A DNA stretch of 64,000 bases from Paraspadella gotoi. Its lineage: Eukaryota > Animalia > Chaetognatha. Position numbers and translations under genes: made by a program. Positions 1 through 64,000 of this stretch are shown piece after piece. The notes under the pieces were generated by a model, which saw only the letters and a list, made by a program, of their open reading frames with translations, was not told the DNA's origin and made no database searches. The stretch spans positions 1,679,554-1,743,553 of the forward strand of contig CM119266.1 in assembly GCA_051294375.1 (NCBI GenBank), given 5' to 3'. Positions within the stretch are counted from its first letter, which is position 1. Each line of letters opens with the position of its first letter.

Positions 1-76
1 AACTTTATCAACACCCCTATTTAACTTTATTTTTTCTTGCTCACAATTTCACTGTCCCTTTTTCTACCCTATCCAG

Positions 77-317
77 AATCAACTGATTCTCTTGGACATA
101 TTGGACAACCTCATTTGCATCTCCAAGCGGACGAACCAATTCGGCAACATGATCTTCGACATCGAGGATTGCGGCGGACTGGACAAGATAGAGCAGCTTC
201 TGTCCTCCGAAAACGACGAAGTCTTCGAACGCCGCCACGGATATCATCGAGCAGCATTTCACAGAGAACGAAGAGAACCAAAAGAATAACACGTCCTACT
301 TCGTTCTGAAAGACTGA
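77..317 (+). CDS. Last exon of an importin-alpha (karyopherin alpha) family gene; apparent 1-nt frameshift near 230
   Basis: Polypyrimidine tract plus CAG acceptor ending at 76. Translation IEDCGGLDKIEQLLSSENDEVFE then (shifted frame) ATDIIEQHF matches the importin-alpha C-terminal motif IEECGGLDKIE.LQ.HEN..IY..A..IIE.YF. Confidence 0.8.
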
Positions 318-1421
318 AAGACTTTTAAAAGTTTGAAAGTTGATTTTATCGTTTGGGTAGGGGGGGATTGAATTGTTTTGAACGTTGTTTGTTGATTTTT
401 AGAAATTCGTTGCTGTTAAACGAAGAACTATTTGTTAAAACGTTTCAAGAGATTGTTTAAAAATAAACATCAGTTGATTGTAATTACTTTATTTATTTCT
501 ATAACATGAGCGAGCAAAGCCTGATTTATACAGAAATCAAAGAAAAGTTACAAAGCCATTAATCTACAAGCCCCAGCCGATAATAGTTAGAATTTTTTGC
601 GTAGGAAAGTAGCCAGAAAATATTGTTAGATTTTAATAAAATGACGGAAGTATCAACGGAAGTACAGCGAAAAAAACTAGTGCAAACCTCTAAGGCTTAG
701 CCTCAGACTGAGGTTAAAACTCTGCAAAAAAAAATATGTGCTAGATAGTACCTCAATTGTGCTAAAAATAGCCGATTTTTTTTACTATGCTGAATATGCC
801 AATTTCTTTTAGATAAGTTAATGCAAAACTGTTTCGAGAAATTATTATTATTAGAGCTTATGAAAAATCATTTAAAAAGACGGAAAAAATTATACTTTTG
901 TGAATTTCTTAAGCGACGAGCCATATATAACCGGTCAAGTCCTGTAAAACAAAGGTATTTCACAGCAGCAATTATCAAACTGACGCCATAGTGTCTTGCA
1001 TTTGTAAAGTTGCTTACAGAATACACAAAGCGTCTCAGAGTAAAATCGGTATTAAACCAATACTTTGGGAACGGATTGCTAGCGTTTAAACAAAGCCAGT
1101 CTCAAACATTGTAGAGGGAATTAATATGATGGTAACGTAACTTTACTATTCGACGTCGCAACCAACCACAACCCTCACTCTAATGTAATATTTTTTTAGT
1201 TGAAAAAAAGGTTAAATTATACTTTCGGCGACCGCGTTTTGGCGGCTTTTTAAATAATTATTTAAAAATAAATATTATTTAATTACTTTAACCCTAAACC
1301 CTTTTAACCCTAATTACCCCTAACCACCCTTAACCCTAAACCATTCTTAAACTACCCTTAACTCTAACCCTTACCTAACCCCGATCGACTAAAGTAAAAA
1401 TAATCCGAAAAATGATATTAT

Positions 1422-1688
1422 TCTGGTGGTCCTATCACCACAGATGGATTAAAGCTGTTTCTTTCACAGCGCCTCAGTTGCTCAGTGGACTAAATGCACC
1501 ATCCCAATGTGCGTCCCTGGTTCGAGCCCTGAGGTTGTCATGTAGAAAGTGGGATGGACCGGGTAACCGCCTGTAGGCATGGGCCTACTGTCAGATCCAA
1601 AGCTCTGGACTACATGAACATGCTGTCTCGCTGTCGCCACGAGGTGACACCGCTGCGGGTGTGGCGCCCTGTAAAACCAGCCTATTCA
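1422..1688 (+). mobile_element. Solo LTR, family B (tRNA-like module plus twister motif)
   Basis: Termini TCTGGTGG...CTATTCA resemble family A termini TATGGTGG...CTCTTCA. 4-bp TSD TTAT at 1418-1421 and 1689-1692. tRNA-like region 1471-1535 with A box TTGCTCAGTGG and B box GGTTCGAGCCC. Confidence 0.75.
1539..1616 (+). ncRNA. Type-P5 twister ribozyme-like motif, family B
   Basis: P5 CATGTAG/CTACATG; GG-GA-TGGA ... TAA-CC-GC; P3 GTAGGC/GCCTAC; P4 TCAGA/TCTGG with loop TCCA-AA-GC; T1 TCCA:TGGA. Predicted cleavage at 1564/1565. Confidence 0.75.
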
Positions 1689-1701
1689 TTATCATATATT
1701 T

Positions 1702-1932
1702 TATGGTGGACTAAAATCCACCAACCGTTCATCAGGGCCAATTGGTGCCGGAGGCAAGTCATTCGCCTCCCAACCCAAGGTCCGGGGTTCTAGCCCGGTG
1801 GTCGTCTGCAGTTAAGAGGACTGGGGCGCTTAACCCGCCTGTAACATGTGTTTACAGCCTGATCCGAAGCCAGGGACTGCTTATATTGACGGTTCTGTCA
1901 TATACACTTATTACATAATTACTGTCTCTTCA
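1702..1932 (+). mobile_element. Solo LTR, family A (several small deletions, twister motif damaged)
   Basis: Aligns end to end with the LTRs at 14245/14658. 4-bp TSD ATTT at 1698-1701 and 1933-1936. Confidence 0.9.
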
Positions 1933-2528
1933 ATTTTATATTATTTGTTTTAAAATTTATTTTAATTATATTTTGTTATATAATAGTTAAATTAGATTAA
2001 GGGTAATTAGGGTTTAAGGTTAGTTTAGGGATTTTTTTAAAATAACATTTGTAATAAAAACTTTTTACCCTTAAAATCTTTTTTTTTATTTTTGTGTAAC
2101 GAGATTCTATACATCATTCATAAACAAACAAAAAAATAACCGACAACAAAATCCCGGTCGGCTCGTATATAAAAATAAGCTAATATGATTGTTATCAAAG
2201 AAGTAAAAAATAAAATAAGCAAATAGCATATTTAATACAAATTTAAATTGCCACAGGAAGAGTTTTTTCATAATTTATTCAATGCTGTAGATTCGAAACC
2301 TTGTCAATTTTTTTTTTTTTTACATTTTGATTATACCAGATCATTTTTTTACAGGCCAAACGGTCAGAAATTATACCAGATCTGACACACGGTATGCTTA
2401 TTTAAACCAAAGCCTTAGTCTTTTGTTCGATTTTTGTGACAATCCGTAATTCTCTGCGCCCCCGAATTGTCGTGCTTTCATTGGTCGAAATTTCGTAGAA
2501 GCTACTCTTTTTATTGGTGAAAAGCATC

Positions 2529-2560
2529 AGCAGGCAACAGCTCAGGTACGATCGTTATAT
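2529..2560 (+). promoter_or_regulatory. Histone H4-type promoter element upstream of the SAP30BP sequence
   Basis: AGCAGGCAACAGCTCAGGTACGATCG plus TTATAT nearly matches AGCAGGCAACAGATGAGGTACGATCG, found on the minus strand upstream of the H4 at 10669 (10754-10779). Inverted CCAAT boxes at ~2480 and ~2514. Confidence 0.75.
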
Positions 2561-2643
2561 TCGTAAACTGTCTTCGATTCTCATGCATTCTCAAATAATC
2601 AAAGAAAAATAATCAAAGAAATAAAACATTAATCAATACCGTT

Positions 2644-3848
2644 ATGGCGCTCGTGTCTGCCCAATATTCTGACTCTGAGGGAGAACTAAGCGACGGAGGG
2701 CAACGTGATGTCAACGACGATGACTATTTTTAGCGATGCCCAGCCTCTGCTCTCCGCCGTGATCCTTCCATTCTCCCCTTTGCTCATCTCTCCGCCGAAA
2801 ACCAACCCTCGGGGGCAGCAGCGGCCACAACACGCCACCCCCTCCGCCACGTGGGGCGGCGCGCCCGTCGGGATCTCCGGACGCGATTCCGGCCTCGCTT
2901 CTCGGCAGCCGTCAGCCGAGCCCCAAGTCCGGTGGGACGGACTCGCCACTCGTTCGCCTCATGCCAACACAGCGTCTCAATCTCACGGCCTCTTCTGGAC
3001 TAGTCTCTTATCCGGGGAGGAGGAAGAGGAGGAAGATGATCCTGACAATTACGAAGTCTACGATGATTACAAGGAGAAAGAGAACGAGCCTGAGAAAAGA
3101 GGACTTGACGAGGGACTCGTTCCCGACTACAATGGATCTCTCCTCTGCCAATATGAGCGTAATGGTCGTTTGAAGCCGCCCCACCCGCAGAAGGTGATTC
3201 CAATTCCTACGCCGGGACACCTCCGCAATTCCCGCCCGAACCTCAGGGCCGCTGCTCAAAAGCGCTACAGGATAATATCGCCCTGAAGTATGAGGATCTA
3301 GCGAGGAAATGGACTACAACAAAGCTATTCAACGCAAAAAAGAATTCAAAAATCCATCCATTTATGAAAAACTCATCGAGTTGACCGGGATTTACGAATT
3401 CGGCACCAACTATCCGGCTCAAGTATACGACCCCATTTCTGGGGGGATCAGGCTTCCTATGAAGATTTGGCCAAAGCGCAAAAAGTTGAGATGGACAAAC
3501 GCGAAGAGAAGCGAAGGAGGTGCCAGAGCTAAAGTGGAATTCGTTTCAGGCACTGCTAGAAAACCAACTTCATCTTCCACCATTGCTGACACTGATAGCA
3601 AAGAGAAAAAGCGGAAAAGCAAATGGGATCAAGGCGCCGTTGATGAGCGTTGGCTGCGTCGTCGGCGTCGTCGTTGTCCCTAACTGAGTGTCCCGGTCGC
3701 AGTGACGTCCTCGAGTGTTCTTCCCGTGGCGTCCGGTACGAAGACGACCGTTATCTCTGCTGTTGGAGGCCTCTCAAAAAAGACTAAGTCTAAGAATATT
3801 CTCTATTCGTCGCCTGCTCCGACGTGGCGGCGTCAAACGTATCTCTAG
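2644..3848 (+). pseudogene. SAP30BP: Intronless SAP30-binding protein (SAP30BP/HCNGP) sequence with multiple frameshifts (retrocopy or error-containing retrogene)
   Basis: Begins MALVSAQYSDSEGE. Contains the HCNGP motif [23 protein letters not shown]...EFGTNYP, then [17 protein letters not shown] and the C-terminal TTVISAVGGLSKK. Frame broken several times. Confidence 0.8.
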
Positions 3849-4037
3849 TCTCATCTACGAAGAACCCCTTGGCGTCCTCAAGGTCTTCCTCACGAGAACG
3901 TCATCAGAGACGCCGTCACAACAACACAACACTAAAGAAGGACCGTCACGGCCATGGACAGTGCTCTACGCCCTCACGGCTTCGGTGGCTAAGAAATCAC
4001 CAAGAACTTTCCAACCCCAAAGGCCCTTTTTAGGGCC
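3803..4037 (+). pseudogene. H4: Degenerate 3' part of a histone H4 gene with intact stem-loop
   Basis: [26 protein letters not shown]...GFGG* with indels; stem-loop GGCCCTTTTTAGGGCC at 4022-4037. Confidence 0.85.
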
Positions 4038-6089
4038 TCTATTTTCCTCTCAGAAAGAATTGTCTAACTTATTGTACCCAAATGCAATCAGAGAGCTCTT
4101 GGCGGATTTTATCCTAATCGCGGGTCAGATTCCATCTGCGATGCTATAGATAAATATCCATCAGTGTTTTGTATAAAACTAATGTTAACATTTTGAGTCT
4201 TGGTTTTTTTTTAGGTTATACAGAGGTTGGACCCTTATCGAGACAAAACTTAACGTCCTGCCCTGTCTGAATGATTTGTTACGCAATGATACAATGAGTG
4301 TCAAGTTTTTTTGGGCTTTTTACTTTTATATACAATGAAAAAAAATTTAAGCAACTACAAGGCTCGTGGTTGTTTTTAAAACATGTGTCGTTTTTATGCG
4401 CGCGGCATTGTATTGCATACGATAAAAGCCATACTTATTAATATTTTTTAGTGGTTGTTTCTGAACATGACAGTGTTATATCTTATCTTCAATTCACCTG
4501 ATTTTAAGCTTTTCATTACTATCCGAATTAAACATTTTTTTAGGTAAGTAAACAAAATCTTACCTTTTTGACGCTTTTATTATGCATTAAGAAATCTTAA
4601 GTAATTATTAGTAACTTACCCAAATCTTACCTGTTTACTTTAAAAATGTTTTAACCAAAATACCATGTACACCTTGCCAGAATCATTATTATACAACAAA
4701 TATGTATTTCTAAAAATATTTTTAATTTTTATATATTAAAATGAGATATAACACTAAATTTCAAACATTTTTTTTTACAAATCGCTTGGATAAAACCGAG
4801 CAGTTGTTTTTGCTGCATCAAAGCATACCATCAAAGAATTTTAAAACAATTAATATATTGTTTAAAAGCTAAGAGATAGTACTATACCAATATTATTCAG
4901 ATTTTAAAAATCATTAAGATCTTTAGAATAATGATTTTTAAAATTTTGTCCCGATATAGGGTCCCACCCCTGTATATTTACACATATTACAGTAATCAAG
5001 GAAACGTATTTCTGAAAGTGAAGACATACCTCTCGCCCCCTTTTTTTAAACTCATTTTGCAGACTTGTGTACATATACATATTTTGTTTGTTTTCTGTAC
5101 TGAATCAACCTTGTTGCATTCGAATAAAACGCTTATAAATAATTAGTGTCTCAAGCGTACTGTCACTTTACAAATGTCAAAATTGGTGATTATCAATTTG
5201 ATAGAAACCACCGGAGAGAATAAGTTCATACAGTTTCTTTTGGTAGCTATATTATCACTTTTATTTTTTATAGATACAATGCAAAGTTCAAATGAAGGGA
5301 ATTTTGTTTTGACAGTTGATCAAAAGATTTTTGGTGAAATTTATAATGTAGTCCTGCTTTTGGTTACAAATATAATTCTACATATTATATTATTGTAGGC
5401 CACTATGTTTATAGGGCTTTGACTAAGAATTTTGTGAATTTGGAATGATTGACGATGATGATTTCAGAAAAGAAGATTCAAGAATTATTATGAAAACTCA
5501 TTTAAGTTTATCTTCAGGAAACTGATAAAAGCTTCAAATTTAGTATCCTATGATTCAGCATATGATGCATAGATGCATTGAGTACATTCTACTGCTAAAA
5601 CTATTTTCCAGATGACTGCAGCTCACAAGCATTGCTAAATAATAATAATAAATGTAATTGGCTCTGTCAAACCAGCTGAATATCTGTAACAATCTTTCAA
5701 TTAAAACTAATCAAATACCCTCAAATCCGGAAGGACAATGGTGAAATTCTATTAGGAAAGGCCTGTGACCTTCACTTTACAATCGGACGTATTATTATAT
5801 AACTAAAGTTGTTTTTTTAAATTTAGGTAATTGGAAAGAATATTTTAAAATTGTTAAAAAGTATTTTCGACATTGGCTGATAAAATGTGATATAGAGGGT
5901 TAGAGGGTCTCGTGCTTCAAGCCCGGCCGGCGCGCCGGCATCGCCCACATTAATCCCCTCGAACAAGTTTGATTTTAAAAATAAATATATATAAAACTAA
6001 GAACTTCTGGATCCAAGAGTCAGTACAGTAAATGCATTTTTTATAACTGTACTGATTCACTGTATTCATTGTAAAGTAACAGTACGCTT

Positions 6090-6182
6090 GAGACACTATT
6101 AATTTATGAGTTAGTGACAAACCGTTCAATATAAGCAGTCCGCAGCTTCGGATCAGGTTGTAACACAATGTTAAGGCGGGTT
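6090..6182 (-). mobile_element. Diverged 3' fragment of a family A LTR
   Basis: Reverse complement AACCCGCCTTAACATTGTGTTACAACCTGATCCGAAGCTGCGGACTGCTTATATTGAACGG... aligns to the second half of the LTR. Confidence 0.8.
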
Positions 6183-6446
6183 TAAAGTTAATATTATGGT
6201 TAGGTAATAAATTTCTTTTTTATCCTTATTTATGCCGAAATATTTGGAGAAAAATGGTTTTGTATTTAGCACATAAAATCTCTCTAGAACATGTGACATG
6301 CTCAGTTCCCGATTAAAAATCAACGACTTGCTTTTTTTTAATTTGTAATGTGCACTGCATTGAAAAACAATTAATATTTTTAAAGGTTATTAAAATTTAA
6401 ATAAGTCTTCTACCGCTAAATTTACTTTAAAGATTTTTTATACCCT

Positions 6447-6679
6447 TATGGTGGACTAAAACCCCACCAACCGTTCATCAGCGGCCATTGGTGCCGGAGG
6501 CAAGTCATTCGCCTCCCAACCCAAAGGTCCGGTTCTAGCCCGGTGGTCGTCTTGCAGTTAAGAGGGACGGGGCGCTTAACCCGCCTGTAACATGGTGTTA
6601 CAGCCTGATCCGAAGCTCAGGGACTGCTTAAATTGAACGTTCTGTCACTAACTCATAACAATAATTACTGTCCTCTTCA
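6447..6679 (+). mobile_element. Solo LTR, family A, with intact twister motif (6554-6627)
   Basis: Full-length match to the LTRs at 14245/14658. Flanks CCCT and CCTA form a near-TSD. Confidence 0.9.
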
Positions 6680-6821
6680 CCTATAATGCTTGAAAACGTA
6701 ATTTAGGCCTTTTCTGAAGTGTTTTTTTTTTTCTCGATGAGGAGCTATAACAATGATAATATTGAATAATATAATAAAGGAGCAACCAGATAATTATGAC
6801 AATGCTTTCTTGAAACTGTGT

Positions 6822-6837
6822 AGCCCTAAAAAGGGCT
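6822..6837 (-). terminator. Histone 3' stem-loop (H2A)
   Basis: AGCCCTTTTTAGGGCT on the minus strand, downstream of the H2A stop. Confidence 0.9.
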
Positions 6838-6866
6838 TTTGGGGTAAAAGAAGGGCGTTGATGAAT

Positions 6867-7310
<444 letters not shown>

Positions 7311-7539
7311 TTATACCTCCTCCTCGGATCCGGAGCAAGAGTAGAAATTTCAAGCCTCGCTTTTATTGGACAACGGCATTTTATTTTGGACCAATCACAG
7401 GCCGCGGTTTCCCTTAAAGCGCATTTTGGTCTTGCCTCTGATCCACTTACAGCATATAAAAGGAACAGCGCTGCTTCGACTTCATTTCGAAAAACTGACA
7501 TTTTGATTAATTTTGATTCTATCGCTCTCGAACGCAAAT

Positions 7540-7911
7540 ATGCCTCCCAAAGTTTCTTCAAAGGGCGCGAAGAAGGCCGGTAAGGCTAAGGCTGCCCGTT
7601 CTGGCGGGGAGAAGAAAAAGAAGAGAAAGCGTAAGGAATCTTACGCTATCTACATTTACAAAGTCTTGAAGCAAGTTCACCCGGACACTGGCGTCTCCTC
7701 CAAAGCCATGAGCATCATGAACTCGTTCGTCAACGACATCTTCGAACGCATTGCGGCCGAAGCCTCCCGCTTGGCCCACTACAACAAGAGGACCACCATC
7801 ACCTCCAGGGAGATCCAGACGGCCGTGAGGCTTCTCCTCCCCGGTGAATTGGCCAAGCACGCTGTATCTGAAGGCACCAAGGCCGTCACTAAATACACCA
7901 GCTCTAAATAA
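7540..7911 (+). CDS. H2B: Histone H2B
   Basis: [14 protein letters not shown]...[10 protein letters not shown]; divergent from H2A; stem-loop at 7938-7953. Confidence 0.98.
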
Positions 7912-8321
7912 ATTCCCTCGTGCTAATCCACCCCAAAAGCCCTTTTCAGGGCTACCATTTTAATTAAAAAAGATTGTCAATGTAGGTGAAGGCCATTAAA
8001 AGCCTAAGACTTAACGAGTTTCCCAATTGCGTATCATTTAGTGGTTTCGGTTCGCGTTCGTCTCTTTTTCACCTAGCAAACTTGTTTTTCTGGTTTGAGA
8101 ATAAATCGCTGTTCTTTCTTGCTTAGCTGTTCGTGTGTTGAAACGCCACGGAACAAAGAAAGATCTCTGCTGGCTTTTGTTTTATTTTTCTTGCAAAAAA
8201 AAAAAGTTTTCTTCCGTGTTGGTCGAGGCGAAATTTAAAAATTCTTTGTTCAGATACGTATTAACGTAATTAAAACATTTTATAATCTTCTGTTGTGATC
8301 TTAAAAGAAAATTCATAAAAA

Positions 8322-10111
8322 ATGAAGTGGAAATTTAGAGAAGCTCATTCTTTGGGTAAGATCTCGTGTGAAGGGTCGATGAAACTAATTACATTACTAT
8401 ACATTTTGACGTATGGATCATATAGAAAATCGTGAATAAAAAAAAGTTCTCAAGCATAACGATGCTCTATTAAAATCGGATTGCTTCCCTCGCCAGTTCC
8501 GGAACCGTTTATAAGCGGTTATATCTGCATATTTGTATTTCACTGTCCAATACGACTAAAAGTTTCCTCTTGGTTTCGATAATTGTCATTTGACCATAAT
8601 GTTTTATTAGCGAGTTGCTTGTGGTTTTGGAGAATTGAGATGTATCGCGGTTCTATTTTTGAATGTCTATTGCTTAAGAATTAAACGAAATTTGTACACT
8701 GTCCTTGTACTTCACTAACTATTCAGACAGCCGCTGCCAAGAATCTGCAAAAATCCGAAGCAAATACCCCGACAGAATTCCTGTAAGCATTAAACTTTAA
8801 AGGCTAGTTCGATAGCCATGCCTACTAAAGCCTACTAAACATTGTACTAATGAACATTAATGTATAAAAATATTTTAATCATTTAAGGAGGGATTTATTA
8901 TAAATTTTACAATTTAAACTGAAAATTAACGTTTTATATATTAAATATAGTTTTTTAAATTTTTAACCCACTTAAAATAAATTATAAATTTTTAAAATTT
9001 CTTTTATTATCAACAATTAAAATTCAAATCTGTCATCAAAATTAAGAAAAGCCGATTTTTTAAGGATACTACTATATTTAATTAAGAAACATAAATTTTT
9101 TTTTATAAGTTAATGTTCACTGGTGGTACGTTGTTCCTACGTAACTTTCACTATATACTCTAATGCCTACGCTATTCACTCAATTATTTGCTTTCGGTTT
9201 GAAGTGATTTAATTTTAAAAAGTCCGCTTTCCCTATCATATGCATTGTATTTGTAAGACTCTCTCCCCATTCTCCTAAACAACAGGTGGTCGTGGAAAGG
9301 GCACCGCGTTCCACTTACCCCGACTGCGACAAGGACAAGTTCCTAACTCCCAGCGACCTGACCGTCGCCCAATTCATGTACATCGTTCGAAAACGAATCT
9401 CACTTTCGCCGGAAAAGGCGATGTTTCTCTTCGTAAACGATGTTCTTCCTGCGACGAGGTCATATTCAATTATGAAATAATATTTTATAACATGTTAAGG
9501 CTAGATTACTGAAATTTAAAATTAATAATAGGAAGATTGATATTCAGTGAGTCCAGTACACGTATAATTCAGATTTACCAATTACAAGCAAGTACTCAAA
9601 ACTAGCTCAACTAGACTAAAGCGAGATTAAAAGCTTGCATGGTTTTGTGAGAGGGATGACGCCTAAACCTACTACTATAGCCAAAGACATTTTAAATTAC
9701 GTTGGCATCTTATAAAATGTCTTTGTCGGCCTCTTGAGGATTTCTTCTCTTTGCCAGTTTTTGGTTAAGAATCTCATGTTGGCAACCAACGACGTTCATT
9801 TCGAGAAAGATTTGACATTCATTTGACATTCATTTGACATTCATTTCGAGAAAGATTTGACAAATTTTTATTTTGATTTCCTCAATATTTCGGCAGCGCA
9901 ACCGTCGGTGCCATCTACGAAGAACATAAGAACGAGGTAAGAAAAACCATAAATAAATATTGAATCTTATTGTATCAGTTTTTGTAATTTTCATATAAAA
10001 ACGAAACAGTATTTGATTAAATATTTAAACCAGAGCTAAACTTATTTATAAATCATTCCCTACTAGGATGGATTCTTGTACGTTGCTTACAGCGAAGACA
10101 ATTTTATTTGA
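8322..10111 (+). CDS. GABARAPL2: ATG8-family protein, GABARAPL2-like, 5 exons (~8322-8355, 8728-8782, 9286-9458, 9897-9936, 10067-10111)
   Basis: Spliced translation [35 protein letters not shown]...[16 protein letters not shown]...[14 protein letters not shown]; GT-AG introns. Confidence 0.9.
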
Positions 10112-10357
10112 AAACACGGTTATCATCGGGGAAGAACAAGCTAATGAAATCTCTTAAATCTGTTAAAATGCTTTGCTTTTTATTTGAATTTAACCTAAAC
10201 ATTCAACAGGGGCGCTAGTTAGTGCAGACCGCGTCACTGCTTAAGATATCTAGGGAAAAAAAAATGATCAGCTTGGGAAACATAAGCATGACATCTTTCG
10301 AACATGATGGTGGCCCTAAAAAGGGCCGTTTTGATTGGAAGGATTAAGATGTACTTG

Positions 10358-10819
<462 letters not shown>

Positions 10820-11168
10820 TCAGCGAGCATATTCTTGGAACAAAGTCACCGTTGAGATTTTCCCTCCTTGTTTTGAAAAGAGGTAAAACTAAAATGGGGA
10901 ACCGGCTTTTTATACGTTTTTGAACAATTATAATAAAAAAATATTTATGTGTAAGGTTCATTATTTCCTGGTAAGACTATAGATGTAATCGCATTTGAAT
11001 AAATAAACCATAAGACAAGGATGCGTCTTTCCTTCTCTTCGCGCGATAATTTTCGGATCAGGAGCACGGATGGAGAAAAATTTTCGACCAATCAGAACGC
11101 AGCAAATTCCTCTCGTCCCTATAAAACAAAACTATTCTCTCTCCAACGACAATTTCGATAAAATCTAA

Positions 11169-11618
<450 letters not shown>

Positions 11619-11929
11619 AGCGTGAATGCAATCTAACCACCCCAACGGCCCTTTTTAGGGCCACATATATATCTAAAAAGATCTGTCATATTTCGTGGCC
11701 TTTCCTCCTAGATCACTAATTGGTTATTTAACGTAATGACTAACGGAATTTTAGGTTAGGCTTAAAGCGATTGTATTAGTTTTAGCCTAGTATTGTATCA
11801 TTAGTAGATGGACAAAATCAAAAAGGTAGCATTTTAGCGGATATCAATAAGCGACGGAGCTATTTATTTTAATAATTAAAATTTCAGATGGTCTGTGAAA
11901 GGAATATTCCTTTTAGATATTATATATTT

Positions 11930-12155
11930 AGGTGTGGGCCCACGGTGCGCAGCGGGTGCGAAAGTAGGGCTCGCCACTTATGCCGTAAGCTAGGGCAACG
12001 GGCGTCGGGACTGCAGACTCTCATTGACCGCCTCCTGTCATAGTTTAAACCGGATTCGTCACATTTAAGCCAGAACCGGGATGCCCAGGGATTGAACCCG
12101 GGACTCGGGGTTGAAATGAGATGATTTAGCCTGCTTAGTCATTGGTAACAGCGAG
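11930..12155 (-). mobile_element. tRNA-derived SINE
   Basis: Minus-strand A-box-like TGACTAAGCAGG and B box GGTTCAATCCC. Flanking direct repeat ATATATTT at 11922-11929 and 12156-12163. Related head at 62125-62230. Confidence 0.7.
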
Positions 12156-12181
12156 ATATATTTTGATATTATTTTAGTGTA

Positions 12182-12279
12182 AAATTTTTATTTTCGCCGA
12201 CCGGTGTTTTGGCGTAAATTATTACCATATTACCCATACCACCCTTAACCCCCAACGCCGGTCGGCAAAAGTAAAATTA
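12182..12279. mobile_element. Small inverted-repeat element (MITE-like)
   Basis: AATTTTTATTTTCGCCGACCGG ... CCGGTCGGCAAAAGTAAAATT; related ends at ~1215 and ~21950. Confidence 0.55.
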
Positions 12280-12499
12280 TGCCCATTTTAGTACCAAGTC
12301 ATTAGTATTAACGTGGGTCAAGAGCCAAAAGTTATTATACTATTTAACACAAAAATATTTCGAAATCTAAAAAATAAAGAGAGAAATAATTAATGTTGCA
12401 ATTTTCATATTATACTACACTTTAATTCAACAATCTTTTAAGACATAATAGTGGCCCTGAAAAGGGCCTTGGGTTGATTGAATAGAGGAACAAAACTTC

Positions 12500-12874
<375 letters not shown>

Positions 12875-13703
12875 TTAAATTTAAATCACAGTATCGAACC
12901 TTACCGGTTAACTGCTCTATAATTCGGCTAATCAGAAGTCGGACGTCATGAACCAATAAGAGAGGAGGATTTTTGCGGACGCGGGATAAGTGCAACGGAT
13001 ATTTGGATGCAGGATTGTAGTTTTCATTGACGTATTGGCAATGCTATTGGCAATAGTATTGCGTATCAGGATTTTTGAGTTATATTTTTACATTAATTTA
13101 ATGTTGTTAATGATATTGTTAAGTATTACGGAGATTCTTTATTGTTTACATCTCACTCCGTAGGGGCAAAAAATAACTGAGGCAAGGCATAATATTTTTC
13201 AGAGACATTAGTTAAAAACTAATAGAAACGATTCTTGATCCGCTTATCGATTATTTCTATATCTCTTTAAGTAACTTGAAACTGAGATAGAAATAGCAGT
13301 TGTGGTGAGTGGTGACAATTTTAAACCTACCGCTTAAAAAATACTGCCATTTGCCAACCCTTAAATATTTTTTTTAATTTTAACTATTATTTTAAAATTA
13401 AAAACGAAAACTATTTATTTGTGCAAATTTTATATTAATCGATTTTAAAATGCTTTAGCGATGATAGCAGGAGGATAGATTTGAAAACCGTTTTTAATTT
13501 TTAAATTCATACTTTTTTTTATATTAGACTTTTTTCCTTTTTCAATAAGCTTCTTAAAAAAATATTGATTAAAATAATATCAATATTATTATCTTCTGAA
13601 AGCCCTTACAAATATATAGGTTGTATCAATTTCATAAAAAGAATGATGTACTTATGATAATGAATATAAAATTTAACCACTGTCACCTCGGCCCCTAACC
13701 CGC

Positions 13704-14013
13704 CACACTTTGAAGCCATAGTAAGGTGGACAGCAGAAAATTTCATACAGCCTCGCTACCCAGCTGTAACCACTACACTTTGAAGCCATAGTAAGGTGGA
13801 CAGCAGAAAATTTCATACAGCCTCGCTACCCAGCTGTAACCACTACACTTTGAAGCCATAATAAGGTGGACAGCAGAAAATTTCATACAGCCTCGCTACC
13901 CAGCTATAACCACTACACTTTGAAGCCATAGTAAGGTGGACAGCAGAAAATTTTATACAGCCTCGCTACCCAGCTGTAACCACTACACTTTGAAACCATA
14001 ATAAGGTGGACAG
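13704..14013. repeat. 70-bp tandem repeat, ~4.4 copies
   Basis: Unit CACTTTGAAGCCATAGTAAGGTGGACAGCAGAAAATTTCATACAGCCTCGCTACCCAGCTGTAACCACTA starts at 13706, 13776, 13846, 13916 and 13986; partial copy at ~15227-15268. Confidence 0.95.
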
Positions 14014-14352
14014 TAGGGTGAAGTGAAAGTTTGGAATTGAAATTTAGCAGTTATATCTTAACTATAGTAGCCCAGTCAGCTTATTTTGTATATAGTACTA
14101 CCCTTATATAATGTCAAAATTTCAAAATGATTTTTTTTAAATTCTGAGAACAGATTCAGATTCCTCGTTAAAAGTTGATAAAAGAAAATATAAATCTTTT
14201 TTAAAAATTATGTCATTAAGTAGGTAAAAATTATAAAAAACTATTATGGTGGATTAAAACCCACCAACCGTTCATCAGCGGCCATTGGTGTCGGAGGCAA
14301 GTCATTCGCTTCCCAACCCAAAGGTCCGGGGTTCTAGCCCGGTGGTCATCTG

Positions 14353-14426
14353 GCAGTTAAGAGGGACGGGGCGCTTAACCCGCCTGTAACATGGTGTTAC
14401 AGCCTGATTCGAAGCTCAGGGACTAC
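14353..14426 (+). ncRNA. Type-P5 twister ribozyme-like motif in the 5' LTR
   Basis: GCAGT..GG-GA-CGGG-GCGCT-TAA-CC-C-GC-[CTGTAAC/GTTACAG]-CCTGA-TTCG-AA-GC-TCAGG-G-ACTAC. Predicted cleavage at 14376/14377. Confidence 0.72.
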
Positions 14427-14765
14427 TTATATTGAACGGTTCTATCACTAACTCATAACAATAATTACTGTCTCTTCATTGGTGAGCCCGACTTCCGAAC
14501 ATAACAACAACAACACTTTCCGGCGACATGCCTGAACCTGGCGATGCAATTTCCGCCCACAACACATCAGGCGACATGCCTCAACTTGGTGACGCACTTT
14601 CCACCAACAACAATTCACTGAAGAGACGCAACAGACATCTTCCTACGAGGGGGGGTGTATGGTGGACTAAAACCCACCAACCGTTCATCAGCGGCCATTG
14701 GTGTCGGAGGCAAGTCATTCGCCTCCCAACCCAAAGGTCCGGGGTTCTAGCCCGGTGGTCGTCTG

Positions 14766-14839
14766 GCAGTTAAGAGGGACGGGGCGCTTAACCCGCCTGT
14801 AACATGGTGTTACAGCCTGATCCGAAGCTCAGGGACTGC
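14766..14839 (+). ncRNA. Type-P5 twister ribozyme-like motif in the 3' LTR
   Basis: P5 GCAGT/ACTGC; P3 CTGTAAC/GTTACAG; P4 CCTGA/TCAGG; L4 TCCG-AA-GC; T1 TCCG:CGGG; T2 GC:GC. Predicted cleavage at 14789/14790. Confidence 0.78.
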
Positions 14840-16856
14840 TTATATTGAACGGTTCTATCACTAACTCATAACAATAATTACTGTCTCTTCACTATGTTTT
14901 TAAACTGGAAATTAAAAATCGATGTTTTAAATATAGTTTATTACATTTTTGACTAACTTAATGAAAGAATTTTTAAAAAAGAATTATACTTTCCTTTTTT
15001 AACTTTTTGCAAGGAATCCAAATCCGATCTTAAAATTTAAAAATTTGCATTTTAAAATTTTAGCCTATTATATACTTATAATAATATATAAATATAGCTC
15101 ACTGGTGCCCGCTAATGTATAAAATTAAAAAATAAATTTATCAAAATATTTTTAATGGTTTTTATGTTCATGTTTTATATGCTAAATTTTAATTTTCTAA
15201 AATTTTATCATTTTCACATCACTCTAGTGGACAGCAGAAAATTTCATACCGCCTCGCTACCCAGCTGTTATCAATGACGCGACGATATATATATATATAT
15301 ATATTCAGTCAGTTAAAAGTTATAATAATTTTCATTTCACTCCCATTTGAAATCCATGTATTTAAACTTTATTTTTTACAAAATATTAAATTTAATCTTT
15401 AATACCTAACCCTAACTTATCCTCTAACCTAATTAACCTAATTAATTCTGAAGTTAAGCTGAAAAGGGGCACTTTTTAAAAATATGGTCAAAAGTTGTTT
15501 TTAAAACATGCCCTTCCAGTAATCTACACAAAATATGAAAGATTCAGTAAAGTGAGACTGGAAATATGTTAGCGAAACTTCTGATGTCTTTTGCGTCGAA
15601 AGTTTATTTTTTTATTTTTAACTCTAAACAAAAAAAATTATACCATACGTTGTTTTCATTTTCTTCGGACGAAATTGTGTTTAGAAATGAAAAAAAAATA
15701 ATTTGGAATTTTAAAAATTTTTAAAGCATACATATTACTATATGAAAATACTATTTGTAATACAGTTATAAGAAAAAATAAGTTTTAATAGGCCTAAATT
15801 TCATTATTTGCATGTACAAATATATGAAAAAAAATGCCAAATCGCTCATTATTTTCATTGCTCCACTCGACTGTTTGCCACAATGAATATCCGCGCATCG
15901 GGTTTTTTCTTTCTTTCTTTGTTTTTTTTCTTTGTTTCTAACTTCACGAGAGCTGACATGTGTTTTCTCCCGTCTAATCCTTTTAAAGCAGTTTCTTTTT
16001 GCCGAAGACCTTCACACAGTTCCCTTATACTTATAGATAAGCATTCTCCGAGAATTCATTTCGTTTGTGTAAGTTGGGTTTGCGTCAAGTCGCTTAAAAT
16101 TTGAATCTCGAATGATGGTTTAACAAGTTCTTCATTATCAAAACATTAAATCTAAATAATATCTCACTAAAATTATTTTCTCTTTCAGTTGTACTACGTT
16201 AATGATGTATGAAAATTTAAAAAAATAGCTGAAATTTAGACTCAGTGTTGCTCTGGCACGAAAGGTAGTTCGAGTTTTAATTGGGAGATAGAAAAAGAAA
16301 AAATGTGGCAGCAGATGTGTTAGTGTCTAGGAATAAATCAAGCTGAAAGTATAGAGTTTCACTGTCTATCCTTTAAAAGTGATCGAATTAAAAAAATCCC
16401 CAAATTTCGGGACCAAAAAAACCTAATTTTAAATAACAAAACTATTTAACATGTTCAGAAATATAAATTTAACGGGAAGCTTACTTAGTCTTTTTGGTGC
16501 GAACGAACAGAGAAGAATAGTGTTAGAGTTTCAGACTATTGCAGCGAAATTTGGATTCTTGTGACTTAATAGGCTACATATATCGATGAATAAATTGTTT
16601 TGCTTTTAGACAATATATAAAAATATATTCTATTTAGGTTCAAGCGCCGATATTTAACAAAAATACTTGACTCAACAAACACAAATGTCATTCAAATTTT
16701 TCTCTCGGCGGATCTTGGCACGGGAGCGCTCTCGTTAAGGTTCGATCCTATAGAAATCTTTTGTTAAAACTCGGAGCGGAGAATAAGTTGATTATTCTTT
16801 CGCCGTTCGTACAATCAACTTCTCTCGCTCTCTTTCTGAGAAATTTAACCTCAATC

Positions 16857-17447
16857 ATGTCTGACGCTGCTTCTGCTCCGGCCAAAAAGGCCTCTAAGCC
16901 AAAGGCCAAGAAGGCTGCCTCTCATCCGCCTTTCACCCAGATGATCGTCAATGCCATCACTGGTCTCGGTGACAAGAAAGGATCTTCCAAGGTGGCGATC
17001 AAGAAGTACATTCTCGCTAACTTTAAAGTCGAGGATACGAAGTCCACCAACACTCATCTCAACATGGCGTTGAAGCGTGGTGTGGACGCCGGCAAGCTGG
17101 TCACCGCTAAAGGCCACACTGGTCACTTCAAGGCCAACAAGGAAGTCGCCCCCAAGAAGCCCGCGGCCAAGAAGGCTTCGCCCAAGAAGAAGCCTGCCGC
17201 CAAGAAGCCCGCCGCGAAGAAGGCTTCGCCCAAGAAAGCCGCCACGAAGAAGACCGTCAAGAAGTCCCCCAAGAAGGTGGCCAAGCCTAAGACCGTTGCC
17301 AAGAAACCGGCGGCCAAGAAGACGCCAAAGAAAGCCGTTTCTGCAAAGAAGCCGGCTGCCAAGAAACCCGCCGCTAAGAAGCCGGCGGCCAAGAAGCCAG
17401 CTGCGAAGAAACCGGCTGCCAAGAAAGCCGCGCCCAAGAAGAAGTAG
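16857..17447 (+). CDS. H1: Histone H1
   Basis: Winged-helix domain ([30 protein letters not shown]) plus KKPAA-rich tail; AAACACA box at ~16677; stem-loop at 17477-17492. Confidence 0.96.
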
Positions 17448-18335
17448 GCCGTTGGCTCCATCGAACTCACTCCAAAGGCCCTTTTCAGGGCCACCATTTC
17501 CTCTAAAAAGATCGTCATCGAAAAATGTAATACACGTGCGAGTAATACCAGTTAGAATCTACTAAGGCCTGGTTTAGTTTAAACGAGATAATGTGACTAA
17601 GCAATTCTCTTGATTCGCAAGATAAATAATTAACTAACTTTCATAAAAGAAAAGTTTGTTTCTATTAAACTAGATTCTTTTCCCACACTACAATTCGAGA
17701 CGTACGTTGTCTTCGCTACACCGCCTCCGCATCTTTGGCAAAACAAGACGGTACCTGAGGCATGCGGTGGCACTGGGTCGGAAGTCTTTGTCTCAACGGG
17801 TGCGAGAGAACTCCGAAAATTAACTAATAATTTGTAAATTTTCTGTGACCGCCACAATTACTATCGAGTATTTTTTGTGGCGAATTTTTCACAAAATAAG
17901 GAAATCAATCAATGTAATATTTGTAATATTGCAATAATTACAGTTAAAAATTTTATACTACAGTATTTGTAAGTACATCATTCTCTTTAGATTTGTAAGG
18001 GCTTTCAGAAAAATTTCTGAAAATATAAAAAAAAATTAAATTTTGAACATTGCAAAACATATAATTTGGACATATAAATAATTAATATACTATTATACTT
18101 AACTTAATGAAATAACCACTGGTTTGCAAATAACAGCGTTATTTTACCGGCGCTTATAAAATTGTCACCATGTAGTAATTTTGTAGTTCTAATTTTAATA
18201 AATTTACGGATTTGTCTACGTTTTAGGACCTAAAGAGAAAATCAAAGTACCAAATAGCTGACTGACGATCTTTTTGAATCATTTGTGGCCCTAAAAAGGG
18301 CCCTTGGGGTGAGTTAATTAATAGTAACTTAAATC

Positions 18336-18728
<393 letters not shown>

Positions 18729-18980
18729 TTATAAACTTTTGGATCGAACCTCATCTGTTGGCTGCTTACTAATTCGACGAATCCGGCGTCAGCAGCCGAG
18801 TGGCGGCATCGGCCAATCAGTGAGAAGAAAGATTTTGAAAATTTTTTGTCTATTTTTTCAGTACATAACACAATATTGGCTTATAAGTTATAAGTTATAA
18901 GTTATAACTAAATTATCCAGAAACTCGTCAAAGACTTTGACAAAGTTAAAGTTAATTAAAAGCATTTAAGTTAAAGTTAA

Positions 18981-19647
<667 letters not shown>

Positions 19648-20589
19648 TAGAATTCGTATATATATACACTTAAGGGAGTGGTCTTTTCATACAATTGTAA
19701 CAATCTTTGAAATATTATACCACTTCATTGATAGGGAAGCCAGGTACTCTGGGAGTGAATAAACAAGACAGTCTTGATTAAAAGCTTGCAGGGATCTGCT
19801 ATCTTAATCCACCAAAGCAAGATAGCTTATTTATTAAATTAATAGATAATCTTTATTGGTTGTACCAATTTCATAGATAAAAGTGAAAGCTTATTTGAGT
19901 ATAATCTCGTTTACAAAGTAGAGTTTTTATGAAATTGGTACAACCAATATAAAAATATTTACTGCAAATATATTATATTTATCCTATATATTTAAATTAG
20001 ATTTATTTCATTTAAACACCGATAAAATCGTTGTTTAAATAAAATACTAAAAACTCTCAACTTTGTAAAAGAAATTCGAAATACAACGAAAAAGAAAGGA
20101 AATTAAATAAGCGTATTATCATAATTTTTAAAAAAAGCACTACACTACAATTAAAGATTTAATTAATTCTTTCTTTATTCCTGCGGTAAGGCAGTATCCT
20201 TTATAGTTAGGAAAATGGAAAATTTAAAAATTAGCTTTCGACTATTCCGCCAAGCGTGGGATCGTCTCCAAAATTGAACTTCTAAACGCATTTCCCTAAT
20301 TTGGGAGTTCTTTAACAAAATCTTTATTAAAAGATCGCAAGGGCAAGATTTCATGTTTATTGGTGGTACCAATATCATTATGCTAGTGGGGAAACTAAGA
20401 GCAAGGTTTTATCCTAAAAAATAATTGATGATGGTACTTGTTTTTTCTTTTCTTTTTTTACTTCAGCTCTATTAAGCATTAGGAGACGTAAAGAAGATAT
20501 TAAACATAAGTCGGCAATGACAGATCTTTTGAAAAACAATGGCAGCCCTAAAAAGGGCTTTTGGGGTGTTTTCAGTTCTTGAAGGAAAT

Positions 20590-20961
20590 CTACTTGGAGC
20601 TGGTGTATTTGGTGACGGCCTTGGTGCCTTCAGACACGGCGTGCTTGGCCAATTCACCGGGAAGCAGAAGCCTCACGGCCGTCTGGATCTCCCTGGAGGT
20701 GATGGTGGTCCTCTTATTGTAGTGGGCCAAGCGGGAAGATTCGGCCGCAATGCGTTCGAAGATGTCGTTGACGAATGAGTTCATGATGCTCATTGCCTTG
20801 GAGGAGACGCCGGTATCAGGATGAACTTGCTTCAATACCTTGTAAATGTAGATAGCATACGACTCCTTTCGCTTTCTCTTCCTCTTCTTGTCACTGGCAG
20901 AGCGAGCAGCCTTGGCTTTTCCAGCCTTCTTCGCGCCCTTGGACGAAACTTTCGGAGGCAT
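20590..20961 (-). CDS. H2B: Histone H2B
   Basis: [14 protein letters not shown]...KYTSSK; stem-loop at 20544-20559. Confidence 0.98.
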
Positions 20962-21244
20962 TTTACGTGAAATCAAAGACGAGATTAAAAGATCTATGTT
21001 TCTCCACACACTCTTGGACTTTTCTTTTTATATGCCCTCAACGGATCAGAGCCGAGGGTAAATTGCGCAAGCTCTGAAATAACGCTCTCTGATTGGTTGA
21101 ATCAAATTTAAACAACCAACAGAATCAGGGCGGATTTTTTTACTCGCGCTTTGGATCCTGCTTGCTGGTATAAAAACCGAACTTGACGCGTTTTAGAAAT
21201 ATTTTTTGACTCATCGTATAGCTCGTAACAATAATTTCATTACA

Positions 21245-21616
21245 ATGTCTGGACGTGGAAAAGGCGGGAAATCCAAAGGGAAGGCGAAGAGCCGTTCCAG
21301 CCGTGCTGGGCTTCAGTTTCCAGTGGGTCGTGTCCACCGATTCCTGCGCAAAGGCAATTATGCTGAACGCGTTGGCGCCGGTGCTCCGGTCTATTTGGCC
21401 GCTGTTCTCGAGTACCTTACAGCTGAGATTTTAGAGTTGGCTGGTAACGCTGCTCGCGACAACAAGAAGACGAGAATCATTCCCCGTCATCTTCAATTGG
21501 CCATTCGTAACGACGAGGAGTTGAACAAACTTCTCTCTGGGGTCACCATAGCTCAAGGTGGTGTCCTGCCCAACATCCAAGCTGTCCTGCTGCCCAAGAA
21601 GACCGAAAAGAAGTAA
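21245..21616 (+). CDS. H2A: Histone H2A
   Basis: [19 protein letters not shown]...KKTEKK; stem-loop at 21643-21658. Confidence 0.98.
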
Positions 21617-21828
21617 AAGTTCTCAACACTTCCCACCCCAAGAGCCCTTTTTAGGGCTGCCAAAACCTCTCAAAAGATCTGCCAGTTACTGTTTAATCAA
21701 ATTAATGTATCTTAATTCCATCCATGTTAGAGCCGAGTACAGGTTTCTTTTTTCGGACCGAGAATCGATTCTGACCAAATAACTGAACCAAGTTTTATAC
21801 GATTTTGCGTAGTATCCCAATGGCCGTT

Positions 21829-22294
21829 CAAATGGACTATCGAGTCGATTTTCAATATTTTACCCCTGTGCTATGATACAGGGCCATGGCACGGGGGGTT
21901 CAACCCAAGGGGGAAAAAATTACCTTCCTTTAAATTTATCGGGGGATCGGCAAAATTTTATTTTCGCAGACCGGGGTTTTGGCGTCTTTAGATCTAACTT
22001 TTGCTCTCCTAACGAAAGCTGTTCATGATCCTGTAAATAGAGCGAAAATAGGTTTTCACAATAATAGATTTACTTTTCTGGACAAACGTTTTTGCAACTG
22101 TTGGGGATAAAAAAATTAATATTAAAAAAACATTTTTGCCGTCCTGGGCTTACCTTTTAGGGACCCATATCTCGGGTCATAGGCCAAATTTCAAAAATCC
22201 CCATTTCTATTGCCCTATACTATACTATACTTCATCAATGTCGGTCTAGTAGTTTGAAAAAACGAAAGAGCATTTTATAATATGAAGCCTTCTG
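21829..22294. mobile_element. Partial copy of the MITE family at 52391-53125
   Basis: Shares CAAATGGACTATCGAG and the terminal CATTTTATAATATGAAGCCTTCTG followed by TA. Confidence 0.6.
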
Positions 22295-23002
22295 TAATAT
22301 TTTTGCATTTACATTTCAAGGATATTCACTTTTAAAAAATAAAATGAAAACAAATTGTAATTTGTTATATTGTCATATATTAATAAATATTTGAAAGCTT
22401 CAGTGTAACAACCCAATGAACTAATTCAAAAAGTTGCATTGAAAATCGATTTAGTAGTAGAAGGAAAAAAAACTAGATGTTATAAAAAGTGTTTAATTTT
22501 GGCCCGCCTTATTGGCTACGTATGAGGGAAGACTTTCTGGCTACTTAGCGTACTTGGCATTTATTAAACTAAAAATACTTTTTAGTTGTTAATTTATTTT
22601 TATTATATTTTCATTTTTCCTTTTTAAAAGCCGAGGAATTTAGAGGCAAAATGAATATTTGGAGGAAATTCGGGAAATCAAAGTAAACTGACAGTCATCA
22701 CTGTATGAGAAATCGGTGTTTTAGAAACTAGTAACGCAACTAATAGTGATTAATCCTCGGACGACAACCAGACTAATTAAATTTTTTTATTTAATAATAA
22801 TACATATTTATTTGCCGAACACGATCGTACAATAAAATTTTTTTAAAAAATCGCATACAAAACAGAAAGAGCTAGTAGAAGAAAGTCAAAGCCGAACCAC
22901 TACGGATTGTAATAAACGCCGCTGTTCGGCATCAGATTCGTCTAAGCTCGGTTCGTCGTTTTTCTTCTTCTTCGAAAGCTTCCACTGCGCCCTCTCAGCT
23001 CC

Positions 23003-25083
<2,081 letters not shown>

Positions 25084-26134
25084 AGCGAATTGAATCTGGG
25101 GAGTGAAAGGGCTTTACTTAAAAAATACATAAAACATTTACAAATAAAGAGAAAAATGGAAATTTGTACCTTTAAATGTCTCAACTATTCTTTGACAAAC
25201 AACGAATCAAATAAAGCTTGATTGGACGGGGAGGAAAATATTAAACGTCACGATCGAGTTTTCTGAAAGAAAAACGAAAGAACGATCTAAATTCCAGTGT
25301 ATTCTGTAGTTGCAGTTATTAAAAGAATTATAAGGCTCGCATCGGAGATCAAAAGTTTACCAAACAGACCGAGCCCGGCTTAATTTAATACCAACTGGAC
25401 GCCATAATATTAATATTGTGGTTCCGGTTGATAGTTAATAATGTTTATCCCTAATAACAACAGATGGCAGCGTTTGCTGGAGAGAGAACAATTGCACAAT
25501 ATTGCTAAGAATATATCAATTTAACATTTATTTAATTATACTTTTCTTTGTTATTATAAAACAATTTATGAAATCAGGATAAAACATCTGAACGCATTAA
25601 ATTGTGTCCGACTGTGTCCATTTTCAAAAGCATTATTCCAAATTATACTTATTACTAAAGCCTTGGAAATAAAATCAACCTACTCGTTCGTCATGCTCTA
25701 GTTTATTATTAAGCATAAAAAGTATTTAAAAATGTAAATGTAATATTAAGTTTTAAGATATGATTATCTCAATTTGAAATTGCATCAACGGATTAAACTG
25801 AAAGTAAAAATCCTTCACTCGACTTATTCCAGAATTTCTGGAAGACTCAAAGATTGAAATTCTTTTGTGTTGCAATTAATGTCAGTCATTATTTAACATG
25901 AGTTACAATTTTTTAAGAGGAGCAGAATAATTGTATTTTTCATGAATTAACCCTATTAAATACTCTTTGAGTTAGTCTTTTGAGTCTTGCACGGCCAGCT
26001 TCCTCCCTCTCTCGTTCTCCACGATCAATCCTTGTTTTCCTTCATGGCGGCTCCCGCTTTCTGCGACCAAGCTTTAGCGGCCAAGCTTCAAGTATTACTC
26101 CGTCTTCAACATATAATTAGTGTCTGTAAATGCC

Positions 26135-26539
26135 ATGGGAAAGCAATATTACTGCGATTTCTGCGAGAGGCGTTTCCGCGACGGATTGGCGCCTAGAAAA
26201 TCTCACAACCGGTCGACCAAACACTTGGAAGCGACGCGACGTTACTACGAGGCCTTCCTGGGCCCTTCGCAGCGACTTCAAGACATCGAAGCCACGCCCA
26301 ATTGCGAAGCGTTCCTCAAAAGAGATTATTGCAGCTTGGGACCCAAATGTAAATTGTTCCACGTCTCCAAAGGAGATTTGGACCGGTTAAGACTTGAAGC
26401 CGTTGACGAGGGACGACGGAAGGAGACGGAGCGAAGGGAGACTCTCGCCGCTGAGTTGAGGAAAGACGAGGTTGACGCCAACGAAATGTTGCAGGATTGG
26501 TATAGGAAGCGTGATATCTCAATTGTAAAAGTTTCTTAA
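26135..26539 (+). CDS. ZMAT5: Zinc finger matrin-type protein 5 (U11/U12-20K)
   Basis: MGKQYYCDFCERRF...RKSHNRSTKH (U1-type zinc finger) followed by a CCCH finger CEAFLKRDYCSLGPKCKLFH. Confidence 0.85.
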   Translation: MGKQYYCDFCERRFRDGLAPRKSHNRSTKHLEATRRYYEAFLGPSQRLQDIEATPNCEAFLKRDYCSLGPKCKLFHVSKGDLDRLRLEAVDEGRRKETERRETLAAELRKDEVDANEMLQDWYRKRDISIVKVS

Positions 26540-26730
26540 GTTCAACTGTTAACAATAAATCTTTTATCTTGTTTTACGACATTATGACTGTATTTATACT
26601 GCAAATGCAGTTTGCTCGACGTTTTAATTTTTATCTTTGTCCATCATAGATTAAGAAAAAATTTAACTTCGATAATTTTTTTTAGATATAAACTGTTCTC
26701 GAACCCCCGGACAGTGAAAAAATTCTGAAA

Positions 26731-29538
26731 ATGACTAAAGGAAAATTAATAAAAAAGAAGAGCAAACGGTTATCTTGTCACAAAAAGTATAAGATTGCAC
26801 GAAAAGTGAGAGAACATAACCGGAAACAGAGAAAAGAAGCCAAGAAGACGGGGAACTCCAAATTTCGACAAGCAAAAAAAGATCCTGGGGTTCCAAATTG
26901 TCCCTTCAAGGTGATAGAGATTGACATTCTAGCTCAAATTTCACAGTTTCTTCCCTTGATTCATGAAGTTAGGATAACATCTTTTATTCTTTCAACTTTA
27001 AACTAAACGCACTTGCTCGATGTCGGGATAAACTGTCTTACTTTTAATCTCGATAACTCCTTCCATTTCCCTTTTTTTTTCACCCTGTAACACACTACCC
27101 TGGTAGGAAGAGGTCTTGAAAGAAGCTGAGCGCCTGAAGAAAGAGGGAGAAGCGATGAAGGAAAAGCAAAAAAGAAAAAGACTCGAGGAGTTGATGAAGC
27201 GGCGAAAAATCGGCGCCTCCTCGGAGAAAGACCTCGTCAAGAATGCCGAGAAGCGCGCCAAGGAGTTCGCCGCCCAAATTGTCGCCGACGAGGATGCCGC
27301 CGCCATGGATACCGCCGAGTCTACTCGCGATCCTTCGCGCAATTACATCCGGGTCTTCAATCGCGTCGTCGAGGCGGCCGACGTGATTCTCGAGGTCCTC
27401 GACGCCCGCGATCCGCTACGCAGCCGGTGTCCGCAGGTGGAGGAGGCCGTGATCAGCGCCGGAACCAACAAGAAGCTGGTCCTCCTCCTCAACAAAGTGG
27501 ACCTGGTGCCCAAGGAAATCGCCGCCAAGTGGATAAAGTATCTTCGGAACGAATTTCCCACTCTCGCCTTTAAGTCCTCCACGCAAAATCAAAAGAATAA
27601 GTTAGCGCGGAGCAAGATGGCGGCGGAAAAGGCCCCGGAAGAGCTTCGCCGATCCTCGCACTGCCTCGGGGCCGACGCCCTTGTCAAGCTGCTTGCTAAC
27701 TACGGTCGCTCCCTCGACGGCAAGACAGCCGTCCGCGTCGGCGTTGTCGGGTTTCCCAACGTCGGCAAGAGCTCCGTAATTAACAGCCTGAAGCGGGCAC
27801 AGGCCTGCGAAACGGGATCGGTTCCTGGCGTCACCAAAACCATGCAGGAGGTGCGGCTGGATAAGCACGTGGTCATGATCGACAGTCCTGGGGTCGTCAT
27901 GTCTTCCAGCGTTGATCCCGTGGACAGGGTGCTGCGGAACTGCACGAGGCTCGACCTCGCCGGCGTCGACGCCAGCCAAGTGGTCGACCGCATTTTGGCC
28001 AGGTGACTTTGGGGCTGGGGGATTTAAAAATACTAAAAACGCATAATTTCTAACTCGCTTTGTCGCCGCCAGGTGTTCCCCGTCGCAGATGACGCTCCTT
28101 TACAAGATCCCCCACTACTCAGACGCCGCTGAATTTCTATCGTCGATGGCTCGAAAGACGGGGCGTTTGAAGAAAGGGGGCGTGCCCGACGTGGAGAGTG
28201 CCGCCGCTCGCGTCGTCGATGACTGGAATGGTGGAAAAATCAGGTGATGTTGAGTGGATAAGGGACTGTGGGCTGAAGAGTGCTATCCGCAACTTCTTTA
28301 GCAGCCATGGAATAAATCCTGGGCTTGGAACCAGGCTTGAGGGTTGTCCATGCCCGCAAGGCTGTTTACGGCCATCCTCACTCTTCCCGCAGGGTAGGTA
28401 CCATGTAGTTACCTTGTCGTCATGAGCGGATGGCTTTACTCAATGAGCCACCGGGTCACGAATGAAAGAGTCATGTTTTATAAGCGGTGCGAACTTGGCG
28501 CAATGCCCGACTACAGTCGTATTAAGTGTCAGACAAGTAGAAAGAAATAATGGAAAGGATAAGAGAGGAAAAATTGATATTCTATAACTAAATATTGGCC
28601 TCAACAAAGTGTAAATTGTAATTAGCCATATATTTTCATGGTAATTTCCGAGGTTCTTGATTATTGAGGAAATTTTTTTTCCCTTAAACTCGATTATTTT
28701 TCAAGCCAGTTCAAGTTTGAAGTTTAAAAATATATTAAAAAATCGGCGTTGCCTTGCAGGTACTACACCCATCCGCCGGATGAGCACACCCTTCCCCGCC
28801 ACCTGACGTCGGAGATCGTGACTTCAATGTCGGCCGCCTTCGATCTCGACGCCATCGAGAATCTTCAGACGCTGACGCTGGACGGACTTCGAGGCACCGA
28901 CGCCGCCCGAGACATGCTCGTCGACTCTGCGGGATTCACCGACGGACGGCTCGAAGAGGCGGGCGAGGAGGATGGCGATGACGATGACGACGAAGACGAT
29001 GACAAAAAGTCGGAATCGATGGTGGATGACTTGGCGGCGGAAGCGGCGAAGATGAAGAGGGGAAACTCAGAAGACGTCGTCGTCGTCGTCGAAGGCCCCT
29101 CGCCCGCCGTCTCCAAGAAAACACTTCTTAAGACCAATAAAGGTAACAATTAAAAAAATTGCGATAAAAACTGGATGTTAGAGATGCTTATAAGAAACAT
29201 GGTTGTATTTTTTAGGAAGCTCTTTTATAACATCTTCAATATGATTGACCACATTACCTCTCCCTCGAACAGGCAAAAGCTTCGCCGATCGACTCCAGGC
29301 GAAGACGTCAAAGCGTCGCGTCACATTTGACGAGTCGTCCAAGAAAGCCGCCGTCGACGCGGAGGCCGATCGAGCGAACAAAGCGCTCAAAAAGCAGTTC
29401 AAGAAGTCGAAGAAGGAGCGGAGGAAGAGCGAGAAGGTCGCGTCATCGTTGGCGTCCGATCTCGATCACGCCCTCAAGAATTTGGGCAAACCAACAAGCG
29501 GCGGAGACGGGGACGGTTATGACTTTAGCGTTTTGTGA
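26731..29538 (+). CDS. GNL3: Nucleostemin/GNL3-like circularly permuted GTPase (multi-exon)
   Basis: N-terminal [24 protein letters not shown]...KDPGVPN; G4 NKVD precedes G1 GFPNVGKSS and G3 DSPG; later exons [10 protein letters not shown] and YYTHPP; C-terminal YDF. Confidence 0.92.
28250..28515 (-). mobile_element. Diverged LTR-like element, family C, in a GNL3 intron, with a twister-like motif at 28306-28405
   Basis: Minus strand begins TGTAGTCGGG and has an A-box-like TGGCTCATTGAG. Motif GT-GA-GGAT-GGCCG-TAA-AC-A-GC-[CTTGCGGG/CCCTCAAG]-CCTGG-TTCC-AA-GC-CCAGG. Ends and TSD uncertain. Confidence 0.6.
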
Positions 29539-29744
29539 TTCGTGCTCGCTCGTTCCGGGGTTCATTTCAGTTTGGTTTTTTTTTTCCCTAAAATTCGCGC
29601 GAATGTTACGCCCATTTTCTTTTTGTAAGGTAAAAAAAAATTATCAGGAAGCAAAAAAGACTCTCATCGTTCGGCGTTCGTTATGGCGCTTTGTTATTAA
29701 CGTCCCTTGTGATAAGAATCTACTCGTTCGCCGCTTGACTCACG

Positions 29745-31295
29745 ATGGCGCTACAAACTGACGCCGTCCCGAGTCGTGCATCGCGGCCCAACGCAACCAG
29801 ACGCATGACCTTCAATCAAATCCTCCTCCGGATCAGCGAAGAGCTCAGAGATGAACACCTGGATCAGCTCAAGTTTTTGCTCCGCGACAAAAATCTTCCC
29901 GGAGCCAAACTCGCCGCCGCGAAGAATGGGCTCGATCTCTTCGAACTTTTGCGGAACAAAAAGCTGATTTCAGAATTAAAAATGACCTTTTTAAGAGATC
30001 ACTTGGCCGCCATAAGACTCCGTAGGATCGCGCGAGAGTTGCTCAATGGAGGTTGCGTGATCGATAGCAACGACCCGCTGCGGACCGTCGACCCTTGGAG
30101 GCTGTTGCTGCTCCAGTGTTCGGAGGAAGTAGGCGATGAGAACCTTCGGAAAATTAAATTTCGTATCAATGGATACGAAGGCCTTAACAGCGAACGGATA
30201 GAGAAAGCCAATTCGCTGTTAGACCTTATTATCATGCTTGAAGAGTCCGGCAAAAGGAAACTGGAAATCCGCAATTTTGTATACAATTCCATGAATGTAC
30301 TAAACAAACCATTGGCGGAAAAAGTCTTTTATTTCAATATCGACCAGGAGGCTTCCAATCAGTCCCAGACAGTCCAACAGCGACCACGGAGGAACGCCCA
30401 TCCTCAAGAGAATCTGACGTGCTTTGTACAACAGACCCAACAACAGAATATGGTTGTAAACATGCCCGTCTTCGTTAATTCCGCACCAGTCTCTGCGGAC
30501 CAAAGCATCGTCCCAAGCTACGATCTACAATCAAAACCCGGGATCTGCTTCATCATTAACATTAAAAAGTTCTATAAAGATAATTCTGTGTCTTCCACCG
30601 CCGACAATGCCAGGGAACCTCCTTTGGAGGAGAGAAATGGCTCCGAGTGCGACGAGCGTCGTCTGTGGTCGACATTTAAAAATCTTGGCTTCAAAGTTGA
30701 AGTCCATCAAGATTTGTCCGATGAGGGATTGGATTCTTTCCTTAACAAATGCCTCGAACGTGATTATAGCGATTTCAGCATCTTCGTCTGCGCCGTCATG
30801 ACTCACGGAAAGGAAGACGTCATCCTTTGCGCAAATGGGATACCCAAGCCCATCATAGAAATCACGAAAAACTTCAGCGCCCGTCAATGCCAGTCGTTAA
30901 TAGGCAAACCCAAGATTTTCCTCTTCCAAGCTTGTCAAACCGCGGATAATGAAGAGTATTCGCCGTTGCCGCCCACGGAAGTGGTGCACGCGGACGGGCT
31001 TGACGCCGTTTCACAGTCGACCACCGATGTGGACGTTTTCGTCGGCTACGCGACGGTCCGCGGCCGGCCGGCTTTTCGCACTGTTAACGGATCCTGGTAC
31101 ATCGAGGCCCTTTGCAACTGCATCGACGAGTTCGCCGATCGGTACCACTTCGCCGATATTCACCTTCGGGTGGTCAACGAGGTGTCAGCGAGAATGACCG
31201 GCCGGTTGAATGGTCGCCTCGTGAGGCAAACGCCCAAATGCGAAACTACCCTGAGTAAACATCTTTATTTCAAGGTCAGGGAACGGCGAAGTTAA
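29745..31295 (+). CDS. CASP8: Initiator caspase with two death-effector domains (caspase-8-like), single exon
   Basis: Two DED-like repeats (LLRISEEL...LKFLL; LLLQCSEEV...KIKF), catalytic THG and QACQT, KPKIF, GSWYI. Confidence 0.85.
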   Translation: MALQTDAVPSRASRPNATRRMTFNQILLRISEELRDEHLDQLKFLLRDKNLPGAKLAAAKNGLDLFELLRNKKLISELKMTFLRDHLAAIRLRRIARELLNGGCVIDSNDPLRTVDPWRLLLLQCSEEVGDENLRKIKFRINGYEGLNSERIEKANSLLDLIIMLEESGKRKLEIRNFVYNSMNVLNKPLAEKVFYFNIDQEASNQSQTVQQRPRRNAHPQENLTCFVQQTQQQNMVVNMPVFVNSAPVSADQSIVPSYDLQSKPGICFIINIKKFYKDNSVSSTADNAREPPLEERNGSECDERRLWSTFKNLGFKVEVHQDLSDEGLDSFLNKCLERDYSDFSIFVCAVMTHGKEDVILCANGIPKPIIEITKNFSARQCQSLIGKPKIFLFQACQTADNEEYSPLPPTEVVHADGLDAVSQSTTDVDVFVGYATVRGRPAFRTVNGSWYIEALCNCIDEFADRYHFADIHLRVVNEVSARMTGRLNGRLVRQTPKCETTLSKHLYFKVRERRS

Positions 31296-31592
31296 AAATT
31301 AAAAGGAAATGAAGTTTCACTAGTCTTTGTGATATTTTACTTATCAAGGAACTTAATACTGTAGCCTATGGTATTAAAACTTTTTGATTGTGTGAGGTTT
31401 TATTCCTATTTCTTATTCTTATTTGAAGTCATTTTACATTTCGATTCTTTTTCTTTTTTTGCGTTTTTACGTGGCTTTAAAAGTAGTCTTGAATTTAATT
31501 TAAATAAATAAATTTAATAATTTAAATTCGTCAAAATATGAAAATGTATTTCATTATATATACTCTTGTGGATAAATACAATACCTTGGAAA

Positions 31593-31738
31593 CTTTCACG
31601 CTTTCGGAGCTTAATAAAAGATTAAGAGCTTTCAATTCCACTTGTAGTCACTTTCACGCTTTCAGCAATCATTCAATACTAATCTTTGTTTCGGAGCTTA
31701 ATAAAAGATTAAGAGCTTTCAATTCTACTTGTAGTCAT
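31593..31738. repeat. Local ~50-bp direct duplication
   Basis: TTTCGGAGCTTAATAAAAGATTAAGAGCTTTCAATTC.ACTTGTAGTCA occurs twice. Confidence 0.8.
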
Positions 31739-31875
31739 AATTACAAGTATAATCATAAGAATTGTAATAATGTTTATTAATTTTGGTGATAGTGTGAAAA
31801 AGAAGCCCATAAAAAACTATGCGATTCGGACTTCCCGCCAAAAAATAACATCATAAGATCATCATCATCATCATA

Positions 31876-34800
31876 ATGTTGGACTCGAAGTCGAAGACCA
31901 AGCCGCGGACGGGGGATTTGGTGTGGGCCATGATGAAGGGATTCTCCTGGTGGCCAGGAAGAATTGAGGAACCTGACCCCGACGTGGAGCCGCCCGCTTT
32001 GGCCAAACAGAAGCCCCACCATTTCTGCTTCTTCTTCGGCTCGGGAAATTAGTAAGAATTATATAATACTTGGTTAGAGGCCGTTTTTTGTAATTTTAAT
32101 GTTTATTGAGACTAAGAGAAAGACACAGAATGAAGTTATTGTGAAAGGTATGTTGGAATTAAAATTTAAATAACTATTCCTTTTTCCCAGCGCGTGGGTT
32201 GAGGAAGAAAAGATGGCCGAGTACGACGAGAATCGGGAAAAGTTGAAACCGAGTGAAGTGAGCAGCAATTTGCAAGAAGCCATCGATCGGATCGAAGAGG
32301 CGCTCGCGATGAGGGTGAGTCCAAGAGAGTGGGTCATGTTTAAGGTCTTAGATAACCAGCATTTGGTCTTCGAACCTCTACCCAAATATTTATCGAATCT
32401 TTGCGTACCTTTCAATTCTGCAGAAACGACTCAAGGATAACGACGCCGCCCCTTATTCCCCGATGTTCGACGACGACGACGACGATTCTGCCTTATCCTC
32501 GACGCTGCTTCGACCGATCCTCACCCAGCGGCAGAACTCTAACGATTCGGTGTCGGATTCTGACCTTCCGCACGGAGACGATACGCTGCTGAATTCCTAT
32601 TCAAAGCTGCTGCAGGGCGACGCCACCTCCGACGCCGCGTTGGACGGTGTCTCAGCCGAGGAAAATGGCGAGGGCATCGATTCCTCGGTCGATATGCAAC
32701 AGAGGTGAAGTTAGCTTAGATCATTTGGCATTGCTGCATATTTACTAAATATTTTTAATTAGTTAAATCGTTAGTTTTTATATGCCCGCTTGTAGGGACG
32801 CCGAGTCTTTAAACGGCGAAGCGGACTCGCTGAGGCTGTCTCCGCCCCCGTCTTCCAAATCGACGGCGTTGACGACTGAATCCGTTCCGTGTGGCGATGC
32901 TACGGCGTCGTCGGCCAAAACTAAAGCGCCGTCCGAAAAAATAGCCACGCCATCTGTTAATTCTGAGGCTAAGTCGACCACAGCTTTGTTACCTGGTGAA
33001 AAATCGGCGACGCTTTCAAAAGAATCGGCCACTCTCACTAATGATTTGAAAACAACTTCAATAGAATCGGCATCGCCTTCAAAAGAATCGGCATCGCCTT
33101 CAAAAGAATCGGCATCGCCTTCAAAAGAATCTGCATCGCCTTCAAAAGAATCGGTATCGCTTTCAAAAAAGTCAGCATCGCTTTCAAAAGAATCGGCATC
33201 GCCTTCAAAAGAATCGGCGGCGCCTTCAAAGGAATCGTCGGTACATTTGAAGGAATCCGCGGCGCCCTTGAAAGATTCCGCGGCGGCCCTTAAAAGAATC
33301 GTCGAAGCGCAAGTCGCCGTCGGACGATGACGCCAAGTTGGATCACACCGCCATAAACGCCGGTCAGAAAAGTTTGTTTGGTCTTTAATTAGAGAAATTT
33401 AATGAACTTACCTGATAGTTATTATAATATTCGCAACATCCTTCAGACTTCGAGGGAAAAGCGAAGCGCGCGAGAAAAGTTCCCTCAAAATTGGCGGATT
33501 TCGCGATCGGCGTTTCCGCCGAGATGAGGATTCAACCGCCGGTGAGGACATTCAGCCGCAAGTCGAGCGCTGGTTCCGGCGCCGGAGCTGGTCAGGCCGG
33601 AAATTCTGAACACTCAGACGGTTAGTTTTTTTTTGTGGGAATGAAAGCCTAGTAATATTGAACCGATTCCATTTTCGGTTCTGAGTTTTGATCAATTATC
33701 TTATCAATCTTTAGGAACCGACTCTACCTTAAGCACAACCACTCCCTCCTCCGCCGTCAAAAACAGCATTAACAACAACCTCTCGGCCGCTAAAGTCTCT
33801 AGAAATTCCAAGAAACTCGATCCCTCCGTCACAAACAGGTTTGCTTTTTTTTTTCAATCGTGTCGGACTTTGTAAGTCAACTTCCTCGCCAATAGAAGGT
33901 CTATTGTCTCGGGCGACTGATTTGTTAAAGTGGTGCCTATTTTTTTTTTTGGCGTGTGTTTATTTGGATTGTGGGAACGAAAGTCGTACTCAAATCGTGG
34001 GAAGAAACCTTAAACATTAACGTAAGTTTACCATGTTATAACAAGTCGTTGTTAAAATCATCCCCCACCCATTCCAGCACGTCGTCGACGTCCTCGACAA
34101 AGCCTCGACAAAAGGCACCCTCATCTCTCCGCTTTGGCTTCCTCGGTCTCGGCGCCATGGGCTCCGGAATGGCGGCTTCCCTTGTCTCCGCCGGTCACGA
34201 CGTCGTCGTCTGGAACCGAACTGCGTCAAAGTGTCGCGAGGTGGTGAGGGCCGGGGCCAGCAGGGGCGCCTCAGCCGCTGAGGTCGTCCGCGACTGCGAC
34301 GTGACCTTCTCGTGCCTCGCCGATCCCGCGGCGCTGAAGGAGGTCGTCTTTGGCAGCAATGGGGCGTTGCTGGGCATCGCCGACGGAAAAGGTGCGAGGG
34401 GATTAATGGGGGACCGATGAGAACGGATCCGCTTCCCATTCTCGGTGTCCTCTGCCCGTTTTGAAATACTTGGTGACAATTTTACAAGCGCCGGTAAAAA
34501 AACCAGTGGTTATTTCATTGATTTTAAAAATTAGTTGAGTAGAAAATATTAAAATAATTTGTGTTCAAATTTTATATTGATCTGTTAAGATATGCCCTGA
34601 CAATGAGTTGAGAAAGTTGGCTTGCAAAATCGGGTTTCATTTTCCAACTCGGTTTTTAAATTCTTTTTTTTTTTCAATTTTTAACACTTTTTTAAACAAA
34701 TTATTTATTAAAATATAAACAATATTATTATCTTCAGAAAGCCCTTAAAAAAATGAAGAGAATGATATACTTACAAAAGCTTTAACATAAAAATTAAGTT

Positions 34801-36404
34801 GCCCAGCCTTGGTTTAATTAAGAGAGTCAAAAGTGAATTATGTAAAATTTTAAATCTTTTTTTAAAATATAACCTGTTTAAATTATTTTAATATAAAAAT
34901 TATTGTTTATATAAGTATCATGAAAGAGCCTGAAAAAAGAAGATTTAAGATAGCCAATCACAATTTGATAAAAATCTTAAATTTACCCTCCAGTTATTGA
35001 TTTTTGGAAAGATGTTTCTTTTTTGAGTATCCTAATTAAATTAAAGCTGGGCCGGTTAAATTTTATATTACAGCATTTGTAAGTTCGTCATTCTATTTAG
35101 ATTTGAAAGTGCTTTTAGAAGATAATAATATTAATATTATTTTGTTTTAAATTTCTTCAGAAATCTTATTGCAAGTAAAAGTAAAATATTGAATCTAAAA
35201 AAGTGAGTTGGAAAATGAAACCCGATTTTACAAGCCAACTTTCTAAACTTACTGTCAAGGCATATCTTAACTGATCAATATAAAATTTGAACATATAAAT
35301 TATTTTAATATTTTTTACTCAACTAATTTTTAAAATCAATGAAATAACCACTGGTTTGCAAATGACAGCGTTTTTTTACCGGCGCTTGTAAAATTGTCAC
35401 CATGTAAATTTTCAACTTTGAATTTACGCTTCAACAAGCACAAACAAACCTGTTTCGTCCCCAAAAAGATCCCACTCAAAATTCTAATAGACGACAATGA
35501 CTACTGGCTACATAAGTTTCGTTTTATTTAGAAAAAATTCGAATTAACTAATTTTACTGTAAATTTTGTAAATGTCTTGTTCCTTTTAATTTTTTAACTT
35601 TCTAGTTTTTCATCATCAACAATCTTGAATTTTCAATATCCCATCCTAGGCTACGTGGACATGTCCTCGGTCGACGTGGACACCTGTCGCGAAGTTGCGG
35701 AGGCGGTGCAGTCACGCGGAGGACGTTTCCTCGAGGCGCCGGTCTGCGGGTCGAAGGATCCCGCCCGACGGGGCCTTCTCACTGTCGTCGCCGCCGGGGA
35801 TAAGGAACTCTACGACCAATGCGAGTCCTGCTTCTCTTCCATGGCCAAGCGATCTTTTTATTTGGGTAATTAATTCTAAATTAAATAAATAATTAAATAA
35901 ATAATTAAAATCCAAATACAAATGTACATAACTGGAGTTTTAAATATAGGCGACATCGGCAACGCGGCTAAGATGAAGTGCGTTCTCAATTTGCTTGACG
36001 GGGTTATGATGGCCGGGCTGGCAGAGGCCATGGCGCTAACGGAACAGGTAAACGGTCGAACCTCTCGGATTTATTTCCAGGAAATCTCGTTAAAAGAAAG
36101 TGGCGTTAAATCTTAGGTTGGACTCCGCCACGCGGACGTGACGGAAGTCCTCGAACTCAGCGGCGTCGACTGCGCCCTCGTCCGCGAGAAGTCGCGCGAG
36201 ATGATCGAGGGCACCTTCACGCCCTCTCTCGCCCTCAAGCATCAGCAGAAGGACCTCAAACTGGCCGTGGATCTCGCAGACGAGCACCACCTCCCGCTCG
36301 TCGTCGGCTCCGCTGCCAACGAACTCTTCAAACGCGCCCGGGCCATGGGTTACGACGAGCACGACAACAGCGCCATCTATCGGGCAGCGCAGTACAATTC
36401 ATGA
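31876..36404 (+). CDS. GLYR1: GLYR1/NP60/N-PAC: PWWP domain plus 3-hydroxyisobutyrate dehydrogenase-like domain (multi-exon)
   Basis: GDLVWAMMKGFSWWPGRI (PWWP), then GFLGLGAMGSGMA, VWNRT, FLEAPVCGSK, AAKMK and LKHQQKDLKLA. Confidence 0.9.
33010..33290 (+). repeat. 21-bp coding tandem repeat (SKESASP)n
   Basis: TCAAAAGAATCGGCATCGCCT units within a GLYR1 exon. Confidence 0.9.
34469..35404. mobile_element. MITE/foldback element with long TIRs and TA flanks (Tc1/mariner-like) in a GLYR1 intron
   Basis: TGGTGACAATTTTACAAGCGCCGGTAAAAAAA ... TTTTTTTACCGGCGCTTGTAAAATTGTCACCA; inverted similarity extends >150 bp; related ends at ~13312 and ~18110-18172. Confidence 0.85.
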
Positions 36405-38386
36405 ATTCGGGGAATAGGGTGCGCTGGGCGCGGAAACCCTCGTGATTCATGAAGGCGGGAAAAAATGAAGAAAAATGGATTTTCTTTTTGCTTTTTTTTT
36501 TTTTATGAAAAAAAAAATCGTCGTACGCGTTGTCGTCTTTTTTTAGTTAAATTCTTGTTGAGTGTAAAGTGCATGAACGGTTGCCGTTCTCATTTCCCAG
36601 AATTTTTGGCACAAATTTTAATACCTGGGAAGTGCTACTAGTCTCACTGTAGTTTTCCCCCACCCCTGCCTCAGATTTAACGTCCAGCATAGCGATAGTT
36701 GTTTCCCTGATATTAAACTAGTCTCTCACGCTAGTTTCTTCCTGCAATGAAACTAGTTTACAGTCGAGCGGTGGAACCATTCATTAGTATATAATTTTAT
36801 TGTGCCAGTTTTCACGTTTTCTTTTTCTTTACTTTTCATAATAGTTTAGTCGTCGATCCAAGGGCCATCTTTATAGAATCCTTTGCTTTTCATATTTAAA
36901 ACAAATTAAAATCAATAAACTTAACATTTTCGCTCACTAATTTGGAATCTCCTTGATGTAAGGCGGCCTAGATCCTCAGTTTTCTGCTCACATCGCGTTA
37001 TTTATCGGTAATCATTTAACCATTCATTGATTTATTATGTACGACGACAATAATCCTGTCATAATCTGGAATCACGTGCCTTTAATATGAAAAATTGACA
37101 TTACTGGTCTTCCTCTTATTAAAAATAAGATCGTTCAATGTTTACTATTATCGCTGTCCTCGTAAATTTTTTTTTTTCGGAGGCAGAGTATTTAATAATA
37201 GTTTTATTCAATTTGGTAGTATTTTTATCTCGCCAGATGTGATAATTGTGATAATCGTTTAAAATTGTTTCTTTGTGCCGTCGTTACGTTTTTTATAATT
37301 AAAAATTCTAAAAGTATAAAAGCTAAAAATTTAAATTTATTTTTTTATCAAGTTTTTTTAAATTGTCAAATTACATATCAATATTCGGATTAGTTTGTTT
37401 TATTTACAAAACAATTATTTATTTTTTTAATTACAAATTATTACGAATTATGATTGATTCTTATAAAAGTATGATATCATAGAAAATTTTTTATTTGCGA
37501 TACTCGTTGCATCAATAAATGATTATCACCACATCAATGAATGATTAACATCATATCTATAAATGACTATGATCATATCAGTGAATGATTATTATCGTAT
37601 CAGTGAATGACTATCATCGCATCAGTGAATGATTATTATTGCATCAATAATCAATTATTATTTTATCAATTATTAATTACCATTATCAATTCATTATCGT
37701 ATTAATCATTCGTTTTTTTCCGGATTTTTTCATTAATTTTCTTTGATAGTAATGTCTGGCGAGATCACTATACTTTTAAGATTTTTTTATTCCTTCCTTC
37801 TTACGTAGTCTGGATAGTGGATATATTTTTTTCCAACGCTTGTATTTACTAATATGTTCCAAAAAGTTTCAATTTTAAAACCAAAAGATTAGAATGATCA
37901 AAATTGCGCCATTTGATTTCTTTGCGTTGATCATTATCCTCCGAATCCCACCTTCCATCCCCGATTTTAATTTTTTTTTTTCTCGTGTTCTTCCTTTATA
38001 CAGAGGGGCGCCCCTCTGGACCGATGAGGAAATGACGTCCACCCAGTTCGATGGATGCAACTTCACCAAAAAAAGAAAAAAAAAAGCCTGGAACTACTAG
38101 TTATTGACGATGCCATTTTTGACCACGTGACACCTTGAAACGATTCTTTTTACCGTCTTATCTACATTGTCGATTGTCGAATGACGATTTACTACGATAA
38201 CCATGTCGCTTGTCTGGACGACTAATATATGAGATTATTATATCTTCCCTCTACTCGCGTCGCTTTTTTTTTTTTACCGCCACCCCGAGCGGCCTCCATC
38301 GGCCAGCCACTTCAAGTTTGGGCTTTATAATGGTCTCTTTGAAAGCGGGACACTAAGCTAACCCGGGCGTCGTGAAGCCGTCGACG

Positions 38387-41184
38387 ATGATCTGCCGCGG
38401 CGTTCGCTTCGTCAACCGACGTCTCGTCCTCTCAGTCCTCGTCGTTTGGCTCCTCGTCCTCCTCTACGTCTCCACCTTTCTCTTTCACGCCGGAGACGTC
38501 GTTCCCGGCGACGGCGCCCACGGGGGCGCCTCTCCTTCCGGCGCCGGTCGCACGGAACCCGAAGTCGGCGCCTCCCTGCAGCGCCAACTCGACGAGGCGA
38601 TGCGCGAGCTGGACGCGGTCAAGCGGCAAAACCGCGAGCTGCAGCGGATGGCGCTGGAGATTCGCGAGGCCCGCCACGTGGTGGCACAGGAGATGCGCGT
38701 CGGCGGACCTAAGGAGGTGACGGCGCTTCGCGAGCGGCTGGAGAAGGCCTTGAAGGAGCTGGAGAAAACTTCCTTGTCCTCGACCTTCGGCGGAGGTCGC
38801 GCCGGCCCGCCCTCTACGACCCACGAACTCGCACGCTTCGCGGTCGAACGCGGCGTCCGAGAGGCGGCCAGATTTTTCGTGGGACAACTCAAGCTTTTGC
38901 GACGCAAAATGACTCCGCCGACGTCCCCACCGGGAACTGGACCGCAAGACGGCGGACCCGGCTCCAACCGTGACGCCGCTGCTCTAGAGCCGTCGAACGA
39001 CGACGAAGAAAGCATGGCGGAGGGACGGTTCCGCCGGCCGTCTCGGCATATCGCTGACCCGCCGTCTGCCGAAACGATTCTTCGCGAAGCGGGCGCGCGT
39101 GTGGACGCCCTCGTCGAAGGCGGCACGGAACATTTAAGAACGTTGATGGCCGACTTGGAGGAGTTCCGGGATCTGGACGGACTCGACGCTTGGAGACGCA
39201 GGGAGGTCGGGGAGCTGAGCGCGACGGTGCAGGCCCAGATCGAGCATTTACAGAACCCAAAACGGTGCTTACAGGCCAAGAAGCTCGTTTGTAATCTCAA
39301 TAAAGGTACGATATTGAAAGGGATTGTTTGAGTATAACCTTTTAAAGACAGACATTTTCGTATCGGTTATGTGGCATTTATCCTCCATAAATTATTGTAA
39401 GGTTGTGGCTACGGCTGCCAGTTACACCACGTTGTCTACTGCTTGGTTCTCGCTCTTTCCTCGAAACGAACCCTTGTGCTGGAGTCGACCGGTTGGCGCT
39501 ACCATCCCGACGGCGGTTGGGAGGCCGTCTTCCAGCCCATCTCCAAGACGTGCGTCATCACCAACGCTGCCATCGCCGCTCTGGAGAGGCGGAGGAACGA
39601 GACGGACGTGGGGCTGCGTGGAGGAGGAGAGGAAAAGAGGCGAGGTAAGATACTAATTCAATTTGAAACAAAAGTTAAATATAGTGATAACCGAATCAAT
39701 ATCGTTCCCGGGACTTTAGGATCTTTCGCCTCTCGTCCTCGCAAGAAACGACCCCGCGTCAACATTCCCTGGGGTGCGCCCTCTCTCCATCCGGACGCCT
39801 TGGAGGTAGAGATCCCTATAGTGGATTCTCTGAATCCTCGACCGCCTCAGTTGCCGCTCGCCGTCCCGGCCGACCTTCGTCACAGACTCGAGGCCGTACA
39901 CCGCAACCCGCCCGTTTGGTGGATAGGGCAATTACTCAAGTACCTCCTAAAACCCAAGCCCGCTCTGGCCAAGCTTCTGCAGGTTTGTGGGAATATAAAT
40001 CTTTATCTCATCTAAAAACCTTTTAACTACGTAAATCCTAAATTGCAAATTTAATTGCTAGTAAGTCTTGAAATCTAAATTGATAAATTGATAACTAATA
40101 TCTATAATGAAGTCCTCGATTCTTAAATCTTAATTCTAATTTTTAAATCTGAATCAACTAAGGAAACGGAATCTCGACTGGACGCCTCGCGCCCCGTGGT
40201 CGGGGTCCACGTCCGGCGCACCGATAAGGTCGGCACAGAGGCGGCCTTCCATCCTCTTTCCGAATACATGGCGCGAGTGGACGAGTGGTTCGACACCTAC
40301 GAGATCAAGCATCCTCGTCCGCCGGGTCGGAAGCGGACCGTCTTTCTCGCCACCGATGAACCGGCCGTGCTGGAGGAGGCCGTCAACTTGTGAGTCGATG
40401 TTAATGGTGAAAATAGTAATTTTTCCCTGTGGTTCTTATGATCTCTCTCTTTCTCTCACACACACACTCACAGATACTCGTCCAACTACGACTTCATCTC
40501 TGACAACAACATCTCTAAAAGCGCGGGCCTCTCCTCACGATATTCAGAGGCTTCACTTCAAGGAATCATTCTCGACATTCATTCCCTCGCTCACTCCGAC
40601 TTCATCGTCTGCACCTTTTCATCTCAGGTATCATTTGATTTATTCATTAATATTTATTTACGTTAAAACATTTGCTATTACCCTTATCCTCTCGCTCGGC
40701 AAGGTGTGCCGCGTCGCCTACGAGCTGATGCAGTCCCTTCACGCCGACGCGTCGGAGAGATTCGCTTCCCTCGACGACGTCTTCTACTTCGGCGGCCAAA
40801 ATCCTCACAACGTCCGCGCGGTCCGGTCGCACGTGCCACGGGGCGAGGACGAGATCCCGCTTGAGGTCTGGTGGCAATGAGAGGGCGAGAAATCGTTGGG
40901 ATTTAATGAAAGGCTTGTTCCCTGATTCAAATGTATTATGAAAACGTCTCGCTCTCAGTCACGAAACTTTTTTCAATGAAAGTTTCATTTCCAAATATCT
41001 TTTCCTTCGATAGGTGGGCGATTTGGTGGGCATCGCTGGAAACCATTGGGATGGATTCTCGAAAGGCGTGAACCGACGCCTCAACCGGAACGGCCTCTTC
41101 CCTTCCTTTAAAGTGGAGGATCATGTCGAGTGGGTCGCCTTTCCCACAATCGAGGAATTCAACAACTCGGCGCTCTCTCCTTAA
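38387..41184 (+). CDS. FUT8: Alpha-(1,6)-fucosyltransferase (multi-exon)
   Basis: N-terminal transmembrane anchor; [29 protein letters not shown]; [18 protein letters not shown]; [17 protein letters not shown]; C-terminal SH3 [10 protein letters not shown]. Confidence 0.95.
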
Positions 41185-41211
41185 AAAAAGACGGCGAAAC
41201 ACACACACACG

Positions 41212-41214
<3 letters not shown>

Positions 41215-41280
<66 letters not shown>
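41215..41280. repeat. (CT)n microsatellite
   Basis: Directly visible. Confidence 0.95.
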
Positions 41281-41284
<4 letters not shown>

Positions 41285-43034
41285 AGATCGAAAACGACAA
41301 TGAACCTCGCGCACCGACACTTTGACTTTGATCTTTTTCTCTTTACGTGGTTTTCGTCGTCGACGTCGGTTCATTCCCCCCCCCCAAAAAAAGCGACCTC
41401 CATCGTCCGTCCGACGAAAATGACCTTGACGCACCATGACCTTTCTCACCCTTCTCATCAAACTCCGCGACCTTACCGATCCACAGTTGTTGCCAGGACA
41501 TAAAAAACTCTCGCCCACTTTTTCCCAACTCGAGGGGATTTTTAAATCTCCTCTCCCGCCGCATACACCATCTCGTCAACGACTCCCATCATTCTCTCTT
41601 CGCTCCCGCATTTTCCTCGAGACTCTTTTCGATCGCGTTGCCAAAAATAATAATAGTCTTTCAGCCCTGACCCATTGCGCAACTCCGCAACGCCGCGCTG
41701 CACTGTGATCTTGGTCGAATTTTCCTTTTATTTGGGAGTTACCATGACAACCGAAGTTTATTTTTCTTCACCCTCACGCGTCATCTTTCGTTTCGAGCTT
41801 TTACAGTATTGTAGGCCGGTCAAAGGCAAACGACTTTTTTTTTTATTCGGGGAAAGTCGGGGAAATGATGGGTAAGAGTATGAACTTTTGAGATTTAGCC
41901 AAAGCTTGTGTTTTTTTTTTAGCTTGGATGTCTGTCTTTTGAGTAGATCAGAACTTGTTTTGTCAAGGTTTAGTTAAGTCAAGTTTTTTCTCACAAGCTT
42001 TATATTTCATTCATCGCGAGGTGAAAAGACATTGTCAAACAATGTTAATGACCTAATTCCATCTTGCCAGTTGGTAAAAACTTTTTACTAATAATTAGTT
42101 TGAACGTATTTAATTACTTTTTCATATATATTATATAATGTATTTTCGCTGTTTTGAAAAAATATTGCGAGGGTCGATTTTTATTTTACTGTTATTTGCG
42201 TTTTTCGGTTTTGTTTTTGTCCGAGTCACCGTCAATTCATAGTGTCCATTTTCGAGATACAAATGTGCCATTCTTTTACCTTTTTGGTTTATTTTTTGTT
42301 TGATTATCCTTTTATTGGGAAAACTTAACCTTGATTATCTTCTTTTTTTTCGACCGGCGACGATTTGTCCATGACATGACCCAGTGTACGGTCGCTGGTC
42401 GCGAGAATGAGTGCCATTTTAGCCACGGTTCCTTTCGGAGCCACATTATTAACCGTAGTTAGTTTTATTTTAAAATAACAGTACCACGAGAATTTTGGTT
42501 GGATTCTTTTTATTTACGAACAAAATAGATTTATTCTTTCGCTCTTCTCATGTGTCTCTTTAGATATACTAGTTCACTAATTTTGCGCGTTTTGTACCCG
42601 ATGGTAGCTTTTTTAGTTTTATTTATTAATCGTCGCTAATTGTGCATCTACTCAAAAAGTACTCATTTATTTTAATTTTTTTTACTCAGCCGGCGTTTCG
42701 ATATAAAAAAATGCGATTGGTCTGATTTCTCATTCGCTATTGTTCCATCTCTTTTCGTAGCGTATCAAGCTTTTATTTTTAATTATTTTTTGTTTCTTCC
42801 CTCTCCTAACGTTAAGAAAAACGTTTTATTTCACTACCCTCTCTTTTCTCTCGTAATATCATGTGTCCGAGTAAAAATTCAAAATGAATATTACATTCGA
42901 CTTTTGTTACCAGTTATACATTTACATTTTACAAACGCCGATGTGGGAAACGAAACTTTGATACTTGGCGGGGATCGCCCTTCGCGTCCATTTCGTCTAA
43001 ATATTTATTTCCCGCCACCTTTTCCTCGTCCGCG

Positions 43035-45383
43035 ATGGAGGAAACTCGAAGGGACGTCAAACCGACTCCGATTCCCCGCCAACGCCAAACTCCCGCCGAC
43101 GCCGCCTCCTCCCGCGGCGGCGGCAGCGGCGGCAGCAGCAGCACCTCTGGTGCAGAGACACGAGACGGCGACGGCGCCAAGTTGTCGAAGGCGGCGACGA
43201 CGACGACGCGAGTCTTGAAACTGAAGGAACACGTGGGATTCGACTCGCTGCCCGATCAGTTGGTCAACAAAGCCACCGCTGAGGGATTCGCCTTTAACTT
43301 ACTCTGCGTCGGAGAGACGGGTAAGTTCGAAAGAGGTCCTCCGTCTTCTCTATTTTTCAACTTCTCATTGTCCTTACCTTTCTTTCCCTTCCCTCCTAAC
43401 ATCAAGGAATCGGAAAGAGCAGCCTCGTCGACGCCCTCTTCAACGCGCGTTTCAACGACGAGCCCTCTTCCCATGACGAACCAGAAGTGGGCGTGGCCTG
43501 CAAGACTTTCAATCTCCGCGAATCCAACGTCAATTTGAGTTTGACCGTAAGCTCGAGCGTGGGTTTCGGGGATCAACTCAATAAGGAGTCGAGCGTCGAT
43601 CCCATCCTCCGGTTTATCGACGGCAAGTTCGAGGATTACTTGCAGGTACAAGAAAGAGAGAGACGGACAGACAGACAGACGGATATTTTGTTTTAAATAC
43701 TTTCAAAAATTTTGATTGCACTATCATGGTCACCCCGTGCTATTCCCCAGGAGGAATTAATGATCAAGCGTTCTTCCCGGGTTCCCGATGGCCGCGTCCA
43801 TGCTTGCCTATACATGCTGACGCCGACGGGCCACTCTCTCCGCAGCGTCGATCTCGTGGCAATGCGGCGTCTACAGCACAAGGTCAACCTCATTCCCGTC
43901 GTCGGGAAGAGCGACGTCCTCACCAAGCCCGAACTCGAGAGGTTCAAGCGAAACGTCCTCAAGGAGATCGAGAGGAGCGACATCAAGATTTATCAGTTTC
44001 CCACAGGTCTGAGATTCGAGGTTTTTCCGTGTCAAAATAACAAAAGAGCATCCGAATTTAATCCGTATTGAACTTTAGGTTATGAGAACGCTTTTTAAGA
44101 TAATCACTTGACCTCACAAGTATAATACATATGAACTACATTAATTAAGTTATGAGCATTTTTAAGGTAAGTGGGATACTGGCATACCGACCGACCAAAA
44201 GTGATTTATTGAGTTTCTCCGCGAGTACGAGAGGCGCAAATAAAAAGAAAAGGGTGAAAAAAAAAAACGAAACGAAAATCCTACAAAATCTATTCAATTT
44301 TCCAGACGATCCCGAAGTTTCTTCGGCCAACATCCGCGCCAACGCGGACGTCCCCTTTGCCGTTGTCGGTTGCGACGAGGTGACGGTCGTCAACCAACGC
44401 CGTGTCCGTGCGCGACAGTACCCCTGGGGCGTCGTCGAATTGGAGAACGAGGCCCACTCGGATTTCGTCAAGCTCCGAGAGGCCTTGTTGAGGACCAACT
44501 TAGAGGATCTCAGGGAGTCGACACACGAGAATCACTACGAGCGATACAGGTGAGGTTAATTTTATGTGATCGAGTTTTTTTAATCTCATTTGCATAATGT
44601 TGTACATGGAATCACTTTGTCTACATTTGATGTTTGTGGAATTAGGATGGTACTTCTTAAGCTCAATTTATTTTAATTGTTTTGCCTTTAGCCAAGTCCC
44701 ATTAGTATTTTTGATAATGTCAAAAATCTCTCTTACTTCCTAGACGAGAACGCCTCCAAGAGATGGGCTTCGTCGACGGAGCCAACTCCAGCGTGAGCGA
44801 GATGTTGGAGAAGCGGCGCTCCTTACACCTTGAGCAGTTGCAGCGAAGGGAGGACGATATGAGGGCCATGTTCGTGCAGAGGTCGGAAGTCGCTGAAGCA
44901 TTTTTCGTACTATTTATAGTAGTCTTAGCTCATCAGTTATGACATTGATTCTACTATTTTTTTAACAGGGTCAAAGCGAAAGAATCGGAGCTGAAGGAGG
45001 CGGAAAAGGAGCTTCACGCCAAGTTTGACCAGTTGAAGAGAAGTCACGCCGAGGAGAAGAAAATGCTAGAGGAGAAAAGGAGAATGTTCGAGGACGAGGT
45101 TTTCTATTCGGAGGATAATTTTGACACGTTTCAAGATTACCAACCTTTTCTAATTTTTTTTACCCAGTACCAAGCATTCCAACAACGCCGCGACGTCGAA
45201 CGCGCCTCCGCTCTCCTTCGTAGCCAGCAAGGGGGCATGGCCTCGACGCTGGAGCCTCACGCGGCGTCGCATCCGGTCCACGCGTCGTCGTCGTCACTCT
45301 CCGTCGGAAAATCCTTCTCGTCGACGTTGAAGCGATTCACTTCGGCCAAAAGCGTCGATAAGTCGTCGCCGGAATTGCGATGA
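43035..45383 (+). CDS. Septin of the SEPT6/8/10/11 group (multi-exon)
   Basis: [76 protein letters not shown] coiled coil. Confidence 0.93.
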
Positions 45384-46110
45384 TAAATGGATGCTGCGCG
45401 GAAGATACGATCTGGAACTTGATTTTCTTCCCGCCCCCGCCCCAGTCCCCCACTCTTGACATTTCAATCATTTCCCTTTCGCCCACTCTTTAGTTTTTCA
45501 AACACCTTTGTAGCCTATCAAGCGCTTAATCTCTGCCAAAAAAAAAGTATTGTTAAACTCGGGCTTCGACTAAAATCGAGAGGTGATCAATGATCTGCAT
45601 AAGTTTAGCTAAACGAAGATGATGAATGATGAAGACCTGCAACGTCGAAACCTGGGTTTTGCCTTACCTTTTTGTTCCCTAGATTTATCTTTTAACTTCA
45701 TTTGGCCGTATTGTTGCCTCGTTAATAATGATTAGTAATAAAACTTGACTCATCGCTTTAAAGGCGGATCTGTTTTCTTCCTCAGTCGAATCTGTGTGTC
45801 GCGGTTTTTGGCCGAATGGGTTTGTCGCTTATTCCTCGTTTATAGAATAAACCCCATTCACGTAAAGTCGTAACGGTTAACTCATTCTCGGACGATGAAT
45901 CTTCTTTATATATAATTTTCATTTTACAATATTTTTCTATTACCGGACGACGCAATTCGAATAAAAATACTTTTCGAATATACATTGACCGATTTACAAT
46001 TTACACAAGGTAGCTGCAATATACCGAAGTAGTTTTTTAAGAATATTCTGTTTTATTTACAAGTAAGATTACTACTGATGTACTTGTACCGTGTCGACAA
46101 AAGCAAAAGC

Positions 46111-46112
<2 letters not shown>

Positions 46113-46151
<39 letters not shown>
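46113..46151. repeat. (CT)n microsatellite
   Basis: Directly visible. Confidence 0.9.
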
Positions 46152-46155
<4 letters not shown>

Positions 46156-46672
46156 CACACGATTCGTTAGTGTTGTATTTTTTCAGTGACTCGTGACTCT
46201 GATCTCTAAATCCAGCCAAGAATTTCCGCTTCGGCTCCAGAGGGTCTTTGGTTCGTGTTTCCGATTACCACGTGATATTTTTACACCGCTGTGTGGATTT
46301 ACCGAGTGAATGCTGTCTGTAGCAGAATTAAGCTATGAGTAAAAGAGCATCTCAGTTATCGATTATTTTTCTGGACATTCACTCGGTAAAAGCCCTGTAC
46401 GTCTAGGATAGTGCATGTTTACCCTTATTTATTAACCGTTTAATAAAAATCGCGTTTATAATTACAAAAAAAACCAAAATGAATGGAACCAAAAAGACAA
46501 ATTTTAGCGGTTAAAAATTAAAGAAAAAAAATTTTTGTCGCCCCCTATCTACATCCAAAACCGCGTAATCTCATAATTGATTTTTGTTCGAGTTGTTTAT
46601 TTTTCTTGTTTTTTAATAACTAAAAAAATAAAGGAGCTGGCGAAGGAATAATAAAAAGAACTGCGGCGGCGC

Positions 46673-46704
<32 letters not shown>

Positions 46705-46840
46705 AGTTTTAACTGAATCGTCCATCTTTGTCCGTTTCTGTTTATAATCAAACAAAACCTACCGAATATCGCTCAAACCCCGCCGACGCCCCTTCGCCCC
46801 ACCCGTCCCCGCCGATCCCCAATGCCTCGTCGACGCCGCC

Positions 46841-49800
46841 ATGTCTTCCCTGCCGGCGCCGCCAAGCGTCCCGCCCACCGTCACCTACGTGCGAATGGAC
46901 GAGGACGGCAACCCCGTTCCGGTTGACGAGGGAATCTGCTTCAGCGTTCCGGTGCACACGGGGAAGCCTGTCAAGTACGGGCCGATCCAAGTTGAGGGGG
47001 AAGAGGAGCATAGAGGGGAGAAGGTAATTCAAATTGAATGTCGAAAGCTGATGAATGAATGATTGGATAAATCTATCAATGAATGTCAACGAAACTATCA
47101 ATCGATGAAAATGTCATTGAATATTTCAATTAATATATATGTCAATGATTATATCAATCAATCACTGAAAAACTGATTAGCTAATTCTACCATCGGTTTA
47201 TAGGGGAGATGAGTAGGTTACTCATTAGGTTGGAGTGATGAAAAGATTGAACTATTACACATTATTTTTTGGCTGCCTATGGATATATAATTAATAAATT
47301 TTAAATCCTTTTAAAAATTTTTTTAGCATAACAGTATAGTAAATTCAATTATTTGTGTAGTAATATCCTTATAAAATCGTTAAATTTTAAAATAATTTGT
47401 TTTTAATTTTTAAGAACAGATTTGGATTCGCCGTAAAAAACTAAAAAACTTTTATAAAATATTTTATATAATATTTTGTTTGGATCATAAAAAATGATTA
47501 AAACGTTTTAACATAAATAAGTTTTTATTACAGAGAATAAAAAAGTCATAAATTTTTACCTTTTTTCCCCCGTTTTAAATGCTGAAGATGACAGAGTTTT
47601 TGATAACATGTTTTATATTCTTGATTCAACTTTTTATGAAGAATCTGAATCTTTATTAAAAGTTTAAAAAAATTATTTTTAAAATTTATTTTATAAGAAT
47701 ATTATTACAAATATAATATATTTTATTATTTTGTTCCCGAGACAGTATGAACAAAATATTTTTTGTAATAATTAATCATACAATCTCCTTATTCGATCAT
47801 TCAAATAATTTTTTTGTTCTTGAGTGCTCCACTCTATTACTCATACAAGTTCCTCATAAGGAATTGCTACAACTAATGTAAAATTATCTACAATTCATTT
47901 AATGAATAAGCTGTGCTGCTATCTTGCCCCCAAATTCGGACAGGCCATGTGACTCAACTTTCAGTGAAATTGAGAAAAGAAAATAAATCAACTAAAACAA
48001 AATTTTTTTTAGTCGTCTTGAAAAAACTCCACCTTTTCCCATCGAAGGTTCGAATCGGTTTCCTGGTCTCTGCCGAGGAAGAAAACGATCTTCCCGAGAC
48101 AGATTGCGACTCTTTTCCTTCCGCTCCACATCCACCCGTTCCCCTCCAACCCACAGAACCCCCTTCCCCGCTCCATTACCCGCCCTCCACCCGCTCCCTC
48201 TCCTTCGACGCCGTCAAAACGACGCTCCTCCCCGTCGACGGCGCTGGTCGACGCGTCGCTGACATTTCCGAGATGTCGCGCGACGCCGAATTACGCTACG
48301 TCTCCCTCGATGACTCCGGCAACGCCCTGGCGGTGACTCTTGGCGGCGCGCCGGAGACCCTCGGCCCCGAGGAACTCGACTACGGCCTCTCGGCGCCGGA
48401 CGCCGCTTCGACGCCGCTCCGTCCGCCCAGCGATGATCACTTGGAGCTCTACTCTCATACCGGCGCCTTCGACGGCGTCTTCGAGAACGGACTTGGCGGA
48501 AAGGCGCCGGCGGGAAGAGGATTCCGCGACGCCAACGGCTCCTTCTCCTCTGCCGCCGCCCCTCATCCGAATCTCCTCGACCTTCGAAACACCTTCGCGC
48601 CTTCGACGCCGCCGAGTCGCCCGACTCCGCCGCCCGTCGCTCCGAAACCGCAGCGACCCTCCTCCGCTCGTGCCCTCTCGCCGCCACCACCGGTGGCGCC
48701 GAAACCGCAGCGACCGAATTCGGCTCAATCGCCTTCCCGCCGAGCCGTAACTCAGCCCGTCCAACGACCCGTCCACCCACCCGGCGTACGCTACGTCCCA
48801 ACGCCTTCTCCCACCAAACCTTACGATGACGACGATGATTGCGACGCCGCGACGCCATTTTTGCGTCGCGACGAAGCGCCGCATCCGCTCGGCGACGCAC
48901 CTTTGGCCCTGGCCGAGAGTTTCGCCGATATGGATTTGGACTCGTCGCGCGGAACGCCAGTTCATCGACTTGACGAGAGAGCGTCGTCGTCAGAAGCGGT
49001 GCCGGATAGAAGAACGCCGGAGAGACGAGCGCCGGATCGTCGTCCCAACGGCGTTGCGCCGCCTCCCCCGCCGCCGCGTCTCACGTCGCCCGTCTCGCTC
49101 GCCACGTCGTCGCTGACGTCGCCGGCGACACCCTCCGACGCCTCCAGCTCCTTCGTCGGCGCCGGGAATCTCCACTCGCCCGACACCCAAGCGCCGGAGG
49201 ATCCCAGCGTCGCCTCGTTCGAGTCTTCCCCGGGGGAACAACCCGTTAACGGAGTCGTCACCGCCGGAGAGAGGAGATGCGCCGACCGCGACAATAACGA
49301 TGCATATCGAGATCCGACTTTGGAGGAGGTCGTCGAGTATTTGCGGTCGGGAGACGATAGGTATGTAACTGGTTAAAAATACTGATAAGCGCCCCTTATT
49401 TTCATTTGATGCTAATCGCTAAAAACAACATATTATGATTCATTCCAAATATTCCATTTTATCTCAAAGAATCAAAGCCAACGCAGGCGCCTACCTTCAA
49501 CACCTCATGTATAAAAACGAGGACATGAAGAACGATTGTCGAGAATCAGGCGGGGTCGCCCCACTCCTCCAATGCCTTCGCTCCGCCGATCCGCTCGTCC
49601 GTAAGAACGCCAGTAAGGCGCTAAAGAATCTAACGCACAAAGACCGCAACAACGCCGCCGCCAGCGACGCCAACAAGGTCGCCGTCTTTCAGGTGAGATG
49701 GCTCATTTTGATTTATCATGTGAATTTGCATGTCCGCTGGAATCTAAACTAATTTTTTATGCAGGCCGGCGGCGTCCCGATCCTGGCTGGCCGTCTAAAA

Positions 49801-51849
49801 ACCGCTGCCGACCCCCAAGAGCGTGGTCTCGTCGCCGCCGTGCTGTGGAATCTCTCTGCCTGCGAGGAAATAAAGCCGCACCTCCTCGAAGATCCCCAGG
49901 TGCTCGTCAACGTCGTCGACGGAATACTGCTCCCTCGCGCCCGCTTCAACCGCGAACTGGCCTTCAACGCCACCCCCGTCCGCGGACTATCCTACCCGGA
50001 GGATCTGAAGAACTCAACCGGCATCTTACGGAACCTCTCGTCCGCGGGAGGGCGAGACCCGGATGTCAGGACCAAGTTAAGGATGTGGCCAGGACTCGTG
50101 GATTCTGTCGTCAGGTGAATGCGAGGATACGAGAATGCGATGAATAATTTGATTAAATGGACTTGATTTTTATGAATGGATGGATGAATCAATATCGAAG
50201 TAAAACTAACTGAATATTGAAATGGTTGACTAGCTGTAAGGATGAAATGATCAAATGAATATTCAACAGAGTCCTCGCTTCCGCCGTCGAGGACTCCCGC
50301 GACTCGGATTCGGACAACCTCAACTTTTCTCCGATCAACAACAAAGTTGTGGAGAATTGCGCCTGCACTCTGCGCAACCTGTCCTACCGGGTGCAGGAGG
50401 CACGCGACGGTCCCGACTACGACGAAGATCGAGACGGCGCCGAGGCGAGGAACAATGCGTCGACAACGTCGACGAGCTCGAGGAAAGACTTGGACGCTGG
50501 CGGGAAGGAGAAAAAGAAACGATCAAAGGACGTGGTGAGCGATCGATTGAATAAAAAAGCGAAGCGGTCAACTAGTCAGTGTCAATCAGAATTAATCATC
50601 TTTACCACCTTCCCTTTTCCATATCGCTTTTCAGACGTATTCCACATCGAAACCTGAGCCCGTCGGCGCCGAGCTCCTCTGGCACCAGGACACAGTTCAA
50701 CTCTACGTGACGGTTTTGGAGACATGCGTCAACGCGACGACGTTGGCGGCTGCAGGCGGCGCCATCCAGAACCTGTGCGCCTGCGCGTGGCGCCCCAGCG
50801 CGGAGGTCAGGTCGCTCGTGCGAAGGAAGATGGGTCTCCCGATGATCGTCGACCTTCTTCAACTGCAGGTATTATTGGTTTCACATTTATAATATGCAAA
50901 TGAGATTGAGAAACCAACTTTTATTCTGTTTGGAGAAAAAGTTCGTGGAGAGCGATTGAGATATGGTTTAGCGGTCTTGTATAGAAATAATAGATGTATT
51001 GAATTCCATCTTTGAATCTGATTCCTGCTCTTATAAGTCAGTTATCTTTGTCTCTGTTCCCCAGGATGAGCGAGCCGTCTGCGCGATGGCTTGGGCGCTG
51101 CGCAACCTCATCATCCAGGACGACACCAACAGGCGTCTCGTCGGCAAATACGGTGTCGCCAACCTCGCCGCTCTCATTCCCGACTCGGCCTCTTCCGTTT
51201 CCCGCCGATCCGCCGCCTCCGCCGAAGACCGACGCCATCTCGAAGACACCGTCTACGCCGCCCTAGCAACGCTCGCCGACGTCCTCTACAAGAACGCCCA
51301 CGCCGCCCAACACTTTGTGGAGAAGGGAGGCGTGGAGAAGACGGTGGGTGTGGAGTCGACTTGGTTGGAGGAATGTGGGTGTTAACTGTTAGTAATATGA
51401 GAAAATTTATAGTCAATTATAATTTATAAGCAGAAGTCGTCGAGATTAATAATAAAAAAATAATTAGAAATAATTCAAAATTATTAAATGAATATATTTA
51501 TAACAAAGGTTTACGCCTTCAGGTGGCGCTGACTCGTTCTCGCGGCGAATACACGGAGCGCACCCTCAAAATGGCCGCCCTCGTCCTCCGCCGCTCCTGG
51601 CAAATCAAATCCCTCCAAAGAGTCTACCGCAAACGCGGCTTCGTCCAGGAGGACTTCCACGTCACCAAATTGGAGGTGGCGCGCTCGGCCGAGGACGACG
51701 CCTTTGCCCGGCGGAACGACACCCTCTTTCGGCAGAATCGGCCCGCCGAGAGCGACGAGGTCACCCTCATGAGAGGGAGGAGGAAGAGGAGGACAAGGGA
51801 GGAAGAGGACGAGGACGACGAGTCGAAGAGGGAAGAGACTCCCGTTTGA
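46841..51849 (+). CDS. p120/delta-catenin/ARVCF-family armadillo-repeat protein (multi-exon)
   Basis: YRDPTLEEVVEYL, ANAGAYLQHL, VLWNLSA, NSTGILRNLSSAG, VENCACTLRNLSY, AAAGGAIQNLCAC, ALRNL; Pro-rich N-terminus. Start exon less certain. Confidence 0.88.
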
Positions 51850-52390
51850 AGAATTGTCTTCGCCTTAAATAAATACTAAAAACAAAAGACCCTTTTGGAT
51901 TCGATCGTTGACGTTCGTCTACGATGGACCTTCCACGAATTTCTTCCATTTCCAAATCACCATCTCGCTCCTTCTCTTACTTATGTCTCTCTGTCTCTGT
52001 ACTATTTTTGACGCGAAAATAAAAAAAAAAAACCTTAAAAACTTCGCAGCTTCAGTTGCCTTCTTTGAAACCGTTTTACGATGGTGAAAACACGGTTTAA
52101 CAAGACCGACTATTTTGATTCAATATAGTAGGAAATCGTCAGAAGCGGAATCGACACTAATTTCATTTTTGTAACGCATAATAATAAAGGTAACATTGTT
52201 ATTGTCGCTTTTGTTTTATCGAGGTTCCATCGTTTCCTTAATTTTTCCGCATTGATATCAACTTTCATTTTGAATCGAAAACGGTTAAGAATTTCTTTCT
52301 CGACCCGACATTTTTTTTTTTAGCAAGAGACGAATAACCAACGACTGAGCGGTTCTTCATTTGTGGGCGACACTTTTTAAAATGGTATTA

Positions 52391-53125
52391 CAGAAGGCTT
52401 CATATTATAAAATGTGGTACCCCTTTTTGTGACCAGAACTCGTTCCGAGAAAACTACTGAATAGAATTTAATGAAATTTTGCATGCGGAGTACCAGTAGT
52501 GATACAAATGGACTATCGAGGCTAATTTTACATTCCACCCCTAAGCTGAGATAAGGGGCCCTGAGGGGGCAGCCCCTGAGGGCCACAAATGGTCAAAATT
52601 TTTTTCAATTTTTTTTTTTATTTTTGTTTTAAACAGTTGCACAGAACGTTTACTCTCCACAAAAACGTATTTATTACCTCAAAAATATTCATTTACCTTA
52701 ATTTTTAGCTTCATTGAACATCAGCAGTTAAAGTCAGATTTGGAATAATTTGGAAAATGGGAAGTAAAACGATGAACCATGCATCTTCAACCATGCTTAA
52801 TTATTGCATTTATCAATTTTAGTTCTAAAATGTTTTTTCTTATGTTTAAAACGTCAATGCACCTGATGCTACTAAAAAAATGTGAAAAATAAAAAAAAAT
52901 TTTTTAGCATTTTTTGGCCCCTTAGGGGTCCACCCCAGGGCCCTGTATCTCTTGTCAGGGTTGAATATCAAAATTCGCCTCGATAGTTCCATTTATATAG
53001 TCATTAGCACTCTGAATGTAAAATTTTATTAAATTCGATTGAGTAGTTTTGGTTGGAACAGATTCTGGTCACAAAAAGGGGTATATACCGCCACAGTACT
53101 ACATTTTATAATATGAAGCCTTCTG
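52391..53125. mobile_element. MITE with 25-bp TIRs
   Basis: CAGAAGGCTTCATATTATAAAATGT ... ACATTTTATAATATGAAGCCTTCTG, plus subterminal inverted TACCCCTTTTTGTGACCAGAA; preceded by TA. Confidence 0.85.
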
Positions 53126-54499
53126 AACTAATTTTTATTTCTTCTTTCACTCCTTCGGCTTTCTTGTGCCCTCCTAAATTCTTTGTACAAGAGCTGTGAG
53201 ATTTTTTAAACTATTCTCTTTTTATTTTAATAATTTTAAAAAGAATTTTGACATTAAAAATCCACCAGCTTTGGGATTCTTCGACGATATATATCCATTC
53301 CCTTCCCCTATCGCCTTTTTATTTGTTCGGTTATCCTCCTTTCAGTTCCCTCCCCTCTGGCTCAGCTCCGAGTTCCCGGCGTCAATCAATCAATCTTTCC
53401 TCGCGAATCATAAGTCTCTATATATCTTTCAATGACTCTTTTTTTCCCCCCGCTTCAGTCGTATTGTCTCTTAGCCTCAAGTTTCGGGCCGAGCGAAAAT
53501 CCGTGCCCGTTTTCTTTCAATACTCATCTCTGATCTCTCCTTTACACCGTATACCGAATCGACTGTATTTCGAATATAGATACTATATCCGTCGCGCCTG
53601 GTTTTATTCTGCCGACATTGCGAGCCCCCTTTCCCCCGCTTTTTTTCGCCTATATATTTTTTGAAAGTTTTTATTTCGTATGTACGTAATTGTTATGTAC
53701 CGTAACCGTTGTTAAGTATATCGTGATCGAGACTCATTTAAAATGGGTTTGATTTTAGTATCGTATAGGATGGAATGAATATCGGAATATCTGAAAAAGA
53801 AACATTTTTATTCTATTTTTAAAGATGTTGATTTATTGAAAGGGCATCCAAATCAAGAAAGGCTTTTTTTTTTTCAAATTATATGATTTATGTCAGACAT
53901 TCAGAGATTCTATTTACGATTTTACTGTTCATTTCGCTGAACGACGAAGAAATGTTTTTAAGTAAAACTAACATAGCATACGGCATGTGCTCTAAGTAGT
54001 ACTTAAGCCACGAAAAGTAGCTTCCCTGCAATTTAACCATTCTCCTTTGTTCTGCAGCATTAATAAACTTTTAAAAACGTTTTTCGCCCCTTTTCCGCTC
54101 AACTTTTTTACGAAAAGAACAAATTATAGGAGTTTTTCCTTTTTAGTTTGTGTGCAGTTGTTACTTCAGTTATAAAACGTTTTTTTTAAAAATGGTTGCC
54201 CATTCCAGTTTTTGATGAAATACTAAATATAATAATGTGGCTTTTGGTTTTGTATCTTTGAAAGAAATTATTACGTTCTATGTTACTACTCATCAGTTAT
54301 AACTTTTAACAGAAAAAGATTGAGGATTAATTTCAAAAAATGTTATATTTTTTATAGTTAGCCGCTGGCAAGCCCGACTCGACTTTAGTCCCCGCAACGG
54401 GGTGGGTTTTAACAATCTCCTCCTCTGATGATAATGTCCCCATCGATCTGTTTTGTGTAAGAAAGGGCGGGAAAGGCGAAAGATTCATTCCTTCGCAAG

Positions 54500-57400
54500 A
54501 TGGAACCATCGACGATGGAACTGGCGTTCGGACTCTCGCTCGCCGACCCTCGCGACGTCACGTGGTTGGAGTCTTTGGAAGCGTGGTCGGACGTCTCGCA
54601 GCAGAGCGTGGTCAACATTGGTTGCGAGATTGAAAGGTGGTAAAGGGTGTGGTGGCCTGATGGTCGTTATTTTTCCGTCTTTGCTTAAATTCAATCATTG
54701 TTTTACTATTTGTTATTCATTCCTTCTCTCTATCCTCAGGTGGAACCGCGTTCGCTTGTCTCTCAACGTTGAGTCTCACGACAAATTCGCGGGATTCCTC
54801 CTTGACGTTTACGCCAGTTGCGCCAAACGGCCGACGACTTCTTAGATTTTGACGTCTCGCTGACGCCGGCACCTCCCGACAAGTCGTCCCGGCGTCGGCG
54901 CCGCTCGCCCTCGCCCGACGATTACAGGGTCGCCGTCAAAAGAGAAATCAAAACGGAGCCGGTGGACGTTGACTTCACGGCGACGCCCACCGGAGGTGAT
55001 GTTCCTGCGTCGAGTGGATTCGCTTACGCCTCTAGAGGGGCGGAACCGGATTTGATTCAAGACGACACCGCGGAGCCAGACTTTGAAATCCGAGTTGCGT
55101 CTATGAGAGATAAAAGCGACGATTGCCAAGATGACGATGTCATCCGGAGAAGTTCTCCGGACGTCGCCGAAGGCGTCGCGGATTCTCCGCCGCCTTCCGA
55201 GTCTGCTTCGAGATCGAATTCGTTTCTCGGGGACATCGTTGCCGGTCAATCTTCCCAAAGCCTAATCAAATCCGTCGAAGCGTCAGATCCTCAAGAAACT
55301 ACGACGATGACGGCGACGACAAAGAACTCTTCGAACACAAAAGGAAGAAAAAAGGCAAAGACGTCCAGGCTTTCTTCCCGCCGCCGCCGACGTCGCCAAT
55401 TAAAGGCTCGATCGCCGCCGCCGTCTCCGATCTCGCCGCAATCCTCAAGCCCGCCGCCGCAGCCTTCGTCCCCGCTGTCGCCAGAGGCCGACCTTGTCGT
55501 CCGACGGCGACCCGGCCGGCCCCGCAGAGGCTCGTCCGCGCAGGCTTCGTTGTCGGCGGAAGCGCCCGTCAGAAAGCGAGCGCCTGGACGCCCTCGTGTT
55601 CGTCCTGAGGCTCAAGTCTCTCGCAAAGAGTTTTGGACGGGAAAGCTTTTGGAACATTTCGCCAAAAGCGAGGACGGCTCAAAGAGGCTCGCCTGCTTTC
55701 GATGCGACGAAAAGGTCAACTTCAGCGTTCCCAGCATGGCCAAGCATCTCCGGTGCAATCACGGTTATTATTTGTGTGAAAGCTGCAAGATTTTAAAAAA
55801 ATATATTTTAACTAAACATCTGTTTAAATATTGAGGGTTAGTTTTACTAATACGTTAATTTAAAAGCCTGTGGCGGTATTTTCACACTGCCTCACATCCA
55901 CCATCCTTTCAGCCAATACCAATACCATCCCAGGTGTTGTGTTCCATTCACAGTCCTAACGACTTCCCTCTGCGTTGGCAAAGCCAGACCGTCCTAGGGT
56001 AACCGCGCCAGTGACTGGAGGCGTCACTGAGGGTCGAAAGCCCCCAAAGCCAACAGTGAGATGCCCCATCCCAATGGGCATCGCAGGCAACCCGGCTGTT
56101 GCCCAAGCCTTTACTTTCAATTATGTTGCGGATTGTGAGATTGAATTTATCAATATCAGTTGCATATTTTCGTGTTTTAATTGAGTTTTAAGATAATTTT
56201 ATTCTATTGCTTTGAAGGTTTGATATTTTTCGTAATGATTATTTATTATTATTAGCCATTTATTAGGATTTATTAGGATTTATTAGGATAACCGCCACCT
56301 CTTAAAATTACTATGATCTACCAAATATCCAGGTCTAGTTCGCAACTATGAGGAAGACACGATCTCGCCCCTTTTTTGCCCCGAAGGGGAATGCTTCGAA
56401 AGAGACGCTTTCTCCTCGGAGGCCGAATACGCGCAGCATCGCCTCGAGCGACACCGAAAATCAGTACCGGCGAAGGAGGACGTCGAAAAGTCGCAGGTTG
56501 GTGGAGTGGTCGAAGAGATGTCATTGTCCGTTTTGAGGACGATAAAGACTAAAGTCATCTGGCCGCAATTTTCTATATTTTTCGTCGCTGCATTCTTTCA
56601 GACCTCGGAACCAACAGTCTGTTTCTTGTGCGGAGCTCTTAACAAAAACAACCCGCTGCACATGAAAAACGTTCATCGCATGGGCCCGATGATGAAAGAG
56701 AGAAATATTCGTTGCCCTGTTCCAGGTTGTGAATGCGATGTTGTGCCGTCGTTCTTGCTCCTATTTTCACGTTCCACTTCTTTTCAGATTGCAACGAAAT
56801 GTTCGTTCGCCAAGGCGGACTAAAAATGCACATGGTAACGCACGACGATTGCGTATGCCCCGTCTCCAGTTGTCGACTCATGTTTAAGAAAAGAAAGTTC
56901 ATGAAGATGCATTACATTAGGTGAGTTTTTCGTCTTCGCTGGATTCATCAGCGGGGACCTCCTTATCTCCCCTCGCGCTAATTTATCCATTCCTCTCCTT
57001 GACCCTTTTTCTTCAAGAATTCACCAGCCCCATTTGATTAAAAGACTCCAATGCCCGTTCTGCGCACATCGATCGATTCAACCAACCCACCTTCGGCGTC
57101 ACGTCAAGGAAGTCCACACGCGGGGAAAGGTTTTTGAATGTCAGGAGCCTGGGTGCTTCCAAGCTTTTAAACGCAGGTGCCATCTCATTCAACACTCGGC
57201 GCTGCACTTGAATAAGAAGCCGTTTGGATGCCGGTGGTGCCACGTCACGGGTAAGCGTCTCATTTCTTATTCGATTGTTATTATTTTAATAATTTTGTAG
57301 CGGATTAATTTAATTTTTAATTTAATTTAATCCCATGCATCCGTTCAATTTCCGTCAGGCGCCCAACAGAACAACATTCGTTCCCACGCTTCGACCGCGC

Positions 57401-57708
57401 ATCGCGAAGAATTTCAGGCGGCGCAACGCAACAAGGAGCGATACTGGGTTCGCGTCGTCACCAACTTTCCACCTCCTTTGAACTCCATCGCCCCGTCCTC
57501 GCCTCTGCCCGGACCCGTATCATCGCCGCCGCCGCCTGCACCCTCAGATTCTCCTCGCCAGACGAGTTCGCCCTCTACACCCCAACCCCCATCGCCTCCC
57601 CCCTCGGCGCAATCTTCTCCGCCACCCGCGCTTACAACGACGCAGCCAATCGACTCAATCCGTCGCCCCGTTGATGAGCGGACGATGCCGTGGCCGAACC
57701 TTCGTTAG
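54500..57708 (+). CDS. C2H2 zinc-finger protein (multi-exon; exon structure partly uncertain)
   Basis: CFRC...MAKHLRCNH, CPFCAHRS...HVKEVH, CQEPGCFQAFKRRCHLIQHSALH, KPFGCRWC; AT-hook-like RRPGRPR. Confidence 0.75.
55869..56105 (+). mobile_element. Solo LTR, family D, with a degenerate twister-like motif (~55974-56054)
   Basis: TG...CA termini (TGTGGCGG...GTTGCCCA); 4-bp TSD AGCC at 55865-55868 and 56106-56109. Motif TAA-CCGC-GC-[CAGTGAC/GTCACTG]-A-GGG-TCGA-AA-GC-CCC closed by GTTGGC/GCCAAC. Confidence 0.7.
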
Positions 57709-58458
57709 AACTCTCCGTTGCCTTATTTTAAGTCGTGGATAGAAAAAAAGGAAGGCTTCATTCCGAGAAGATGATTCGTTCCTTCGTTCGTGTGTTCGCG
57801 TTTAGGCAGTACTAACTCATTAGTAAAGAAAAAAATTAAAATTTTTTTAAAAATGTTGGTGTCCGTAGTTTTAGAAATATTAAGTGTCGCTTTTCTGTAT
57901 CGATTTTTTTTACTACGTACCAATTTCGTCGCTCAACAAAGGTTCCTGCTAATTTTTTTAAATTGCTAAATTGGTTTTAGTTGTGATTTTTTCTTTTTTT
58001 CGAAATTAATTTATTTTTTCCTCCACTTTAAGTCATGGAGTTCATTTTACGTCGATCTGTGACATTGGATAGTGAGGATATCTAATGAGTTTATCATTAT
58101 CTGATCCTTTCCCTATTTCTTCTACATAGTCATTTCCTTCATGAAATTAAGATATAAATTATGGTTTTTAATTTTAAAAATGTCTTATTACTCTAGACTC
58201 GTTTCGGCTACTAAGTCTCCAGTTCGTTGTTTACTACTTTTTTGTTTGTTTGTTTTAGAAACAGAAGTCTCATCAATGATAAAATTGTGAAATTTAAATC
58301 ACCGACAACTAAAAACTTTCGTCTTCGATGACTCGGCTTTGGCTAGACGCGCTTCGAACGCGCTTTCCGCTTTTCCTGCAAAGGCAACTTAATGTTGTGC
58401 CCATTTCTACATCATTGTCATCCACATCCTGGCCGTCATTCAAAGCGTCGTTTTAGCG

Positions 58459-59096
58459 ATGACGTCTACTCCACGACTCGGCGCCGCCTTCTTTTCTCGC
58501 TTCTCGTGCGAGGAACTGGCGGTGGCGCTGCTCGGATGCCGACTGAGGCGCCAACTTCCCGACGGCACGGAGATGTTGGCGGAAATCGTCGAGACCGAAG
58601 GTTTTGAGTTTTTGTTTTTAAATTTTATGTTCTTTTTATCCATTAACTCATCTATTTCTTAAAACTTCAGCCTCTTATTTTTAGTAATCCTTATTTTTCT
58701 CACCCACTCGACCGTGAAAAGCTTACCTCGGCTCGGGCCTCGATCGGGCCTCTCACTCCTACTCTGGCCAGCCCACACCTCGCACCCAAGCCATGTTCAT
58801 GGCTCCGGGCACTCTCTACGTTTACCCAATTTACGGCGTCCACCTCTGCGTCAACGTGTCCAGCGTGGGCGACGGCGCCGCGGTGCTGCTTCGGGCACTC
58901 CGCCCTTTGAAAGGGGCAGAGGAGATGAGGGCGAGAAGGGGGAAGACGACGAGCGCCTCTAATAAGAAGCGAAACCGGGAGATGCTCGACTTGTGCGACG
59001 GCCCGGCCAAAATGTGCCAAGCGATGGACATTACCAGAGATTTTGATCGTAAAGACCTGACCACGCTGGAGGAGTTGTACCTGACGCCAGACGAGG

Positions 59097-59144
<48 letters not shown>

Positions 59145-59422
59145 TCAGCATCGTGCGCAGTCGACGGGTGGGAATCGGCGCCTCCGCGGGCGAAGAGGCC
59201 GTCGAGAGGAGATTGAGATTTTATCGACTTCGAGACGCTGAGTTTGTGAGCAAGAGGGACAAATCGGCGGAGAGGGAGGCCGAGGAGAGAGCGAGGGAGA
59301 ATAAGAAGAGGAAGATGGAGGAAACTAAGGAACAGATGAAGGAGGTAGCGAATAAGGAGGCGCGAAAGCAACCGAAGGAACGAGCGGAGGAGGAAGTTTG
59401 GAGTAAAAAAAGCGGACGGTGA
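58459..59422 (+). CDS. MPG: 3-methyladenine DNA glycosylase (2 exons)
   Basis: LAVALLGCRL...IVETEAYLG..DRASHSY, MFMAPGTLYVYPIYGVHLCVNVSS..GAAVLLRALRP, GPAKMCQA, RVGI; (GGC)n poly-Gly insert. Confidence 0.93.
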
Positions 59423-59768
59423 ATCTGTGATAGCTGAATCTGTTATTGATCATTGTTGCACTTCAAATGCATCTCATGTTACATGCTACACATTCTTTTG
59501 TTGGTATATTTTTTTAGGTACTATTTATTTTTTTATTTTATAGAATTATAAAAGCTACGAATAATAAAGAAGAATTAAGAAAAAACATTATTTACATGAA
59601 ATCGATGTGAAGACTAATTTCGGAATAGAAAAAAAAATTGTCTAATATCCATTGTATAATCTCTGACTGCTAAGAAAAAAAATTTCTCGATTTTGAATAA
59701 ACATCTGTAAACTTTGACGCTTTATCTTCATCCCTTTTCCCCGTCCTCACTGCTTTAACTGCTTTAAC

Positions 59769-60056
59769 ATGTCCGGACCCGAGATGCAAAAGGATTCTCC
59801 CAACTCCGCCGCCACCTCCGGCTGGACGGAGGAGGAAGAGGAGAAGGCCCGCTTGACCCAGCAGGTGCTGGAGCTGCAGAACACTCTGGGCGATCTCTCC
59901 TCGCGGGTGGACAACGTCAAGGAGGAAAACTTTAAGCTCAAGTCGGAGAACCAAGTGTTGGGCCAGTACATCGAAAATCTGATGGCCGCCTCGAGTGTCT
60001 TTCAGTCGACCACCTCCCCCAAAACGAAGAAGATTAGGGGAAAGAGAGAGAAGTAA
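59769..60056 (+). CDS. SCOC: Short coiled-coil protein
   Basis: [56 protein letters not shown]. Confidence 0.93.
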
Positions 60057-60978
60057 AATGGGGGGAGTGGGGTTTGGATTTGCGAGAGGGATGTAAAAGG
60101 ATTTTGATTTGTCAAGTGACAAGGGCGAGGGAGAGATGTGAGGTAAAAAGAGGTTCACCGCTGTTGTGGTGCAATTGTGAATTTTATACTTGCAGTGAAA
60201 TAATGGCACACAGAACTGTGGTTTTTGATATCCTTATAGATTCAAATTATAAAAAATTATCCATTCACGTTACTATTATTATGTTGACTGGTGATTATTT
60301 TAATATATGTCTTTCAGTTATAAGTGAGACGCTGTTTATATCTCTGGGCACAGTATTTTGTAGTTTGAGCGCTTCTTGACCGTCGAACGTACAAATAATA
60401 AAACGTCCTTATCTATGCCGCTTTTTCCTGTCTTGCCCTCTTTTTCTCGGTCATTCAATTTCCATTGTTTACGGATAATGTAACATTGTGCTCTACTGGC
60501 TACAGATATTTTAACTAACAGAGTCAGACAAGTTGCCCCAAAAATAACCAACGCTGTTCTGTTTTAATAAAATATTTCGGATAAGATCATTTGTTAATAA
60601 ACAATGTTAAAAAACAGTGTTTTTTTGTTTGTTTGCTCAATGAGTCTACATCGGGCTTTATTGCAATTAAAAGATTATTATTTTTATTGCCTTTGTTCTG
60701 CTTTATTTTACACTCGCGTTCTCGGCTAATTTTCTCGTCTATTCCTTAAATTATTAGAGAAAAAGGCTTCACTTATTTTATTTTGTTCGTTCCAATTATT
60801 TTCCTGAAGTTAATAAATTTACTATAAATATTGTCGTTCAGCTACAGAGAAATATGTACTGAAACATTGGAAGGGCAAAGCCTCGAGCTTTGACGATCGC
60901 GGGTAGGCTCGCCCGGAGGGGGCCAACCACTTTCCCGCCCTCACGTCCGCCCATCCCTCGTCGCCTCCACGCCCGACC

Positions 60979-63231
<2,253 letters not shown>

Positions 63232-64000
63232 GTAAGGAAGGGGAGATGGTGAGGGGTGGACTGGGGGAAGATGGGGGGAGGAAATTGATTGGTAGATAAA
63301 GATAAAGAGCTGCGTCGAAAATTAGTCGTGTTCTGACGGGAGGGACGATGAGGGACATACGACATACGACATATGGTTATGATAACTGTGATAACAAAGG
63401 TTAAGGGCAATAATGAAGGTTGCGAAGAATTGTAATGACTTACGATAAACTAGGAAATAATGATGTAAAGCGATGATGACTGAATTTTACATAATTTCAA
63501 CCGCGACGACGAACCTGCTGCTGCTGCCGCGTCGGCTGCGGCGACGACAACGAAACGCAACGACGCCGCAAGCAGCGGAGTTCATTAGTCTAGATCAAAA
63601 TTTTTTGAATTTTTTTTTTTCATCCGCGCGAAGAATGATCGCGACCCGCGTTCATCAGGCCCCCGCTGCCGTCGCGCTCGTTGGAAAAACGATATGCTAA
63701 TCTCTCGCGCTTTTTACTTTAAACTCTCTTCGTCGCGCATTATGCAAATCGTTTTTCGCTCCTTTTTTTTTTCTTCCGTAAATCACCTGAATTTCCCTTT
63801 CCCCCCCATTCTCCTCTCCTCCACCGCATCTACTTTACGATTTATTATTTACTCCGGTTATGGTTTTCGCTTCTCGCTTCTCGTATCCCCCTGTCCACTG
63901 GACAGTGTCCAGTGTCCACCCCTCTCCGCTTCCGATGTTCTTTAATATCTGCGTTGCTTTCGAGAGGAGACGGTGGGGGGCGGGGTGAAGGGCGGAATGA

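Follow-up and report, generated by a model that had tools for sequence, protein, structure and literature searches.

A non-autonomous Gypsy-type miniature LTR retrotransposon from a chaetognath with a predicted twister fold in each LTR and a possible retrozyme-like cycle

The analyzed window, a stretch of 64,000 nt of Paraspadella gotoi DNA, contains at 14245-14891 an element that is supported as a multi-copy, non-coding and non-autonomous miniature LTR retrotransposon of the Gypsy type in an animal host. Each LTR carries a tRNA-like head upstream of a predicted twister fold. Whether the element works like a retrozyme is in our view evenly balanced; in this reading each LTR of a Pol III transcript would undergo one cut, and the 413-nt piece would circularize and be copied with a Gypsy-type helper.

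The element measures 647 bp and consists of two 234-bp LTRs (14245-14478 and 14658-14891) around a non-coding interior of 179 bp (14479-14657), all on the forward strand. The LTRs differ at positions 14254, 14310, 14348, 14409 and 14425, and all five differences are C>T or G>A and confined to the 5' LTR, being shared neither by the 3' LTR nor by the two solo LTRs described below. The target-site duplication CTAT is located at 14241-14244 and 14892-14895, and an empty site, with a joint skipping 651 nt (647 + 4), was found in one contig each of the runs X9 and X1. The LTRs start with TA and end with CA, and a 6-bp hairpin is present at the LTR start in U3 (14247-14266). TG as the LTR start was rejected, because TA begins three insertions and the run contigs. 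The primer binding site (PBS) TGGTGAGCCCGAC (14480-14492) lies 1 nt past the CA of the 5' LTR and is identical at 12 of 13 positions to the tRNA-Trp PBS shown in Fig S2 of PMC10886601; its match is the only one within the window, where 0.07 would be expected. The polypurine tract (PPT, 14647-14655) is separated from the 3' LTR by a 2-nt TG spacer (14656-14657), and the interior includes a 48-bp tandem duplication (14519-14614). The longest stop-to-stop frame across the element is 95 aa. The repeats with their five differences, the duplication, the PBS, the PPT and an interior without RT had all been claimed in a preliminary description of this DNA, and were borne out.

These features agree with those by which TRIMs are defined: a length below 1000 bp, a pair of LTRs, an interior framed by PBS and PPT, no coding capacity for mobilization, and target-site duplications around dispersed copies and solo LTRs. 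The features of LTR retrozymes were found in the 4-bp duplication, the PBS, the PPT and the non-coding interior, the primer being tRNA-Trp and not tRNA-Met.

Two solo LTRs of the same family (family A) were detected in the window. The copy at 6447-6679 (+) is 96% identical to the 3' LTR and has an intact twister motif, while its flanks (CCCT and CCTA) match over 3 bp only. The copy at 1702-1932 (+; 91%) is flanked by ATTT on both sides, and its twister has decayed at GA and in P4. Thus, two of the three family A insertions within the window display a 4-bp duplication and the remaining one a 3-bp match. In the run contigs, loose ends pile up at the LTR termini, with 94 contigs ending at the LTR start in run X1, 79 in X5 and 24 in X9, indicating that the family has many copies and that its TA…CA ends are fixed; among the contig ends listed there was no pile-up at the predicted cut site. 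Run X9, by guess possibly RNA, looks like DNA (25-kb contigs, AT-rich flanks, the empty site) and was therefore left out of the inference on expression. An LTR fragment at 6090-6182 (-; 87%) starts at LTR position 133, where the cut is predicted (the boundary could shift by as much as 3 nt), and stops 4 nt before the LTR end. From its sequence this single case resembles captured minus-strand strong-stop DNA.

The tRNA-like head (14278-14349, +) is a predicted Pol III promoter with an A-box-like sequence at 14286-14297 and a B box at 14330-14339. It contains GGTTC; the A box fits the Helenus pattern TRGCY..YGG only in part, and there is one mismatch in the B box. The A-to-B box spacing is tRNA-like in family A and in the second family B described below. 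An acceptor-like stem is paired at 7 of 7 positions in the 3' LTR copy (14691-14762), as it is in family B with a different sequence; the T-arm is unpaired in family B. The Rfam tRNA models gave no match on the element, at gathering or at E<=10, and ARAGORN predicted 0 tRNA genes in the window. A T4 run is absent from both the element and the family B LTR.

The predicted twister fold is located at 14352-14427 in the 5' LTR and at 14765-14840 in the 3' LTR (both +). In the 3' LTR it consists of P5 (14765-71/14834-40), P2 (14776-77/14792-93), GA (14778-79), T1 (14780-82/14822-24), a 6-nt linker (14783-88), U^AA (14789-91), T2 (14795-96/14827-28), P3 (14797-815) and P4 (14816-20/14829-33). Like the type-P5 twisters (RF02684), it displays GA, UAA, GC, the U-NNN-AA-GC loop, the T1 and T2 pseudoknots, P4 and P5 in the P5 strand order, and an origin from the twister at RTE 5' ends was rejected on this order. 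It differs from RF02684 by a 6-nt linker in place of P1, a P2 of 2 bp instead of the 4 bp of the Rfam consensus, and a long P3; all three motifs of the window share the linker and the 2-bp P2, and none has a P1 of at least 2 bp or a 4-bp P2. In the 5' LTR, the private changes leave T1 with a G-U pair and P5 with a mismatch. The preliminary description had claimed a permuted twister in each LTR and had proposed a search with the Rfam twister models. The parts of the fold are present apart from P1 and with a shortened P2, but the models matched neither the family A LTR nor family B even at E<=10 (gathering threshold 37.6 bits). The Rfam hammerhead models likewise gave no match on the element; the twister fold sits in that place. 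If active, the motif would be a minimal twister variant without P1 and with a 2-bp P2, missed by the current Rfam models.

A twister descriptor gave five matches in the window, none in 100 shuffled windows and none in 20000 shuffled LTRs. The pairing of P2, T1 and P4 is required by the descriptor and therefore does not count as independent evidence. In folding predictions, a hairpin at 14780-83/14792-95 competes with the twister fold, a nested fold compatible with the twister is, leaving pseudoknots aside, less stable than the MFE structure by 7.7 kcal/mol, and the pairing probabilities of P3 and P5 in the whole predicted transcript are at most 0.05. The folded circle had a z of -2.1, which is too weak to count. 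Twister cleavage without P1 has been reported to be inefficient (PMC8501958).

Family B is represented by a single solo LTR (1422-1688, +), which starts with TCTGGTGG, ends with TTCA and is flanked by TTAT on both sides. It was the only T..CA interval with a flanking 4-bp duplication in the ranges searched. The interval 1470-1690 had been considered as a SINE, which was dropped for the solo LTR with these ends and this duplication. The family B LTR is 54% identical to that of family A, shares its terminal motifs and opens with a related hairpin; the alignment of the two has a z of 8.7, and its right-hand boundary was equalled in 25 of 20000 shuffles. Its twister fold lies at 1539-1616 (+), with a predicted cut at 1564/1565. 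Comparing the stems not demanded by the descriptor, P3 showed three two-sided changes and one break of 8, while P5 was paired at 7/7 in each family with different sequences. By this comparison family B is a homologous LTR keeping the twister fold through two-sided changes. A third P5-type motif (motif C, 28318-28381, -) lies behind a degenerate tRNA-like head. It scored 18.3 bits with Rfam Twister-P5 (E 0.076), under the gathering threshold, and nine candidates for its LTR ends were at chance level, none of them convincing. The three motifs look unrelated, yet they share GA, U^AA, GC, U-NNN-AA-GC and the 6-nt linker, and have three different T1 sets, each complementary. Their stem pairs were counted by the descriptor, because MAFFT misregistered them.

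Variants within the family also bear on the fold. In run X1, six of seven non-CpG changes preserve it (2.5 expected, p 0.004); with CpG sites included, nine of 12 do so (5.8 expected, p 0.02). Variants are not depleted in the ribozyme (7/68 compared with 6/51 in the flanks, p 1). G14824A, which disrupts a T1 pair, occurs at 3-13% depending on the run, and A14791C, at 3% in X2 and thus outside the X1 variant test, alters a core base. The retention of the twister fold in most of the X1 variants and between families A and B supports its conservation under apparent selection.

In the retrozyme-like cycle, Pol III would initiate within the 5' LTR, at its tRNA-like head, and continue through the element, since no T4 run is present. 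Both twisters would cleave at U/A, leaving a 5'-OH and a 2',3'-cyclic phosphate. The cuts at 14376/14377 and 14789/14790 and the monomer of 413 nt given in the preliminary description were confirmed as predicted coordinates; the monomer (14377-14789, +) would carry the PBS and PPT. The double cut would strip the R repeat needed for strand transfer, and loss of R in double-cut retrozyme RNA has served as an argument for circles (PMC4918200). The two ends of the linear monomer, which are predicted to pair together, would remain paired and be ligated by either RtcB or the ribozyme itself. Copying would fall to a helper RT, probably from the CsRn1 clade, which would prime with tRNA-Trp and circle for more than one round, so that two LTRs would be rebuilt. 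The integrase would remove 2 nt per end (the TG spacer on the left, a T and one primer base on the right) and integration would create the 4-bp duplication. The CsRn1-clade PBS motif TGGTGA[G/C]CCCG[T/A], for tRNA-Trp, accompanies 4-bp duplications (PMC2582038), and the PBS and duplication of the element fit it; a search for a helper candidate detected no second PBS within the window. We infer cleavage, unit-length RNA, circularization, RtcB ligation and the Gypsy helper alike from this arrangement.

An active twister might instead serve a linear cycle without any circle, forming the RNA 3' end as a substitute for a Pol III terminator, with enough transcripts uncut at the 5' LTR to retain an R region of about 100 nt for ordinary strand transfer. 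In many published Helenus LTRs the B box is directly followed by a T run, whereas the element and LTR B have no T4 run; by our estimate, however, about 1 to 2 T4 runs would be expected in 647 nt, so this absence weighs little. The competing hairpin would slow cleavage, and an outer U3-U5 stem, which transcripts initiated at the head could form in their 3' LTR alone, could make cutting asymmetric. On the other hand, the ribozymes are identical at insertion, and cutting in the 5' LTR should waste transcripts. The fragment at 6090-6182 further suggests that 5'-cut RNA existed, and plant elements of the same build produce circles (PMC4918200). We regard this linear reading as a whole as unlikely.

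The twister could also cut a unit arising from host Pol II read-through, or circles could persist or replicate as RNA, the head being an RNA structure and not a promoter. The poor A box, the mismatch in the B box and the acceptor-like stem kept in families A and B would agree with this, as would the RNA-level replication proposed for plant retrozymes, whereas the tRNA-like box spacing in both families and the failure of the T-arm to pair in B do not. This reading seems quite improbable. The fold might finally be an inactive or nearly inactive passenger from a tRNA-headed SINE, leaving an ordinary Helenus-type TRIM. SINE insertion was proposed by Kojima as the source of Helenus LTRs, and the silence of Rfam, the missing P1, the short P2, the blocked MFE structure, the overall lack of variant depletion and motif C without recognizable LTR ends point in this direction. 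Nevertheless, two-sided changes preserve the fold across LTR families of 54% identity with common terminal motifs, family variants avoid breaking it, and the same slot in wasp Helenus is filled by a different ribozyme class; we regard a passenger as highly doubtful.

The plant LTR retrozymes (Cervera et al. 2016, PMC4918200) resemble the element in the non-coding LTR build, 4-bp duplication, PBS, PPT, a self-cleaving motif per LTR whose double cut removes R, and a ribozyme predicted to be blocked. They differ in having type III hammerheads, a tRNA-Met PBS and circles of 600-1000 nt established by experiment, whereas the element has a twister, tRNA-Trp, an animal host, a tRNA-like head and a predicted 413 nt. 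Under the strict definition, which demands a hammerhead, it is not a retrozyme; of the LTR-retrozyme reading in the preliminary description, the miniature Gypsy-type LTR element with a conserved fold is supported. The twister T-variants of Perere-3 (RTE) from Schistosoma mansoni (PMC8501958) also have a weak or no P1 and lie inside an animal retrotransposon, but this is non-LTR and autonomous, with one ribozyme of P1-type order defining the 5' end and no circle. Metazoan non-LTR retrozymes and SINE-like hammerhead repeats of Schistosoma (PMC7761336, PMC6765202) are likewise animal, non-autonomous and ribozyme-cut, the latter also combining a Pol III promoter with a ribozyme; both groups differ by type I hammerheads, tandem arrays, Penelope-like helpers and the absence of LTR, PBS and PPT. 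Pattern scans for relatives gave 12 metagenome loci and one viral locus, which we ascribe to chance because 0/12 were BLAST-similar to the elements and 0/13 had a twister context by eye.

In the literature consulted, LTR retrozymes are mainly from plants and always carry hammerheads, and animal retrozymes are described as non-LTR; the one shown role of twisters in eukaryotes is at RTE 5' ends. If the element cuts and circularizes, twisters would have a second role and the LTR-retrozyme cycle would extend to animals. The cycle would then require self-cleavage and not a specific ribozyme class, Pol III TRIMs would be linked to retrozymes, animal cells would have an extra source of viroid-sized circles, and the engineered Tornado cassette would have a natural counterpart. 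Circularization in Tornado reportedly includes an RtcB step. Tornado (bioRxiv 10.1101/2023.07.11.548538) resembles the proposed cycle in yielding circular RNA in animal cells from a Pol III promoter and twisters, so this chemistry is workable, and differs in being synthetic and not mobile.

By anatomy, the closest known family is Helenus (tRNA-derived LTR, TRIMp3). The Helenus TRIMs (Kojima 2024, PMC10886601) are shorter than 1.3 kb and have PBS, PPT and two LTRs headed by A and B boxes derived from a tRNA, and the 4-bp duplication and Gypsy-type PBS of their animal members were also found here. The tRNA-like head of the element, with its partial A box, would place it near them. This kinship, the head itself and the further copies in the window had been overlooked in the first reading. 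The ribozyme of the element is a twister; the main text of PMC10886601 mentions no ribozyme, and five twister-loop motifs had three matches in its supplement, none in twister context. Some wasp Helenus families also have LTRs starting with TA, and Helenus-2_SyJa and Helenus-2_SyUm from Synergus gall wasps have a tRNA-Trp PBS after a 1-nt T spacer. We also found, by eye, that the LTRs of these two carry past their B box a type III hammerhead that had gone unremarked, so the element is not the sole animal example of such a build. The novelty in animals suggested earlier holds insofar as the searched literature contains no twister-bearing and no animal LTR retrozyme, but the wasp hammerheads occupy the same slot. 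New here are these hammerheads, the head before the fold, the fold conservation in family B and the variant test. Animals may harbor LTR retrozymes of a class not yet described, primed by tRNA-Trp, dependent on Gypsy and driven by Pol III, with viroid-sized circles, a new minimal P1-less twister and an interchangeable ribozyme slot, which here holds a twister in two or more divergent LTR families and in gall wasps a type III hammerhead; this whole reading we hold tentatively, at somewhat less than an even chance. With their hammerheads, the wasp Helenus elements offer another system in which the same question can be addressed independently.

The element at 14245-14891 is a TRIM (miniature LTR element). 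Comparison of its repeats bore out two 234-bp LTRs with five differences, as claimed in the preliminary description. The same was true of the 4-bp target site duplication (CTAT at both element ends), the PBS 1 nt past the 5' LTR (unique in the window, against 0.07 matches expected) and the PPT, with 2 nt between it and the 3' LTR. A reading-frame check agreed that the interior is non-coding and has no RT. The assignment of the PBS to tRNA-Trp (12/13) held against the PBS printed for Gypsy-32_NVi and Helenus-2_SyJa (PMC10886601), and the PBS also fits the motif printed for the CsRn1 clade, which makes 4-bp duplications (PMC2582038). The element termini are TA...CA. The two spacers, of 2 nt behind the PPT and 1 nt ahead of the PBS, would be compatible with the removal of 2 nt from either end of the cDNA, presumably by integrase. 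At all five positions where the LTRs differ (14254-14425), the 5' LTR alone has the changed base, by C>T or G>A. Within 14519-14657 a 48-bp stretch is tandemly duplicated, and a short reading frame, perhaps left over from the 3' end of pol, stops close to the PPT; the 9 nt that end the LTR have their complement at 14620-14628.

The element belongs to a real multi-copy mobile family (family A), of which two solo LTRs (6447-6679 and 1702-1932) and one fragment (6090-6182) also lie in the window. In public sequencing runs X1, X5 and X9 of the same organism, the LTR start was joined to unrelated flanks in 94, 79 and 24 contigs, and the LTR end in 83, 63 and 30, respectively. One X9 contig and one X1 contig skipped 651 nt, equal to the element plus one duplication. 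Because the flank itself is repetitive, these contigs may represent another copy of the flank rather than the empty site proper; a single CTAT is present regardless. A piece of the element interior was also present in run X10 (organism B).

The preliminary description was accurate on LTR anatomy but overlooked a tRNA-like head upstream of the twister motif in families A and B (B is described below). Its B box stands at tRNA spacing from an A box that is only partial, and an acceptor-like stem of 7 bp can form. The loose A+B pattern is not specific alone, since 11 other places in the window match it. The element contains no T4 run, the first being at 14897, and a Pol III transcript begun at the head, if that acts as promoter, would read through it. 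Helenus TRIMs have a build of this kind, with tRNA-derived boxes A and B in the LTR (PMC10886601), and the element is probably of Helenus type. In Data S1 of that paper, a tRNA-Trp PBS occurs in two gall wasp families, Helenus-2_SyJa and Helenus-2_SyUm. Read by eye, both LTR consensuses appear to carry a complete type III hammerhead just past the B box: a 6-bp stem III, GUC triplet, 7-bp stem I, CUGAUGA, 4-bp stem II and GAAA, with loops I and II of this candidate complementary over 12 nt (kissing loops). CTGATGAG matched five times in the supplement, and 2/5 matches, those of SyJa and SyUm, had the hammerhead context. The accessible main text names a ribozyme in one reference title alone and does not mention a Helenus hammerhead; PMC7761336 hints at forthcoming work on insect elements that carry type III hammerheads. 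The interiors of both Helenus-2 families contain T4 runs, and the Pol III read-through argument is therefore weaker for them.

The earlier claim of a twister fold in each LTR stood in part. A descriptor built from the twister consensus, with strands in P5 order, matched five places in the window (both LTRs, the solo LTR at 6447 and two further loci), and none in 100 shuffled windows or 20000 shuffled LTRs. An Rfam search of the element did not detect the fold in the LTR. One of the further loci, motif C (28318-28381, minus strand), matched Rfam Twister-P5 at 18.3 bits (E 0.076), under the gathering score, and the alignment of this match served as comparison consensus. In the three motif types (A, B and C) a 6-nt linker replaces P1, P2 is 2 bp long and CATGG occurs at the P3 loop. 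The compared pairs form in each type (13/13), most of them being required by the descriptor, and the T1 sets differ three ways. These departures from the twister consensus are real, and cleavage is reported to be inefficient in twisters lacking P1 (PMC8501958). Folding prediction gave a competing local hairpin (14780-83/14792-95) and placed the twister-compatible fold 7.7 kcal/mol above the MFE, pseudoknot energies excluded; P3 and P5 were not predicted in the fold of the whole predicted transcript. One of the private 5' LTR changes makes a T1 pair G-U and another puts a mismatch in P5. G14778 and A14790 are taken by us to be the catalytic residues.

A second TRIM family (B) is represented by a solo LTR at 1422-1688 (plus strand), which has TSD TTAT, a tRNA-like head and a twister fold at 1539-1616. 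Within the ranges searched, no other T..CA interval had a 4-bp duplication, and 25/20000 shuffles equalled the right boundary of this LTR. Its start (T.TGGTGG) and end (TTCA) are those of family A. End-to-end alignment of the A and B LTRs gave z 8.7, with identities of 54% overall, 65% in the ribozyme and 38% in the 3' part. In the stems outside the descriptor demands, P3 showed three two-sided changes and one break among eight pairs, and P5 was paired 7/7 in both families although their sequences differ (two-sided changes: 2 to 5, by register). Thirteen bp beyond the family B LTR, a solo LTR of family A has inserted.

Selection on the fold is suggested by this A/B comparison and by variants within family A, where 22 places were listed as variant at ≥2% in run X1, 12 of them in the ribozyme. 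In a post hoc test using the commonest letter per place, weighted by summed contig depth, the fold was kept in 6/7 non-CpG ribozyme variants (2.5 expected, p 0.004) and, including CpG sites, in 9/12 (p 0.02); the test leaves out A14791C, a core base (0.5% in X1, 3% in X2). Variants were not depleted in the ribozyme relative to the flanks (7/68 vs 6/51).

These twisters would cut in both LTRs (14376/14377 and 14789/14790), and the released 413-nt monomer would close into a circle, a model to which we give an even chance. A double cut at the same LTR place removes the R repeat, so that either the monomer is circularised or only 5'-uncut transcripts transpose; the loss-of-R argument has been made for plant retrozymes (PMC4918200). 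In the P5 strand order, each monomer end contributes one half of the fold. The ends are predicted to pair (14379-82 with 14780-83, p 0.7-0.8; 14433-40 with 14680-87, p 0.8-1.0), an arrangement that would suit ligation, presumably by RtcB. The competing hairpin would shield the circle after ligation, and can be likened to the hammerhead arm that is blocked in plant retrozymes (PMC4918200).

The minus-strand fragment at 6090-6182 begins where the cut is predicted and reaches almost to the LTR end, the extent expected of strong-stop DNA copied from cut RNA; it is one case, with a chance probability of about 2% by our estimate. No contig-end pile-up was seen at the predicted cut among the matches listed. 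A possible 6-bp repeat, ACTTTA, occurs on both sides of the fragment, 12 nt off on the 3' side. An active twister could instead make the RNA 3' end in a linear cycle, which we consider unlikely. Some other use of an active ribozyme is still less probable. That the fold is an inactive passenger, to be set against its retention among variants and alongside the unfavourable folding energy, seems the least probable.

By strict definition the element is neither a retrozyme nor a member of RF02684. It likely functions like a retrozyme, and the earlier label LTR-retrozyme is apt in this predicted sense only. Searches of open-access papers and preprints listed none on a twister in an LTR element, and none on an LTR retrozyme from an animal. 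In a preprint of July 2026 (bioRxiv 10.64898/2026.07.22.740005) LTR retrozymes are placed mainly in plants, with twister absent from its available text. Naiad elements are described as lacking canonical hammerheads and are a possible source of the twister module.

Motif C is part of a third element with tRNA-like head and twister (28274-28460, minus strand). The heptamer CTCTTCA, which ends family A LTRs, lies 44 nt past its P4. No target site duplication was found there, and the element is a candidate SINE or decayed LTR.

The host is an animal, as indicated by a dispersed histone cluster (H2A, H2B, H3, H4, H1; 6867-21616, both strands) with 3' stem-loops, three of which matched Histone3, a caspase that has two death-effector domains and lies in a single frame (29745-31295, plus strand) and an intron-poor PP2A-A gene (23003-25083, minus strand) whose named matches were from animals only. 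The H3 at 19041-19562 seems degenerate, as does a stretch resembling H4 at 3803-3976. The family A element sits inside a 173-bp inverted repeat (74%; arms 14072-14244 and 14933-15105), which is MITE-like and multi-copy in the run contigs, with a related stretch at 47588-47718. A 70-bp tandem repeat of about five copies occupies 13630-14049, and a detached 47-bp copy lies on the far side of the element at 15227-15273. A palindrome of about 950 bp (34461-35415, 73%), related to 13310-13616 and 18056-18195, is probably another MITE-like family.

Follow-up and report, generated by a model that had tools for sequence, protein, structure and literature searches.

What is a tRNA-like sequence doing inside a long terminal repeat (LTR), directly upstream of a sequence that resembles a self-cleaving ribozyme? 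The question is raised by positions 14278..14350 (+) of a 64 000-nt stretch of Paraspadella gotoi DNA (contig CM119266.1), hereafter the window, whose first letter is position 1 of all coordinates given below. A first-pass annotation had proposed here a tRNA-like RNA polymerase III (Pol III) module. Our answer, to which we assign a probability of about 0.45, is that the module is part of a gene-less mini LTR retrotransposon that carries a decayed tRNA, likely as a Pol III promoter, along with a predicted twister ribozyme, and that the element likely multiplies via a self-cut circular RNA.

Window positions 14245-14891 (+) are occupied by a young, high-copy mini LTR element of 647 bp (a TRIM), gene-less and made of two LTRs around a non-coding middle; it has a primer site, a purine tract, a 4-bp target-site duplication, many dispersed copies and, within its LTRs, a tRNA-like module and a twister signature. 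The duplicated CTAT stands at 14241..14244 (+) on the left and at 14892..14895 (+) on the right. The 5′ LTR (14245..14478 (+); 234 nt, with TA...CA ends) differs at five positions from the 3′ LTR (14658..14891 (+); 234 nt). The internal part (14479..14657 (+); 179 nt) contains a primer-binding site at 14480..14492 (+), where 12 of 13 bases are complementary to the 3′ end of tRNA-Trp(CCA) as printed in Kojima's Fig. S2 (PMC10886601), and a polypurine tract at 14647..14655 (+), which ends 2 nt short of the 3′ LTR. All five LTR differences (14254, 14310, 14348, 14409 and 14425) are C>T or G>A, and at each of them the 5′ LTR is the odd one against the 3′ LTR and both solo copies, a pattern that could come from chance or from deamination. 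Judged by eye, no helper element was seen among the window ORFs of at least 100 aa.

The full copy and three further insertions of the window fall into two families. Family A includes, besides the full copy, a solo LTR at 1702..1932 (+) with the duplication ATTT and a decayed twister motif, a solo LTR at 6447..6679 (+) with an intact twister motif and an imperfect duplication (flanks CCCT/CCTA), and a fragment of the 3′ part of an LTR at 6090..6182 (-), which starts at the predicted cut region. Family B, diverged from family A, is known from one copy, a 267-nt solo LTR at 1422..1688 (+) with the duplication TTAT; it lies 13 nt from the first family A solo LTR, in the same orientation (1422-1932). 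Perfect 4-bp target duplications thus flank three of the four insertions, and a model built from five window copies found no additional copy within the window.

Public contigs of the same organism contain the TRIM in very high abundance and exit into unlike flanks at exactly two positions, 14658 and 14891; the numbers leaving there are, respectively, 110 and 93 in run X1, 83 and 68 in X5, and 24 and 31 in X9, so that loose contig ends accumulate at both borders of the 3′ LTR. Run X9, whose identity as RNA is a guess, covers the flanks too and is therefore uninformative on expression. In X1 and in X9 a single contig jumps over 651 bases (647 plus one 4-base duplication), as expected of an empty site; these contigs may represent other copies of the AT-rich, multi-copy inverted repeat, probably a MITE, whose arms (14072-14244 and 14933-15105; 77% arms) enclose the TRIM.

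Elements of these families have invaded a histone cluster at 6800-21700 (H1, H2A, H2B, H3 and H4, with stem-loops); damaged H3 and H4 copies lie near 19041-19562 and 3800-4040. The cluster marks the host as an animal, as does a PP2A search, in which no named match was close (the best at 82-84% identity). Further repeats of the window are a tandem array at 13630-14050, in which a 70-nt unit recurs about five times and of which one isolated partial copy lies at 15227-15273, and a long inverted-repeat element at 34467-35406 with a 61-nt arm at 98%, probably a MITE.

The tRNA-derived, Pol III-type character of the LTR module turned out to be well supported, while its cloverleaf is eroded and the boxes of family A are imperfect. 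As quoted in the first-pass annotation, the 5′ acceptor strand GCGGCCA is present at 14278-14284, the A-box-like motif TGGTGTCGGAGG at 14286..14297 (+) and the hairpin CCGGG-GTTCTAG-CCCGG at 14326-14342, which pairs with its loop displaced by one base; the B-box-like motif GGTTCTAGCCC occupies 14330..14340 (+). The quoted 3′ acceptor strand TGGTCGT and arm TCGCCTCCCA come from the 3′ LTR; at the annotated coordinates, in the 5′ LTR, the acceptor pairs at six of seven positions and TCGCTTCCCA is the sequence of the anticodon arm. The 3′ LTR module (14691..14763 (+)), which lies inside the predicted 413-nt RNA described below, has a complete acceptor (7/7) and an ARAGORN score of 89.4. Erosion in family A is seen in the anticodon stem (three of five pairs) and the weak D-arm; its A box has C in place of the usual A14 and its B box T in place of the usual purine at R57, that is one mismatch in each, scored against consensus patterns. 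The module of family B (about 1469-1539 (+)) has a perfect B box at 1519-1529 and one A-box mismatch; it folds as a rod, in which a 7-bp helix consumes the 3′ strand of the T-stem, and its quoted motifs are found at 1471-1477, 1478-1488, 1519-1529 and 1529-1535. Two candidate features of the module were rejected: covariation of the acceptor between the families, because the helices are in different registers, and self-priming, because the longest complement to the primer site is 5 nt.

Conservation of the boxes across copies, on which the Pol III proposal had been made to depend, was observed among the window copies: the B box is identical in all four family A LTRs and the A box varies at one C/T only. 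The public-contig variants that we considered (40 of 122 rows) included none in the B box or in the twister core, one at the variable C/T of the A box, one in the P3 loop of the twister-like motif and two that turn a G-U into a Watson-Crick pair.

Could the likeness to a tRNA have arisen by chance in a GC-rich stretch of the LTR? ARAGORN made no tRNA call at its default cut-off (100), and Rfam gave no tRNA match in the LTRs at E<=10. At a lowered cut-off ARAGORN called tRNA-Gly(CCC) exactly at 14278-14350, 14691-14763 and 6480-6552; with -ps85 there were 13 calls in the window, nine of them unrelated to the TRIM family. A descriptor combining A box, B box and acceptor matched three of the four family A LTRs and nothing else in the window, missing the copy at 1702 and family B; it used consensus patterns and was composed after the sequence was seen, which favors chance. 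Nevertheless, only three of 1000 dinucleotide LTR shuffles gave any ARAGORN call at -ps87, and only two of 3000 shuffles matched the descriptor. In both families TCCCAA is retained at the anticodon position and the B box lies at tRNA spacing, and a tRNA within an LTR is an architecture reported from >200 families. A chance resemblance therefore appears highly improbable. Another tRNA-headed repeat of the window, SINE-like and located at 12051-12144 and 62129-62222 (-), has two copies that agree at 85% over 94 nt; it contains a B box followed by a hairpin and has no notable Rfam match.

The design had been called Cassandra-like. Cassandra (PMC7215508, PMC10886601) does carry, according to the available descriptions, a small-RNA-derived Pol III-type promoter inside a TRIM LTR. 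Its promoter, however, is of 5S origin rather than tRNA origin (Rfam gave no 5S rRNA match in our element at E<=10), it is described there without a ribozyme, its LTR contains Pol III terminators and its RNA has 18-nt end repeats.

The right comparison is Helenus, or TRIMp3 (Kojima 2024, PMC10886601), a group of TRIMs with tRNA-like LTRs whose animal members are described as having 4-bp duplications and Gypsy-type primers. The element studied here falls within the Helenus definition, so tRNA modules in TRIM LTRs were known before, and the module taken alone is one more Helenus family. Common to both are a size of <1000 bp (here 647), two LTRs, primer-binding site, polypurine tract and no coding region; a tRNA-derived LTR sequence (here at the ARAGORN score of 89.4, below the default cut-off, and with no Rfam match); the GGTTC of box B, kept in all five window LTR copies; and the 4-bp duplication and Gypsy-type tRNA primer site of the animal members. 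TA...CA ends occur among the Helenus elements presented as well. As for box A, given there as TRGCY/YGG for most families and not required, family A departs from it with TGGTG...AGG and family B has one mismatch with TTGCT...TGG. As for differences, the LTR here runs on for about 130 nt beyond the module, whereas most animal Helenus LTRs presented stop a short way past it, often in a T run, and the available part of the paper describes no ribozyme, its text touching on ribozymes only inside a citation.

A ribozyme-like motif does directly adjoin the module downstream, as had been annotated; we predict it to be a P5-permuted twister-like motif. It extends over 14352..14427 (+) in the 5′ LTR (predicted cut 14376|14377; T1 has a wobble here and P5 a mismatch), 14765..14840 (+) in the 3′ LTR (predicted cut 14789|14790, predicted catalytic G at 14778) and about 1539-1616 (+) in family B (predicted cut 1564|1565). 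The parts follow each other as P5, G-A with the T1 partner, a 6-nt linker, UAA, a short P2, GC, P3, P4 with the L4 loop, and P5. Pairing in the 3′ LTR is 3/3 in T1, 2/2 in T2, 8/8 in P3 and 5/5 in P4, with 7 bp in P5, 2-3 bp in P2 and no P1. The UAA, the G-A, the L4 motif, pseudoknots T1 and T2 and stem P4 are complete in the 3′ LTR, the copy at 6447 and family B. A twister descriptor gave three matches in the window, all in TRIM LTRs, and none in 200 shuffled windows; it missed the 5′ LTR of the full copy (T1 wobble) and the decayed copy at 1702. The label remains twister-like because P2 does not have its 4 bp and P1 is missing: from UAA to T2 there are 3 nt in family A and 2 nt in family B, against a standard stem of 4 bp, and a 6-nt linker replaces P1 in both families. 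Type-P5 twisters (Rfam RF02684; S. mansoni twisters, T-variants, PMC8501958) share, as far as described there, the UAA cut site, G-A, L4 loop, T1/T2, P3, P4 and open P5; the motif here differs in its P2 of 2-3 bp, the linker in place of P1, its lack of recognition by Rfam and its location in an LTR element, not a LINE. A hammerhead or HDV reading was rejected, as their core motifs were not seen by eye and Rfam gave no match.

The two families are homologous from the anticodon loop through the end of the twister-like motif (nhmmer E 1.5e-7). Identity is 77% from the B box to the acceptor and 69% in the twister (0 of 500 shuffles each); segments upstream of the B box are weaker (5, 11 and 50 of 500 shuffles), and the part 3′ of the twister, at 38% (97 of 500), is not conserved. 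At the sequence level the block from B box to twister is the best-shared part of the families. Among 18 homologous pairs in T1, T2, P3 and P4 we counted five compensatory changes, one wobble and one broken pair; at the third T1 pair, family A has G-C and family B has A-U, where S. mansoni twisters and the Rfam consensus have C-G.

Does the motif cut? Self-cleavage is a prediction from the structural model, and we lean towards it. According to the accessible part of a review (PMC5408937), P1 is dispensable for twister cleavage in vitro, and any change in P2 length is suggested to perhaps disrupt the active site. A scan for short-P2 twisters in viral, metagenome and prokaryote collections, which hold few animal sequences, returned 64 loci and none with the fold (nine without the L4 motif, 55 with a P4 of at most 3 pairs). 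A canonical-pattern scan gave eight twister-like loci out of 135; one contig, counted twice, is readable with a 3-nt P2 strand, its locus L065:124-191 (same contig as L120) being a natural P5 twister that exceeds the gathering score of Rfam and for which a 3-bp P2 is a possible reading. The model from the five window copies scored canonical twisters weakly (best E 0.25).

If the motif were vestigial or too slow, the TRIM would be an ordinary Helenus element, which uses a Pol III promoter, makes a linear RNA that keeps its terminal repeats and goes through strand transfer in the normal way. Such a reading agrees with the short P2, the missing P1 and the silence of Rfam, which gave no twister match in the LTRs at E<=10 though it detected canonical twisters, and also with the minimum-energy folds, where a competing 4-bp helix (family A) or a GNRA-type hairpin (family B) lies over the cut site. 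The 5′ LTR of the full copy carries two changes in the motif, and among the animal Helenus LTRs examined in the PMC10886601 supplement only two show a ribozyme. Yet the five compensatory changes, one of them in the T1 pseudoknot, and the retention of all core twister bases by both families despite their divergence would be difficult to account for if the fold were not under selection; moreover, the LTR has no T4 stop that could set the 3′ boundary of the terminal repeat (R). We thus consider an ordinary Helenus element unlikely.

For a self-cutting element the following life cycle may be proposed. TFIIIC would bind the A and B boxes, and Pol III would start near 14278. The 5′ ribozyme would cut at 14376|14377, shedding a 99-nt tRNA-like leader, while Pol III would continue through the 3′ LTR and stop at T runs of the flank; the first of these (14897..14901 (+)), a possible Pol III stop, lies in flanking DNA 5 nt past the element, and a stop inside the element would be unnecessary. 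Cleavage by the 3′ ribozyme at 14789|14790 would leave a 413-nt RNA with 5′-OH and cyclic-phosphate ends and no terminal repeat, which a host RtcB-type ligase would close. A Gypsy-type reverse transcriptase, primed by tRNA-Trp, would copy round the circle and rebuild both LTRs, and the integrase of the helper would insert the copy. Since the circle would include the tRNA module from the 3′ LTR, the promoter would be inherited and both LTRs rebuilt. The junction of such a circle would have the same sequence as the LTR.

Double cleavage would remove R, on which strand transfer depends, and replication would then call for a circular template: for a 413-nt RNA without a terminal repeat ordinary strand transfer would be ruled out, and the circular route of plant retrozymes is indicated. 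Plant retrozymes are described as losing R likewise and using circles (PMC4918200), and RtcB is reported to circularize animal retrozyme RNAs in vitro (PMC7229834). By analogy, the predicted cut RNA fits the retrozyme model as published, with circle ligation, tRNA priming, reverse transcription and a Gypsy helper for integration. In folding, the 413-nt RNA has a slight advantage over shuffles (z -2.3, 3/100), an effect too weak to count.

The lack of TTTT in the element had been offered in favor of Pol III. TTTT is indeed lacking on the + strand of 14245-14891, but not beyond chance: it is also missing in 17-19% of dinucleotide shuffles, in 43-44% of mononucleotide shuffles and in 85 of 926 GC-matched 413-nt windows. 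With TTTT-free stretches so common, we rejected this argument. The related idea that self-cleavage defines the RNA ends 'instead of capping and polyadenylation' misses the point, as Pol III RNAs have neither a cap nor polyadenylation.

The main rival to Pol III transcription of a self-cutting element accepts ribozyme cleavage and replication through circles and derives the RNA from Pol II or from read-through; the tRNA module would then be a relic, or an RNA shape kept for folding, packaging or host processing. Double cleavage would yield the identical 413-nt RNA from any polymerase. Both modules surpass shuffled sequence in their folding (z -2.3 and -3.2), and the boxes of family A each lack a normally fixed base in spite of the family being young and abundant, which speaks against the route proposed above. 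The single mapped retrozyme promoter, that of the plant NbRZ1, appears from the available account to be Pol II-driven (PMC12029980), and read-through by any polymerase is the retrozyme model as published. On the other hand, no part of the module is better kept between the families than the B box, which is perfect in family B; the module begins only 33 nt into the LTR, and the family A LTR has no TATA-like or AATAAA hexamer. On balance we doubt a Pol II or read-through origin of the RNA and prefer Pol III.

The plant LTR retrozymes, in the descriptions available (PMC4918200; NbRZ1, PMC12029980), resemble the TRIM in being non-coding LTR elements with a primer site, a purine tract and a 4-bp duplication and, as far as predicted for the TRIM, one self-cleaving motif per LTR, a cut RNA without terminal repeat and a Gypsy helper. 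They differ in that the TRIM resides in an animal host and has a twister-like motif rather than a type III hammerhead, a tRNA-Trp rather than a tRNA-Met primer, a predicted RNA of 413 nt rather than 600-1000 nt and a candidate internal promoter derived from a tRNA rather than an upstream, probably Pol II, promoter. Given the twister-like motif and the tRNA-Trp primer, we regard the element as retrozyme-like in its predicted working and do not file it as a retrozyme. The Schistosoma hammerhead SINE-like repeats and the animal non-LTR retrozymes (PMC6765202, PMC7229834), as there described, also have a Pol III-type promoter upstream of a self-cleaving motif, and in them too the promoter lands at the 3′ end of the cut monomer; unlike the TRIM, they are tandem repeats with type I hammerheads and without LTR, primer site or purine tract.

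The closest Helenus members are Helenus-2_SyJa and Helenus-2_SyUm of Synergus gall wasps, listed in supplement DataS1 of PMC10886601. A search of this supplement for the tRNA-Trp primer, the one used by our TRIM, returned only these two. Read by eye, their LTRs contain a complete type III hammerhead about 32 nt past the B box (35-36 nt for the motif of our TRIM), with a GUC site, stems I, II and III of 7, 4 and 6 bp and a 12-bp loop-loop pairing; the hammerhead goes unmentioned in the available text of the paper. A motif search of the whole supplement file gave five hammerhead-core matches, two of them in real hammerhead context, and no twister pattern, with the qualification that the 70-base line breaks of the file can hide motifs. 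The gall-wasp elements thus have a hammerhead where the TRIM here has a twister-like motif. The internal part of both contains T4 runs, a point against the proposed life cycle as well as the TTTT argument. Two lineages with a tRNA module and a ribozyme in the LTR are suggestive of a class, not proof of one.

The literature up to 2026, to the extent available, presents LTR retrozymes as mainly plant elements, always with hammerheads, and animal retrozymes as lacking LTR, primer site and purine tract. No description of a twister within an LTR element, or of an LTR that pairs a tRNA-type promoter with a ribozyme, was found in the literature searched, which excluded subscription journals and Repbase reports; the supplements of bioRxiv 10.64898/2026.07.22.740005 could list such elements. 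The new part is the combination, in one LTR, of a tRNA-type promoter candidate and a predicted twister, with a hammerhead counterpart in gall wasps. Tentatively, and with somewhat less assurance than for the element itself, we propose an unrecognised class of animal LTR retrozymes: tRNA-Trp-primed, Gypsy-mobilised minis with small RNA circles, a tRNA-derived Pol III promoter of their own and an exchangeable ribozyme cassette, which would be a new compact twister (short P2, no P1) here and a type III hammerhead in gall wasps.

Should the motif fail to cut, the TRIM is just another Helenus family. If the proposal is true, P. gotoi has an LTR retrozyme of animals that combines a twister with its own candidate promoter, which would bear on the question of which polymerase makes retrozyme RNA, and the predictions are exact: a 99-nt leader, one U|A cut and a 413-nt circle. 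A twister that tolerates a P2 of 2-3 bp would mean that Rfam-based surveys miss such ribozymes. TRIMp3 and the retrozymes, which have been described separately, would be joined, and the ribozyme in the LTR would be a swappable part.
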